A stretch of DNA of 52,865 bases, taken from positions 1-52,865 of the IMG/VR virus record IMGVR_UViG_3300043420_002024; one strand, written 5' to 3'. A program made the position numbers and the translations under genes. The notes beneath the pieces were generated by a model. The model had not been told where the DNA came from, did not search any database, and saw only the letters and a program-made list of their open reading frames with translations. Positions 1-52,865 of the stretch are shown in pieces (position 1 is the first letter of the stretch; the number at the start of each line of letters is the position of its first letter). Origin of the DNA: a virus. Lineage: Duplodnaviria; Caudoviricetes.

Positions 1-129
1 GCAACAGCAAAAAAAATTATTGATTACAGAAATAAAAACGGGAAATTCCTACATACTGAAGAACTAATTAGAATTGGTGGCGTAGGCAAATCTACTTATG
101 AAGATATAAAAGAGCATATTACATTATGA
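1..129 (+). CDS. ComEA-like helix-hairpin-helix DNA-binding protein, 3' end only (runs off the window)
   Basis: Not in the ORF track. Frame 1 reads ATAKKIIDYRNKNGKFLHTEELIRIGGVGKSTYEDIKEHITL*, matching the ComEA HhH tail (A..II.YR...G.F...EEL..V.GIG......). Its stop overlaps the next ATG (ATGA at 126-129). Confidence 0.8.
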   Translation, partial: ATAKKIIDYRNKNGKFLHTEELIRIGGVGKSTYEDIKEHITL

Positions 130-545
130 ATACTACAGATAGTAAAATACTTATCACCGAAGAAGTTGAAAAACTTATAGATCAACAACAAAAAGCTTTG
201 GGGCGGTTTAAAAAAATAGCAGTTGCAGAAGCATGGAAGTTGCTTCAGTCTATTACGGCATCTATTATACAAATAATAGAAGCTATAGGTAAAGATTTGG
301 AAGGATCTGAAAAAAAATCTTTAGCTATGAATTTCGTTAGTCAGTTTTATGATAGAGTTTTCATTGTTATTGATATTCCATATATACCAAATTTTATACA
401 AGCATATATGCATAGGTATATTAAGGGGTTTTTAATGATTTTAGTTAGCTCTACAATCGATAGTATGGTTACGATTTTTAGAAACACTGGGATCTTTTTA
501 AAGAAAAATACAGAGGTTAAAGATGAATTATACACAGAGTTTTGA
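126..545 (+). CDS. Hypothetical protein with a C-terminal hydrophobic/amphipathic helix
   Basis: 139-aa ORF coupled to the upstream gene; hydrophobic stretch GFLMILVSSTIDSMVTIF. Confidence 0.7.
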   Translation: MNTTDSKILITEEVEKLIDQQQKALGRFKKIAVAEAWKLLQSITASIIQIIEAIGKDLEGSEKKSLAMNFVSQFYDRVFIVIDIPYIPNFIQAYMHRYIKGFLMILVSSTIDSMVTIFRNTGIFLKKNTEVKDELYTEF

Positions 546-912
546 AGAATTTTCTCGATCAAGCACGATAACCGATTTAGCTTTATATGCTGGTATTGGT
601 ATTGTGCTATTTGTATTATTTAAAGACAGGCTAACTCCAATGCAAAAGATGATGCTGGATGTACTAGGGTCTGCCAAAAACACCGTATCAGATTTGGCGA
701 AATACAAACCAGAAAGCAAAGAAGAAGAAGTTGTGGTAAAAGTTGCTGTTCCTAAGTCACCGATTGATCCAAACGATACGTTTTTTCAGCTTGTGGCATC
801 GTGGAAAAAAACTAGAGATTTATCTAAACAACATAAATGTGACGAGGCAACAGAAAAATTGGACGAAGTTTTCCAATACTTATCCCCAAATGTTTGCAAT
901 AAGGGAGAATAG
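523..912 (+). CDS. Hypothetical single-pass membrane protein
   Basis: 129 aa; TM segment LALYAGIGIVLFVLF; GAGG RBS upstream; two Cys near the C-terminus. Confidence 0.75.
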   Translation: MNYTQSFEEFSRSSTITDLALYAGIGIVLFVLFKDRLTPMQKMMLDVLGSAKNTVSDLAKYKPESKEEEVVVKVAVPKSPIDPNDTFFQLVASWKKTRDLSKQHKCDEATEKLDEVFQYLSPNVCNKGE

Positions 913-915
913 TCG

Positions 916-1413
916 ATGAAAAATCAACCTCTTTTAATTATAGCTGGAATTTTAATTGTTATTGGGTTCTTTAAGCCAGATTTATCTAGCATTATACCCA
1001 ATAATTCTCCAGTAGTTGTCAATCCGTCAGTTGAATTTAATGAGCCTACAAACCCTAAACTTTTAAGTGAAGCGGATAAAATAACCGCTATACTTCGAGA
1101 AGGGGATGGAGACCAAAAAGAAGATGGTATGAAATTAGCTACTTTATATCAAGACATAGCTCAATTAATTAGTTTAGATGGAGATGGGTCTATAGTAAAA
1201 ACTACGAGTGAAATAAGAGAAGTAAATAGCGTAGCAGGCACTCTTATAAATGCAAAACTAAAAGGCAAATACCCTAACCTTGCATCAACAGCCAAAGGAT
1301 TAGTAGTAAGCGCGCTTGGTGATGATGTTGCTGTGCTAAATGATGAAAACAGAAAAAGTGCAGTAGAAGCATTTGAAGCCCTTGCATGGGGCTGTTATAT
1401 GGGAGCTAAATAA
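916..1413 (+). CDS. Hypothetical secreted or membrane-anchored helical protein
   Basis: 165 aa; N-terminal MKNQPLLIIAGILIVIGFF signal/anchor followed by a Pro-rich linker; GGGAG RBS. Confidence 0.75.
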   Translation: MKNQPLLIIAGILIVIGFFKPDLSSIIPNNSPVVVNPSVEFNEPTNPKLLSEADKITAILREGDGDQKEDGMKLATLYQDIAQLISLDGDGSIVKTTSEIREVNSVAGTLINAKLKGKYPNLASTAKGLVVSALGDDVAVLNDENRKSAVEAFEALAWGCYMGAK

Positions 1414-1414
1414 A

Positions 1415-2344
1415 ATGGCTAGACTAACACCTAATGGTTTATATGACGCTTATAATAAAGGCTTACAAGGATGCTTGTGGGAAGAGCATATTTTTAAGGA
1501 ACTTATTGAAACGTCCAAATATCCATACTTTGGAGATGGAGCATCAAAGATTGTGGGAAGCGGTAAGGATAAACTATCTCTTCCGTTTAAAAGTGTTCTT
1601 GATTTTGATAAGAAAGCATATACAGAACGACAAACTACAGGAGATTGTGTTTCGCACTCAACCCGCAATGCCTTAGATTTAAGTCGGGCCATAGAAATTG
1701 CAGTAAAAGGAGAAAGAGAAGGTTGGCACTCTCGTAGTGCCACAGAAGCTATTTACGGGGCTCGTGGACACGGTGGCCAAGGAATGAGTTGTTCCAGAGC
1801 GGCTGCTTTTATTAGTGAAAATGGGGGTATTGTACTTCGTAAAAATTATCCCGGTATTGCTGATTTTAGCACATATAATGGTAATCTGGGTGCTGGATGG
1901 GGCAGTAGAGGATTGCCCGATTCGGTTATAAAAGAAGCGGCAAAACATCAAGTTAAAACCGTATCTTTAATCAAAACAGTAGAGGAAGCCAGAGATGCTC
2001 TTGCAAATGGTTATGGAATTAGTGTATGTTCTGGGCATGGATTTTCTAATACTAGAGATGATAAAGGTATAGCTAGAAAAAGTGGGTCATGGGCACATGC
2101 GATGGCATGGGTAGCGTGTGACGATACTGGAGAAAGACACAAAGAGACTCTATTTTTAGTACAGAATAGTTGGGGTAAATGGAATGGTGGCCCTAAAGTA
2201 CACGGCCAACCAGACGGAAGTTTTTGGATTAGAGAAAAAGATGCTTCAGCTATGTTAAGCGGTAACGGATCTTACGCTTTTAGTAATGTGGACGGATTCC
2301 CTCCTCAAAAACTACCAGATTACGGTTTTGTAGATTATCTGTAA
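1415..2344 (+). CDS. Papain-like (peptidase C1 family) cysteine peptidase, catalytically intact
   Basis: Oxyanion Gln and catalytic Cys (RQTTGDCVSH), His (WAHAM), Asn (QNSWG), later GSFWI motif. ATG at 1415 preferred over the track start at 1373. Confidence 0.85.
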   Translation: MARLTPNGLYDAYNKGLQGCLWEEHIFKELIETSKYPYFGDGASKIVGSGKDKLSLPFKSVLDFDKKAYTERQTTGDCVSHSTRNALDLSRAIEIAVKGEREGWHSRSATEAIYGARGHGGQGMSCSRAAAFISENGGIVLRKNYPGIADFSTYNGNLGAGWGSRGLPDSVIKEAAKHQVKTVSLIKTVEEARDALANGYGISVCSGHGFSNTRDDKGIARKSGSWAHAMAWVACDDTGERHKETLFLVQNSWGKWNGGPKVHGQPDGSFWIREKDASAMLSGNGSYAFSNVDGFPPQKLPDYGFVDYL

Positions 2345-2358
2345 GGAGTAGTCTTATC

Positions 2359-2535
2359 ATGAATTTTTTAGACAAAATAGCGTTTAATAGATTAGTCTCA
2401 ATAATAGCTAATTTCATATTAAGCATAATGAAATTACTCAATGTCAAAGGCGTTGATAATATAGAAATTGATACAAAGCCTGATCGAAGAAGAATATTTC
2501 CAATATTTAAAAGGAAGAAAAATGAAACCAAATAG
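2359..2535 (+). CDS. Small 58-aa amphipathic protein with a basic C-terminus
   Basis: Not in the ORF track. AGGAG RBS at 2344-2348; reads MNFLDKIAFNRLVSIIANFILSIMKLLNVKGVDNIEIDTKPDRRRIFPIFKRKKNETK*; fills the gap between neighbours. Confidence 0.7.
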   Translation: MNFLDKIAFNRLVSIIANFILSIMKLLNVKGVDNIEIDTKPDRRRIFPIFKRKKNETK

Positions 2536-2845
2536 TTTATTGATCTTAGCTGTAATGGGAAGCGTAGCATTAATAGAATTCCAGCCTTCTTCTATCAGTG
2601 CAGTAAGTCTCATAGGTGGTGTTATAAAGGCTAGACATGAAATAACAGAAGAGGCCAAATATCCAAGAAACGAATGCCCGGTCTGTAAAGGAAAAGGCTG
2701 GTATATCAGTGGAGACGGTATTGAAAAAGTAGAATGCGGCTATTGCGAACCTGCCAAAGAAGAACCAAAAGAGCCAGAAACCAATCAACAAACAGATACA
2801 GTAGAACCAAAACTTGTTCCAATTAAAACTTTCTTTTTAGATTAA
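2522..2845 (+). CDS. Secreted/anchored protein with a CxxC...CxxC (DnaJ-type CxxCxGxG) zinc motif
   Basis: ATG at 2522 (MKPNSLLILAVMGSVALI, signal-like); ECPVCKGKGW...ECGYCEP. Confidence 0.7.
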   Translation: MKPNSLLILAVMGSVALIEFQPSSISAVSLIGGVIKARHEITEEAKYPRNECPVCKGKGWYISGDGIEKVECGYCEPAKEEPKEPETNQQTDTVEPKLVPIKTFFLD

Positions 2846-2850
2846 AAACA

Positions 2851-3246
2851 ATGAATGAAACACTAAATATTTTAGCCAAAGATATACAAAAAAAAATACT
2901 GTCTGAAGTTAAAGAAAAAGATATCTATGGTATAGACCCTATTACAATCATACTGATTATAGGAGTAATAGTCAATATTATTAGGGTTATACAAGAATGC
3001 AACAAAAAAGAAATTAATAAAATGGAAAGTTCAGAAAAAGTAGACTTATTAAGTACAGAAGTAAAGTTTAGGTCTGCACACAATAGTTTTTTGACAAGGT
3101 GGCGATTAAAGTCTATAATAAAAAGTCATTTAGATAAGAAACAGTACAGAGTATATGGAGAGCCGATGCTAAAAGCATTGTTAGAGGCAGGGAAGAGTAT
3201 TACAACAAAACAAGTAATAGCAATTATGGAGTATGACAATGTTTAA
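2851..3246 (+). CDS. Hypothetical membrane protein
   Basis: 131 aa; TM segment IDPITIILIIGVIVNIIRVIQEC. Confidence 0.75.
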   Translation: MNETLNILAKDIQKKILSEVKEKDIYGIDPITIILIIGVIVNIIRVIQECNKKEINKMESSEKVDLLSTEVKFRSAHNSFLTRWRLKSIIKSHLDKKQYRVYGEPMLKALLEAGKSITTKQVIAIMEYDNV

Positions 3247-3490
3247 TATAATAGTATGGTGTGTTTATGGTATTTTTGTTGGATCTATAGCTAAAAGTAT
3301 TATTCCTGGTGAAGAAAATTTTGGTTTTGTTAAAACCGTAGCTTTGGGAGTAATCGGATCTTATACGGGCGGTGCTATTTTGTATATTCTAGGACAATAC
3401 GATAGCTTATCTCCTGCTGGTTTATTTATGGGTGTAGCAGGCTCATGCGTTGCTCTTGTCTTATACAATAAAGTGCTTTTAAAAAATTAA
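3233..3490 (+). CDS. GlsB/YeaQ/YmgE (transglycosylase-associated) family membrane protein
   Basis: 85 aa, three TM helices; W...G...G.IAK.IIPG...G...T.ALGVIGS..GG pattern. True start may be 3239. Confidence 0.8.
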   Translation: MTMFNIIVWCVYGIFVGSIAKSIIPGEENFGFVKTVALGVIGSYTGGAILYILGQYDSLSPAGLFMGVAGSCVALVLYNKVLLKN

Positions 3491-3493
3491 TTC

Positions 3494-3521
3494 TTGACAA
3501 GAGCATAGGATGTTTAATAAT
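3494..3521 (+). promoter_or_regulatory. Sigma70-like promoter TTGACA-N16-AATAAT
   Basis: Intergenic, upstream of the FmdB-like gene; same architecture as the sites at 18529 and 34527. Confidence 0.55.
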
Positions 3522-3541
3522 AGGACTAAAGGAACCAATCA

Positions 3542-3883
3542 ATGCCAAACTATACTTTTTTTTGCGAATCTTGCTCGAACAAGTTCGAGATTTTTTTAAC
3601 CATTAAGGAATATAAAGAGCATCCAAAATGTTCTTTGTGCGAATCAAAAAAAACTTATCGATCTTATCAAGACGATATTTGTACCGGCTTCGTAAAAAAA
3701 ACAGACGCTGAATTGTCTACTATAGGAGACTTAGCAAATAGAAATAGAGACAGGATGAGTGACGACCAAAAGCAAAGTCTGTATGTAAAACATAATGAAT
3801 ATAAAGACTCTGCTTTTCAAAAAGAACTACCTTCTGGTATGTCTAGAATGAAAAAACCCAAACAGAAAACAAAATGGTACTAA
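3542..3883 (+). CDS. FmdB-family zinc-ribbon protein
   Basis: MPNYTFFCESCSNKFE...CSLCES matches the MP.Y.Y.C..C...FE...CP.C FmdB signature. Confidence 0.8.
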   Translation: MPNYTFFCESCSNKFEIFLTIKEYKEHPKCSLCESKKTYRSYQDDICTGFVKKTDAELSTIGDLANRNRDRMSDDQKQSLYVKHNEYKDSAFQKELPSGMSRMKKPKQKTKWY

Positions 3884-3885
3884 TT

Positions 3886-4281
3886 ATGAGTAACGAATTT
3901 ATTTTTAAGAATACAAGCAGATATCCTTTAGAAGGAGAAAGCCAAGAATTGCTTTACACTATTTCGGGATTTGAATCAGAGACAGACGAAAATGGAGTGC
4001 CGTTGATTACAGACCAAAAAAATGACGACAAGGTTTTTGCAAAAAAAATCATAAAACAAAATGGCTCAACAAAATACTTAATTAGGTTTAACAAAGATGG
4101 CAAAATGTACAATCCAGCATCTATGTATGACGATAAAAAAAACACTTTTTTTCTTGATAATATTACTAGATCAAGTAAAGAATTTAAGGAAGTAAGCTAT
4201 AGAGTTTTTGACATGTATGTAAAGTTTTTGAAGACTAAAAATACAGCATGGCTAAGCAATGCAGAAAGAGAGTCCGAATAA
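3886..4281 (+). CDS. Hypothetical phage protein
   Basis: Uninterrupted ORF between coupled neighbours; ATG at 3886 preferred. Confidence 0.7.
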   Translation: MSNEFIFKNTSRYPLEGESQELLYTISGFESETDENGVPLITDQKNDDKVFAKKIIKQNGSTKYLIRFNKDGKMYNPASMYDDKKNTFFLDNITRSSKEFKEVSYRVFDMYVKFLKTKNTAWLSNAERESE

Positions 4282-4622
4282 TGCCAAGACTAAGTACTGC
4301 TCAAAAATATGCAATAATGTGGTTAAAGCAACAAAATCAAACAGACGAAAACATTGCTAGCGAATTGAATATTACTGAAAAACAAGTTGCTAATCATCTA
4401 TCTAAAAATAAAAAAAATTTGCCAGAAAATTCTAGCGACAAAAATACAAACACCACAATTACTTCAAAAGATATGATGATCAGAGCAACATCAGTTAAAG
4501 GAGATAAAAACGTAGCTATCATGACAAAAGAAGCGTCGGAAATGAACGATGCTTTCAAAAAAAATCAGACAGAAACTTCTCATAACCCAAGTAAAAAATC
4601 AGCAATACATAAAATATCATGA
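4281..4622 (+). CDS. Hypothetical protein with an N-terminal helix-turn-helix
   Basis: LSTAQKYAI...ENIASELNITEKQVANHL is HTH-like; TAATG overlap with the upstream gene. Confidence 0.6.
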   Translation: MPRLSTAQKYAIMWLKQQNQTDENIASELNITEKQVANHLSKNKKNLPENSSDKNTNTTITSKDMMIRATSVKGDKNVAIMTKEASEMNDAFKKNQTETSHNPSKKSAIHKIS

Positions 4623-5008
4623 AAAAAAATAATACGCTTACAGTAGACGCAGATAAAATAGAGACCTTAATATCTGTCTTACAGAGCATGTTGTCTCCTT
4701 CAGAAGACACTACAGATAGTGTTGTTAAAGAAAAGCCCAAGAAAAATAGAAAACGAACAACAAATAATATTCAGACCAAAACCCCTATCAATAAGTTTGA
4801 TAGTATGTCAGAAAAGCATATGCATAAAAATGATGTGCTTATAGACAAAAAATTAAATAGACTACCTCCCGTACCAAGAACAAGAAGTTTTGCAATGATT
4901 GATGTGCGATGTAGGGTGTGCGGAAAAGAAGAAGAGATTAGCCCAGCGTTATTAGTAGAATCTAAAGATCGATATAAATGTAATAAATGTTCTAGTTCAG
5001 CCGGATAG
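4619..5008 (+). CDS. Hypothetical protein with a C-terminal zinc ribbon
   Basis: CRVCGK...YKCNKC at the C-terminus; ATGA coupling. Confidence 0.7.
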   Translation: MKKNNTLTVDADKIETLISVLQSMLSPSEDTTDSVVKEKPKKNRKRTTNNIQTKTPINKFDSMSEKHMHKNDVLIDKKLNRLPPVPRTRSFAMIDVRCRVCGKEEEISPALLVESKDRYKCNKCSSSAG

Positions 5009-5011
5009 TAT

Positions 5012-6778
5012 ATGATCTCATTATCTCCAAAAGAACTGTTTGTAAAATTTTCTAACGATTATTGTGACACTAATATCACTTGGGGTAAAAGGCGTTTGTT
5101 ATGGGGAAAAGGAGCCTCTTATGATATCGACGGCTTCAGTATTTTACTTAAATCTTTACCACATTCTTGTTTTAGTCACTATGTTAGAAATATCGACAAA
5201 AGCTCTAATGATGAATATAAAACAAGATTTAGTGATTTCGTTGGCAGCGGCTCTGGCAAAATAGCTTTGCCATATAAGTTTTTACAAATATTAGACCCAA
5301 AAGCTTATACAGAAATTCAACAGGATCAATATGCTGGTGTTGCACACGCTGTTAGAAATACCTGTGATTTAAGTAGGGCTTGTTATATATTTTGGAAAAA
5401 CAGAAAAACAGAAAATCATAATTTTTATGAATGGGAAGCCAGAGGAGCAATAGAACCTATTTATCATTATGCTCATAATTCTTTAGCCAAAGCCCTATTT
5501 TTTATAGGTCCAAATTATATGCCTTCATTTCGAGGTAGTAAAAGAGGTAACGGATGTTCTGATGCGTACAGCCAATTAGAATGTCTTCCTGAGTTGTGGG
5601 GCGCTAGTTATAGTTGTCAATGCCCTCCTAATCAACAGTGTCCACCAGCAGAAAAGATATGTGACATAGAATTGTGTTGTATCCCAGCCGAAGGAACGGA
5701 ATCTTGTAGAGAAAGATCTGATTATGGAGGATGCTACGATAAAGCAAATTGTGCTAACGAAATTTTTCCAGAACAAACTGGAATATTTTTAAATAATAAT
5801 AGCAACTTAAGTATACATGCAGGCTATTTTGTTCGTAAGTCTTATAGCGGGTATGGCAATTTTATCAATAATGGAGATTATTTTGGTACACAAGATGATA
5901 GTATTTTTCTAAAATTTGCTCAATTGAACAATCTCATGAATTATATTCAACCTTTCTATGACAGAGAAATTTCAAATTTTCCAATATATAAAGGGTTGAA
6001 TCTTGATTTTTCTCCCCCGATTAAAAGAGTTCAGAATGTTACTATGGTTTCCACAGTAGAGCAAGTAAAAGATTTCTTGTATAACGGATACGGAATAGTA
6101 CTTAGTACGAATGTAGGATTTTCTGATAAAAGAGATTCAATAGGCATTTCTTATCCAGATAGGCTGTGGTATCATACTCTCTCAATCATAGGATATGATG
6201 ACACAAAAAGAATATATCCAGAAGGACTATATCTAATAGCAAATTCTTGGGGAAACTGGAATTATGGTGGGCAACCGGATTGGGGGCCAATACCAGAAGG
6301 ATCGTTTCTGATTACAGAATCACATTTAAGATGCATATTGAATCAATTCCCGCCTGTTCACAAATATAAAGACTGCAATGAGGTAGATTTTAAACCGTGT
6401 CGAATGCTAGACCTAGAAGACATAAACCAAAGATTTAATACTCCTCCAACAACAATCGTTGAGGCTATTGGTACTGCTGGAGACGGGTTTTATTTGTATG
6501 ACGCAGACAGAAGCGATAGAATAAGATGGATCAGACTAGACTGTAACAACAAACAAATAAGATACTTATCACAAAATAGATGCAATCAGGCAATAAAAAA
6601 AGAGCTAGTAGATACAAATGCTTGCGGAGATAATTGTGAACCGTTAGGAGATTGTGATTATACTCAATGCGGACCAAATCAGTCTCCTTGGGGAATAGCG
6701 TTTGTTATTTCTTTTGATGACGACCCTCCATATTACAGAAAAGATTTTAACTATAACCAATTTTTTGTGCCCAGATAA
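5012..6778 (+). CDS. C1-peptidase paralog with Cys-rich insertions; catalytic Cys replaced by Gly (probable pseudo-peptidase)
   Basis: Aligns by eye with 1415-2344 (VGSG..K..LP.K, KAYTE.Q, RN..DLSRA, NGYGI, W.H, NSWG.WN.G, P.GSF); DCVSH corresponds to AGVAH. Confidence 0.8.
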   Translation: MISLSPKELFVKFSNDYCDTNITWGKRRLLWGKGASYDIDGFSILLKSLPHSCFSHYVRNIDKSSNDEYKTRFSDFVGSGSGKIALPYKFLQILDPKAYTEIQQDQYAGVAHAVRNTCDLSRACYIFWKNRKTENHNFYEWEARGAIEPIYHYAHNSLAKALFFIGPNYMPSFRGSKRGNGCSDAYSQLECLPELWGASYSCQCPPNQQCPPAEKICDIELCCIPAEGTESCRERSDYGGCYDKANCANEIFPEQTGIFLNNNSNLSIHAGYFVRKSYSGYGNFINNGDYFGTQDDSIFLKFAQLNNLMNYIQPFYDREISNFPIYKGLNLDFSPPIKRVQNVTMVSTVEQVKDFLYNGYGIVLSTNVGFSDKRDSIGISYPDRLWYHTLSIIGYDDTKRIYPEGLYLIANSWGNWNYGGQPDWGPIPEGSFLITESHLRCILNQFPPVHKYKDCNEVDFKPCRMLDLEDINQRFNTPPTTIVEAIGTAGDGFYLYDADRSDRIRWIRLDCNNKQIRYLSQNRCNQAIKKELVDTNACGDNCEPLGDCDYTQCGPNQSPWGIAFVISFDDDPPYYRKDFNYNQFFVPR

Positions 6779-6791
6779 AAGGATTTAGAAA

Positions 6792-7418
6792 ATGAAAATA
6801 GCATATTGTATTACTGTATGTAATGAATATTTAGAAATACAAAAATTGATAAACCATATGATAAAATATGTGAATCTAAATGAAGACGAAATTATTGTTT
6901 TATGTGACTCCACAAAAACTAATGAAAAAGTAATAGGGTTTTGCAAATATTGTTCAGACACATATGGTATTAATTTTGTTTTAGATGAATTTCAAAATCA
7001 TTTCTCTGATTGGAAAAACAAATTCAAAACACTATCTAAAAGCGACTACATTTTTCAAATAGATGCAGACGAACTCCCCAACCCATTCCTGCTACACAAT
7101 TTAAAAACTCTACTAACAAATAACGCTAATATAGAATTGTTTTGGATTCCAAGAGAAAACTATGTTGACGGTATAACAGAAGAGCATATAATAAAATGGA
7201 AGATGACATTGGATGACAAATCTAGAATCAATTTTCCAGACTATCAAGCTAGATTGTTTAAGAATAAACCAAAAATAAAATGGGTAAACAAAGTACACGA
7301 AATTATTTCTGGCACAGACAACCAAGCTGCTTTACCTCCAGAAGAACAGTTTTCACTACTACACACAAAAAGTATTGATAAACAAGAACAGCAAAATAAT
7401 TATTACGATACCTTATGA
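6792..7418 (+). CDS. Glycosyltransferase family 2
   Basis: IAYCITVCNE start, IFQIDADE DxD motif, PDYQARLF...W..KVHE tail. Confidence 0.85.
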   Translation: MKIAYCITVCNEYLEIQKLINHMIKYVNLNEDEIIVLCDSTKTNEKVIGFCKYCSDTYGINFVLDEFQNHFSDWKNKFKTLSKSDYIFQIDADELPNPFLLHNLKTLLTNNANIELFWIPRENYVDGITEEHIIKWKMTLDDKSRINFPDYQARLFKNKPKIKWVNKVHEIISGTDNQAALPPEEQFSLLHTKSIDKQEQQNNYYDTL

Positions 7419-8338
7419 AAATATTAATTACTGGCGGTAGCGGAATGTTGGGTAGACATCTACAAGAAAATATTCCATATGCTCTTTTTCCAACAAGCCA
7501 AGAACTTAATTTATTAGACATCAACAATATTAATGAGTATCTAATAACACATAAGCCAGACATCATAGTTCACGCAGCAGCAAAAGTTGGCGGAATATCT
7601 GATAATATTGCTCATCCGTATGATTTTTTTGAAAAAAACGTATCAATAAACACGAACATAATTAGTTGTTGCGTAAAACACAAAATAAAAAAATTAATAG
7701 GAATATCTAGTACATGTGCATATCCAGATATTGTTGATAAATATCCTATGATAGAATCTGATTTACATTCAGGAAAACCTTCTGATACTAATTTAGCATA
7801 TAGTTACGCAAAGAGAATGATGTGTGTTCAAATTGACGCCGCAAATAAACAGTATAATACTGGATATAATTACATCATACCTTGCAACTTATATAGCGAA
7901 TATGATTTTCTTCATAATGAAACAAAAATGCATTTTATAACAGCTTTAATTTACAAGATAGTACTAGCCGAAAAGAATAAAGATAGGCATATTACTCTTT
8001 TTGGTTCTGGCAGACCAATGAGACAGTTTATGTACGCTGGAGACCTATCTCGGATAATTAAATTAATAATTGATCAAAACATATCTGCAAATATGAACAT
8101 TGCTCCTCCACATAGCAATCTTACTATAGACTATATGGCAAAAACAATACTAGACATATTAGATAAAAAAAATTGGAAAATTGAATATGACCAATCCAAA
8201 CCAGACGGGCAATATAGAAAAGATGTTTCTAACGAATTAATGGAATCTTATATACCGAATTTTAATTTTACTACTTTTCAAAAAACGATACCAAGGATAT
8301 ACAATCAATATGTTACGCAAATGGGCACTAAAAACTAA
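7415..8338 (+). CDS. fcl: GDP-L-fucose synthase-like epimerase/reductase (Fcl/WcaG/ColC family)
   Basis: GGSGMLG Rossmann motif, HAAAKVGGI, SSTCAYP, YSYAKR, G.P.RQF, KPDGQYRK. Confidence 0.85.
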   Translation: MKILITGGSGMLGRHLQENIPYALFPTSQELNLLDINNINEYLITHKPDIIVHAAAKVGGISDNIAHPYDFFEKNVSINTNIISCCVKHKIKKLIGISSTCAYPDIVDKYPMIESDLHSGKPSDTNLAYSYAKRMMCVQIDAANKQYNTGYNYIIPCNLYSEYDFLHNETKMHFITALIYKIVLAEKNKDRHITLFGSGRPMRQFMYAGDLSRIIKLIIDQNISANMNIAPPHSNLTIDYMAKTILDILDKKNWKIEYDQSKPDGQYRKDVSNELMESYIPNFNFTTFQKTIPRIYNQYVTQMGTKN

Positions 8339-9680
8339 AAAGCATTTAATACTAAAGTTGGTTAAGTCTTTTGTGTCTCAAAAAAAACAAATGGCTACTC
8401 AGTGGACACCCAATAAAGACTGGGTAAATTATTCTGGACCATTCTTTGATCATGAAGAATATATAGAAGCTATTGATACAATTTTAGATGATTGGCTTAT
8501 CTTAGGAGAAAAAGCCAGACAGTTTGAAACCACTTTTGCTTCACAACTAGGAAAAACAGATGGCGTATTAACAAATTCTGGATCTTCAGCAAATCTTTTA
8601 ATGTTAGCTGCTTGTAAATCTAAAAGACTATTTAACCTACCTAAAGGATCTCAGTTCATAACATCTGTAGTATGTTTTCCAACCACAATAAATCCAATTA
8701 TACAGAATGGGTTTGAGCCAGTATTTGTTGACGTAACACTCCCGTCTTTAAATCTAGATTTAGATGAAGTGGAAAAAAAATTAGAACAAGATAAAGAAGG
8801 TAAAATCAAAGGTATTATATTTGCTCATGTTCTTGGAAATCCACCAGATATGGATAGACTTATGAAAATTGTAGCAAAATATAACTTAATTTTTTTAGAA
8901 GACGCTTGTGATGCCCTAGGTTCTAGTTGGTCAGGACAACCATTGGGGTCTTTTGGACACCTATCAAGTTGTTCGTTTTTCCCTGCTCATCATATGACTA
9001 TGGGAGAAGGAGGATACGTCGGCGTAAACAGTATGAAAGAAAGAATGGTTGTTTCGAGTTTAAGAGACTGGGGAAGAGCCTGTTATTGTAATACTAAAAA
9101 GCCTGGAGATGTAACTTGCGGTACAGCATGTGGAACAAGATTTAATTCGTGGTTTAAAGATCGTAAAGATATCATCTATGATCATAGGTATGTATTTGAC
9201 GAAATAGGCTATAATCTTAAGCCTATAGAAATGCAAGCAGCAATGGGCTTGAAACAAATTAAAAAATTAGAATACATGCACAATAAAAGAAAATATAATT
9301 TTCAAAAATTGTACAATATATTTATGAAATATTCTGAATATTTTATACTTCCAGAAAAATTTGAAAAAGCAGACGTATCTTGGTTTGGGTTTTTGGTAAC
9401 ACTAAAAAATAATGTTCCTTTCACAAAAGCTCAAATTGTATCTTTCCTAGAAAACAAAAAAATACAAACTAGATCATACTTTACTGGGAATGCACTATTC
9501 CATCCTGCTTACAGTGATTTTGCAAAAGAATACAAGAATTGCGACACAGCTTTTCCTGTAGCCACAAAATCTACAATAGATACTTTTTTTCTTGGTGTTT
9601 ATCCAGGAATAACTGATGATCAATTAGCGTACATAGAAAGTGTGGTTGATTTATTTATGAAGGAGCACACCAATGCCTAA
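8310..9680 (+). CDS. rfbH: RfbH/DdhC/AscC-type NDP-4-keto-6-deoxyhexose 3-dehydrase (E1)
   Basis: NSGSSANLL, EDACDALGS, SFFPAHHMTMGEGG (His at the PLP-Lys position), RDWGRACYC...C Fe-S motif, YDHRY...GYNLKP.EMQAA. Confidence 0.9.
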   Translation: MLRKWALKTKKHLILKLVKSFVSQKKQMATQWTPNKDWVNYSGPFFDHEEYIEAIDTILDDWLILGEKARQFETTFASQLGKTDGVLTNSGSSANLLMLAACKSKRLFNLPKGSQFITSVVCFPTTINPIIQNGFEPVFVDVTLPSLNLDLDEVEKKLEQDKEGKIKGIIFAHVLGNPPDMDRLMKIVAKYNLIFLEDACDALGSSWSGQPLGSFGHLSSCSFFPAHHMTMGEGGYVGVNSMKERMVVSSLRDWGRACYCNTKKPGDVTCGTACGTRFNSWFKDRKDIIYDHRYVFDEIGYNLKPIEMQAAMGLKQIKKLEYMHNKRKYNFQKLYNIFMKYSEYFILPEKFEKADVSWFGFLVTLKNNVPFTKAQIVSFLENKKIQTRSYFTGNALFHPAYSDFAKEYKNCDTAFPVATKSTIDTFFLGVYPGITDDQLAYIESVVDLFMKEHTNA

Positions 9681-10521
9681 TTATGTTAGTATGCCTTTAT
9701 TACCCGCAATAGGAAATTTTGGTTCTCAATTACAGCAGTATGCTTCTATTCTTTCTATAGCTAAACAAAATAATAAAAAAGTAATTTTCCCTAAATATTC
9801 TTTGAGCCTAGACAATTCGCATGGATTTAGAATTATAGAAGCTTTTGACTTAGATATTACTTTTGTTGACGATGATTTTAAAGAAGATTTTGTTTATTGG
9901 GGCCACAACACTCAAAAAGAAGTTGATGAAAATGTTTTTAATTTAGAACCAGACAAAAACTATATATTTACGAATAGGTTTAATAGTTTTAAGTATTGGT
10001 ATCCATATATTAGAGAAACTATATATGAAAAGTTTGTTTTTTTTGAACAAATAGAAAAAGAAGCCAATGAAATGCTAAAAGATATCAAAAGCAAAAATTC
10101 TCCTATTGTATCTATGCATGCTAGAAAAGGAGATTATTTAGACGACATACATCTTAATGTATATTGTCAGCTAGATTTTACATACTATAAAAAAGCCTTA
10201 GATAGTCTCAAAGAAACAGATCCTACTATACTCCTTTTCTCTAATGATATCGAGTGGTGTCAAAATCATCTAAATCAACTATCTCCAAACATATATTATG
10301 TTAAAGGGTCTAATGACTATGTAGATATGTGCCTAATGTCAAAGTGTGACCATAATATAATAGCAAATAGTTTTTTTAGTTGGTGGGCTGCGTTGTTAAA
10401 TAAACACAAAAATAAAAAAATAGTTTGTCCAAAAAATTATGTTAAAAATAATATCAATACGTTTATTAACGGAAACTATTACCCAGAAGAATGGTATGCT
10501 ATAGATAATGACGACTCATGA
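9673..10521 (+). CDS. Alpha-1,2-fucosyltransferase-like glycosyltransferase, family GT11
   Basis: GNFGSQLQQYA, HARKGDY, FSNDIEWC, DMCLMSKCDHNIIANSFFSWWAA. Confidence 0.9.
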   Translation: MPNYVSMPLLPAIGNFGSQLQQYASILSIAKQNNKKVIFPKYSLSLDNSHGFRIIEAFDLDITFVDDDFKEDFVYWGHNTQKEVDENVFNLEPDKNYIFTNRFNSFKYWYPYIRETIYEKFVFFEQIEKEANEMLKDIKSKNSPIVSMHARKGDYLDDIHLNVYCQLDFTYYKKALDSLKETDPTILLFSNDIEWCQNHLNQLSPNIYYVKGSNDYVDMCLMSKCDHNIIANSFFSWWAALLNKHKNKKIVCPKNYVKNNINTFINGNYYPEEWYAIDNDDS

Positions 10522-11002
10522 CGTAATCCACACAAATATAAAAGACTGCCTACTAATAAAACCAAAAATCCATAAAGATAATAGAGGTAGATTTAGCGAG
10601 ATATATAAAGATCAAATAGACAATATTCTAGACTGTAAACAAATCAATTATAGCTATTCCAAGAAAGGTGTTTTGAGAGGCATACATAAAACCCCTTATG
10701 CCAAATTAATTACATGTGCATTGGGAGAGGTTTTCGATGTCTGTTTGGATTTAAGAGAAAATAGTCCATCATATGGACAATATTTTTGCGCCAAGTTAAA
10801 TCCAGATTCAATGCAACAATTATACATACCTCCTAATTGTGGTCATGGATTTTATTCTTTTACTGAAAGCATAGTAATATACATGCAAGAAAAAATTTAT
10901 GACCCAAATGCAGACGAAACTTTTGGCTACAATAAATACCATATACCCTGGCCAGAAAAACCAACAATTATGTCACAAAAAGATCGTAAGGCTTCTGTAT
11001 AA
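10508..11002 (+). CDS. rfbC: dTDP-4-dehydrorhamnose 3,5-epimerase family (RmlC/RfbC)
   Basis: DNRGRFSE, Q.N.SYSKKGVLRGIH, DVCLDLR..SP.YG, LYIPP..GHGF. Confidence 0.9.
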   Translation: MTTHDVIHTNIKDCLLIKPKIHKDNRGRFSEIYKDQIDNILDCKQINYSYSKKGVLRGIHKTPYAKLITCALGEVFDVCLDLRENSPSYGQYFCAKLNPDSMQQLYIPPNCGHGFYSFTESIVIYMQEKIYDPNADETFGYNKYHIPWPEKPTIMSQKDRKASV

Positions 11003-11016
11003 GGAGGAAATTTTTC

Positions 11017-11973
11017 ATGGATAAAAAAATATGCTACATAACAGGATGCCTAGGTTTTATAGGATCTTATGTCACCAAACTAGCATTAGAATCAGGATAT
11101 TATGTTAGAGGAATAGACAAAATTACTTATGCAGCAAATAAATCGTTGCTTAAAGATTTTTTGTCTTACGACAATTTTACTTTTGAACACAAAGATATTA
11201 ACGATATTGAGTTCTTATATGAATGCGATTATTTTATTAATGTAGCAGCAGAAACTCATGTAGGAAACTCAATTACAAAAAGCCAAGACTTTATCAAGTC
11301 TAATATTGATGGAGTATACAATATTTTAGAAGCGATAAAAAATTACAGAGCAGAATCAGCCTGCAAACCTATATTATTACATTTTAGTACAGATGAAGTG
11401 TACGGAGATATACATGCCGGAACACACACTGAGAAAGATCTACTAAAACCAAGCAACCCGTATTCTGCCACAAAAGCGGCTGCGGATATGCTTATATTAG
11501 CTTGGGCTAGAACATACAATATACAATATGTTATAGTCAGACCAACAAATAATTACGGTATAGGACAATATGTAGAAAAATTGATACCAAAAACATGCAA
11601 ATATCTTAATCTAAATAAAAAGATACCTGTACATAATAATGGCGAGCCAATTAGAAATTGGTTACACGCAGAAGATACTGCTAGAGCTGTAATGAAAATT
11701 ATGGAAACAGAATCAGTTAATGAAATATATAACATTGCTGGTGGTTTTGAACAAAAAAATATAGACACCATTAAAGCAATACTTAATGAATATAATATCG
11801 AAGAAAAAGACTATGAAAAACATATAGATTTCTCTTTGTCCCGTCCTGGTCAAGACGCAAGATATGCTTTAGATGATAGCAAACTAAAAAATATTGGGTG
11901 GCAGCCAATTAAAGAATTTAATCAAGAAATCAAAGAAATAACAAATTATTACAAAGAAAATTTTATATGGTGA
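11017..11973 (+). CDS. rfbB: dTDP-glucose 4,6-dehydratase (RmlB/RfbB)
   Basis: TGCLGFIGS, DKITYA, AAETHV, STDEVYG, PYSATKAA, TNNYG, R.WLH.ED, RPGQD.RY. Confidence 0.9.
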   Translation: MDKKICYITGCLGFIGSYVTKLALESGYYVRGIDKITYAANKSLLKDFLSYDNFTFEHKDINDIEFLYECDYFINVAAETHVGNSITKSQDFIKSNIDGVYNILEAIKNYRAESACKPILLHFSTDEVYGDIHAGTHTEKDLLKPSNPYSATKAAADMLILAWARTYNIQYVIVRPTNNYGIGQYVEKLIPKTCKYLNLNKKIPVHNNGEPIRNWLHAEDTARAVMKIMETESVNEIYNIAGGFEQKNIDTIKAILNEYNIEEKDYEKHIDFSLSRPGQDARYALDDSKLKNIGWQPIKEFNQEIKEITNYYKENFIW

Positions 11974-12275
11974 TATACATAGATATTGATGACACTATTT
12001 GTTTAAGCCCTAATAAGCCGGATTACACAGACTCGACCCCTATTGTCGAAAATATAAAAAAAGCAAACTTGCTTTATGAAATGGGCCATACTATTATATA
12101 TTGGACGGCAAGAGGAACGCTGTCTGGGATAGATTGGTCAGAAGTTACCCATAAACAATTTGAAGAATGGGGAGTAAAGTATCATGAGATTAAATTTGGC
12201 AAACCTTATTATGATTTATTTATAGACGATAAAAACATAAATTCTAAAAACTGGAAAGAAATCATTGATGTCTGA
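11967..12275 (+). CDS. Small capsule-biosynthesis-type HAD phosphatase
   Basis: IYIDIDDTIC, YWTARG, GKPYYDLFIDDK. Confidence 0.85.
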   Translation: MVIYIDIDDTICLSPNKPDYTDSTPIVENIKKANLLYEMGHTIIYWTARGTLSGIDWSEVTHKQFEEWGVKYHEIKFGKPYYDLFIDDKNINSKNWKEIIDV

Positions 12276-13341
12276 TATATTTAATAATTTGTTTGTTTTA
12301 GAACTAGCTAACAACCACTGGGGATCGTTAAGAAGAGGCAAAAAAATTATTAGAGAGTTTGCCAAAGTTGTCCGTAAAAATAATGTAAAAGCCGCTATCA
12401 AACTACAATTTAGAGACGTAGATAATTTTATTCATCAGGAATATAAAAACAAGGGAAAGGGAAAGGACCTATTATCTCTAAAAAAACAAGATAGATATAT
12501 ACAAAAAACACAAAGAACAAAACTCTCTTACGATGAATTTTACGAATTGGTAAAATATATAACAAAACAAGGTTGTATACCTATGGCTACGCCATTTGAC
12601 GAAAAGTCAGTAGATTGGTGTGTAGATATGGATCTTCCTATTATAAAAATTGCAAGTTCAGATATTAATGATTGGATACTAATAAATAAAATTTCTGAAA
12701 CTAAAAAGCCTGTTATTATATCTACCGGGGGAGCAAATGAAAAACAAATTGATGATGTTGTTAAGTTTTTTGAAAAAAGAAATATACCATTAGCAATAAA
12801 TCATTGCGTTTCAAAATATCCTAGCGAAGACCATGAACTAGAATTAAATCAGATTGATTATCTAAAAAACAGATACCCAAATCACGTTATAGGCTTGTCT
12901 ACACATGAATATCACGATTGGTACTCTTCTATGTTTATTTCTTATGCAAAAGGAGCAAGAACATGGGAAAGACATATAGATATACCTTATGATCCAAAGG
13001 ACGAACAAAATGCAGTCAGTCCCTACTGCTCGCTGCCGCATCAAATAAACGAATGGCTTCAGTCTTTTAACAAAGCTAACATAATGTGTGGAGACACTAG
13101 TAATAATAGAAGATCGATAGATGATAAGGAATCAAATTATTTGCTAGCGTTGCATAGAGGATTATATTTAAATAGAGACATAAAAAAGGGAGAAACAATA
13201 TCTATCAAAGATTTATATAGTGCTGTTCCTTTACTAAAAGACATAGACCATTTTTCTTCTAGGGATTTTATTGAAGCAGATACGGTAGCTGTTGAAGATT
13301 TACAAGCAAACCAGCCATTAACAAAAAAAGACATTCAATGA
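12268..13341 (+). CDS. N-acetylneuraminate synthase (NeuB/SpsE) family nonulosonate synthase
   Basis: ELANNHWG, KLQFR, ATPFDEKSVD, KIASSD, ISTGG, HCVSKYP, GLSTHE, ERHID; SAF-like C-terminus. Confidence 0.9.
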   Translation: MSDIFNNLFVLELANNHWGSLRRGKKIIREFAKVVRKNNVKAAIKLQFRDVDNFIHQEYKNKGKGKDLLSLKKQDRYIQKTQRTKLSYDEFYELVKYITKQGCIPMATPFDEKSVDWCVDMDLPIIKIASSDINDWILINKISETKKPVIISTGGANEKQIDDVVKFFEKRNIPLAINHCVSKYPSEDHELELNQIDYLKNRYPNHVIGLSTHEYHDWYSSMFISYAKGARTWERHIDIPYDPKDEQNAVSPYCSLPHQINEWLQSFNKANIMCGDTSNNRRSIDDKESNYLLALHRGLYLNRDIKKGETISIKDLYSAVPLLKDIDHFSSRDFIEADTVAVEDLQANQPLTKKDIQ

Positions 13342-15047
13342 AATTATCTGATTACGTCTTTTCTTTTTTAAAAAGCAGAAACATAGATACTGTATTCACC
13401 GTATCTGGTGGAGGCTGTATGCATTTGATAGATTCTCTTGGTAAAAGCGGAATCAAATACATTTGTAATCATCATGAACAAGCAAGCGCCATTGCGGCAG
13501 AATCTTATTTTAGAACCTCCGGCAAGCCTGGATGTGTATTAGTTACCACAGGTCCAGGAGGTACTAATGCTTTAACAGGAGTTTTGTGCGCATATCAAGA
13601 TTCTATTCCTATGATAATTATTTCTGGACAAGTACCTGTTAGCCAATTGTCTGAAGAAACAAAATGCAGGCAAATAGGGCAACAAGAATTTAATATTGTA
13701 GAAACTGTCAAACATATGACCAAATACTCGAAACTGGTAAAAAAACCAAAAGATATAAAATTTGTACTAAATAAAGCATATTATATTGCAACTACAGGAA
13801 GACCAGGACCAGTATGGATAGACATACCATTGGATGTGCAAGCTTCAAATATTGAAGAGGATAAACTAAAAAGTTTTTTCCCACCAAAACCAAAAACCAA
13901 AAAGAATATTTCCAAAGTATTAGCTAGTATTAAGCTCGCTAAAAAACCTGTCATTGTTATAGGAAACGGAATAAAATCTTCTGGAACACAAAAAGAATTA
14001 ATAAATTTTTTGAACAGCACAAATATTCCCGTAATGTCGGGACCACATTCGGCAGTAGATATCGTTAATAATGATTATTCTTATTATGCTGGAAGATTTG
14101 GTATCCTTGGACAGAAAACAAGTAATCAGATTATACAAGAATCAGATCTAATTATTTCTTTAGGTTCTAGACTCAATCCAAAAATGATAGGATATAACCA
14201 TAATGATTTTGCTCCTAAAGCACAGAAAATAATAGTAGATGTCGATAAGCACGAATTAAATAAATTAAAATTCAAACGTTCTATTAAAGTAAACATAGAC
14301 TTAAAAAATTTCTTTGAACTAGTTAAAGACTTTAAAGTTGAAAAAAAACAAGAATGGCTATCTTATGTCTTAAAGAAAAGAAGTGAAGAAAAATTGGTAT
14401 TAGATAAGCATAGAAACATAAAAAACTATGTCAGCACATATGTTTTCTCTGAACAATTACAAAATTGGTTACTAGATGATTCTATAATTGTTACCAGCGA
14501 TGGTACTGCTCATGTTGTTCCGCTCAAAACTATACAACTAAAAAAACAACAACAGCTTTTTAGCAACGAAGGAACCGCACCTATGGGATACGGACTCCCC
14601 GCTGCTATAGGCGCTCATTTTGGTAGCAAGAAAGAGGTAATTTGTATAGAAGGAGATGGCAGCATGATGATGAATCTCCAAGAGCTGGAAACCGTAAAAT
14701 ATCATGATTTGCCAATTAAAATTTTTATCATTAACAATGAAGGATATCTATCGATCAAACTAACCCAAAATTCTTTCTTTAAAGGACATTTGGTAGGCTC
14801 AGAAATCACTTCTGGAGTTAGTATTCCTTCTTTTCAAAAAATATCAGAAGCGTTTGATATTCCTTATACAAGCATAAAGGATAACACAGAAATCGAACCA
14901 GTATTAGAAAAAGTTTTCAGAAATCACTCTATGTGTATAATAGAAATATTTTCTGATCCTAACGAATTACATGAACCTAAAGTTTCAGCAAAAGGAATAG
15001 ATAGTAAAGGGAAAATTATACCAGGGAAACTAGAGGACATAAAATGA
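13338..15047 (+). CDS. Thiamine-diphosphate enzyme of the acetolactate synthase family, sugar-cluster (YerE-like) type
   Basis: SGGGCMHL.DS, HHEQA, TTGPGGTNA.TG, GRPGPVWIDIPLDVQ, MGYGLPAAIGA, GDGS...N..EL TPP motif; lies inside a sugar cluster with no ilvH/N. Confidence 0.85.
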   Translation: MKLSDYVFSFLKSRNIDTVFTVSGGGCMHLIDSLGKSGIKYICNHHEQASAIAAESYFRTSGKPGCVLVTTGPGGTNALTGVLCAYQDSIPMIIISGQVPVSQLSEETKCRQIGQQEFNIVETVKHMTKYSKLVKKPKDIKFVLNKAYYIATTGRPGPVWIDIPLDVQASNIEEDKLKSFFPPKPKTKKNISKVLASIKLAKKPVIVIGNGIKSSGTQKELINFLNSTNIPVMSGPHSAVDIVNNDYSYYAGRFGILGQKTSNQIIQESDLIISLGSRLNPKMIGYNHNDFAPKAQKIIVDVDKHELNKLKFKRSIKVNIDLKNFFELVKDFKVEKKQEWLSYVLKKRSEEKLVLDKHRNIKNYVSTYVFSEQLQNWLLDDSIIVTSDGTAHVVPLKTIQLKKQQQLFSNEGTAPMGYGLPAAIGAHFGSKKEVICIEGDGSMMMNLQELETVKYHDLPIKIFIINNEGYLSIKLTQNSFFKGHLVGSEITSGVSIPSFQKISEAFDIPYTSIKDNTEIEPVLEKVFRNHSMCIIEIFSDPNELHEPKVSAKGIDSKGKIIPGKLEDIK

Positions 15048-15568
15048 AAAAAGTTAATACAGAACAGCCAGATTTACATTGGGAATTTGTTAATGTTACA
15101 GAATGTGTCGTGTTAGATTTGGGGTGTGGAAGATGGGAGCATGTTGAATATAGAGAAAAAACTTGGCCTACAACACCAGAATATTTTATATCAAAAGGAG
15201 CCTCTAGGGTTTATGCTCTAGACGCCGACAATAATGAGATCAAGTGGTTTCGTGAAAAATTTGCTCAAGACAATAGATATCTTTTTGAGCCCTTTTACAT
15301 CACATCTGCGAATGCTGTAGAACAAATAATACAAAAGGTAAAACCAGATTGTATTAAATGCGACATAGAAGGAGGAGAGGAATTTCTGTTTTCTATAAAC
15401 AAAGAAGTATTCAATTCAGTTAAAGAATATTATATAGAGACGCATAATGATCGACTCTTTAACATGGCCTTAAGCACTTTTAATAAACAAAACTACAAAA
15501 TAAGAGAGACAATAGACCTTACTCATACGAATGGTATTTGTAAAGTTGTATTTGCTTATCGAGACTAA
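15044..15568 (+). CDS. Class I SAM methyltransferase, FkbM-like
   Basis: VVLDLGCG, IKCDIEGGE, IETH motifs. Confidence 0.75.
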   Translation: MKKVNTEQPDLHWEFVNVTECVVLDLGCGRWEHVEYREKTWPTTPEYFISKGASRVYALDADNNEIKWFREKFAQDNRYLFEPFYITSANAVEQIIQKVKPDCIKCDIEGGEEFLFSINKEVFNSVKEYYIETHNDRLFNMALSTFNKQNYKIRETIDLTHTNGICKVVFAYRD

Positions 15569-15586
15569 ATTAAAGGAATAGCACAA

Positions 15587-16348
15587 ATGATTTTTTTTCC
15601 GAAAACAAACCGGTTAATAAAATATTGCCAAAACGAAAATCTAACCGAAATAGCAAATAGATACGAAACAGATAAAGGAGATATAGATAAGCACCAGCTA
15701 TCATGGGGCTCTAGCTATCCAGAACATTTTTGTATGGCTTATACCAAAACTTATGAAAAATATATGAAAGAACATAGGAATAATGAAGTGCCATTAAATG
15801 TTTTTGAGGTAGGGATCAAAGATAAAAGATTTCCATTCGCGTCTTGTAAAATGTGGCTTTCTTATTTTAAAGAAATCAATCTATATGGAATGGATAATTT
15901 ATGGGGCTCTTCTTTAGATAAAGAAAAAAGATCTATAGAAGAACTAAATGAATTAGGTGTCAATTTTATATACGCAGATCAAGGAAATTTTGAAGATTGG
16001 GATATGATTGCAAATACTATTCCAATGAAATTTGATTTTTTTATAGAAGATGGTAGCCATTGGCCTAATCATATGGTTGTTACTTTATGGAAAGCTATTC
16101 ATCTGATGAGTTCTGGCGGTTATTATTTTATGGAAGATATACAAAACCCAGTAACTAGTAGAGGAAAATTTAAATATGATAATTCTTTGTTGGCAGATGA
16201 ATTATTAATGTCTTTACATACAAAAGAATTTAATAGCTGCTTTTTAAACGAAAAACAAAATAAAGAAATCAATAATGCTTTTGAACTAGTAGAATTGGTT
16301 TTAGATCCACATAAAATTAATTATCTTGCTGTGTTCAAGAAAAAATAA
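15587..16348 (+). CDS. Class I SAM-dependent sugar O-methyltransferase-like protein
   Basis: YETDKG, Y..TYE, FEVGI, MW..YF, ADQ, FDFFIEDGSH, GGYYFMEDIQ. Confidence 0.75.
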   Translation: MIFFPKTNRLIKYCQNENLTEIANRYETDKGDIDKHQLSWGSSYPEHFCMAYTKTYEKYMKEHRNNEVPLNVFEVGIKDKRFPFASCKMWLSYFKEINLYGMDNLWGSSLDKEKRSIEELNELGVNFIYADQGNFEDWDMIANTIPMKFDFFIEDGSHWPNHMVVTLWKAIHLMSSGGYYFMEDIQNPVTSRGKFKYDNSLLADELLMSLHTKEFNSCFLNEKQNKEINNAFELVELVLDPHKINYLAVFKKK

Positions 16349-16360
16349 GGAATAATCAAA

Positions 16361-17203
16361 ATGAATATTTTAGTAACAGGATCAAGAGGATTATTAGGTA
16401 AAGAATTATCACGACAACTTAAAGAAAAGTATGGTTACAATATATACGAAATAAACAGAAGTAACTGCGATTTACTAAACTTTGAATCCGTAAAAGATTT
16501 TTTTGTTAACACAGACACTAAATATGATTTAGTTTTACACACAGCAATTGAAGGTGGAAGAAGAACAAAAAAAGATGAAGAAGTAATAGTTTATAGAAAT
16601 ATTTTGATGTTATACAATTTATTGTCTTTTCAAAATTACTATCAATGCATAATCTCTTTTGGCTCTGGCGCTGAATTAGACAGAAGATATGACGTTAATC
16701 CAATGTCCATCAACAGATATCCAGTTGACCCATATGGTTTGTCTAAAAGCGTAATAGATAAAATGTCTTTAGTAGAAGAAAAACTATGTAATTTTAGAAT
16801 TTATAATTGTTTTGGGGTTAACGAACAGCCTGACAGAATGATTAGATCTAATGTGAACAAATATATCAACAAAGAAAATATAGTTATTCACCAAAATAGA
16901 ACAATGGACTTTTTTTATATTGATGACTTAATAAAGCTTATTGATTATTTTATTACGAGTAATAACATACCAAAAGTTTTCGATTGTTGTTATAAAACAA
17001 AAACAACCTTGTTAGATATAGCAAATATCATTAATAATTTAGATGAACACAAAGTAGAAGTCATACACAATAAAGAAGAAGATTTTCATATAAGCTGTTC
17101 GAATAAAGATTTTTATGGTCAATATGTGGAAACCCATATTCCATATATCGGCTTAGAACAAGGAATTCGTGAAATGTACAACCATTTTAAAAAGGCAAAT
17201 TAA
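16361..17203 (+). CDS. NAD-dependent epimerase/dehydratase/reductase (SDR)
   Basis: ILVTGSRGLLG, FGSGAE, YGLSK, RIYNCFG, MDFFYIDD. Confidence 0.85.
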   Translation: MNILVTGSRGLLGKELSRQLKEKYGYNIYEINRSNCDLLNFESVKDFFVNTDTKYDLVLHTAIEGGRRTKKDEEVIVYRNILMLYNLLSFQNYYQCIISFGSGAELDRRYDVNPMSINRYPVDPYGLSKSVIDKMSLVEEKLCNFRIYNCFGVNEQPDRMIRSNVNKYINKENIVIHQNRTMDFFYIDDLIKLIDYFITSNNIPKVFDCCYKTKTTLLDIANIINNLDEHKVEVIHNKEEDFHISCSNKDFYGQYVETHIPYIGLEQGIREMYNHFKKAN

Positions 17204-17207
17204 TTAA

Positions 17208-18521
17208 ATGAGAAACAATATAACATTCTGTATCGCTTCAGCAAAAAATGAAAAAGAATATACTAAACTATTGATTAAGTCTTTAACAGAAAACACAAAA
17301 ATAGAAGATCATGAAATATTAGTTTTTATTGATAGCGATAATCAAAATACTTATGAAGATTTGTTAGAAATAAAAAAGACTTTAACAAACCTCAAAGTAC
17401 ACAGAAACACAAAAAAATTTCCAGTTGGCGGTCAAAGAAATGTGTCGATAATGTTTAATGCTGCAGCAAATGACATAGTCTGTTATTTGCAGTCAGACAT
17501 GGTGGCTGGAAAGAATTTAGATAAATACATATTAGAATCAATAACCGAAAATTCGGTAGTGTGTTGCACAAGAATAGAGCCTCCTGTTCATCCAGATGGG
17601 CCAGAAAAGATTGTTGAAAACTTTGGCTTTGACACTAACGATTTTCAATATGGTGCTTTTCAAGATTTTGTTGCAGAACTACAATCAAAAGACAAGCCTA
17701 ATACTTTGGGTCATTTCGCACCTTTTGCTGTACACAAAAAAACATGGTTTGATAAATTGGGGGGTTTTGATACTCAATTTAGATGCTCTAGAGAAGACTC
17801 TGATACTATATTAAGAATGCGCTTAAATAATATAGATATGATACAATCTTGGAAAGCTTATGTTTATCATTTCACTTGTGTGTCTTCCAGAGGAAAAGAT
17901 TGGTTTCGTCCCCAAAAAGATAAAAATATAGAATACCAAAATCAATTACAGGTATTAGCTGATGAAGAAGAATTAAAAAGGTATGTTAGAAAATGGGGTT
18001 TTTTTGGCCACGAACCACAACCAATATACAACATTGGAATGCATATAGAAATTGATAAGTTTGTTAATTTTCAAATATTAGAATTTATAGAAGTTTATGT
18101 AAAAACACTATATTTAAATAGTCCTGAAATTACAGAAGAATTAAAGAGAAGAATTGTTTTTAATGCTGAATATTATTCTAATCTAAGATGGAATTATTCT
18201 ACAGAATATTGGAATAACGTTAAGTATTTATTTAATCAAGATGATTTTGTAGACCATATACAATATGCAAAAAATGATGAAAATCTAAAAAACGATATAA
18301 TCATATCGGCTAAATATTCTGAAATAGAAGAAAATTTTGATAAAGATTTGTCGAGTTTTATTGCAAGCCTCAACTCTTATGTTCATCAAAAACCTTTAGG
18401 TGTTTACCCAATCTTTCCGTTTAATGTCAAAATCAAAAACAAAATAGACATGTCAAACTTATACAAAAAGGTCAAAAATACTGACATTTTGTTAGATTCT
18501 GATGAGTTTGTATTTTCTTGA
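17208..18521 (+). CDS. Glycosyltransferase family 2 with a C-terminal extension
   Basis: ITFCI, LVFIDSD, YLQSDM, TRIEPP.H, GGFDTQF..SREDSD, VYHFTCVSSRG. Confidence 0.8.
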   Translation: MRNNITFCIASAKNEKEYTKLLIKSLTENTKIEDHEILVFIDSDNQNTYEDLLEIKKTLTNLKVHRNTKKFPVGGQRNVSIMFNAAANDIVCYLQSDMVAGKNLDKYILESITENSVVCCTRIEPPVHPDGPEKIVENFGFDTNDFQYGAFQDFVAELQSKDKPNTLGHFAPFAVHKKTWFDKLGGFDTQFRCSREDSDTILRMRLNNIDMIQSWKAYVYHFTCVSSRGKDWFRPQKDKNIEYQNQLQVLADEEELKRYVRKWGFFGHEPQPIYNIGMHIEIDKFVNFQILEFIEVYVKTLYLNSPEITEELKRRIVFNAEYYSNLRWNYSTEYWNNVKYLFNQDDFVDHIQYAKNDENLKNDIIISAKYSEIEENFDKDLSSFIASLNSYVHQKPLGVYPIFPFNVKIKNKIDMSNLYKKVKNTDILLDSDEFVFS

Positions 18522-18528
18522 AACAGGC

Positions 18529-18556
18529 TTGACGCATTAACTGTTTTGCGTATAAT
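18529..18556 (+). promoter_or_regulatory. Sigma70-like promoter TTGACG-N16-TATAAT
   Basis: Near-consensus -35/-10 at the start of the largest ORF-track gap, upstream of nrdJ. Confidence 0.75.
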
Positions 18557-18621
18557 AGTACATCTAGCCTAGATTATCGAACAAAAACGATATCTATATT
18601 GTGGAATTTTTGGTGGTGTAT

Positions 18622-18765
18622 ATGGTAGTAAAGGTTCTGTTTTATATATCGTTGTTGTACAATCTATATCTATCTTTTGTAGACCCAAATATGATTATTA
18701 ATCCGTATGACGCAACGATTACCCTAGGTCTACTTCATCTGATAAACAAAAAAGAAAATAAATAG
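18622..18765 (+). CDS. Putative 47-aa small hydrophobic protein upstream of nrdJ
   Basis: Not in the ORF track. Reads MVVKVLFYISLLYNLYLSFVDPNMIINPYDATITLGLLHLINKKENK*; GGTGGTG upstream; its TAG overlaps the nrdJ RBS (TAGGAG). Confidence 0.4.
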   Translation: MVVKVLFYISLLYNLYLSFVDPNMIINPYDATITLGLLHLINKKENK

Positions 18766-18773
18766 GAGAAAAT

Positions 18774-20969
18774 ATGTCCGCTCTGCAAGAACTTCAAAAT
18801 TATACATTTGTTAGTAAATATGCTCGTTGGATTGAAGCTAAGAAAAGAAGAGAAACATGGAAAGAAGCAGTTGAACGAGTAAAGGGTATGATGCTTACAA
18901 AGTATGCAGAATTTGATATCAATCAAGATATCGATTGGGCCTATGATTTAATGTACAAAAAGAAAGTTCTTGGCAGTCAGAGAGCATTGCAGTTTGGCGG
19001 AGAGCCTATTCTTAAAAGACACGCAAAAATTTATAATTGCACAAGCTCTTATTGTGATCGTCTCAGATTTTTCCAAGAATGCTTTTGGTTGCTTCTTTGT
19101 GGAAGCGGTACGGGTTTTAGTGTTCAAAAACATCATGTCTCAAAATTGCCAAAATTGCGACACGATCCACAAAAAGGTCGCGGGGTGAAACATGTTATCG
19201 AAGATAGTATTGAAGGTTGGGCAGATGCTCTTGGTGTGCTTCTTACTTCTTACTTTGATAGACCTAGTGATGACCGCTTTAAGCATTATCAAAATTGTAA
19301 TATAGTATTTGATTACTCAGAAATCAGAGAAAAAGGAGCTCCCTTAAGTTCTGGTGTTGGAAAAGCTCCAGGTTATGAGCCTCTTGCTAATGGTCTCGAA
19401 AAAATAAGAGCTTTGCTAGATAGGTGTGTTGCCAATAAGCAAGAAAAATTACGGCCAATTGATGCTTATGATATTGTTATGCATAGTAGTGATGCCGTAT
19501 TGTCAGGCGGTGTTCGCCGCTCTGCGTCATTAGCTTTATTTAGTCCGGACGACGAAGAAATGGCTAAGGCTAAAACAGGTAATTGGTTTGTCGATAATCC
19601 ACAAAGAGCACGAAGTAACAACTCGGCACTTCTTCTCAAAAACGAGACTACTTATGAGCAATTTGCTGCGCTCATGGAGAGCGTAAAAGAGTTTGGAGAG
19701 CCTGGATTTATCTGGAGCGAATCAAAAGATATGATCTTTAATCCATGCGTAGAAATTGGCATGTGGCCTGTTGATGAAGACACAGGGGAATCTGGATGGC
19801 AAGGATGTAATCTTTCTACCATTAATTGTTCTTCCCTAGCAGACGAAGAAGATTTTTATGAAAGATGTCGTGCCGCAGCCATTATCGGTACTCTTCAAGC
19901 TGGATTTACAAATCTAGATTATCTTGGAGATATAAGCAAAAAGATTTTTGACAGAGAAGCTCTTTTGGGGGTTTCTTTAACGGGTATCATGGAGAAGCCC
20001 GACCTAGTTTTAAGCGACAAAGTTTTAAAGAAGGGTGCGGAAATCGCCGTAAAAACTAATAAAGAATTTGCCGATAAAATCCGAATTAATCAAGCAGCAA
20101 GAGTAACATGTCTAAAGCCTGAAGGAACATCGAGTTCTATGCTTGGTACTAGTTCGGGTATTCATCCACATCATGCTAAAAGATATATTCGTCATGTGCA
20201 AGCAAATGTTCTAGAAGCACCTTATGGATATTTTAAAAGCTATAATCCGCAAGCTTGTGAAAAAAGCTCTTGGTCCGCAAATGATACTGACGAAGTAATT
20301 AAATTTCCAATAGAAGTGCCAGACGGATCAAAATTAAAAAATCAACTACCGGCGGTTGACATGCTTAATGTGGTTAAAAATACACAAGTGCATTGGGTAA
20401 ATTCTGGCAAAAACAAAAATCTATGTACGCAACAATATTTAAGCCATAATGTTAGCAATACTGTTACAGTAAAACCTGACGAATGGGAGGAAGTAACCAA
20501 ATTCATCTATAAAAATCGTCAATACTATGCTGGAATTAGCCTTATTCCACAGAGCGGAGATAAAGATTATCCACAAGCTCCTTTTACAACTGTCTATACA
20601 AGCAGAGAAATAGTAAAAGAATACGGAGACGCTTCTCTGTGGTGCTCCGGATTAATTGAGTTGGCTTTACAAAATTTTGACAAAAACTTATGGGCGGCTT
20701 GTGATTATGTAACATTAAACCAGTCCAAAGACAGTGATCCCGAATCAAAGCTTTATTTCATGACTAAAATGAAAAATTTTGCCGGTAAATATTTTGAAGG
20801 AGATATCAAAAGATTAACCTATTGTATGAAAGATGTTTATAACTGGAAAATATATTGCGATCTACAAGATAGTTTCAATAAAGTTGATTATACACAACTA
20901 TCAGAATCAGAGGACAATACTACTGGCATAGAGGAAATTAGTTGTGCTGGCGGCGCTTGTCTAATTTAG
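18774..20969 (+). CDS. nrdJ: Adenosylcobalamin-dependent class II ribonucleotide reductase (monomeric RTPR type)
   Basis: KYAR...RRETW.E, YNC, GSGTGFS, GGVRRSA, RARSNNS, GEPG, NPCVEI, CNL, TCLKPEGT, C-terminal CAGGAC; no beta-subunit gene nearby. Confidence 0.92.
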   Translation: MSALQELQNYTFVSKYARWIEAKKRRETWKEAVERVKGMMLTKYAEFDINQDIDWAYDLMYKKKVLGSQRALQFGGEPILKRHAKIYNCTSSYCDRLRFFQECFWLLLCGSGTGFSVQKHHVSKLPKLRHDPQKGRGVKHVIEDSIEGWADALGVLLTSYFDRPSDDRFKHYQNCNIVFDYSEIREKGAPLSSGVGKAPGYEPLANGLEKIRALLDRCVANKQEKLRPIDAYDIVMHSSDAVLSGGVRRSASLALFSPDDEEMAKAKTGNWFVDNPQRARSNNSALLLKNETTYEQFAALMESVKEFGEPGFIWSESKDMIFNPCVEIGMWPVDEDTGESGWQGCNLSTINCSSLADEEDFYERCRAAAIIGTLQAGFTNLDYLGDISKKIFDREALLGVSLTGIMEKPDLVLSDKVLKKGAEIAVKTNKEFADKIRINQAARVTCLKPEGTSSSMLGTSSGIHPHHAKRYIRHVQANVLEAPYGYFKSYNPQACEKSSWSANDTDEVIKFPIEVPDGSKLKNQLPAVDMLNVVKNTQVHWVNSGKNKNLCTQQYLSHNVSNTVTVKPDEWEEVTKFIYKNRQYYAGISLIPQSGDKDYPQAPFTTVYTSREIVKEYGDASLWCSGLIELALQNFDKNLWAACDYVTLNQSKDSDPESKLYFMTKMKNFAGKYFEGDIKRLTYCMKDVYNWKIYCDLQDSFNKVDYTQLSESEDNTTGIEEISCAGGACLI

Positions 20970-20993
20970 TATTTTATATCATGAGGTACTCCT

Positions 20994-21722
20994 TTGAGAA
21001 AAAAAAGAATAATCAAAAGTCAAAAATCAAAATTTATAGATATCACAAAAGAAATTTTACCGAAAGTTTATGATGTACAAATTAAAAATAGATTAAAGCC
21101 AAGAACAGAAAACCAGAAAACATTTATTCGTTCTATCGTTGAAAACGATGTTATTTTTTGTCAAGGTCTAGCGGGTTCCGGTAAAACCCATATAGCTATA
21201 GGCATGGCTTTAGAATGGTTATTGGAAGAAAAAATAGATAAAATCATCATTACAAGACCAGTTGTTGAAGCGGGAGAAAAACTTGGTTTTTTACCAGGAA
21301 CAGCAGAAGAAAAATTGCATCCATATTTATTGCCGATATTAGATGAAATTAATCATTTTATTAGTATTCCTGATTATGTTAAGCTAAAAAATGAAAATAA
21401 AATAGAAGTGGTTCCTTTAGGCTTAATGAGAGGCAGAAATTTTCATAATGCCTTTATTGTTGCTGACGAATGTCAAAACGCTAGTTATGATCAATTGAAA
21501 ATGCTTATTACTAGAATTGGAAACGGTAGTAAGATGGTTTTGACAGGGGATGTGGGCCAATCAGATTTGCCTAGACATTTACGAGACGGTTTTGTAAATT
21601 TGATAGATCTGCTACAGGATGTAGAAGGTGTAGGAATTTCGTTTTTAGAATCTTGCGATATAATAAGAAACCCTATTATAAGTAGAATTCTAGAAAAACT
21701 TGAAATATATGAAAAACTATAA
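20994..21722 (+). CDS. phoH: PhoH-family ATPase
   Basis: GLAGSGKT, TRPVVEAGEKLGFLPG, MRGRNF, DECQN, TGDVGQSD; TTG start with GAGG RBS. Confidence 0.95.
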   Translation: MRKKRIIKSQKSKFIDITKEILPKVYDVQIKNRLKPRTENQKTFIRSIVENDVIFCQGLAGSGKTHIAIGMALEWLLEEKIDKIIITRPVVEAGEKLGFLPGTAEEKLHPYLLPILDEINHFISIPDYVKLKNENKIEVVPLGLMRGRNFHNAFIVADECQNASYDQLKMLITRIGNGSKMVLTGDVGQSDLPRHLRDGFVNLIDLLQDVEGVGISFLESCDIIRNPIISRILEKLEIYEKL

Positions 21723-22287
21723 CCGCAAATGTTTACTATTAAATTCTGATTATTCTCCAATTTCTATAATAGATTGGAAAAAAGCTATTATATGGCATAT
21801 TAAAAGCAAGTTAAATAATTCTTATGGTATAGAAATCATAGATTTCTATGATAACGATTATATTATTTGTCCAAACCAAAAAATGAAAATACCGTCAATA
21901 GCTAAAATAAAAAAATATGTTAAATCATGTCCAGAATCTGTTATTTTCTCTAGAAAAAATGTCTTTTTAAGAGACGATTATACTTGTCAATACTGTGGTC
22001 AAAAAAAAATCATTTCTGAACTTACTTATGATCATGTTATACCAAAATCAAAATGGATTAGAAATAAGTCAGACTCTAATCCTACATCATGGACCAATAT
22101 AGCAACAGCATGTAAGCAATGCAATAGAAGAAAAAGAAATAGAACGCCGGAAGAAGCTAAAATGCCTTTGATCAATCTTCCTTACAAACCAAACAAAAGT
22201 AAAAAATACTTGCCGATACACTGGCATCTATCTAAAATAGATATGACAATACCAGATCAATGGAAAATTTATTTAACAGGAAGGTAA
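21709..22287 (+). CDS. HNH endonuclease (McrA-like)
   Basis: LLLNSDYSP, SRKNVFLRDDYTCQYCG, TYDHVIPKS, WTNIATACKQCNRRK. Confidence 0.9.
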   Translation: MKNYNRKCLLLNSDYSPISIIDWKKAIIWHIKSKLNNSYGIEIIDFYDNDYIICPNQKMKIPSIAKIKKYVKSCPESVIFSRKNVFLRDDYTCQYCGQKKIISELTYDHVIPKSKWIRNKSDSNPTSWTNIATACKQCNRRKRNRTPEEAKMPLINLPYKPNKSKKYLPIHWHLSKIDMTIPDQWKIYLTGR

Positions 22288-22288
22288 A

Positions 22289-22627
22289 ATGGAACAAAAC
22301 TTGGCGATAAATAAACTGAATGATATTGCATTAAATGTTTTAAGTCGTGCCGAATATTCCATATTCTTAGACATTATGCAAAAAATACGAGACAGAGCAA
22401 TGGAAAAGATCTCTATCTCAGAAGAGGAAGAAGAAATAAACAAAATTAGATATTCTCACGATATAGAATTATGTCTAAAATATTCAATTTTTAGGAATAA
22501 TACTAAAGGAGAAAGAGTCGAGTTAAAAAAAACTAATAAACACAATTTCTTAGTTAAATGTCCACTACAAAAAGATCCGACAGTTATAATTGATAATATT
22601 GTAGGAGTATTGTCAGGGGAACAATGA
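22289..22627 (+). CDS. Hypothetical protein
   Basis: 112-aa ORF tightly packed between neighbours. Confidence 0.65.
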   Translation: MEQNLAINKLNDIALNVLSRAEYSIFLDIMQKIRDRAMEKISISEEEEEINKIRYSHDIELCLKYSIFRNNTKGERVELKKTNKHNFLVKCPLQKDPTVIIDNIVGVLSGEQ

Positions 22628-23037
22628 AATTCATATCAAGATATTCCAACAACAAAGAAGTAACTCCTGCTCAATACATTACGGAGTTAATTTGTGAAAA
22701 AAAGGCTAAATTAGATAATGAAGACCTACATTATAAATTTTGGACCACAAAAAAATGGTCTAAGTTTTACAGAGATCAAATAGCCACAGCTAATAAGCTG
22801 GTTAAAAATTATGATCCGGTAGTAATTGTCAAAGCTTTAAACCACAAAAAAGCCAAAACGCTTTATTCTTTAAGGGCCCCTTTTTTAAAAGACATTTTAA
22901 AAGAAGAACAAATGAAATTTGACACTCAAAATAAAACCCTCACAAAAAAACTAGAAAGAAATAAAGAAGTTACTTTTTCAAAAACAAAAGTTAAAAAAAA
23001 TATCATATCAAAACTTAAGGAACTAGATAATGAGTAG
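22624..23037 (+). CDS. Hypothetical basic phage protein
   Basis: 137 aa, Lys-rich; overlaps the upstream gene and the recombinase gene. Confidence 0.7.
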   Translation: MKFISRYSNNKEVTPAQYITELICEKKAKLDNEDLHYKFWTTKKWSKFYRDQIATANKLVKNYDPVVIVKALNHKKAKTLYSLRAPFLKDILKEEQMKFDTQNKTLTKKLERNKEVTFSKTKVKKNIISKLKELDNE

Positions 23038-24055
23038 CATAACCAAGGATATTACAAAAACATTTGGTGAGAATATTATTCTAACAGGGAATTCTATAAT
23101 TGATACTAAGAATGTCATTATTCCTGTTAGCCCTGTGTTAGATATACTTCTAAACGGAGGAATCCCCGAAGGATCATTTGTGGTTTTAACTGGTCAGCCC
23201 AAATGTGGCAAAACGACAACCTCGTTAGACTTTGCTGCCACAGCACAAAATTTGAAATATGCTTATGGCCCATTCAAAGATGGAAGAGAAGTGTATTATC
23301 TAAACATTGAAGGTAGATTAAAAAAAAGAGACTTACAAGGTATACCACACCTTAATCCAGAAAAATTTCATGTTATTGGATCTCAACAGGGTAAAATTCT
23401 ACACGCAGAAGAATATCTCCAAATCGCAGAAAAATTAATCAACGAAGTTCCTGGATCAGTAGTTATTATAGATAGCTATTCGGCTTTATGTACAGAAGCA
23501 GAAATTACTAGCGATATGAGCAAAATGCAACGTGCTGACGGAGCAAAACTATTAGCAAAATTTTGTAGAAAGGTAGCCAATGTTATTCCTGTTAATAAAA
23601 ATATTGTTATTGGTATTACTCATTTGATGGGCAATCCCACTGGATACGGAGCAGAATTTAAAGAGAAATCTGGTCAAGCAATTGCATACCAAACTGATAT
23701 CAAATTAAGAGCAAAAAAATTTGGTTCTTGGACAGTCGGAAATGATACTGCCCCAATTGGTCAAGAAGTTGATTGGCAGGTCGTATGCTCTGCTTTAGGC
23801 GCTCCGGGAGCAAGTATGACTAGCTATATTAGATATGGTCAGGGTATTGATAAGCATACAGAAATAGTTCAGTTGGCTTCAGATATAGGAATAGTTAACA
23901 AAGCTGGAGCATGGTTTACTTTAACTCATTTGGAAGACACGCCTAAGTTTCAAGGAGCAGAAAAGCTAAGACAATATCTGGTGGAGAATCCTGAGGTCTA
24001 TAATAGCTTGGTTTCTAAAGTTAAAGAAATGATGGGTATAAATAATGCAGACTAG
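23030..24055 (+). CDS. recA: RecA/UvsX-like recombinase
   Basis: LD..LNGGIPEG, Walker A GQPKCGKTT, Walker B VVIIDS, IRYGQGID, GIV.KAGAWF, FQGAE. Confidence 0.88.
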   Translation: MSSITKDITKTFGENIILTGNSIIDTKNVIIPVSPVLDILLNGGIPEGSFVVLTGQPKCGKTTTSLDFAATAQNLKYAYGPFKDGREVYYLNIEGRLKKRDLQGIPHLNPEKFHVIGSQQGKILHAEEYLQIAEKLINEVPGSVVIIDSYSALCTEAEITSDMSKMQRADGAKLLAKFCRKVANVIPVNKNIVIGITHLMGNPTGYGAEFKEKSGQAIAYQTDIKLRAKKFGSWTVGNDTAPIGQEVDWQVVCSALGAPGASMTSYIRYGQGIDKHTEIVQLASDIGIVNKAGAWFTLTHLEDTPKFQGAEKLRQYLVENPEVYNSLVSKVKEMMGINNAD

Positions 24056-24446
24056 GGATTTAGATGGAAATTCTAGCCTTTGGTCCTTGACAGGACACAT
24101 GGCTTATGGTATAAATAAGTCAGAGCTTCACATCAGAGCAAGGAAGCTTTTGAACTCAGAATATCCAACGCTTCAAGTATTAGAAGAAGTTCCTATTAAT
24201 CCAAGAAAAGGTTTTACATTATATATGGATTTTTATCTTCCTCTAAAAAAAATGTGCGTAGAAGTTCATGGTGAACAGCATTACAAATTTGTGTCGTTTT
24301 ATCACGGAAATATGGTTAATTTTGTCAAAGCTCAAAAAAGAGATAAAGACAAAAAAGAATGGTGTGAAATAAACGGAATAAAATACATAGCTTTACCCTT
24401 TGATAAAACCGATAAAGAATGGCTTGAGATATTAAATAATGAGTAG
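24045..24446 (+). CDS. PD-(D/E)XK nuclease of the DUF559/Vsr type
   Basis: LYMDFYLP...CVEVHGEQHY...RD..KKEWCE.NGI. Confidence 0.75.
   Translation: MQTRDLDGNSSLWSLTGHMAYGINKSELHIRARKLLNSEYPTLQVLEEVPINPRKGFTLYMDFYLPLKKMCVEVHGEQHYKFVSFYHGNMVNFVKAQKRDKDKKEWCEINGIKYIALPFDKTDKEWLEILNNE
24087..24115 (+). promoter_or_regulatory. Possible internal promoter TTGACA-N17-TATAAA with a TG extension
   Basis: CTTGACA...TGGTATAAAT lies within the 5' end of the nuclease gene, upstream of the helicase/primase genes. Confidence 0.3.
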
Positions 24447-24936
24447 AACATCAAAAGAAGAAATAGCTTATTGGGATAATTTTTTAGACCAATATGAAAA
24501 TAGTATAGGTTTGCCTATATATCAACAAAATTCATTGCCAGAAGAAGAACTTCAAGACTATTTTACAATGGGTAGAGATAGTTTAGAAAAACTAACCCCA
24601 GAAGACTGCGCTCAAATAGCTTATAGACTAGCTCAATATGCATTTCATGTCCAAAGAACTTTGAATAGAGAAATAGCTAGACATAATTGGGCAGAGGAAA
24701 CCATTAAAGATGTTATCTCAAACGAAATCAATAACTATAAAGGCTATGGTTATGTAGAAAAAAGCTTACAAGCAATTAACAATAACGCAAAAGCAGCGGC
24801 ATTAAACTCTATAAAAAAACACGCCAAACAGAGAATGGATAGGTTAAGTTATTTGGCTAATAATATTAAAAACCTTTCAGATATTTTAATGATGGTCAAC
24901 AAATCAAAAGCAAATATTAAATCATACGGAAACTAA
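24439..24936 (+). CDS. Hypothetical helical/coiled-coil protein (positionally UvsY-like)
   Basis: 165 aa with all-helical character, between recA and dnaB; function inferred only from position. Confidence 0.6.
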   Translation: MSRTSKEEIAYWDNFLDQYENSIGLPIYQQNSLPEEELQDYFTMGRDSLEKLTPEDCAQIAYRLAQYAFHVQRTLNREIARHNWAEETIKDVISNEINNYKGYGYVEKSLQAINNNAKAAALNSIKKHAKQRMDRLSYLANNIKNLSDILMMVNKSKANIKSYGN

Positions 24937-24948
24937 AAAGGAAACAGA

Positions 24949-26412
24949 ATGCACCTAAGAGACATTGCTGCAGAACGAGCGGTTTTATCCGGTATATGTT
25001 CCTATGGAGAGGAAGCATATTTAGATGTATCGGATTTAATTAAAGAAACCTCATTTACGGTAGATAGCAATACGATACTATATAAATGCATTAAGCATAT
25101 TTATGAAAAGAATCAAAACCTATCTATAGATATCGCCACCATATATTCTGCTGCAAGCGAACTTGGTTTATCTGAAAATTTGTCTTCTAAAGAAGAGGCT
25201 CAACATTTAAAAGCTATTTTAGATTTTCCTGTAAGCCAGCAAAATATTAGAAAGTTTGCTGTAAAGATTAAGAAACTAGAGATAGCAAGAGCCTTACATA
25301 AAGAATTACAAATCACTCAACAAAAAATAGAAGAAATCAATGGATCTGAATCTATCGGATCTATTATAGGTATCGCTGAGGAAAGTGTGCTTAATTTCAC
25401 AAACACACTAATAGATACCGACAACAATCCTGTTTTATTGTCAAATAATATTGATGACTATATAAACAATCTTATTGAAAATCCGATTGACCAAGTTGGC
25501 ATACCTACTGGATTTCCTATTTACGACCAATCTATAGGAGGCGGACTAAGAAGAGGAACAGTAAATGTAATTGCCGCTAGGCCAAAAACCGGCAAAACAT
25601 TACTAGTAGACAATATGGGATATTATATTGCTCAACAAGGTATTCCGGTTTTAAACATGGATACAGAAATGTCTCAAGAAGACCATGTTAATAGAATTAT
25701 AGCTATGTCTACAGAAGTAGATATTAAAGACATAGAAACCGGAAAATTTGTTTTATCAGAAAACAAAAAACATAAAATCACAGAAAGTGTCAAAAATATT
25801 AAGAAGTCTCCAATTTTTTACAAATCTATTGCCGGAAAACCTTTTGATGAACAGTTATCTATAATGCGTAGATGGTTAATAAAACATGTTGGACTTAATG
25901 ATGACGGAACAGCAAAAAATTGTGTAGTGTTTTATGATTACTTAAAACTAATGGACACTCAAGGTATGTCTCAAGACCTAAAAGAATATCAACTTCTTGG
26001 TTTTATGATGACACAACTTCACAATTTTGCTGTGAAATTTCAAATTCCTATTGTTGCATTTGTGCAATTGAATAGAGATGGTATAACAAAAGAAAGCACA
26101 GACACCGCAAGTGGTTCGGACAGAATCATATGGCTCTGTAGTAACTTTACCATATTCAAAAGAAAGTCTGATGAAGAAATAGCAGAAGATGGTCCTGCGA
26201 GCGGAAATAGAAAACTTGTACCAATCATTAGTCGTCATGGAGGAGGATTAGACGATAACGACTATATTAATTGTCACATGAAAGGTTGGTGTGCTAAGAT
26301 ATCAGAAGGACAAACTAAACTAGAAATTTCTAATGGTGGTGGTGCTAAAAGTAAAGGTTTTGTAGTAAATGAAAACGATGTTGAAGAACAAGAAGAAATT
26401 CCGTTCGTATAA
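24949..26412 (+). CDS. dnaB: Replicative DNA helicase (DnaB family)
   Basis: AERAVLS, GIPTGF, ARPKTGKT, DTEMS, DYLKLM, VQLNR. Confidence 0.93.
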   Translation: MHLRDIAAERAVLSGICSYGEEAYLDVSDLIKETSFTVDSNTILYKCIKHIYEKNQNLSIDIATIYSAASELGLSENLSSKEEAQHLKAILDFPVSQQNIRKFAVKIKKLEIARALHKELQITQQKIEEINGSESIGSIIGIAEESVLNFTNTLIDTDNNPVLLSNNIDDYINNLIENPIDQVGIPTGFPIYDQSIGGGLRRGTVNVIAARPKTGKTLLVDNMGYYIAQQGIPVLNMDTEMSQEDHVNRIIAMSTEVDIKDIETGKFVLSENKKHKITESVKNIKKSPIFYKSIAGKPFDEQLSIMRRWLIKHVGLNDDGTAKNCVVFYDYLKLMDTQGMSQDLKEYQLLGFMMTQLHNFAVKFQIPIVAFVQLNRDGITKESTDTASGSDRIIWLCSNFTIFKRKSDEEIAEDGPASGNRKLVPIISRHGGGLDDNDYINCHMKGWCAKISEGQTKLEISNGGGAKSKGFVVNENDVEEQEEIPFV

Positions 26413-27538
26413 TCAATCCGAATTAAAAATACTTTGTGATAATTTGTGCGATAATATTGAAGATGTTTTTGATTTCTTTAACCTAGAAACAAAACACAAC
26501 AGTAAAATGTACACTATGTCTTGCCCAATACATGGTGGAGATAATGTCTCTGCCTTAAATTTGTATCATACAGGGGATAGGTATAGAGGCAATTGGGCTT
26601 GCAGAACTCATAATTGTGAAAAAATATTTAAGCCTTCAATTATAGGCTTCGTTAGAGGCTTGATATCTGTAGAAAAATATGATTGGAGTATTAATAATAA
26701 AGATAATAATATTTGTCCTTTTAATGAAGCTGTAGAATTTTCTCTAGGTTTGCTCAACAAAACTATTTCGGATTTTAAAGTATCAAAGAGTCTTCAAGAG
26801 AAAAACAAATTTTCTCAACTAGTAGATAAGGTTACAAATAAGAATCAAAATGAGCATAAAACAATCAAAAGGGAATATGTCTTATCTTCATTAGACATAC
26901 CTGCAGATTACTATATCAATAGAGGATATTCTAAAGAAGTATTAACTAGATACGATATAGGTTTTTGTAGTAAAGCAGGAAAAGAGATGACCGATAGGGT
27001 TGTCGCCCCCATATATACAGACGATCATAAATTTGTTGTAGGATGTACTGGCAGATCTGTATATGAAAAATGTTCTGCATGTTCTGCCTTTCATAATCCA
27101 GAAAATCCATGTCCTCCAGAAAACAATCTATGGAAATATTCTAAGTGGAAACATAATTCTGGTTTTAAGTCGCAAAACTATTTGTATAATTTTTGGTTTG
27201 CTAAAGAAGAAATACTAAAAACCAACACAGCAATTTTAGTTGAGAGTCCAGGAAATGTTTGGAAATTGGAAGAAAACGGAATACACAATAGTGTGGCTAT
27301 ATTTGGCTGTTCTTTAAGCGATAGACAAAAACTAATACTAGATTCTTCTGGAGCAATGAACTTAATTATTCTAACAGATAATGATGAGCCTGGAAGAAAA
27401 GCTGCGGAACAGATAAAAGAAAAATGTCAAAAAACTTATAATGTTTATATTCCCAGCATTAGCAAACAAGATGTTGGAGAAATGAAAAGAGAAGAAATCG
27501 ATAACGAAATCAAAAAATTTATGGAGAAAATAATATGA
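26369..27538 (+). CDS. dnaG: DNA primase (CHC2-type Zn finger plus TOPRIM)
   Basis: CPIHGGDN...WACRTHNC; YY..RG; LYN; LVESPGNVW; TDNDEPG; DVGEM. Confidence 0.88.
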   Translation: MKTMLKNKKKFRSYNQSELKILCDNLCDNIEDVFDFFNLETKHNSKMYTMSCPIHGGDNVSALNLYHTGDRYRGNWACRTHNCEKIFKPSIIGFVRGLISVEKYDWSINNKDNNICPFNEAVEFSLGLLNKTISDFKVSKSLQEKNKFSQLVDKVTNKNQNEHKTIKREYVLSSLDIPADYYINRGYSKEVLTRYDIGFCSKAGKEMTDRVVAPIYTDDHKFVVGCTGRSVYEKCSACSAFHNPENPCPPENNLWKYSKWKHNSGFKSQNYLYNFWFAKEEILKTNTAILVESPGNVWKLEENGIHNSVAIFGCSLSDRQKLILDSSGAMNLIILTDNDEPGRKAAEQIKEKCQKTYNVYIPSISKQDVGEMKREEIDNEIKKFMEKII

Positions 27539-28116
27539 ATATTATTGCTTTTGCTGGAAGAAAACAATCAGGAAAAACAAGCGCTGCGCTGGCTGTTGTT
27601 CAAGCGTTTGAAGTAAGAAATATCACAGGCATAGTTAAGGTATATAACTTTGCAGACCCATTAAAAAACTTGTGTATTGATATTTTTGGACTAGAACACC
27701 GACAGTGTTATGGTAATGACCAAGATAAAAACGAGCTTGTTGATTGTTATTGGGACGATAAGCAACTGTCATCTAGAGAAGTTTTACAAATTGTTGGCAC
27801 AGATATGTTTCGTAAAATGCAGCATCATGTATGGTCTTCGGCAACAATTAGAAAAATCAAACAAGACAATCCGGACCTAGCACTAATTGCTGATTGTAGA
27901 TTTCCGAATGAAGTTGAAGCAGTTAAAAAAGCTGGTGGTATTGTTATCAAACTGAACAGAAATGTACATAGTTCTGATCACGCAAGCGAAACTGCACTAG
28001 ATAAAGAAAATTATGATTATTCAAATTTTGATTTGGTTGTAGAAAACCAGGATATGGACATATATGAAAAAAACTATTATATAGGCACATTTCTTAGAAA
28101 CATAGGTGTTGTATGA
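27535..28116 (+). CDS. Deoxynucleoside monophosphate kinase (phage type)
   Basis: GRKQSGKT, FADPLK, REVLQIVGTD, DCRFPNE, HASE. Confidence 0.88.
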   Translation: MNIIAFAGRKQSGKTSAALAVVQAFEVRNITGIVKVYNFADPLKNLCIDIFGLEHRQCYGNDQDKNELVDCYWDDKQLSSREVLQIVGTDMFRKMQHHVWSSATIRKIKQDNPDLALIADCRFPNEVEAVKKAGGIVIKLNRNVHSSDHASETALDKENYDYSNFDLVVENQDMDIYEKNYYIGTFLRNIGVV

Positions 28117-29135
28117 TTATTACTTATTTAAGAAGTTCTAGTTATGGTACGCATTCTATGTGTGAACAGCAATATTTTATCGAATATAATTTAGGAATTC
28201 GTAGCCCATCTAATCAAAAGGCCGATAAGGGAACCATAGTACATAAAGTAATGGAGATATTAGCAGATATATCTGTTGCTATTAAAAAAACACAAATGCA
28301 TATAGAGGATGATATATGTGGGGAAATTGACGTTTTGAATTATGACTTAAATTCAATTATAGAAACTGTCTATGAGTATTATACAAGTAGATTTAACCAT
28401 CATAACTGGAAACCTCTCGACTTAAAACATTGTAAACAATGGGTAGAAAAGGCTATAAATGTACAAAATGGTAATTTTGATCCCAGGAATCAAAATATTA
28501 TACAGCCGGAACAAAGATTTGATATAGAAATAAAAAAACCATGGGCTTATTATCATTATAGCGAAGATTTAAAAGGTTATTTAGCTATTAAAGGAACTAT
28601 AGATTTAATTGCAAAACCAAATGAAAACACGTTGGAAATCATCGATTATAAAACTGGTAGAAGGCTAGATTGGACAACAGGAGAAGAAAAAACTTTTGGT
28701 AAATTAGAAAAAGATCCACAATTAAGAATGTATCATTATGCCGCAAGTATACTTTATCCAGAAATAGACCATATTATTGTTAGTATATATTTTATTAATG
28801 ACGGTGGCATATTTAGTATGAATTATGATCGTAGCCATCTTCAAGAAACAGAAGATATGATCCGTAGAAAATTTGAAGAAATTAAAAGATGTAAAAGGCC
28901 TAGATTAAATAAGTCTTGGAAATGTACTAAACTATGTCATTTTGGCAAAAACTATTTTGACGAACCATTAATAGAATATAGAGATAATCAGGTTTGTGCT
29001 CATGGAACACCAATGACCATGTGTCAACAAATAGCCCATGCAATAGAAGTTGCTGGAATTAACTCAACTATTGACAAGTATACCGTTGAAGGCTATAATG
29101 TTGGAAAGTACAAAGCGCCTGGGAGCACGGAATGA
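28113..29135 (+). CDS. PD-(D/E)XK exonuclease, Cas4/RecB/AddB-like
   Basis: CEQQY, GTIVH, GTIDLI, IIDYKTG, QLRMY, C-terminal CTKLCHF...C. Confidence 0.85.
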   Translation: MIITYLRSSSYGTHSMCEQQYFIEYNLGIRSPSNQKADKGTIVHKVMEILADISVAIKKTQMHIEDDICGEIDVLNYDLNSIIETVYEYYTSRFNHHNWKPLDLKHCKQWVEKAINVQNGNFDPRNQNIIQPEQRFDIEIKKPWAYYHYSEDLKGYLAIKGTIDLIAKPNENTLEIIDYKTGRRLDWTTGEEKTFGKLEKDPQLRMYHYAASILYPEIDHIIVSIYFINDGGIFSMNYDRSHLQETEDMIRRKFEEIKRCKRPRLNKSWKCTKLCHFGKNYFDEPLIEYRDNQVCAHGTPMTMCQQIAHAIEVAGINSTIDKYTVEGYNVGKYKAPGSTE

Positions 29136-31024
29136 AAAACTATACGCCTCTACATTGTCATAGTCATTACTCACTTTTGGACGGACTCAGTAAACCTGAT
29201 CAAATAGCAAAAAGAATAAATGAAATAGGAGCATCTGCTTGTGCATTAACGGATCACGGGAATATTTCCGGTGCTGTACAATTCTATTCTTGCATGAAAA
29301 AGAACAAAATCAAACCTATATTAGGTTGTGAAATATACATGTGTCATGATGATCCAAAAAAGAAAACCAAAGAAAATTATGACCTATCACACTTTTTGGT
29401 TCTAGCAAAAAACCTGAAAGGCTGGAAAAAGCTAATACATTTAGTTTCTAGGTCAAATGACCCAGAATGTTTTTATAGAAAGCCTAGAATAGACATTAAG
29501 GGACTTCAAGAATATGCTGGTGACGACCTAATAGGAATATGTGGACATCTTGGATCTTATATTACAGACAAGATCTCTGTAAACAATCAAATTATAGATA
29601 ATTGGAAAACTGTTGGTTCGAATACAGTTGATGAGCTAAAATCTATCTTTGGAAAAGAAAACTTCTTTTTAGAGGCCCAGTTAATGGATTATATTAATAA
29701 TCCCATACAAATAGAAATTACTGAAAAATTAAGAAGTCTAGCTCAAATAACTAATACAAAAATTTTGTGTACACCAGATGCGCATTATTGCAGAAAAGAA
29801 GATGCTGTAGATCAAAGAATTCTACTATGTAATAATTTAAAAACTACATTTCCAGAAATACAAAGAAAATCTAATGCCGGTATCGATATAGGCATGAACT
29901 GTTTTTTTGAGTCGGATAATTTTCACATTCTTTCTCAAGAAGAAATTAATGATCTACATACAGAAGAAGAAATAGAAAATACTAATTTAGTTGAATCCAT
30001 GTGTGAAGATTATGATATTCTACACAAACCTATGCTACCTCCATTTGATTGCCCTAAAGGATTTACAGATGCAGAATACTTGAGACAATTATGTAGAGAC
30101 GGTTGGAAATCAAAAATAGAAAAAGATGTACCAAAAGATAAGCATGGAGAATATGTAGATCGAATTAAATATGAATTAGACGTCTTACAAGGCGCTGATT
30201 TATCCAGTTATTTTTTGATAGTACAAGATATTGTAAATCATATTAGAGACAATAATTGGCTTCCTGGACCCGGAAGAGGTTCTGCGGCAGGATGTCTTGT
30301 TTCATATCTAATCGGTATTACCAGCATAGATCCAATTAAATACAATTTGATTTTTGATAGATTTTATAACGCTGGAAGAAATACTAAAGATAGAATTTCT
30401 ATGCCAGATATTGATGTAGACGTACCGATTAATAAAAGAGAAGTAATCATCCAATATATCAAAGATAAATATGGTTCTGACAAAGTATCACAAATGATTA
30501 CTTATAATACTATGAAAGGCAGAGGTGCTTTAAAAGATGTATTAAGAGTATACGGAAACATTACATTTGAAGAGATGAACAAAATCACAAAAAATATTCC
30601 AGATGAGGCTAAAATTGCTGATGAGCTTCAAGAAATGAAAGAAGAATATGGAGAAGCTTCTATTATAAGATGGGCCTTAGAAAATAATCCTGACGAACTA
30701 AGAGAATGGTGTTCAATTAATAAAGACACAAATGAGATACAAGGTCCGCTTGCCAAAAGGTTTGAGCAAGCTATTAGATTAGAAGGAACCAAATCAAACC
30801 AATCAAAGCATGCCGCTGGAGTTGTTATCAGCCAACATAAACTAGAAGATACATGCCCGATGGTTTATGACAGCAAGAACAAACAATTAATTGCTGGTAT
30901 GGAAATGCAAGACTTAGAGTCTCTTGGTGTTATTAAGTTTGATATTCTTGGTATAGCTATGTTGGATAAAATTATGTCTATTCAAGATTTATTAAAATCT
31001 AATTCGTTTAACCTTTCAAATTAA
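29132..31024 (+). CDS. dnaE: DNA polymerase III alpha, N-terminal half (PHP + palm/thumb)
   Basis: HCHSHYSLLDG, TDHG, PDAHY, GPGRGSAAG, MPDIDVD, KHAAGVVI, KFDILG; ends ~23 aa after KFDILG. Confidence 0.93.
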   Translation: MKNYTPLHCHSHYSLLDGLSKPDQIAKRINEIGASACALTDHGNISGAVQFYSCMKKNKIKPILGCEIYMCHDDPKKKTKENYDLSHFLVLAKNLKGWKKLIHLVSRSNDPECFYRKPRIDIKGLQEYAGDDLIGICGHLGSYITDKISVNNQIIDNWKTVGSNTVDELKSIFGKENFFLEAQLMDYINNPIQIEITEKLRSLAQITNTKILCTPDAHYCRKEDAVDQRILLCNNLKTTFPEIQRKSNAGIDIGMNCFFESDNFHILSQEEINDLHTEEEIENTNLVESMCEDYDILHKPMLPPFDCPKGFTDAEYLRQLCRDGWKSKIEKDVPKDKHGEYVDRIKYELDVLQGADLSSYFLIVQDIVNHIRDNNWLPGPGRGSAAGCLVSYLIGITSIDPIKYNLIFDRFYNAGRNTKDRISMPDIDVDVPINKREVIIQYIKDKYGSDKVSQMITYNTMKGRGALKDVLRVYGNITFEEMNKITKNIPDEAKIADELQEMKEEYGEASIIRWALENNPDELREWCSINKDTNEIQGPLAKRFEQAIRLEGTKSNQSKHAAGVVISQHKLEDTCPMVYDSKNKQLIAGMEMQDLESLGVIKFDILGIAMLDKIMSIQDLLKSNSFNLSN

Positions 31025-31034
31025 GGAGATAATA

Positions 31035-31220
31035 ATGACAGTACAATTTAAAGACGTAGCAATAGGTTCTCAATTTATATTCAATGATGTTAAATACGAA
31101 AAAATTCCAGAGATTAGAGTAAGTTGCTGCACTGCTCATACAGCACAAGAAGTGGGTAATCCGAATTCTAAAATACAAATTCTGCCATTAGTGGAAGTAG
31201 AGGTGCTAGAAAATAAATGA
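31035..31220 (+). CDS. Small 61-aa hypothetical protein
   Basis: Strong AAGGAG RBS; beta-rich sequence with a CC pair; coupled to the exonuclease gene. Confidence 0.75.
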   Translation: MTVQFKDVAIGSQFIFNDVKYEKIPEIRVSCCTAHTAQEVGNPNSKIQILPLVEVEVLENK

Positions 31221-31903
31221 TCAATTATAACAAAATTTGTGTTTTTGACTTTGAAACAGATGGATCAAACCCATTCGTTTGTAGCCCAGTACAAATAGCT
31301 GCGGTTATGATAGATCCAATTAATCTTTCGGTTATTAAAGACTCAGAGCTAAATTTGCACTTTAAGCCAGAAGTTTTAGAAAATGATCCAGATTATGAAT
31401 ACAAAGGAGATATCTTAGATTTCCATGCTAAAGTTAAGGGAACGGACAAAGAATCTGTATTAGCAGAATGGAAGACATATCCGTCACAAAAAACTTCTTG
31501 GAATCTTTTTACAGATTATATGGATAAGTATCATTCTAGATCTTCCAAGAAAAGCCAGTTTAGCGCCCCTATAGCAGCTGGCTATAATATTCATAGGTTT
31601 GATTTGCCAATTATTGAGAGGTTAAGCACTAAATATGGAAATCTTAATAAAGAAAAAAGAAGCAATGTCTTCTATATGAGAGACGTTCTGGATATTATGC
31701 ATATAGTATTTCTATGGTTTGAAAATAATACAGACTTGAAGAGTTATTCTCTGGATTCTTTAAGAGATTATTTTGGAATATCCAAAGAAGGTGCTCATGA
31801 CGCATTAAAGGATGTTAGAGATTGTGCAGAAATTCTTATTAGGTTTCTAAAACTACACAGGAGAATGTCAACAAAAATACAATTTAAGGATTCTTTTAAA
31901 TGA
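31217..31903 (+). CDS. DEDDh 3'-5' exonuclease (DNA Pol III epsilon/DnaQ-like)
   Basis: FDFETDG (ExoI), GYNIHRFD (ExoII), HDALKD (ExoIII). Confidence 0.9.
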   Translation: MINYNKICVFDFETDGSNPFVCSPVQIAAVMIDPINLSVIKDSELNLHFKPEVLENDPDYEYKGDILDFHAKVKGTDKESVLAEWKTYPSQKTSWNLFTDYMDKYHSRSSKKSQFSAPIAAGYNIHRFDLPIIERLSTKYGNLNKEKRSNVFYMRDVLDIMHIVFLWFENNTDLKSYSLDSLRDYFGISKEGAHDALKDVRDCAEILIRFLKLHRRMSTKIQFKDSFK

Positions 31904-32340
31904 GTAAAAAACTTGTAATAAAAACAATAGTCCGAACTATTGTCTATCAAATACTATTGGTTTGGGCTGGGTTTTCTATAGGTTTCATGGTAAATCCAGA
32001 ATATTGGGGTAATCGTGCTCCGCTTGTTGAGAGATCTATCAAACATATCTTTTGGCCTATTGAATATAACGAAAATGTAGAACAGTTTTTATGTAGTATC
32101 GGTAGGTCTAGAATATATTTTGAACTAGAAGCATCTGCGCCGGGATTCTATGGATTAAAAATACTCGAAGAAAAAATGGAAAGCGACGAATACTATATAG
32201 CAAAATATAAATACACAAATATAAATGGCGATGTGGTTATAGTAGATGACTATAGGACAAAGATCAACTGGAAACCCTGGGAATTAGACTATCCTTTACC
32301 TGAAGAAAAAACAGCAGACAGCGCAAAGGATTTTGACTAA
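31900..32340 (+). CDS. Hypothetical membrane-anchored protein
   Basis: 146 aa; N-terminal TM segment IVYQILLVWAGFSIGFMV. Confidence 0.7.
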   Translation: MSKKLVIKTIVRTIVYQILLVWAGFSIGFMVNPEYWGNRAPLVERSIKHIFWPIEYNENVEQFLCSIGRSRIYFELEASAPGFYGLKILEEKMESDEYYIAKYKYTNINGDVVIVDDYRTKINWKPWELDYPLPEEKTADSAKDFD

Positions 32341-32915
32341 TGACAATAACTAATAAGGATATTGTACAGTATATTGTGGAAGACAATATGCAAGATTTGA
32401 TTATTTCCAACGCTAAAAAAGCAGAAATTGGTGGTTTTTCCCAAATTAGAAATAATATGGAAAGAAACAAACTACTTTCTGAAGATCAATTAGTGGGACA
32501 AATAAGCACCTATTGTGCATCAATGGTCTTGACTGGAAAAGCAGAAGGGTATATTAAGGCAAGAGAAAAAGCTAATATGAATCCCTATTCTGGAGATGAA
32601 GGAATCGATATTCAAGGACTAGATAATATAGATATCAAAGGTAGTTTGATGAGATATTCAAAAAATCCTTTAGAATACAGGCTGTTGGTTAGGCCAAAAG
32701 AAAGACATAAAAATTGGATTTATGTCTTAGCGTTAGTGCCAAAAGAAAGACCTTACAAATCTTATATTGTAGGATGGGCCGAAGATAAAGATTTGCCAAA
32801 ACAAACATATAACGGAGCAATTAAATCTTTACATGGTGCTTATGTTATAGAAGCAAAAAACTTAAAGCCTATCAAAAAATTAATTGAAAACACAACATTG
32901 ATCTTTAATAATTAG
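32340..32915 (+). CDS. Hypothetical protein, possibly of the restriction-endonuclease (PD-(D/E)XK) fold
   Basis: GQISTY...GDEGIDI...NIDIKG...YVLALV...IVGW resembles phage PD-(D/E)XK-like proteins. Confidence 0.55.
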   Translation: MTITNKDIVQYIVEDNMQDLIISNAKKAEIGGFSQIRNNMERNKLLSEDQLVGQISTYCASMVLTGKAEGYIKAREKANMNPYSGDEGIDIQGLDNIDIKGSLMRYSKNPLEYRLLVRPKERHKNWIYVLALVPKERPYKSYIVGWAEDKDLPKQTYNGAIKSLHGAYVIEAKNLKPIKKLIENTTLIFNN

Positions 32916-32925
32916 AAATATAAGC

Positions 32926-34530
32926 ATGAAATATTTTACATATAATTGTGGCTGTAAATTTCCTATTGTAGACTCAAATTCTATTATATTTAATTCAAAA
33001 ATAGAAGACATAAATTTGGATTGTCAAAGAACTTGGGAATTAATAAGTGAAGGAAACACAAAAGGATGTTTCCAGTTAGAGTCTAGACTCGGAAGAACAA
33101 TGGCAAAAAAACTAAAGCCAGAGAACATAGAGCAGCTTTCTGCTTTAATCAGTATTGTTAGACCGGGTTGTCTAGAAGCTATTAGAGATGGAAAAAGCGT
33201 TAGTAACCATTACATCGATAAAAAGAATGGAAATGAATCCATTGATTATTTTCATCCTTCTCTAGAACCGATTTTAAATGCAAGCTATGGAGAAATGATC
33301 TATCAAGAACAAGCAATGGAGATCACAAAAGTTATTGCTGGTTTCAATTTACAAGAAGCCGATATGTTAAGAAAAGCTATTGGTAAAAAGCAGCCAGAAG
33401 AAATGGCAAAAGTCAAGCAAAAATTTCTTGAAGGAGCCACATCTAAAAATATAGTAAACCAAACCCAGGCAGAAGAGATATTCAGTTGGATTGAAAAATC
33501 ACAAAGATATTCTTTTAATAAAAGTCACAGTATTTCTTATGCTGTTAATGCCTATATGTCGGCATATGCTAAGGCTCATTTTCCAAAAATATTTTTTGCT
33601 TCTTATTTAAGGTATGCAAAAGATAAAATTGATCCACAACAAGAGATCAAAGAATTAATTCAAAACGCTAACGAAATGGACATAGAAGTAACTCCTCCAG
33701 ACATAAGAAATCTAAATGAGTTTTTTTCATTACAAGAAGGAAAAATTTATTTTGGTTTGACAGACATTAAGGGTGTTGGTAAATCTGTTTTTGATAAGTT
33801 AAAAAGCGTTGTTACAGAAAATAATCTTGACTTAAATACAATGACCTGGGAAGAAATATTATTTAAGGTTTTACTGAATATTAATTCTACAGCAGCTAAA
33901 GCTTTAATTAGTTGCGGAGCTTTAAGATTTGTAGACAAAACCAGAAATGCTATGTTGTATGAATTAAATATAGCTAGCAAGCTAACTAGTAGAGAGATCA
34001 AAATCATAGAAGAATATATAAAGTCAAATAATCTTAAAAACTTGATAGAGATTCTTAGCAGCTCAAAAGTTAATAAAAAAAGAATGCAAACTATTCAAGA
34101 GCTTAAATACTCACTAATAAAGCCTCCTTTTAGTCTTGCGGATAGTCCTGAATGGATTTCTGACAACGAAGACACTCTATTAGGATATTCTATTACATGT
34201 TCTAAGATAGATATGTACGATATTAGTATGACAAATTGTACATGTAAAGAATTTAAAAACGGATTCAATAGAGAAAATATAATGCTTGCTGGAGAAATAG
34301 ATAGGATTCATGTAGTAAAAACTAAAAACGGAAATTCCAAAGGAATGGATATGGCTTTTATATCTGTTAGCGATAGTACAGGAAATCTTGATTCTATTAT
34401 ATGTTTTGCAGAACAATACAGGCAGTTTAAGAATGTTTTGTTTGATGGGAACGTTATTATCATAAAAGGTAAAAAATCTAATCAGAAAGATAGTCTAATA
34501 GTAGAAAAAATATTTATACCTGCGTCTTGA
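32926..34530 (+). CDS. dnaE: DNA polymerase III alpha, C-terminal half (fingers, HhH, OB)
   Basis: GNTKGCFQLES, RPG, IYQEQAM, ADMLRKAIGKK, YSFNKSH, IYFGLTDIKGVG, OB fold MAFISVSDSTG. Confidence 0.93.
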   Translation: MKYFTYNCGCKFPIVDSNSIIFNSKIEDINLDCQRTWELISEGNTKGCFQLESRLGRTMAKKLKPENIEQLSALISIVRPGCLEAIRDGKSVSNHYIDKKNGNESIDYFHPSLEPILNASYGEMIYQEQAMEITKVIAGFNLQEADMLRKAIGKKQPEEMAKVKQKFLEGATSKNIVNQTQAEEIFSWIEKSQRYSFNKSHSISYAVNAYMSAYAKAHFPKIFFASYLRYAKDKIDPQQEIKELIQNANEMDIEVTPPDIRNLNEFFSLQEGKIYFGLTDIKGVGKSVFDKLKSVVTENNLDLNTMTWEEILFKVLLNINSTAAKALISCGALRFVDKTRNAMLYELNIASKLTSREIKIIEEYIKSNNLKNLIEILSSSKVNKKRMQTIQELKYSLIKPPFSLADSPEWISDNEDTLLGYSITCSKIDMYDISMTNCTCKEFKNGFNRENIMLAGEIDRIHVVKTKNGNSKGMDMAFISVSDSTGNLDSIICFAEQYRQFKNVLFDGNVIIIKGKKSNQKDSLIVEKIFIPAS

Positions 34531-34554
34531 CAATCAGTACAATTTTGATACAAT
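34527..34554 (+). promoter_or_regulatory. Sigma70-like promoter TTGACA-N16-TACAAT
   Basis: The -35 overlaps the dnaE-C stop codon; lies upstream of ssb (AGGAG RBS). Confidence 0.75.
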
Positions 34555-34609
34555 AGTAGTAGTTCGTGGTGCCCTCTTTTTAATTTTTTAGTAGGAGTTT
34601 GATAAAATA

Positions 34610-35002
34610 ATGAACATTATTATCCTTAAAGGCAATTTGGCTCGTGATCCTGAACTCAGATGCATTAGTTCTAATGGTAGAGAAACATATGTGGTAAATT
34701 TTACAGTTGCTGTTTCTAGAGAATACTATAAGAACAATGGTGACAAAGACAAGATTACAACTTTTGTTCCTTGCGAAGCATGGGATAGCGGAGCAGAGGT
34801 AATTGGGGAATCCTTCAAGAAGGGAGACCCTGTAATGATCGAAGGTTCTCTACGGAATGATAGCTGGGAAAAAGACGGCGTTAAACATAATACTATGAAA
34901 GTAAGGGTTAATAATTTTTCAAAGATCACAAAGCTTTCTAGAAAAAAAACAGCCGCTGTATCTACGGAAAGTAGTGAACTAGAAGACACAGTAGCGTTTT
35001 AA
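34610..35002 (+). CDS. ssb: Single-stranded DNA-binding protein
   Basis: MN..ILKGNLARDPELR, NFTVAVSR, TTFVPCEAW, KKGD..MIEGSL; acidic tail ELEDTVAF. Confidence 0.93.
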   Translation: MNIIILKGNLARDPELRCISSNGRETYVVNFTVAVSREYYKNNGDKDKITTFVPCEAWDSGAEVIGESFKKGDPVMIEGSLRNDSWEKDGVKHNTMKVRVNNFSKITKLSRKKTAAVSTESSELEDTVAF

Positions 35003-35021
35003 TATCAGTATTATGCTTATT

Positions 35022-35060
35022 TCCCCCCAGAGATCATATCTCTGTGGGGGATTAAGTTTT
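35022..35060 (+). terminator. Strong hairpin after ssb, probable intrinsic terminator or RNA-stabilising stem
   Basis: TCCCCCCAGAGAT-CAT-ATCTCTGTGGGGGA stem (one bulge) followed by TTAAGTTTT; the U-tract is weak. Confidence 0.65.
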
Positions 35061-35094
35061 GGCACAAATAAAAAGACATAAATATTAGGACAAT

Positions 35095-36765
35095 ATGAAA
35101 AAATTACGAATATTGATGTGCTCAGAAGCCAGTTATTTAAATTCTGGATTTTCTGGATATGCTAAACAAATTCTCCGTCGTTTACACGCAACTAATAAGT
35201 ATATAATTGGAGAATTTGCTTCTTATGCTAGGATGCATGATCCTAGAGATCAAGATGTGCCGTGGATTTTTTATCCAAACGCTCCCAGCAATAACGACGA
35301 CGCTTCTGCTAAAGAATATAATGCTAATCCAGAAAATCAATTTGGTAGATGGAGATTTGAAAGAGTAGTAATAGATTTTAAGCCTGATATCATTTTCGAT
35401 ATTAGAGACTATTGGATGAACTCTTATCAGCAAAACTCTCCTCTAAGACCTTACTACCATTGGGTTGTAATGCCAACAGTAGATTCTGAGCCACAACAAG
35501 AAGACTGGATAGACACATACGTTTCTGCTGATGGCATATTAACTTATTCTGATTTTGGTCGAGACGTATTGCTAAAGCAAAGCAATAACAAAATCAAATA
35601 TTTTGATACTGCTTCTCCAGGTGTGGACCTATTAAACTTTAGACCTATGATAGAACAAAAAAGTCAAATCAGAGAACTTTTGGGAATGCCAAAAGACGCT
35701 TTTGTTATAGGTTCTGTAATGAGAAATCAAAAAAGAAAACTCATACCGGATCTATTTGATGCTATTAGAATATTAAAAGAAAAAAACCCAGAACTATATA
35801 ATAAAACATTTTTGTATCTACATACTAGTTATCCAGATGCTGGATGGGATATTCCACAGTTATTAAAAGATTATGACATAACGAATAAAGTATTTTTTAC
35901 ATATTATTGTCCTAAATGTGGCAACATTAGAGCATTATTGTTTAGTCATTCAAAAATAATGTGTAACAAATGCGGGTCTGACACTCTCGCTTTTCCAAAT
36001 GTTAATAACGGTATATCCACACAAAACTTAGCATTGATCTACAACTCTTTTGATTTATATGTTCAATACGCAATTTGCGAAGGGTTTGGAATGCCTCAAG
36101 TAGAAGCAACTGCTTGTGGAATACCTATAGCAACGGTAAACTATAGTGCGATGCAGGATATTGTACAAAATCTGAAAGCCTATCCTGTCAAAATACAAAA
36201 ATATTTTAAAGAGCTTGAAACAAAAGCAATCCGAGTATACCCGGACAATGATAATTTAGTAGAAATTATGGAAAAATTCTACAAACTTCCAGATTTACTC
36301 AAGCTTCAAAAAAGAACAGAAACTAGATCGTTAACAGAAAAACACTATAATTGGGACAATATAGCTAAGAAGTGGGAAAAATATTTTGATAACGCAGTGC
36401 TAACAGGTCTGCAAGGAAAATGGGACCATTCTTTACCAACCTATACTCCGATACCAGAAGAAATAATTGAATCAAAAATAGATAACTATACATTTGTATA
36501 TGGTACAATTAAAAAATTTCTACCGAATCATCCAATTATAAGTTCTATTATTCCTTTAAATATGATAAGAGATCTAGATTATGGTTTTGTTCAACATGGA
36601 ATGTCAATAGTTCCATATACAAAGAAAAATGTAGTTACTATCTTAAATTCGATTATAAATAACCATAATTTAGCACAAAACGCTCTTAAAAACGCAGATA
36701 AATTAGTTTATCCAGACTTTATACAGTATTCTCGTTTGAAACAGCAAACAAAGGTCAATTCATGA
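35095..36765 (+). CDS. GT-B glycosyltransferase (GT4-like) with an inserted zinc ribbon
   Basis: IL...EAS...SGF, FKPDI, PGVD, VMRNQKRK, EGFGMPQVEA.ACGIP, YNWD; insert CPKCG...CNKCG. Confidence 0.85.
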   Translation: MKKLRILMCSEASYLNSGFSGYAKQILRRLHATNKYIIGEFASYARMHDPRDQDVPWIFYPNAPSNNDDASAKEYNANPENQFGRWRFERVVIDFKPDIIFDIRDYWMNSYQQNSPLRPYYHWVVMPTVDSEPQQEDWIDTYVSADGILTYSDFGRDVLLKQSNNKIKYFDTASPGVDLLNFRPMIEQKSQIRELLGMPKDAFVIGSVMRNQKRKLIPDLFDAIRILKEKNPELYNKTFLYLHTSYPDAGWDIPQLLKDYDITNKVFFTYYCPKCGNIRALLFSHSKIMCNKCGSDTLAFPNVNNGISTQNLALIYNSFDLYVQYAICEGFGMPQVEATACGIPIATVNYSAMQDIVQNLKAYPVKIQKYFKELETKAIRVYPDNDNLVEIMEKFYKLPDLLKLQKRTETRSLTEKHYNWDNIAKKWEKYFDNAVLTGLQGKWDHSLPTYTPIPEEIIESKIDNYTFVYGTIKKFLPNHPIISSIIPLNMIRDLDYGFVQHGMSIVPYTKKNVVTILNSIINNHNLAQNALKNADKLVYPDFIQYSRLKQQTKVNS

Positions 36766-37883
36766 ATATTTTATTTGTAGGTCCATATAGACAAAAAGAC
36801 GGCTGGGGTTTAGCTGCAAGAGATTATATCAAAGCAATATCTACTGTTTCAAATATTAATCTAGCAACTAGATGCGTGTATACAGCTATGGCTTATTCTG
36901 ATGAAAATTTTTCGGACTCAGAAATATTGTTGTATGAAAAAAATTGTTTATCTAATTACGACATGATTATACAAAATGTTTTACCGGAAGATCTTTTTTA
37001 TGATAGCAGATTTAAAAAGAATATAGGTTTGTTTACACTAGAAATAAACGATCTTTCTAAAACAGACGTCATTAGAAATATCGATAGAATGGATGAAATA
37101 TGGGTTCCTTCAAAAATAGAAAAAAAGAGTCTTGTCGAAAGCGGAATCAATTCAAATAAAATTAAGGTCATATCTGAAGCATTAGATTTACAGCAAATAT
37201 CCCCTAGTAATCGTATTATTTTTGATAGTGAAATAGAACACAGTTTCAAGTTCTATACAATTGGAGAGTTTGTTTATCGTAAAAATCTAGAAGATTTAAT
37301 TATGGCTTTCCATCTAGAGTTTGATCTTTCAGATAATGTGTCTTTGATAATTAAAACCGGAAATAATGTTTCAGACACAAAAATATTTTCTGAAAAAATA
37401 AAAAAGAAACTACAGCTTAATAAACAATATAGACCAGAACTTTTTATTTCAAAAAGATTGTCGTATCAAGAAATTATTGATTTTCATTATTCCTGTGATT
37501 GTTTTGTTTCTGCTTCTTACGGAGAAGCTTTTTGCAGGCCCGCTGCTGAAGCTTTATGTTTGGGGAAAAATCCTATTGTTAACAAAAATACAGGAATGGC
37601 AGATTTTATTAATGAAGAAAATGGTTTTTTAGTTAAAAGCTATAAAACACCAGTTTTGTTAGAAAATAACCCAATCAATAACAATAATGATTATTATAAT
37701 GCTAATCAATATTGGTATAAAATAGATGTGTACGACTTAATGAATAAAATGAGAACAGCGTATGAAATGTACAAAAAAGATAAAGTTTTATGGGATCAAA
37801 AATCTGAATTAGGAATCTCTCAGAAACAGATATTTAGCTATGAAAATATAGGGAAAAAATTATGTATACAGCCTATACGGTAA
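36762..37883 (+). CDS. GT-B glycosyltransferase (GT4-like)
   Basis: GWGLAARDYI, DEIWVPS, FYTIGE..RKN, DCFVSASYGEAFCRPAAEA. Confidence 0.85.
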   Translation: MNILFVGPYRQKDGWGLAARDYIKAISTVSNINLATRCVYTAMAYSDENFSDSEILLYEKNCLSNYDMIIQNVLPEDLFYDSRFKKNIGLFTLEINDLSKTDVIRNIDRMDEIWVPSKIEKKSLVESGINSNKIKVISEALDLQQISPSNRIIFDSEIEHSFKFYTIGEFVYRKNLEDLIMAFHLEFDLSDNVSLIIKTGNNVSDTKIFSEKIKKKLQLNKQYRPELFISKRLSYQEIIDFHYSCDCFVSASYGEAFCRPAAEALCLGKNPIVNKNTGMADFINEENGFLVKSYKTPVLLENNPINNNNDYYNANQYWYKIDVYDLMNKMRTAYEMYKKDKVLWDQKSELGISQKQIFSYENIGKKLCIQPIR

Positions 37884-38773
37884 ACACAGTTATAAACAAC
37901 GCTATTGATGATAAGGATCAAGAAAAATTAGATATTATATACAGTGCTCATTATAGTATTTTTGATACAATATTATCGCAATGTCCTGTTACCTTGTATG
38001 CTGGCGGAGAAAACGCAAAAAAAGTATTTAGAAACAACACCGAAATATATACCGTGTATCAAGAAGATGTGTATATAAGGCCGTACAATAATTTAATTGC
38101 AAACAATACCATAAAATATGTTAATGAAGGACACGCTTACAATTTACATTTAAACGCTGTTATTTTTTGTCATGATTATGATTTGCGTAACATTAAAGCA
38201 GAGGAAAGGACTCTGGTCTGCAATAAAGGATTTAGGGAGTCCGATCTAATATTATCCTTTAACAATTCTCCAGAATCGCTAAATTGTGAACAGTTAAATT
38301 ACCTAAGAGTTAATTATAGCATACCTGAAATTTTCAATATCTCAAACAAAAACAAAAGAGAAAAAATTGGAGTTCTATCATACAATAAAGACTTATCAAA
38401 TGATTTGGTTACGTCTATACATCAAAATTCTGAAACGCTTAGTTCTATTCCAAATATAGAATCGTTAGCACAGGAACTTAATGAATATAGGGTTCTAGTT
38501 GAATTAGATCCAAATTCGATTATTAATATAATGGTTGGCGTATGTTGTGGATGTATTGGTATTATTCATGACCCACATGGGGTTTTAACAGAATATTCAG
38601 ATTTTCCAAATTTGTATATCGCAAAATCTATAGCAGAAATCCAAGAGCTTTTGGAGAAAGATATAGAGTATAAAGACAATAAAATTGATGATAAATACAG
38701 AAATTTTGAGAATTTTAGTAATTCTGTCTATAATGTCTTAACAGAAAACAAAAAAAGGGCTTTTAGAATATGA
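37862..38773 (+). CDS. Hypothetical protein, possibly a degenerate GT-B fold
   Basis: 303 aa; LAQELNEYRVLV...IMVGVCCGC resembles a decayed GT-B 'E..A.G' region. Confidence 0.5.
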   Translation: MYTAYTVNTVINNAIDDKDQEKLDIIYSAHYSIFDTILSQCPVTLYAGGENAKKVFRNNTEIYTVYQEDVYIRPYNNLIANNTIKYVNEGHAYNLHLNAVIFCHDYDLRNIKAEERTLVCNKGFRESDLILSFNNSPESLNCEQLNYLRVNYSIPEIFNISNKNKREKIGVLSYNKDLSNDLVTSIHQNSETLSSIPNIESLAQELNEYRVLVELDPNSIINIMVGVCCGCIGIIHDPHGVLTEYSDFPNLYIAKSIAEIQELLEKDIEYKDNKIDDKYRNFENFSNSVYNVLTENKKRAFRI

Positions 38774-39186
38774 AAAAAATTAATATTTGTGTCTCTAAAG
38801 AAGACGCTATAGCAAACTATAATAATATTCAACTTACTGAATTGTCGATGATAGCTAATGGTTCTATTGATGAAATTATATTTAGAACTGTAGATAATAT
38901 AGACGCTAGCGAAAAAGACTCTATGATCGTAACAGCGTTAAAAAAACTAAAAGAAAAAGGAACTTTAATTATAGAGTTTTTAGACATTTTGTCTATATCC
39001 AAACTTATTTTAAACGGTTCTCTAACATCTAAAAGCATATCTGGAATATTTGCGAATAAAAAGTCTTTTAGTTATGAAAAAGAAATAATAGACACGGTTA
39101 AAAATTTTCCACAGTTTAACATTCGTAATAGATATAAAAATAAAGATAATATTGTTATGAATATACACAAGGAATTAAACAAATGA
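38770..39186 (+). CDS. Hypothetical protein resembling a degenerate class I methyltransferase
   Basis: IANGSIDEII...KKLKEKGTLIIEFLD recalls the 'SVDEI...LKPGG.L.I..PD' pattern but lacks a GxG SAM motif. Confidence 0.5.
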   Translation: MKKINICVSKEDAIANYNNIQLTELSMIANGSIDEIIFRTVDNIDASEKDSMIVTALKKLKEKGTLIIEFLDILSISKLILNGSLTSKSISGIFANKKSFSYEKEIIDTVKNFPQFNIRNRYKNKDNIVMNIHKELNK

Positions 39187-39896
39187 ACAAAAATCATAAA
39201 AAGATTTTACATGTTATTTTTTCTTATCAGTTTACCAAAAATATGAAATATTTAGGACCAAAAGGTTCTATACAAATCAAACATCAAAATAGTAAAAAAC
39301 CTATTATACAACATCATATAAACGGAACAAGAAAACTATTTAAAAACGAAACTTTATCAACAAATATCGTTGTTGGTTTTGAAGCCGATAAGGTTCTAAA
39401 AACATTTGACAGTCAACCTAATTATATGTTCGTGCTAGATCATAAATATACTAACCATGGTAAGATTCTAAAAGACATATTGTTAAAATACAACAAAACA
39501 GAAGAACAATTCGCTGGCTGCTTAATATCTTCAGAAATTAGCTTTATACCGAAAACCACCTTGATAGATATGGATCTAAATGAAAGCTATTGTTTTTGTA
39601 CAGAACAGGACATTACGACAGACATAACATGTAATATCAATGATCAAGATTCAAAAATAGAATACATATCATATAACACATCGCCATACAAATGGACAGG
39701 AATGGCTTATTTGTCTAACGAAGCTATAAGATTAGTTAAACATATTAATCTAGCCTATAACACAGATCCTCTATTCTTAATGGAGGTATTAAACCAATCC
39801 ATTTCTTCTGGATTAAAAATCAATATGATTAACTTAAAAAAGAAAGATTTTGTTTATATCAAAAACAATTCTCTTAAACATAAACAAGGTAAATAA
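39183..39896 (+). CDS. Degenerate sugar/choline-phosphate nucleotidyltransferase-like (LicC-like) protein
   Basis: MKYLGPKGSI, PIIQHHI, IVVGFEADK, YTN, WTGMAYL, FLMEVLN retained; the AAGxGxR loop (IFSYQFTK) and the GD motif are absent. Confidence 0.6.
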   Translation: MNKNHKKILHVIFSYQFTKNMKYLGPKGSIQIKHQNSKKPIIQHHINGTRKLFKNETLSTNIVVGFEADKVLKTFDSQPNYMFVLDHKYTNHGKILKDILLKYNKTEEQFAGCLISSEISFIPKTTLIDMDLNESYCFCTEQDITTDITCNINDQDSKIEYISYNTSPYKWTGMAYLSNEAIRLVKHINLAYNTDPLFLMEVLNQSISSGLKINMINLKKKDFVYIKNNSLKHKQGK

Positions 39897-40642
39897 TGGC
39901 AACAGACATTTTAATTCATAAAAACGGATATACAAAAACACACAATTCTTTAATTTATGGTTTGATTAAGAATATTCAAAATCATAAAGTTATGAACTGT
40001 CATGATAAATTATATGATCTGTTCTTTATGTTCGAACCCAAAAAATTATTTTTGCAAATAGAAGAATATTCGAACGAATGGCATTCTTTTATTATAGATA
40101 CAGGAATAACCAATAAACCTGAAATCTATCTAACAATAGATAACAATATTGTACATAAAGATAAGTATCTCGACATTCTTAGTCAAATTAAAACATCTGG
40201 CACCAATTTTATAATACCAAAATGGCTATCTGACGAAATAAAGCCAGACCCCGCATTAAAACGAATAGTCTATAACAATCTATATAACAATGATGTATTT
40301 TATTCGTTAGAATCAAAAACAAATAGAAATGACAAAATTTTATGTATATTATCAGACGATACCGATTGTATTAACGAAGTAAAGGATTATTTATATCCAA
40401 ATAAAATGGGACATAAGATGGTCATGGTTAATAATGCTCAGGTAATACATCCACAAAATATAGGAATTATGTTGGATTCTGATATGAATGTTGCTTTAAA
40501 TACTTATGGTTCAGTTATTGATTTAACAAAATCGTATGATGCAGAAATCGCGAGTTGTGGCATTAAAAAATTCCTAGAGCCTGAATCAAATATCTCAGAA
40601 ATTGTGGACACAGACACCTTTATTAAAGAACATATAACATGA
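39896..40642 (+). CDS. Hypothetical protein, possibly glycosyltransferase-derived
   Basis: 248 aa; LYDLF...EP, PQNIG, EIASCG are weakly GT-like. Confidence 0.5.
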   Translation: MATDILIHKNGYTKTHNSLIYGLIKNIQNHKVMNCHDKLYDLFFMFEPKKLFLQIEEYSNEWHSFIIDTGITNKPEIYLTIDNNIVHKDKYLDILSQIKTSGTNFIIPKWLSDEIKPDPALKRIVYNNLYNNDVFYSLESKTNRNDKILCILSDDTDCINEVKDYLYPNKMGHKMVMVNNAQVIHPQNIGIMLDSDMNVALNTYGSVIDLTKSYDAEIASCGIKKFLEPESNISEIVDTDTFIKEHIT

Positions 40643-41109
40643 AATACGAAAAAACTATAGGCTTTTACTGCCCTTTTATTCATAACAATCAGGAACATCA
40701 AAGACTGGCGGATCTGCTTAATGACCTATCTGATGACTTTACTACCGTTCTATTTAATAGTTCATATGGTATCATCAATAATAATATTGTAAAATATGCT
40801 ATTTTACATTGCAATCAAGCCAAGTATTTTTATGGTAAGTTATTTTTGTTCGATATCGATTCGGTATCTATAGCAAATACATTTCCCGGCCCTTCCAAAA
40901 AAATATTTATAGCATCTGATATATTTTGGGAAAACAAATCGATGCCAGCTTCTGTATTAAGCAATTTAGTTTCAGACGATATAGATATTTTAACTTATGA
41001 TAAAACAACTTATGATCTCTATGATATTTGTCTTAAAACGCCAATACATAATTTTGAAAATGGCTTAAACAATGAGAGTATAAAAAAAGTAATATATGAA
41101 CAACTATAA
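40639..41109 (+). CDS. Hypothetical protein
   Basis: 156 aa; ATGA-coupled in the same operon. Confidence 0.65.
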   Translation: MKYEKTIGFYCPFIHNNQEHQRLADLLNDLSDDFTTVLFNSSYGIINNNIVKYAILHCNQAKYFYGKLFLFDIDSVSIANTFPGPSKKIFIASDIFWENKSMPASVLSNLVSDDIDILTYDKTTYDLYDICLKTPIHNFENGLNNESIKKVIYEQL

Positions 41110-41881
41110 TAATTTATCTGACATAGAAAAATACAATATCTTAAATCAATATTATGTAAAAGAAAATAAGAGTTTCCAAGATATTGCAAAAATGTTTAAT
41201 ACCTATCCAAATAGAGTGCGTAGAGACGCTATTAAGCATAATATTAAAATTAGAAATAAAAGTGAAGCTCAAAAAAATGCCTTAAAGACAGGAAAGCATA
41301 AGCACCCAACAAAAGGTACTATAAGAAGCGAAAACACAAAGGGGAAAATAGGCTCCTCTGTAATGAACTCTTGGGAGAATTTAAGCAAGTCGGAACTAAA
41401 AAGAAGAAAAGAAATAGCTAAATCTAATTGGGAAAAATTATCCGAAGACGAAAAACAACAAAGGCTACAAAAAGCAAACGAAGCTGTTCGGGCCACCAGT
41501 AAATTAGGATCAAAACTAGAAAGATTTCTACTAGAAAATTTGATTGCCAATAATATAAAAGTAGAGCCTCACAAGGAACAAATCCTGAGTAATACCAAAC
41601 TTCACATAGACTTGTTCTTACCAAAACATAATATAGCTATAGAGGTAGACGGACCTTCTCATTTTTCTCCAGTTTGGGGAGAAGAAGCATTGAAGAGAAA
41701 TCAAAACTACGATCACAATAAAACAGGGCTATTAACAGGAAAAGGGATTAACCTTATAAGGATTAAGCAAAAAAGGGACTTTTCTAAGTCTAGAGCAAAA
41801 GTCATTTTTGGACGGCTTATGGAAGCTATAGCAGATATTAGGAATCAAGGAATAAACTATATTCAAATAGGAGATGAATAA
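41096..41881 (+). CDS. Free-standing homing-endonuclease-like protein: HTH + NUMOD3-like segment + DUF559/Vsr nuclease
   Basis: KSFQDIAKMFNT HTH, KGTIRSENTKGKIG, repeated W..LS..E...R helices, SKLE, IDLFLP...AIEVDGPSHF. Confidence 0.75.
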   Translation: MNNYNNLSDIEKYNILNQYYVKENKSFQDIAKMFNTYPNRVRRDAIKHNIKIRNKSEAQKNALKTGKHKHPTKGTIRSENTKGKIGSSVMNSWENLSKSELKRRKEIAKSNWEKLSEDEKQQRLQKANEAVRATSKLGSKLERFLLENLIANNIKVEPHKEQILSNTKLHIDLFLPKHNIAIEVDGPSHFSPVWGEEALKRNQNYDHNKTGLLTGKGINLIRIKQKRDFSKSRAKVIFGRLMEAIADIRNQGINYIQIGDE

Positions 41882-42610
41882 ATGCCACCAAAAGCAAAGA
41901 AAAAAGAAGAAACTACAGAAAACGAAGAAAACATTTTAATTCCTACTATCCATGACATTGGATGGACAGATTATGTTTTAAGCTTTTTGGAAGAAGAAGA
42001 AAAAATTATGGGTAATCCAACAACAGATGGTTTGCGTAGAATTTTTGAAAAAGTTATGGGTTGCGAGATCACCCATGCCGATACTAATGTTATACAGGCT
42101 CCTGCTAGAGAAAACGAAATGAGAGCAACTGTAACACACACGATTACCTATATTTTAAACAGAGAGCATCATGAAGGCTCCAAGACAGCATTTTTAAATA
42201 GCAGGTCTGTAACTGGCGCTGCTGATGTTTATTGGGGTAACTGCGATAAGATTTTCCGAAATCATCCTGTTGCTGTTGCGGAGACTAGGGCCGAGGGTCG
42301 TGCCCTGCGCAGGGCTCTACGTTTGCGTAAAGTGGTAGCAGCAGAGGAAATGGCTTCGGATATTGAGGACCATCCAGATGCTGGAAATATAGACAAGATA
42401 ACAAACAATCAAATTAATTTTATTGATGTTTTATCTAAAAGACTAAATGTAAATGTGCTAAAAATGCTTGAAAAACTTGACATAAAAGAAGAAAACGTTT
42501 ATAATATTACATACGATAATGCCGTTAAGATAGCATCTTCGTTGGCTAGTTACCAACAAAAAGATTCTGTGTCAGATGATATCTTAGGTTATGATTCTAA
42601 CTGGAAATAG
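41882..42610 (+). CDS. Rad52/Sak-like single-strand annealing protein (putative)
   Basis: GLRR...ATVT...TGAAD...AVAETRAEGRALRRAL...AAEEM; C-terminal IT..QINFI small helical domain. Confidence 0.6.
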   Translation: MPPKAKKKEETTENEENILIPTIHDIGWTDYVLSFLEEEEKIMGNPTTDGLRRIFEKVMGCEITHADTNVIQAPARENEMRATVTHTITYILNREHHEGSKTAFLNSRSVTGAADVYWGNCDKIFRNHPVAVAETRAEGRALRRALRLRKVVAAEEMASDIEDHPDAGNIDKITNNQINFIDVLSKRLNVNVLKMLEKLDIKEENVYNITYDNAVKIASSLASYQQKDSVSDDILGYDSNWK

Positions 42611-42617
42611 GTGAAAG

Positions 42618-42950
42618 ATGAAACTAAATTATAGAGTTAACGATAAACTAGAATTTGAGCTAGAAGGCGCTGGGCAAAAAGAAATATTTAAAGAATTATC
42701 AACAATACAAGAGATATTTGGAGAAGAGTCTTGCGGGTTGTGTAACAAAAACAATATTAGATATATAGTTAGAAATGTTGAAGGCAATGATTTCTATGAA
42801 CTGAGGTGTTCAGACTGTGGTGCAGTACTGGCTTTTGGTCAACATAAAAAAGGCGGTACTCTCTTTCCAAAAAGGAAAGATGAAGCCAATGACTACTTAC
42901 CCAATAGAGGGTGGCACAAATGGCAGAAAGACAACTCTAAAAAGTCTTAG
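42618..42950 (+). CDS. Hypothetical zinc-ribbon protein
   Basis: CGLC...YELRCSDCGA, then GQHKKGGTLFPKR...GWHKW. Confidence 0.7.
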   Translation: MKLNYRVNDKLEFELEGAGQKEIFKELSTIQEIFGEESCGLCNKNNIRYIVRNVEGNDFYELRCSDCGAVLAFGQHKKGGTLFPKRKDEANDYLPNRGWHKWQKDNSKKS

Positions 42951-43432
42951 TCCTTTATAGCACCCCATTTACCAGTTGGGCAAACTTGATTTTTTTGGGC
43001 TAACTTGTTTTTATAATTAGCATCTCTAACAACTACACAACCGCACAATAAACAAGAATCATTTTCATAATATTCGCAGGTGCTACATATTTTTAATCTT
43101 TGATTGATTTGTTCTTGCGAGCAAATATTATTTGTTTCTACAGCTTGTTTGATTTGCTCAACATCTTTAAGAAATTTATCGGCGCTACCATATTTTTCTA
43201 AAACATGTTGTAGTATATTTTCTTCAAAATTATCAGATGTTAATCCTGAAACAACCTTATCTCTATTAGGATCAATAGTTTGATTAATAGCATCCCTTTT
43301 TGCAAAACAGATAACTTTAGAATTTTCTGGATTTTCTAAAAGTAGCTGAATATCGCAATACTTACATTTGTATATATCTCTTTTATTGAATTGAGCGCCT
43401 GTTTTTTCAAATTCACAATATAAATTTTCCAT
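42947..43432 (-). CDS. Cys-rich hypothetical protein with a DUF6171-like C-terminal domain
   Basis: RLKICSTCEY...CLLCGC...K.....CPTGKW motif; N-terminal CKYC. Confidence 0.7.
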   Translation of the reverse strand: MENLYCEFEKTGAQFNKRDIYKCKYCDIQLLLENPENSKVICFAKRDAINQTIDPNRDKVVSGLTSDNFEENILQHVLEKYGSADKFLKDVEQIKQAVETNNICSQEQINQRLKICSTCEYYENDSCLLCGCVVVRDANYKNKLAQKNQVCPTGKWGAIKD

Positions 43433-43445
43433 TATTTTTGTAACC

Positions 43446-46400
43446 CTAACCTTTTAAATATGTTTTTCCATACAGATCAATTTTACAACAATATTCATCT
43501 GGAGAACATGATCTTACTTTATCATAACATACTGGAGCTGATGAGCAAGTGTCTTCTGGATTATTTCCAATTTTTTCTACGACGTTAGTAAATTTTCCAG
43601 AAAACATTCCGTTTCGACAATTATTTCTAGGCAAACCAGCGCTATAGTATGTTCTACAAACAGAACTGCTAATATTGTCTGGTCCTAATTCATCTATAAT
43701 TTTATCTTCAAGAGATACCGGATGCTTATATTGATATGTCATATAAGCAACTAATACGCTTATACTAGCTTCTTGTGTTATAAGTTCATAATCAAAACCA
43801 CACTGATCATCCCTTAGTGTCGCTTTCAGCTTAAAAGCAGTAGCAGGCCAGGAAAAAGAACCAAAATTTAAAGAGCAAGAACCTGGGATAACACCTTCAA
43901 TTAAATCTTTGGCAACATAACCATAATTATTTGTACAATAATATTGACTAGCGTATCGTTCTTCTATTTGCTGTTTCCATAGGTCTATATAAGCTTCTGC
44001 TGATTGACCATTAGTTGTCCATGATGGAAAATTAACGACAAACCCACCATTTGCTACTATCTTCGTTTCACATAAGCCCCCTAGCTCACCATTGTCAGAA
44101 CCAAGTAAAGGATGGCCAACAGCGATGTGCCACAATGTTTCAGCTGCTCCAAAACCAACATAAGGAGGCCATGTACCACACTCTCTTTCTCCGTAGAAAC
44201 CAAGATTTCCCAACCCCATATCATTGCCTTCTGTTACATTAAGATAATCACTACCTTTTATAATTAAGCAGTCAAAACCGGCCGTCATATTCGAATTTAG
44301 CGAACCTCCAGTCAAAAGAGTGCCTAAAATACAAATATTATTATCTATTTGGAATTGCCATTCAGGATTGCTTACCACCTCTACATTACCTAAAGAAGTA
44401 GAACACTGTTGACAATTTGTGGTTATTGTTTCGTTTATACCGTATGTATTATTCGGTAATTCAACCTTAATATAAGGACATCCTCTAGTAGTAATTTTAT
44501 CGCAACCATATCCGTTATACTTAACTACATCTTCACTACCTTCTCCATCAGCTGAATTATTTTGTATTGTGAGTATCTTTCTAATTCCTAGATTTAATTG
44601 CACTTCATTATTGTCATAAGAAAATGTAGCTATCACTCTATTACAACCAATAGTGTCTGTGTTATCAATTGGATAATTATTAGTGGTTTCTACTATTTCA
44701 TATACTGTTCCTGGGCTTACACAAGAGGAATACCAATAAGATTCTACGCAAGTAAAATATTCAACCCAACCACCATACGCTAAACATGTTGTTGGAGGAT
44801 CTGCATCGTTGCCTCGCAAACCATAACAACAATTTCCAGGATAATAATCACCCTCATTTAAACCAAGATCAAAACAATCATCATATATACCACCAGGATT
44901 GCTATCTACGCCACCTTCATAATCTCCTTCCACGCTTCCCATAGGACGGTTGCAACATTTAACATAATATGACCAAGCCTCTAAGTCTACTCCTCCCTCT
45001 CGTTTGTTTTCTACACAAGTATATTCCGGAATACTAGTTGTGTAACTAGCGACATTGTACAAGCTATTTGTAACAAGCCCCTTCATAATCATATCATAAT
45101 GACAATTTTTGATTCTATAACTCAATTTTTTAACTAATATAGTTTTTGGTTCCGAATCTCCATCTGTTGTGTTCTCTCCGCAACAATTAGACTCAACAGA
45201 ACATGGATATGCTTGATATCTTCCGCATTCTAACGGAGCACTGCTGTCCCCGCCACCCCTAAAAATAATCGCAGATGCTGCGTATCTTGTTAAAAAGCTA
45301 TCCAAATTACTAGCCAAAGCAGAATCAGCAGTTTCTATGCTAAATGCTGAACAAGGAACATTATTAGATACAGATATTGGCACAGCATAAATAGAATTGT
45401 CCAACGTTATAACGGCATCAAATCCTCTCCATGAAGCTTGACAATCAGAAGCATAATCTGATGTAAATGTGACTACCTCTCCGCTAGGCATAGCTTCTAC
45501 AATACTACAATTTTCTCTGTAAATATCGTCGGCGTCTGCCAAAGGATGCTTATAGCCACAGTGAGTAGAAATACCAAATCCCATTGGGGTTCTACATGTA
45601 TCAACAACTCTTTCTGTTGTATTCTCGTCAACAACAGAAGTAACGTCGCTACCAGCTTCTCTAATATAGAGACTTTTGCTTTCGGCAAATTTTTCTTTAA
45701 TTAATCCTTTAACGCCCATCTCAGGACACTCTGCTATAATAGCTTCCGCTGTTTCTTTAATGTTAATAGTATAAACGCGTTTATTAAAAGTAATTTTAAA
45801 AGAATCGCCTATATTACCAGGACCTATAATATTAAAAGCTCCATCCACTTTTATATTTTTTAAGTTAGCCAATTTATCATAATCATAAGGAATATAATCA
45901 TAAACACTAGCAATATTATTTTTTGTGTTATTTAGTAATTCGTTTAAAATATTTGAATATGAAATATTATTAGAATTATGTTTGGATATGTTATTTAGGT
46001 TAAGCTTTTGTTTAGACCCATGAATCGCTCTAAACATAATTTCATTTGCCCATATATCAATATCTTTAGGGGCTATAATGTTTTCAGAAATTTCATATTG
46101 ATACAAATCATCCCATACAGATAAGCTTCTCTGTAATCGAGGATAGCTAGATCCGTTAATACAATCAGAACTGCCATTTAAAGAGTGTTCAGGAAACATA
46201 ACGCTGTAATTTTCAAATTCAGATCTAACTATATAAGGTATGGCGCCACTTAAGCTCAAAGGACAATATAATCCAGCATCAATTGATATTGCATATTCTA
46301 AATTTTCAGTATCTAAATCTGTTAATGACTTATATTTGTAAAGATACGTTCCAAATATAGATGAGATTTCGGTGTTTCCAATAGGATTCATAGAACATTG

Positions 46401-49400
46401 ATTCTGAACCGGCGTTTCGCCACACTTCCTTTCTTCGTCAATATCACAATATATAGGATATGACACATAAGGTTCTCCTCTCGCTATTATTCTTTGGAAT
46501 CTTGACCAATCAAAAGGAGAGTTTGTCATATTTGTTAATGGCATAGTAACATTTGCTGTAACTAAATTTGTACACACAGAACTATCGAAATCTTCATCCG
46601 TTAAAGAAGACTTGGAACCAATACCTAATAAAACATTATATGGTTCTGTTAAGACTAATGACCTGGAATAAAAATCTCCAACAATAGAAACTGGTTTTAG
46701 TCTAAAATTGCTATCTAAATTAACAAAAAAATCAAAGTTATCAGAACTTGGTGTTTTGGGATTACTATATGACGGCCTATAAATGCCAGAAATACACATT
46801 GTGCCAATCTTTGGAGCATAATTCCTATCTGGATCTAAAGAAAAATTTGTTTCTGACAATAAATCGCTTGGGTTTTCTGAGTTATCATAGATATTTAAAT
46901 CTATAACCGGAGTGCTAGTCTTGTATAAATTATATTTACCTAAAGTTTTTTGTGCTTTCTTATCCAAGCTAAAAGGTTGATGCACATAATAAGATAATAA
47001 GGGAGTATCAAAAGATATGACCCTATTTTGCTCTTTGAAATATAACCGATATAAAAATTCATTAAAACATAGTCCGTTGTCTTCTTTAGAATCTGGAACT
47101 TGATAACTATAACTAAAATTATTAGCCATAATGTAGTTTAAAATATTGTCATATAAGAAAGGACCATAAGCTTGATTTAAAGCTAGTTGATAAACCGAAT
47201 TATTAAGTGTATCTGCTGTATTATTTTTATATACTAGATCAGCCCATTTATTACTATAGCTTTCCCTATTTTGTTGCATAAAAACTAATTCAAATAGGTT
47301 TAAGTTGATCAAATCGTTATTATTAATATTTGCGGCTGAAGTAGTAGGAAATATGGTAAAATTATGGTTTTTACTTTCTTCGTTATAAATATTGATATAG
47401 CCATTATCTGGAGGAGAGGAGTTTAATTCTAAAACAGTATAGATATTGTTGTATTTTTGTGGAATCAAATTATTTTCTGAAAAACTAGCATAAAGATCTC
47501 TGTTTACCTCTATACTTTTCGATTTAACTATATGTGTTTTTACAAAATAGGGCTTTCTGTTTGACACATGAGACTCGTAGTCTTTACTGCCCATACTGTC
47601 TATATTGCCATCAACAGAATATATTTGAACATCATCAGTCAATGAAAGCTTTGTGTCCGGAGCTGTAACGCCACTATATGTTATTGATTGATACAAAATT
47701 TTATCTTCATGAAAAATGTTAGGTTTTATACCGCCCTCTTCTTCAACAAACATATTGTCTGCATTAGATAAATTAGGCAACATAAAATACGCTCTAGATC
47801 CTTCTATGTATATTTTATTTGGGTCGTTTTTATCTTTTACATATCTATGGGTTGAATAAGGGTATGGTAGTTCTCCTCTATAAGCTGGTAAAACAGCCCA
47901 GTCTAAAACATTGCGAAAGTATTTAAGTTCCAAAGGAACTTTTGGTACGGCAGGAATAAGCGGTCCTATAGCGGGTTCTGTTGGTTGATAAGTCTCTCTA
48001 AAAAAAGTAGGCCAAGAATGATATTGTTTATTTTCTTGAGTGTTATAGTAACCAAAGGTTCTATCATCCTCATATTCATACCACCGATCATTTAATTTTA
48101 GATAAAGCCGTATTTTATTGTTATAGTCCAAAGAATTAACATACCTATTTAATTTGTTTATCTTGTCTAAAGTCAAAGAGCCTTTTAGGGTTAGGCCTTT
48201 TTCTGTTTGAGGATACTTTGTAGCATTGTTAAAAACTTTATACCCATAATCAAAATTAAACAAGCCATTATATTTATTGATCGATAAAGTGCTATCATAG
48301 CTTTTGTCTCCAATCAAACCTATATTTGGTTCAAAAAAAGTTTCTTGCAATTTACCTAAAGACTGAATAGGGGGAATTTTAAAAGCTAATACATTTTTAT
48401 TAGGCAGTCTTTTTATTGTTAATGTAATTGTTGAAGGACCTGTATTTTGGGAGAAATTAGCATTTGACGAGTTTGTTGAGCAGCTGAACATAGCGGGTGT
48501 ATATAGATACTGGTTGGGGTCTTCAAAAATACTAGATAATAATTGGTTGTATATATTTACTTCTACAGTATTAGAAAAGACATCAACAATAGTTTGTTCG
48601 TTAGGAAATATTTCTTTGTTATTAATAACTATTTTGTTTTGATTTCTAATATTGCCAGCAAAACCATAAGTGTCACTAAAAGAAACCCATATTGTAGCTC
48701 CATTAGGGTCTAATTTTGGAATTTTAAGCACCCATTTAGTAGCGACATAATTAGGCAAAGTCACAGTAAAAGTTTCAGCGCATCCATTCAACTCTAAAAC
48801 ATTGATTTCTTTGTTAGTTCTAGGCAAATTTGAACCTGGTTCTGGATGATTTGGTATTCTAAAATCACCCATTAAGTCTGTTACTTTTATGTCGCTGTAA
48901 CCTCCATAAGATTTTAAAGGAATAGATTTGGTAGATAAAAACGGAGTAAAAAGTTTTGGTGTTTCATAAACAACAGCACCATTCTCGTTTGTGTCGCATC
49001 TGTAACTAAAATTTTCTACTTTATTCAAAGACCAACAGCTACAAGCTTGATTCAGAGGTAGAGTTTTACAATTTAATCTGTCTGACTTTCTAAGAAATTC
49101 AGAAGATATCCCATAAACTTTTATTCCCATATCATAAGTTTTGAAAGATATTTCTGGATTATATTTTTGTTTAGAAGGCTTCCAGTCTGTAGCAAAAGCT
49201 ACTGTTCCAGTACCGGGATATCTAGTTAATAAGGTGCTGTCATAATAACAGCCTCCCTCTTCATGAAAAGCTACTAAATCTATTGATGGATTAGAAGCAA
49301 TAGCGTCATAATATCTAGTTAACCTAAATAGTCTATCTGGATTTAGAAAAAAAACATTTTCATTTCCTTCCGCATCTGTTTCTAAATCTAAATCAGAAAA

Positions 49401-51713
49401 TGTTGAATCTAAAGTAGAAGATACAGAAGGAAACCTGGAATAAATATCTTCAAATTTTGTTTGAAAATCTCCATGGGCTTGATTAAATACAACCTTATCT
49501 CTAAAATAAACGGCCATAACAGAAGCCACATCTGTTATTGTGCTTACTGGAGGATTACCTTTACAAACAGCATTATACGCAAGCCCCTCATCCAAAAAAG
49601 CAGTTTTGAGATAAGATTCTCCAATAGAAAACTTTTGATCATACGAAAAGATTTTTGTGCCACCCCGGACAATACTACTACAATCTAAATTTTTTCTACG
49701 TTTATATGTATTTAAATTTTTAGTGTCTGATAATTTAACAACTGGTTCAAAATCAACATTTAAAGTTGCGTGAGGTTCTGTTAATTTGTTGATGGTTATT
49801 TTACCTTCGGACCTTGGTTTTATCCACCCATAACAGCCGTATTTATGAGCTAGTGTATTAACAAGATCCCCAGATGTTTGAACCATATTAATATTATTAT
49901 GAGATGACATGTTTTTATTTGTCATTTTTTTTCTTATATCAAGATTAAAATCATTCAAGTTATTAACGTCGATTTGATCTAAAAGATCTAATGTTTCTGA
50001 ATTCCAAATAAGAATGTCACTATCTTCAACTTTTTCTCTTGGAAAATACTTTGTTATTAAATCTATAAAATCTTTCCTAATACCTGGGCTGTCATATTTT
50101 ATTGCAGGCTTAAACAGATCTATTGTTATGTTGTCGTACTCCGGTCCAGTAGCAATAATAGCAGCTTGTTTAAACAATTCTTTGTATGTTTTTTGCTCTT
50201 CTTTGGGTTTTTCTTTGTCTCTTTCCTTAAAAAAATCAACAAATTTTTGTGTTAAATTGAATACTCTGTCATAAATATTTGTAGAAACATAAATGAATTT
50301 AGAGTTGCTTGGCAGTATAGTAATATTAGAAGTTGAATTAGCTACTTGATAATCTGTAAACTTTAAACCAGAAGGACAAGACCTTGGGGTACACATTCCC
50401 AAAGCACCACTTGTAGCCAAAGGTTCTGGCCCATCATTTTCAGCAAAGAAAACATCTCCGTCAGATATATACAAATCTACACCAGCAATAAATCTATCGT
50501 CATCTTCCCTATTTGTATCATAATATCTGTACCAACATAAAACACCAGATGTATAATTCCACTTCCAATAACCCCCAACCTTATTTTCCGGGGCTTTTAA
50601 AAATATGTTATAGTGGGTATCGTCTGTTATTCCGTATGGTATGGTAAATTGTTCAACAGAAGGAATAACTTTTTCTAACGGCATTGGAATAGGAGTGCCT
50701 GGAGTATAACCGTTCTCATACGAAACTTCTGACAGTCCACTACATTCAACACCGGAATTATTAACAAACAACCCCCCACTCAGTAAAGGCATATTGCCGC
50801 TCTGCCATAAAGATATGGGCGTGGCTGTATTGATTTCCTCTAATATAAAATTTCCAGCAGTTTTATTTTGAGATAAGTATCTAGAATAAGATTGTTTATG
50901 AGCATATAATGTAGAATGATAAGTATCGTTTTCCGTTGGGGGTATTTCGCCCAATCTTGCTTTAAGAGTCCAATCTATAAAAAGCTGAACGCCATCTAAG
51001 GAGATATCTTGCGTTGGTTTAATTTCAATAAGTTTTTCGTATCCTAAAGGAGGATTCTCTATTGCAGGAAATTGTTTGAGATATTTGAAATCTAATAATT
51101 TAAACAAATAGTTATTATACAAATATGGAATTTTTGGCGTTATATCATCTGTTTTCATTCTTGTGTCGCAGCCACCTTCGCAACAGTCTTTTTTATATAG
51201 CTCTCCCTCTCCTGTAGGAGGATCTGTAATAGGATCTGAAAGAGGCCATAAAAAATTAGTTTTGCTTTTTTTAGATTTTGGTGGAGGTCTGTACTCTACT
51301 TGAGCATAACAAGGCATTTTGTCTTCATCGTTCGGGTACAAGCCTTGACAGTAAGAACAATAGACACCATCTTCTTCTTCGTCAGACAGGTCATTAAAAG
51401 CAAAAGACACATTTCTTTTAATTTTGTTTCCTTCTGTACTACAGTTACAAGGACTAGATTTAGAATCGTCTATATTTTGTGGATTACCCAATAAACTACC
51501 ATATAAAGACCGAGAAGCATTTTTACTAATAATAATTGGTTTCCAAATACCACTAATAGAATCCTCGTATTCCGGCAAAAAAGTCTTAATGTATTCCTTA
51601 GCTTTGTTTAAAGAATCAACATTAACTGCACTATCTATGTCTTCTTTATCTAGTATTCCTTTTTTTGTAATGTTTTCAAATAAAGCTTTGCCGAAATTAT
51701 TGCAATTGCTCAT
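43446..51713 (-). CDS. Giant (2755 aa) Cys-rich protein of unknown function, probably virion-associated
   Basis: Uninterrupted 8.3-kb ORF; AGAGGA RBS just upstream on the minus strand; Cys/CC clusters at both ends; no recognisable catalytic motif. Confidence 0.8.
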   Translation of the reverse strand: MSNCNNFGKALFENITKKGILDKEDIDSAVNVDSLNKAKEYIKTFLPEYEDSISGIWKPIIISKNASRSLYGSLLGNPQNIDDSKSSPCNCSTEGNKIKRNVSFAFNDLSDEEEDGVYCSYCQGLYPNDEDKMPCYAQVEYRPPPKSKKSKTNFLWPLSDPITDPPTGEGELYKKDCCEGGCDTRMKTDDITPKIPYLYNNYLFKLLDFKYLKQFPAIENPPLGYEKLIEIKPTQDISLDGVQLFIDWTLKARLGEIPPTENDTYHSTLYAHKQSYSRYLSQNKTAGNFILEEINTATPISLWQSGNMPLLSGGLFVNNSGVECSGLSEVSYENGYTPGTPIPMPLEKVIPSVEQFTIPYGITDDTHYNIFLKAPENKVGGYWKWNYTSGVLCWYRYYDTNREDDDRFIAGVDLYISDGDVFFAENDGPEPLATSGALGMCTPRSCPSGLKFTDYQVANSTSNITILPSNSKFIYVSTNIYDRVFNLTQKFVDFFKERDKEKPKEEQKTYKELFKQAAIIATGPEYDNITIDLFKPAIKYDSPGIRKDFIDLITKYFPREKVEDSDILIWNSETLDLLDQIDVNNLNDFNLDIRKKMTNKNMSSHNNINMVQTSGDLVNTLAHKYGCYGWIKPRSEGKITINKLTEPHATLNVDFEPVVKLSDTKNLNTYKRRKNLDCSSIVRGGTKIFSYDQKFSIGESYLKTAFLDEGLAYNAVCKGNPPVSTITDVASVMAVYFRDKVVFNQAHGDFQTKFEDIYSRFPSVSSTLDSTFSDLDLETDAEGNENVFFLNPDRLFRLTRYYDAIASNPSIDLVAFHEEGGCYYDSTLLTRYPGTGTVAFATDWKPSKQKYNPEISFKTYDMGIKVYGISSEFLRKSDRLNCKTLPLNQACSCWSLNKVENFSYRCDTNENGAVVYETPKLFTPFLSTKSIPLKSYGGYSDIKVTDLMGDFRIPNHPEPGSNLPRTNKEINVLELNGCAETFTVTLPNYVATKWVLKIPKLDPNGATIWVSFSDTYGFAGNIRNQNKIVINNKEIFPNEQTIVDVFSNTVEVNIYNQLLSSIFEDPNQYLYTPAMFSCSTNSSNANFSQNTGPSTITLTIKRLPNKNVLAFKIPPIQSLGKLQETFFEPNIGLIGDKSYDSTLSINKYNGLFNFDYGYKVFNNATKYPQTEKGLTLKGSLTLDKINKLNRYVNSLDYNNKIRLYLKLNDRWYEYEDDRTFGYYNTQENKQYHSWPTFFRETYQPTEPAIGPLIPAVPKVPLELKYFRNVLDWAVLPAYRGELPYPYSTHRYVKDKNDPNKIYIEGSRAYFMLPNLSNADNMFVEEEGGIKPNIFHEDKILYQSITYSGVTAPDTKLSLTDDVQIYSVDGNIDSMGSKDYESHVSNRKPYFVKTHIVKSKSIEVNRDLYASFSENNLIPQKYNNIYTVLELNSSPPDNGYINIYNEESKNHNFTIFPTTSAANINNNDLINLNLFELVFMQQNRESYSNKWADLVYKNNTADTLNNSVYQLALNQAYGPFLYDNILNYIMANNFSYSYQVPDSKEDNGLCFNEFLYRLYFKEQNRVISFDTPLLSYYVHQPFSLDKKAQKTLGKYNLYKTSTPVIDLNIYDNSENPSDLLSETNFSLDPDRNYAPKIGTMCISGIYRPSYSNPKTPSSDNFDFFVNLDSNFRLKPVSIVGDFYSRSLVLTEPYNVLLGIGSKSSLTDEDFDSSVCTNLVTANVTMPLTNMTNSPFDWSRFQRIIARGEPYVSYPIYCDIDEERKCGETPVQNQCSMNPIGNTEISSIFGTYLYKYKSLTDLDTENLEYAISIDAGLYCPLSLSGAIPYIVRSEFENYSVMFPEHSLNGSSDCINGSSYPRLQRSLSVWDDLYQYEISENIIAPKDIDIWANEIMFRAIHGSKQKLNLNNISKHNSNNISYSNILNELLNNTKNNIASVYDYIPYDYDKLANLKNIKVDGAFNIIGPGNIGDSFKITFNKRVYTINIKETAEAIIAECPEMGVKGLIKEKFAESKSLYIREAGSDVTSVVDENTTERVVDTCRTPMGFGISTHCGYKHPLADADDIYRENCSIVEAMPSGEVVTFTSDYASDCQASWRGFDAVITLDNSIYAVPISVSNNVPCSAFSIETADSALASNLDSFLTRYAASAIIFRGGGDSSAPLECGRYQAYPCSVESNCCGENTTDGDSEPKTILVKKLSYRIKNCHYDMIMKGLVTNSLYNVASYTTSIPEYTCVENKREGGVDLEAWSYYVKCCNRPMGSVEGDYEGGVDSNPGGIYDDCFDLGLNEGDYYPGNCCYGLRGNDADPPTTCLAYGGWVEYFTCVESYWYSSCVSPGTVYEIVETTNNYPIDNTDTIGCNRVIATFSYDNNEVQLNLGIRKILTIQNNSADGEGSEDVVKYNGYGCDKITTRGCPYIKVELPNNTYGINETITTNCQQCSTSLGNVEVVSNPEWQFQIDNNICILGTLLTGGSLNSNMTAGFDCLIIKGSDYLNVTEGNDMGLGNLGFYGERECGTWPPYVGFGAAETLWHIAVGHPLLGSDNGELGGLCETKIVANGGFVVNFPSWTTNGQSAEAYIDLWKQQIEERYASQYYCTNNYGYVAKDLIEGVIPGSCSLNFGSFSWPATAFKLKATLRDDQCGFDYELITQEASISVLVAYMTYQYKHPVSLEDKIIDELGPDNISSSVCRTYYSAGLPRNNCRNGMFSGKFTNVVEKIGNNPEDTCSSAPVCYDKVRSCSPDEYCCKIDLYGKTYLKG

Positions 51714-51715
51714 GA

Positions 51716-52865
51716 TTATCCTCTAGTAGACTGAACTATCCATCCATCTTGTAAATATGTAAACAAACCTATATCACCAGGGTCAATAGATATATCCAAA
51801 GGATTAGAAAATGTTGCCACAAAATTTGCGTTTTGAGAAACCGACTGGCTATTATTTTTTAAGAATGTGATATCTTTTTTAAACAGGGCCCCCATAGAGG
51901 CGGTGTTAGAAGAAATGATAGTACCAGATGTTGTGAAAGAATTTTGTGAAATAGGTTCGTAATACCCACTATCTGGATCATACGCACAATAAATTAAGGC
52001 TGTTCTAGGAGCTGCATACAAACCAAAAGTATCCCTAACAAATACGGTTTTTCTATAACCTAAAGCTGCTGGGCTTCTAGCCAATTCTGTCTGATCGTTA
52101 TTTATTAATTCTCCTCTAGCTATTTTTTGCCCAATCAAATCTTCTTCGAGCAAAATATAGACGTTTCTATATGTCGTCGGAACTGTCCAAACATGTGATT
52201 TTTCGTCCCATCTTAAATCAATAGGTCCAACAGGCCATCGAGAAGGGGTTTGAGCCCATCCTTTAGCAAATCTATGATCTTTTACAGGTTCTGTGAAATA
52301 CCCCCTATTCTGTTCGTCCTCACTTAAATAATTTACTATGATAGCATCGTCTGGAACTTTTATTCCAGAAGGTAGGTCTCCTGTACGAATAAATTTTTGT
52401 GTCTGATAAATATCATACACAGTACCGTTTTCAACCCCGGTCGCTGTTTGTCTCAACATAATCTTGCTCGACGAATCGGTTCCGCTTGGCAAATACAAAT
52501 AATCACCAGAAGCATTAGGAACAGGATAGCCTTCTGTGTCATAACCCCAACCATGAAGCATCATCGGACCCCTAAAACCAAAAAACCTACTATTATTTGC
52601 AAAAGGCTTTGGTTTGTCTGTACCTATACTATTTAGAATGTTTTGTATCGTTGGTGTTCTTTCCTCTTGAGGAATATTGTACAGCTCTTGAACTTTATCT
52701 AGGTACAACTGATCGTATTCTAAAAACGATTTGTATAGTCTGTTTTCTCCACACATTTGCTGATTGAGAGAATCATTAGGACCATTAGGAGGCACTGTCC
52801 CCATCCCAACCATTTTAATACTGTGTGTTGTATAGTCTCCAGATTGTCTGTTTTGAAAAATGCTA
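51716..52865 (-). CDS. C-terminal part of a large hypothetical (probably structural) protein; starts beyond the window
   Basis: The frame stays open from 52813 to the window edge (SIFQNRQSGDYTTHSIK-MVG...); motifs FRGPMMLHGWGYD.EG.PVPNA and WPVGPIDLRWD. Confidence 0.75.
   Translation of the reverse strand, partial: SIFQNRQSGDYTTHSIKMVGMGTVPPNGPNDSLNQQMCGENRLYKSFLEYDQLYLDKVQELYNIPQEERTPTIQNILNSIGTDKPKPFANNSRFFGFRGPMMLHGWGYDTEGYPVPNASGDYLYLPSGTDSSSKIMLRQTATGVENGTVYDIYQTQKFIRTGDLPSGIKVPDDAIIVNYLSEDEQNRGYFTEPVKDHRFAKGWAQTPSRWPVGPIDLRWDEKSHVWTVPTTYRNVYILLEEDLIGQKIARGELINNDQTELARSPAALGYRKTVFVRDTFGLYAAPRTALIYCAYDPDSGYYEPISQNSFTTSGTIISSNTASMGALFKKDITFLKNNSQSVSQNANFVATFSNPLDISIDPGDIGLFTYLQDGWIVQSTRG

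Follow-up and report, generated by a model that had tools for sequence, protein, structure and literature searches.

The dnaE gene of the window analysed here, a stretch of phage DNA of 52,865 nt, is split into two separate open reading frames (ORFs), DnaE-N and DnaE-C, and inspection of the ORFs gives each its own start and stop (Table 1). DnaE-N ends in ...KFDILGIAMLDKIMSIQDLLKSNSFNLSN* and DnaE-C begins 1901 nt further 3′ with MKYFTYNCGCKF..., in agreement with the two-gene DnaE, its coordinates and its sequences as described in an earlier note on this DNA. Four further ORFs lie in the gap.

Table 1. Features of the split dnaE locus, in window coordinates
Feature	Position	Strand	Description
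PD-(D/E)XK nuclease gene	28113..29135	+	conserved upstream neighbour; Pfam PDDEXK_1 E=3.4e-20
promoter-like site	29071..29099	+	TTGACA-17-TATAAT, 12 of 12; 33 nt before DnaE-N start
DnaE-N, 630 aa	29132..31024	+	PHP domain, palm and thumb; catalytic D426, D428, D604
orf61, 61 aa	31035..31220	+	small SH3-like beta-barrel with invariant CC pair; RBS
DEDDh 3'-5' exonuclease, 228 aa	31217..31903	+	RNase_T E=3.4e-9; phrog_192
orf146, 146 aa	31900..32340	+	accessory gene with hydrophobic N-terminal segment
orf191, 191 aa	32340..32915	+	accessory gene, widespread viral family
DnaE-C, 534 aa	32926..34530	+	22-aa split-specific N-terminal extension (Y-x-CGC-x-F), then fingers, HhH, OB
SSB gene	34610..35002	+	conserved downstream neighbour; Pfam SSB E=2.2e-24

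Pfam places a PHP domain (residues 7-183, E=6e-38) and DNA_pol3_alpha (315-607, E=2.6e-75) in DnaE-N, and DNA_pol3_finger (24-174, E=6e-46) and HHH_6 (253-342, E=2.9e-10) in DnaE-C. The OB match in DnaE-C (455-526, E=3e-4) is weak and lies under the Pfam cut-off, and the structural model of DnaE-C (pLDDT 82) has a beta-barrel at residues 452-530. The PHP domain and three-aspartate palm of a DnaE-type C-family polymerase are present, as are its fingers, HhH and OB regions, but the single polypeptide expected of the type is replaced by two ORFs in a conserved arrangement. On sequence grounds, the assignment of the phage polymerase to C-family DnaE, cut into two genes, is confirmed. The tau-binding domain of E. 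coli-type DnaE1 is absent: DnaE-C matches NF004226 from 583 to 1052 of 1146 and stops there.

At the level of alignment, the break is clean in all four profiles or relatives compared. DnaE-N covers 42-617 and DnaE-C 622-1077 of phrog_405, while the corresponding matches to TIGR00594 (1-575 and 579-1021) abut, therefore no DnaE sequence has been lost. Against E. coli alpha (5fku_A), DnaE-N reaches residue 565 and DnaE-C resumes at 587, and against a contiguous gut-phage DnaE the first half runs to 577 and the second starts at 578. The break site is the palm/fingers boundary, just past the first helix that Pfam assigns to the finger model, which upholds the earlier placement of the break in the palm-fingers linker with essentially nothing lost. 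As had also been proposed, all three catalytic aspartates, D426 and D428 (PDIDVD) and D604 (KFD), are in DnaE-N, and they are invariant in 37 sequences.

The same breakpoint is found in all 80 of the IMG/VR relatives first sampled, 81/81 N-half ORFs terminate within a few residues of each other, and the best 120 of 7956 N-half homologues (E<=1e-10) all measure 571-633 aa with the same breakpoint. Among the 150 best C-half representatives (50%-identity), 141 share the split, down to 38% identity. In total, more than 570 IMG/VR loci belong to this split-dnaE group of uncultured marine and freshwater phages, with genomes of 137-231 kb. Both halves are strongly constrained: mean column identity is 79% for the N-half and 73% for the C-half, and the motifs FQLES, RPG and FNKSH do not vary. 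Both half-genes are on the same strand in every locus examined, although their spacing ranges from ~630 nt to ~6.7 kb and unrelated metabolic genes intervene, so that the halves behave like independent genes. The shortest class has the stop of the N-half gene overlapping the start of the exonuclease gene, and its C-half has no residues ahead of the region of homology. The window itself is a metagenome-derived fragment, estimated to be 37% complete, which might raise the suspicion that this one genome has been misassembled, carries a frameshifted pseudogene or was recently hit by an inactivating insertion; misassembly and recent insertion were also among the outcomes that the earlier note said would overturn its reading. 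However, hundreds of contigs, independent of one another and drawn from many samples, have the same architecture, which rules out chance, near-identical contigs from four other studies span each gene junction of the window's own arrangement, and each gene is strongly conserved with its own start and stop. An artefact or decaying gene is thus hardly credible: the split is ancient and reflects neither misassembly nor a recent accident. Contiguous relatives do occur at ~45% identity (P0208, P0209 and P0216), and in two rare relatives (L171 and L172) the gene is uninterrupted at the palm/fingers junction and broken elsewhere; the split is therefore not obligatory in the polymerase lineage, and the tree suggests that at least two re-fusions have undone it.

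Could the halves be joined after transcription or translation by an unrecognised route (a very short non-canonical split intein, splicing of the RNA in trans or cis, or translational bypass) to give a single-chain enzyme? DnaE-C starts with MKYFTYN followed by CGC, and this Asn-Cys step superficially resembles an intein C-terminal junction; inteins are also rife in the gene family, with large insertions in 60 of the 141 split C-half representatives. However, Pfam (E<=0.01) finds no Hint or intein family in DnaE-N or DnaE-C, as the earlier note had claimed for the region after DnaE-N, and the same library detects inteins in relatives, including the split IntN of L171 (Hint E=2e-7). The DnaE-N tail past the homologous region is at most ~12 aa and the DnaE-C extension is 22 aa, both below the sizes of IntN (88-105 aa) and IntC (33-54 aa) given in the accessible text of PMC2677866, and the N tails vary and share no Cys or Ser at a junction. 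Meanwhile, Rfam (E<=1) finds no intron family in 28000-36000, and the gap, whose length differs from 0.63 to 6.7 kb, consists of protein-coding genes under purifying selection. The short class leaves no room for a ribozyme or an intein, since it has no extensions and its gap is the exonuclease ORF alone. A split-intein or fractured dnaE and a dnaE interrupted by a group I or II intron were both rejected on these grounds, and rejoining by any of these routes is very unlikely. Furthermore, none of the four gap products (orf61, the exonuclease, orf146 and orf191) matches an HNH, GIY-YIG, LAGLIDADG or Vsr-like homing endonuclease family in Pfam, PHROG or NCBIfam.

The exonuclease is the sole universal occupant of the split. 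Its gene sits between the two half-genes in all split loci of three partly overlapping sets (69/69, 78/78 and 20/20), and because this holds for every split locus examined, its link with the polymerase is supported by gene order. The DnaQ-like identity proposed for it earlier stands: it matches RNase_T with 37.9 bits (cut-off 24) and phrog_192, 'DNA polymerase exonuclease subunit', with E=2.7e-20, and the residues of the Exo I, II and III-epsilon motifs (D11, E13, D129, H194 and D199) are invariant in 36 sequences. The C-terminal tail is also conserved, with R209, F210, L213, R215 and F223 invariant in the same number; in epsilon, a C-terminal segment is the part that binds the PHP domain of the polymerase. 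The protein is a probable proofreader but only a distant DEDDh relative, and an epsilon-like role is drawn by analogy, since it scores 20.1 bits against the NCBIfam epsilon model NF004964 (cut-off 236), too low for epsilon orthology, and its best PDB match is the PolC exonuclease domain 2p1j (E=6e-6). The PHP domain of DnaE-N could proofread instead, because it keeps most of its metal ligands: HxH is present in 33/37 sequences and D17, H42, E67, H87, H139, D216 and H218 are invariant.

All four gap ORFs reported in the earlier note are present, but only the exonuclease is universal in the related phages. The orf61 gene, preceded by a ribosome-binding site (TAAGGAGAT), was found by tblastn in 76/80 loci; it is limited to one large clade, and in the other clades the slot is empty or filled by an unrelated gene of 73-87 aa. 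Its residues C31, C32 and V55 are invariant in 56 sequences, dN/dS is 0.02-0.23 (14 pairs), and the model is a five-stranded barrel (pLDDT 94.6) with no PDB match at E<=0.001, the nearest folds being EF-P/eIF5A domain I and Tudor (E>=0.025). It is possibly an accessory polymerase subunit. A theta (HolE)-like core subunit was rejected as its identity, since theta is a helical protein. Two accessory insertions at a hotspot, orf146 and orf191, are outside the polymerase. The former occurs in 5/80 close relatives (L054, L059, L060, L074 and L076), it matches no family in Pfam, PHROG or NCBIfam, and its candidate label of 'membrane protein' comes from the hydrophobic N-terminal stretch only. The latter occurs in 0/80 close relatives; it matches phrog_18407 weakly, its Atlas neighbours are viral DUF5843/DUF3883-like clusters, and the 'PD-(D/E)XK-like' label is only a lead. 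The flanking genes are conserved: the PD-(D/E)XK nuclease gene lies directly 5' of dnaE-N in 80/80 loci, its stop overlapping the DnaE-N start, and the position of the SSB gene is conserved in loci long enough to include it. The promoter-like site before DnaE-N is a weak hint of a promoter, as such sites occur at chance overall (46 found, 48.9 expected), and no convincing terminator was found on the + strand between the halves.

In four relatives of 92-100% completeness (137-231 kb) Pfam finds no PolA or PolB, and each of them encodes exactly one palm, in a frame of 627-643 aa, and one separate fingers region, in a frame of 537-551 aa. The split enzyme is therefore very likely the phage replicase, as judged from gene content, although a polymerase divergent enough to escape Pfam is possible. 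The sliding-clamp domain PF02768 was not found in these near-complete relatives either, so host factors are probably used in replication. The missing clamp and the conserved PHP ligands would also suit two products that act separately, DnaE-N as a PHP nuclease or phosphatase and DnaE-C as a DNA- or clamp-binding modulator of the host replisome, with host Pol III copying the phage DNA. This is unlikely: the two genes are invariably found together and co-oriented, the genomes encode their own helicase, primase, SSB, recombinase and RNR, and the catalytic aspartates of the N-half and the dNTP-binding finger motifs of the C-half are invariant over deep divergence, therefore a joint active site is expected to be in use.

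The data favour a C-family replicase (Pol III alpha, DnaE type) that would be produced as two chains from a single block of co-oriented genes and held together non-covalently, probably with the exonuclease as its proofreader, and we consider this likely from sequence comparison. DnaE-N has the PHP domain, the thumb and the palm with the three catalytic aspartates, and DnaE-C the dNTP- and template-binding fingers, HhH and OB fold; the active site is incomplete in each half, and the two would pair along the interface of palm and fingers, which in ordinary DnaE lies within one chain. The exonuclease from the gap would act in a manner analogous to epsilon, and in the clade of the window the 61-aa barrel protein may serve as a further subunit. 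The earlier proposal of a non-covalent replicase with both proteins as possible subunits is partly supported: the intein-free split and the genomic link of the exonuclease to the polymerase have held up, while the 61-aa gene proved to be clade-limited. The parts list resembles that of the E. coli Pol III core (alpha-epsilon-theta), i.e. a DnaE, a DEDDh exonuclease and a small third protein encoded together, but E. coli alpha is a single chain, the phage exonuclease is no epsilon orthologue by NCBIfam cut-offs, orf61 is a beta-barrel whereas theta is helical, and DnaE-C has no tau-binding domain. A more speculative, rather doubtful version takes the split as more than a neutral scar and proposes an obligate multi-subunit core, in which the exonuclease would dock at the palm-fingers hinge or help to keep it together and, in this clade, the 61-aa CC-barrel would join with the CGC beta-hairpin of DnaE-C (strands at residues 3-5 and 11-16 flank CGC in the model), possibly via a shared zinc site, coupling active-site assembly to the proofreader. 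If true, such coupling would control fidelity or assembly in a way that is not known from cellular Pol III. The two elements are not always found together: L152 has CGC without orf61, and L159 and L075 have orf61 without CGC.

Pol III alpha is the single-chain bacterial replicase, and to our knowledge its only well-known natural two-gene form is the cyanobacterial one, which is rejoined by a split intein. In the cyanobacterial dnaE (Synechocystis/Nostoc type), halves at distant loci carry IntN and IntC and are trans-spliced to one chain; the phage polymerase likewise has two genes, but they are neighbours and intein-free. The cyanobacterial split (NCBIfam PRK09532 and PRK07373) also maps to residue ~196-200 of DnaE-C (FNKSHS), ~200 residues downstream of the phage break. 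Fractured genes, as presented in the accessible text of Dassa et al. 2009 (PMC2677866), have split-intein halves around a free-standing homing endonuclease and include three metagenomic DnaE loci. They share with the phage locus a broken essential phage-type replication gene in one operon, a gene in between and an origin in aquatic metagenomes, but the phage locus lacks an intein, and its intervening gene, the exonuclease, would be a functional partner. A true fractured dnaE is seen in L171/L172, with an 894-aa ORF ending in Hint, a NUMOD3/DUF559 endonuclease and a 373-aa ORF; that break falls elsewhere in the gene, and the exonuclease gene precedes the fracture. The introduction of PMC2677866 also mentions intein-less broken genes in T4-like phages, namely gp43 PolB (Karam, Petrov) and NrdA of phage Aeh1 (Edgell), which resemble the phage dnaE as adjacent two-gene enzymes without an intein, with up to a few kb between the genes and presumed assembly. 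However, that polymerase is of family B and broken in few phages, and the characterised inserts described there are homing endonucleases rather than a proofreader, whereas the DnaE split marks a very large, deeply diverged clade. For group 2.2 jumbo phages, the available part of Iyer et al. 2021 (PMC7824862) describes a minimal Pol III alpha split in two stand-alone proteins that are predicted to reconstitute. Theirs is a minimal core lacking PHP and other domains, encoded by distant genes beside a family B replicase, whereas here a full-domain DnaE is encoded by genes linked around an exonuclease and no other polymerase was found. The literature searched contained no prior account of an intein-free split phage DnaE with an exonuclease between its halves.

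The locus adds one more natural split polymerase, apparently unstudied, and a full-domain DnaE has been kept in two pieces over deep divergence in a very large and abundant group of uncultured phages. If the pieces assemble, the palm-fingers connection is dispensable in a C-family replicase, and the pair is a natural split polymerase for mechanistic and engineering work. One gene family would then combine a split without intein, numerous inteins, a fracture by split intein and apparent re-fusions, which would make it a good model for the breakage and healing of essential genes, and gene callers and family models that expect ~1100 aa would need correction. At present, the split genes are annotated as fragments of 'DNA polymerase III alpha'.

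Two co-oriented genes in the window encode complementary parts of one polymerase active site, without a joining element and under constraint. This DnaE split is real, occurs widely and is uncharacterised; how it works is inferred. The N-terminal product, DnaE-N, carries the Pfam PHP (7-183) and Pol III alpha palm (315-607) families, while DnaE-C matches the finger family at 24-174 and HhH at 253-342 and also has an OB fold. Because the halves map to adjacent positions in every full-length model tested, including E. coli alpha and a contiguous gut-phage DnaE, these alignments place the break at the palm/fingers boundary; in E. coli alpha the palm runs to ~560 and the fingers start at 561. The first helix assigned by Pfam to the finger model stays in the N-half. 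The catalytic residues D426, D428 and D604 are all in the N-half and the conserved finger motifs FQLES, RPG and FNKSH are all in the C-half; neither product holds a complete active site. The split proposed in the earlier note is borne out, with an exact break and complementary halves, by phrog_405, TIGR00594, the gut-phage protein and E. coli alpha, in which the N-half extends to 565 and the C-half resumes at 587. A candidate clamp-binding motif at 'RNxMLFEY' in DnaE-C was rejected, as its counterpart in E. coli alpha is an ordinary helix (884-914) that precedes the clamp motif of that protein.

Coordinates of the split dnaE module, its alignment to full-length models, bridging contigs and related loci
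Feature	Location	Strand	Remark
PD-(D/E)XK nuclease	28113-29135	+	module gene directly before DnaE-N
DnaE-N, 630 aa	29132-31024	+	
orf61	31035-31220	+	TAAGGAGAT precedes start
DEDDh exonuclease, 228 aa	31217-31903	+	
orf146	31900-32340	+	
orf191	32340-32915	+	
DnaE-C, 534 aa	32926-34530	+	
SSB	34610-35002	+	last gene of module as given
phrog_405	N-half 42-617; C-half 622-1077		
TIGR00594	N-half 1-575; C-half 579-1021		
E. coli alpha (5fku_A)	N-half 6-565; C-half 587-914		
Contiguous gut-phage DnaE	N-half 8-577; C-half 578-1075		
N, orf61, exonuclease joined	X4 record 12, 30601-31617		
Exonuclease, orf146 joined	X3 record 4; X4 record 13		
orf146, orf191 joined	X7 record 21; X8 record 28; X4 record 14		
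orf191, DnaE-C joined	X3 record 6, 32727-33289		
L171 fractured locus	4312-9687		same arrangement in L172
73-87-aa slot gene	L089:5056-5307; L092:5059-5301; L103:5077-5298; L112:5083-5304; others		between DnaE-N and exonuclease

The claim that the split is intein-free also held. No Hint or intein family of Pfam matches DnaE-N or DnaE-C, and the same library detects inteins in relatives, which serve as positive controls: the split IntN of locus L171 is found (Hint, E=2e-7), an HNH-type intein lies in the C-half of loci L026 and L063 at RPG/C...HN/C, and inteins are also present in L086 and in the homologous proteins P0145, P0154, P0174 and P0208. Beyond the homologous region the N-half tails are variable and at most ~12 residues long, and Rfam finds no intron family in window 28000-36000 at E<=1. 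The shortest class of relatives has room for neither intein nor intron, since there the N-half stop codon overlaps with the start of the exonuclease and homology in the C-half sets in at its very first residue. The C-half family is itself rich in inteins, which occupy several sites (C-half residues ~80-90, 125, 150 and 200) in P0145, P0154, P0174 and P0208 and at L026:10726-13092, L063:10708-13107 and L066, and 60 of the 141 split C-half representatives among the best 150 reach at least 600 aa. The commonest insertion site among these representatives is ~200 (FNKSHS), the point at which the two NCBIfam models for the parts of cyanobacterial DnaE adjoin.

The same breakpoint recurs in relatives. 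Among the best 150 C-half representatives (50%-identity; 38-58% identity to the C-half), 141 begin at the split point, 5 cross the junction and 4 are truncated or partial. N-half homologues number at least 7956 at E<=1e-10, among 8000 candidates scored, and the 120 best listed are all 571-633 aa long. Split gene order was likewise found across three locus sets, which share contigs (14 common to sets 1 and 2, 1 common to sets 2 and 3). Set 1, the best 80 of 312 IMG/VR relatives of the N-half (69-78% identity), has the order PD-(D/E)XK, DnaE-N, exonuclease in 80/80 loci and a tblastn match to orf61, the 61-aa gene within the split, in 76/80; the other two genes of the window gap, orf146 and orf191, occur in 5/80 and 0/80. 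Of the 80, 69 extend to the C-half; the interval between the two halves, N stop to C start, measures 829-895 nt in 67 loci and widens to 3485 nt for L074 and to 4501 nt for L060. Set 2 was recovered with an alignment of C-halves lacking CGC, a Cys-Gly-Cys motif in the 22-aa N-terminal extension of DnaE-C, and comprises the best 80 of at least 570 relatives plus L086 (n=81). None of the 81 has a fused dnaE, and in 78 the N-half lies at most 6 kb upstream on the same strand, with the exonuclease between the halves in 78/78. In L090, L097 and L100 the exonuclease adjoins the C-half and the N-half is ~6 kb further upstream (confirmed in two of the three). Set 3, recovered with the contiguous homologue P0216, shows N-half, exonuclease and C-half in that order in 20 of 23 loci, the exonuclease match in L179 and L180 being no more than a 107-aa ORF; L193 ends before the arrangement can be judged, and L171 and L172 are the remaining two. 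The ~6-kb block that separates DnaE-N from the exonuclease and DnaE-C in L090 (100-5218), L097 and L100 is metabolic, with genes for an aldehyde dehydrogenase, a class III aminotransferase and amidinotransferase-like, UDP-glucose dehydrogenase-like and saccharopine dehydrogenase-like proteins.

Misassembly, raised in the earlier note as an alternative, is refuted by this conservation and by near-identical contigs from four other studies, which together bridge every gene junction of the window's arrangement; these contigs cover the window at low depth, and stretches that they leave uncovered carry no information. X4 contigs show two 'joints' within the exonuclease gene, which skip 105 and 87 nt and have sides of 32 and 21 letters; they probably reflect differences among strains or relatives and were discounted. 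Against deposited phage genomes, megablast of the region gave no match, the best N-half tblastn identity was 35%, to contiguous DnaE genes, and no split-family member was seen among the genomes searched. In the deposited genomes of Bacillus phages vB_BceM_WH1 (L082) and Jayan (L083), dnaE is annotated in three and two pieces; the breakpoints differ from the one here, and the spacers, 270-725 nt long, may be introns or small insertions.

Contiguous relatives also exist: P0208, P0209 and P0216 are full-length DnaE proteins with ~45% identity to the C-half, while P0152 and P0226 are N-truncated, yet run unbroken through the junction. P0209 and P0216 have a short linker without CGC. No locus was found for P0260, nor for P0209 in viral contigs; for P0209 the metagenome contigs gave no more than a 31% match, and the P0216 search gave split or fractured relatives only. 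A quick tree was built with FastTree (LG+gamma) from 516 HMM match columns and 143 rows, with a single gut-phage DnaE as the root; ten rows with >35% gaps were left out (P0183, P0227, P0233, P0240, P0245, P0259, P0263, P0272, P0291 and phage PK-1). In it the five fused proteins fall into two small clades, each several nodes deep among the split forms; local supports on the path to one clade include 0.96, 0.92 and 0.965, and on the path to the other 0.96, 0.94, 0.93 and 0.966. On this thinly rooted and sampled tree, a single ancient split followed by two re-fusions would be the more parsimonious history. In L171 and L172 the gene immediately downstream of the exonuclease is a dnaE without a break at the palm/fingers junction; this dnaE is instead fractured beyond its finger domain, by a split intein with a free-standing NUMOD3/DUF559 (Vsr-like) endonuclease; the fracture site is at about residue 200 of the window C-half, the meeting point of the cyanobacterial part models. 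This layout is of the 'fractured gene' type, as set out by Dassa et al. 2009 (PMC2677866), and here it occurs inside the window's own phage group.

Of the genes in the gap, the exonuclease alone is universal. Across 36 sequences the DEDDh residues (D11, E13, D129, H194, D199) and a C-terminal tail are invariant. Two profiles recognise the protein: RNase_T, above the Pfam cut-off, and phrog_192 ('DNA polymerase exonuclease subunit'). It is a distant member of the DEDDh superfamily, with 20 bits against the NCBIfam epsilon model (cut-off 236) and E=6e-6 to a PolC exonuclease domain. The 61-aa gene, orf61, is real: dN/dS is 0.02-0.23, median 0.11 (14 same-length pairs, partly non-independent), and all of 56 sequences keep C31, C32 and V55. 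Its model is a confident five-stranded barrel (pLDDT 94.6) for which the fold search gave no match at E<=0.001, the nearest folds, all weaker, being EF-P/eIF5A domain I and Tudor. The gene is clade-specific (37/78 set-2 loci by HMM). A second class of split loci has in its slot an unrelated, conserved 73-87-aa gene (SICxINDFY...YQVHC) that matches no Pfam family, and in a third class the slot is empty and the N-halves are shorter (~520-560 aa, with a reduced PHP). Both orf146 and orf191 are accessory, and the stretch from exonuclease to DnaE-C is an insertion hotspot in the window's sublineage; L060 and L074 carry an orf146 homologue there. Sequence reading alone also names prepilin/DUF1559-type and thyX-like genes in this hotspot (L060:11168-14232, L074:11175-13204) and a methyltransferase-like gene in L060. 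DUF1559-like proteins are typical of Planctomycetota, and the gene may hint at a host in that phylum for the L060/L074 sublineage.

Contiguous DnaE proteins have nothing that corresponds to residues 1-22 of DnaE-C, which contain an invariant Y-x-CGC-x-F. In the DnaE-C model (pLDDT 82) CGC lies between short strands 3-5 and 11-16 (local pLDDT 70-79), and the modelled region fits a hairpin that could dock on a partner or bind metal. Across 78 loci, CGC and orf61 are both present in 36 and both absent in 34, with CGC alone in 7 and orf61 alone in 1, a pattern that tracks shared descent and gives no evidence of co-evolution. A zinc bridge from the orf61 CC to the CGC of DnaE-C was rejected, being confounded by this shared descent and contradicted by L152 (CGC, without room for orf61) and by L159 and L075 (orf61, without CGC); it may survive solely as a component of a reading with an obligate multi-subunit core. 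In the proposed working, the N and C products would assemble non-covalently through the palm-fingers interface, the nested exonuclease would proofread by analogy with alpha-epsilon, and the overlapping or close-set genes would give matched subunit amounts.

In near-complete relatives the split DnaE is the sole recognisable polymerase. The search covered four that were judged 92-100% complete: two of 231 and 200 kb that have terminal repeats, one of 192 kb and one of 137 kb. In each of them a single palm lies in a frame of 627-643 aa and a single finger domain in another frame, of 537-551 aa. The four gave no match to PolB or PolA at the Pfam level, at which a very divergent polymerase could escape, and none to the beta-clamp C-terminal domain. 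From gene content, the split DnaE is probably the replicase. As PHP metal ligands are mostly kept in most members, a second nuclease activity through this domain is possible. PHP is degenerating in some lineages, because the N-terminal HxH of the metal site is absent in 4/37 aligned N-halves (L035, L040, L041, L043) and short-class N-halves (~520-560 aa; L124:3669-5294) match only positions 6-98 of the 164 in the PHP model.

Archaeal PolB made from two genes is known. The split-intein dnaE of cyanobacteria, fractured genes and the intein-less broken gp43 and nrdA of T4-like phages are summarised in PMC2677866. Group 2.2 jumbo phages have a minimal split Pol III alpha whose two genes lie far apart, next to a PolB in the same phages (PMC7824862), and a split polymerase of a chimallivirus appears in PMC13648687. 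For bacterial DnaE, Timinskas et al. (PMC3919608) describe intein-split and frameshifted cases. No description of a full-domain DnaE split at palm/fingers with an exonuclease inside was found in searches of the open full-text literature.

The window, an IMG/VR virus record of 52,865 bp that is estimated to be 37% complete and has ~31% G+C, is densely packed with + strand genes as far as 42.9 kb. Its replication module runs from ribonucleotide reductase through a RecA/UvsX-like recombinase, DnaB-like helicase, primase, dNMP kinase and PD-(D/E)XK to DnaE-N and beyond, with stop/start overlaps at several gene joints. A promoter-like site with a 12/12 match lies at 29071-29099, in a scan that was overall at chance level. 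No + strand terminator-like site lies between DnaE-N and DnaE-C, and the sole one of the span, a weak site at 30181-30194, is within DnaE-N. The window PD-(D/E)XK shares 78-85% identity with L053, L054, L059, L060, L072, L074 and L076 and 59% with L001, and DnaE-N shares 78% with L001 and ~70% with the L053-L076 group. The window is thus a mosaic over 28113-31024, which suggests recombination within the replication module. Downstream, a single ORF of 2755 aa occupies 43446-51713 on the - strand.
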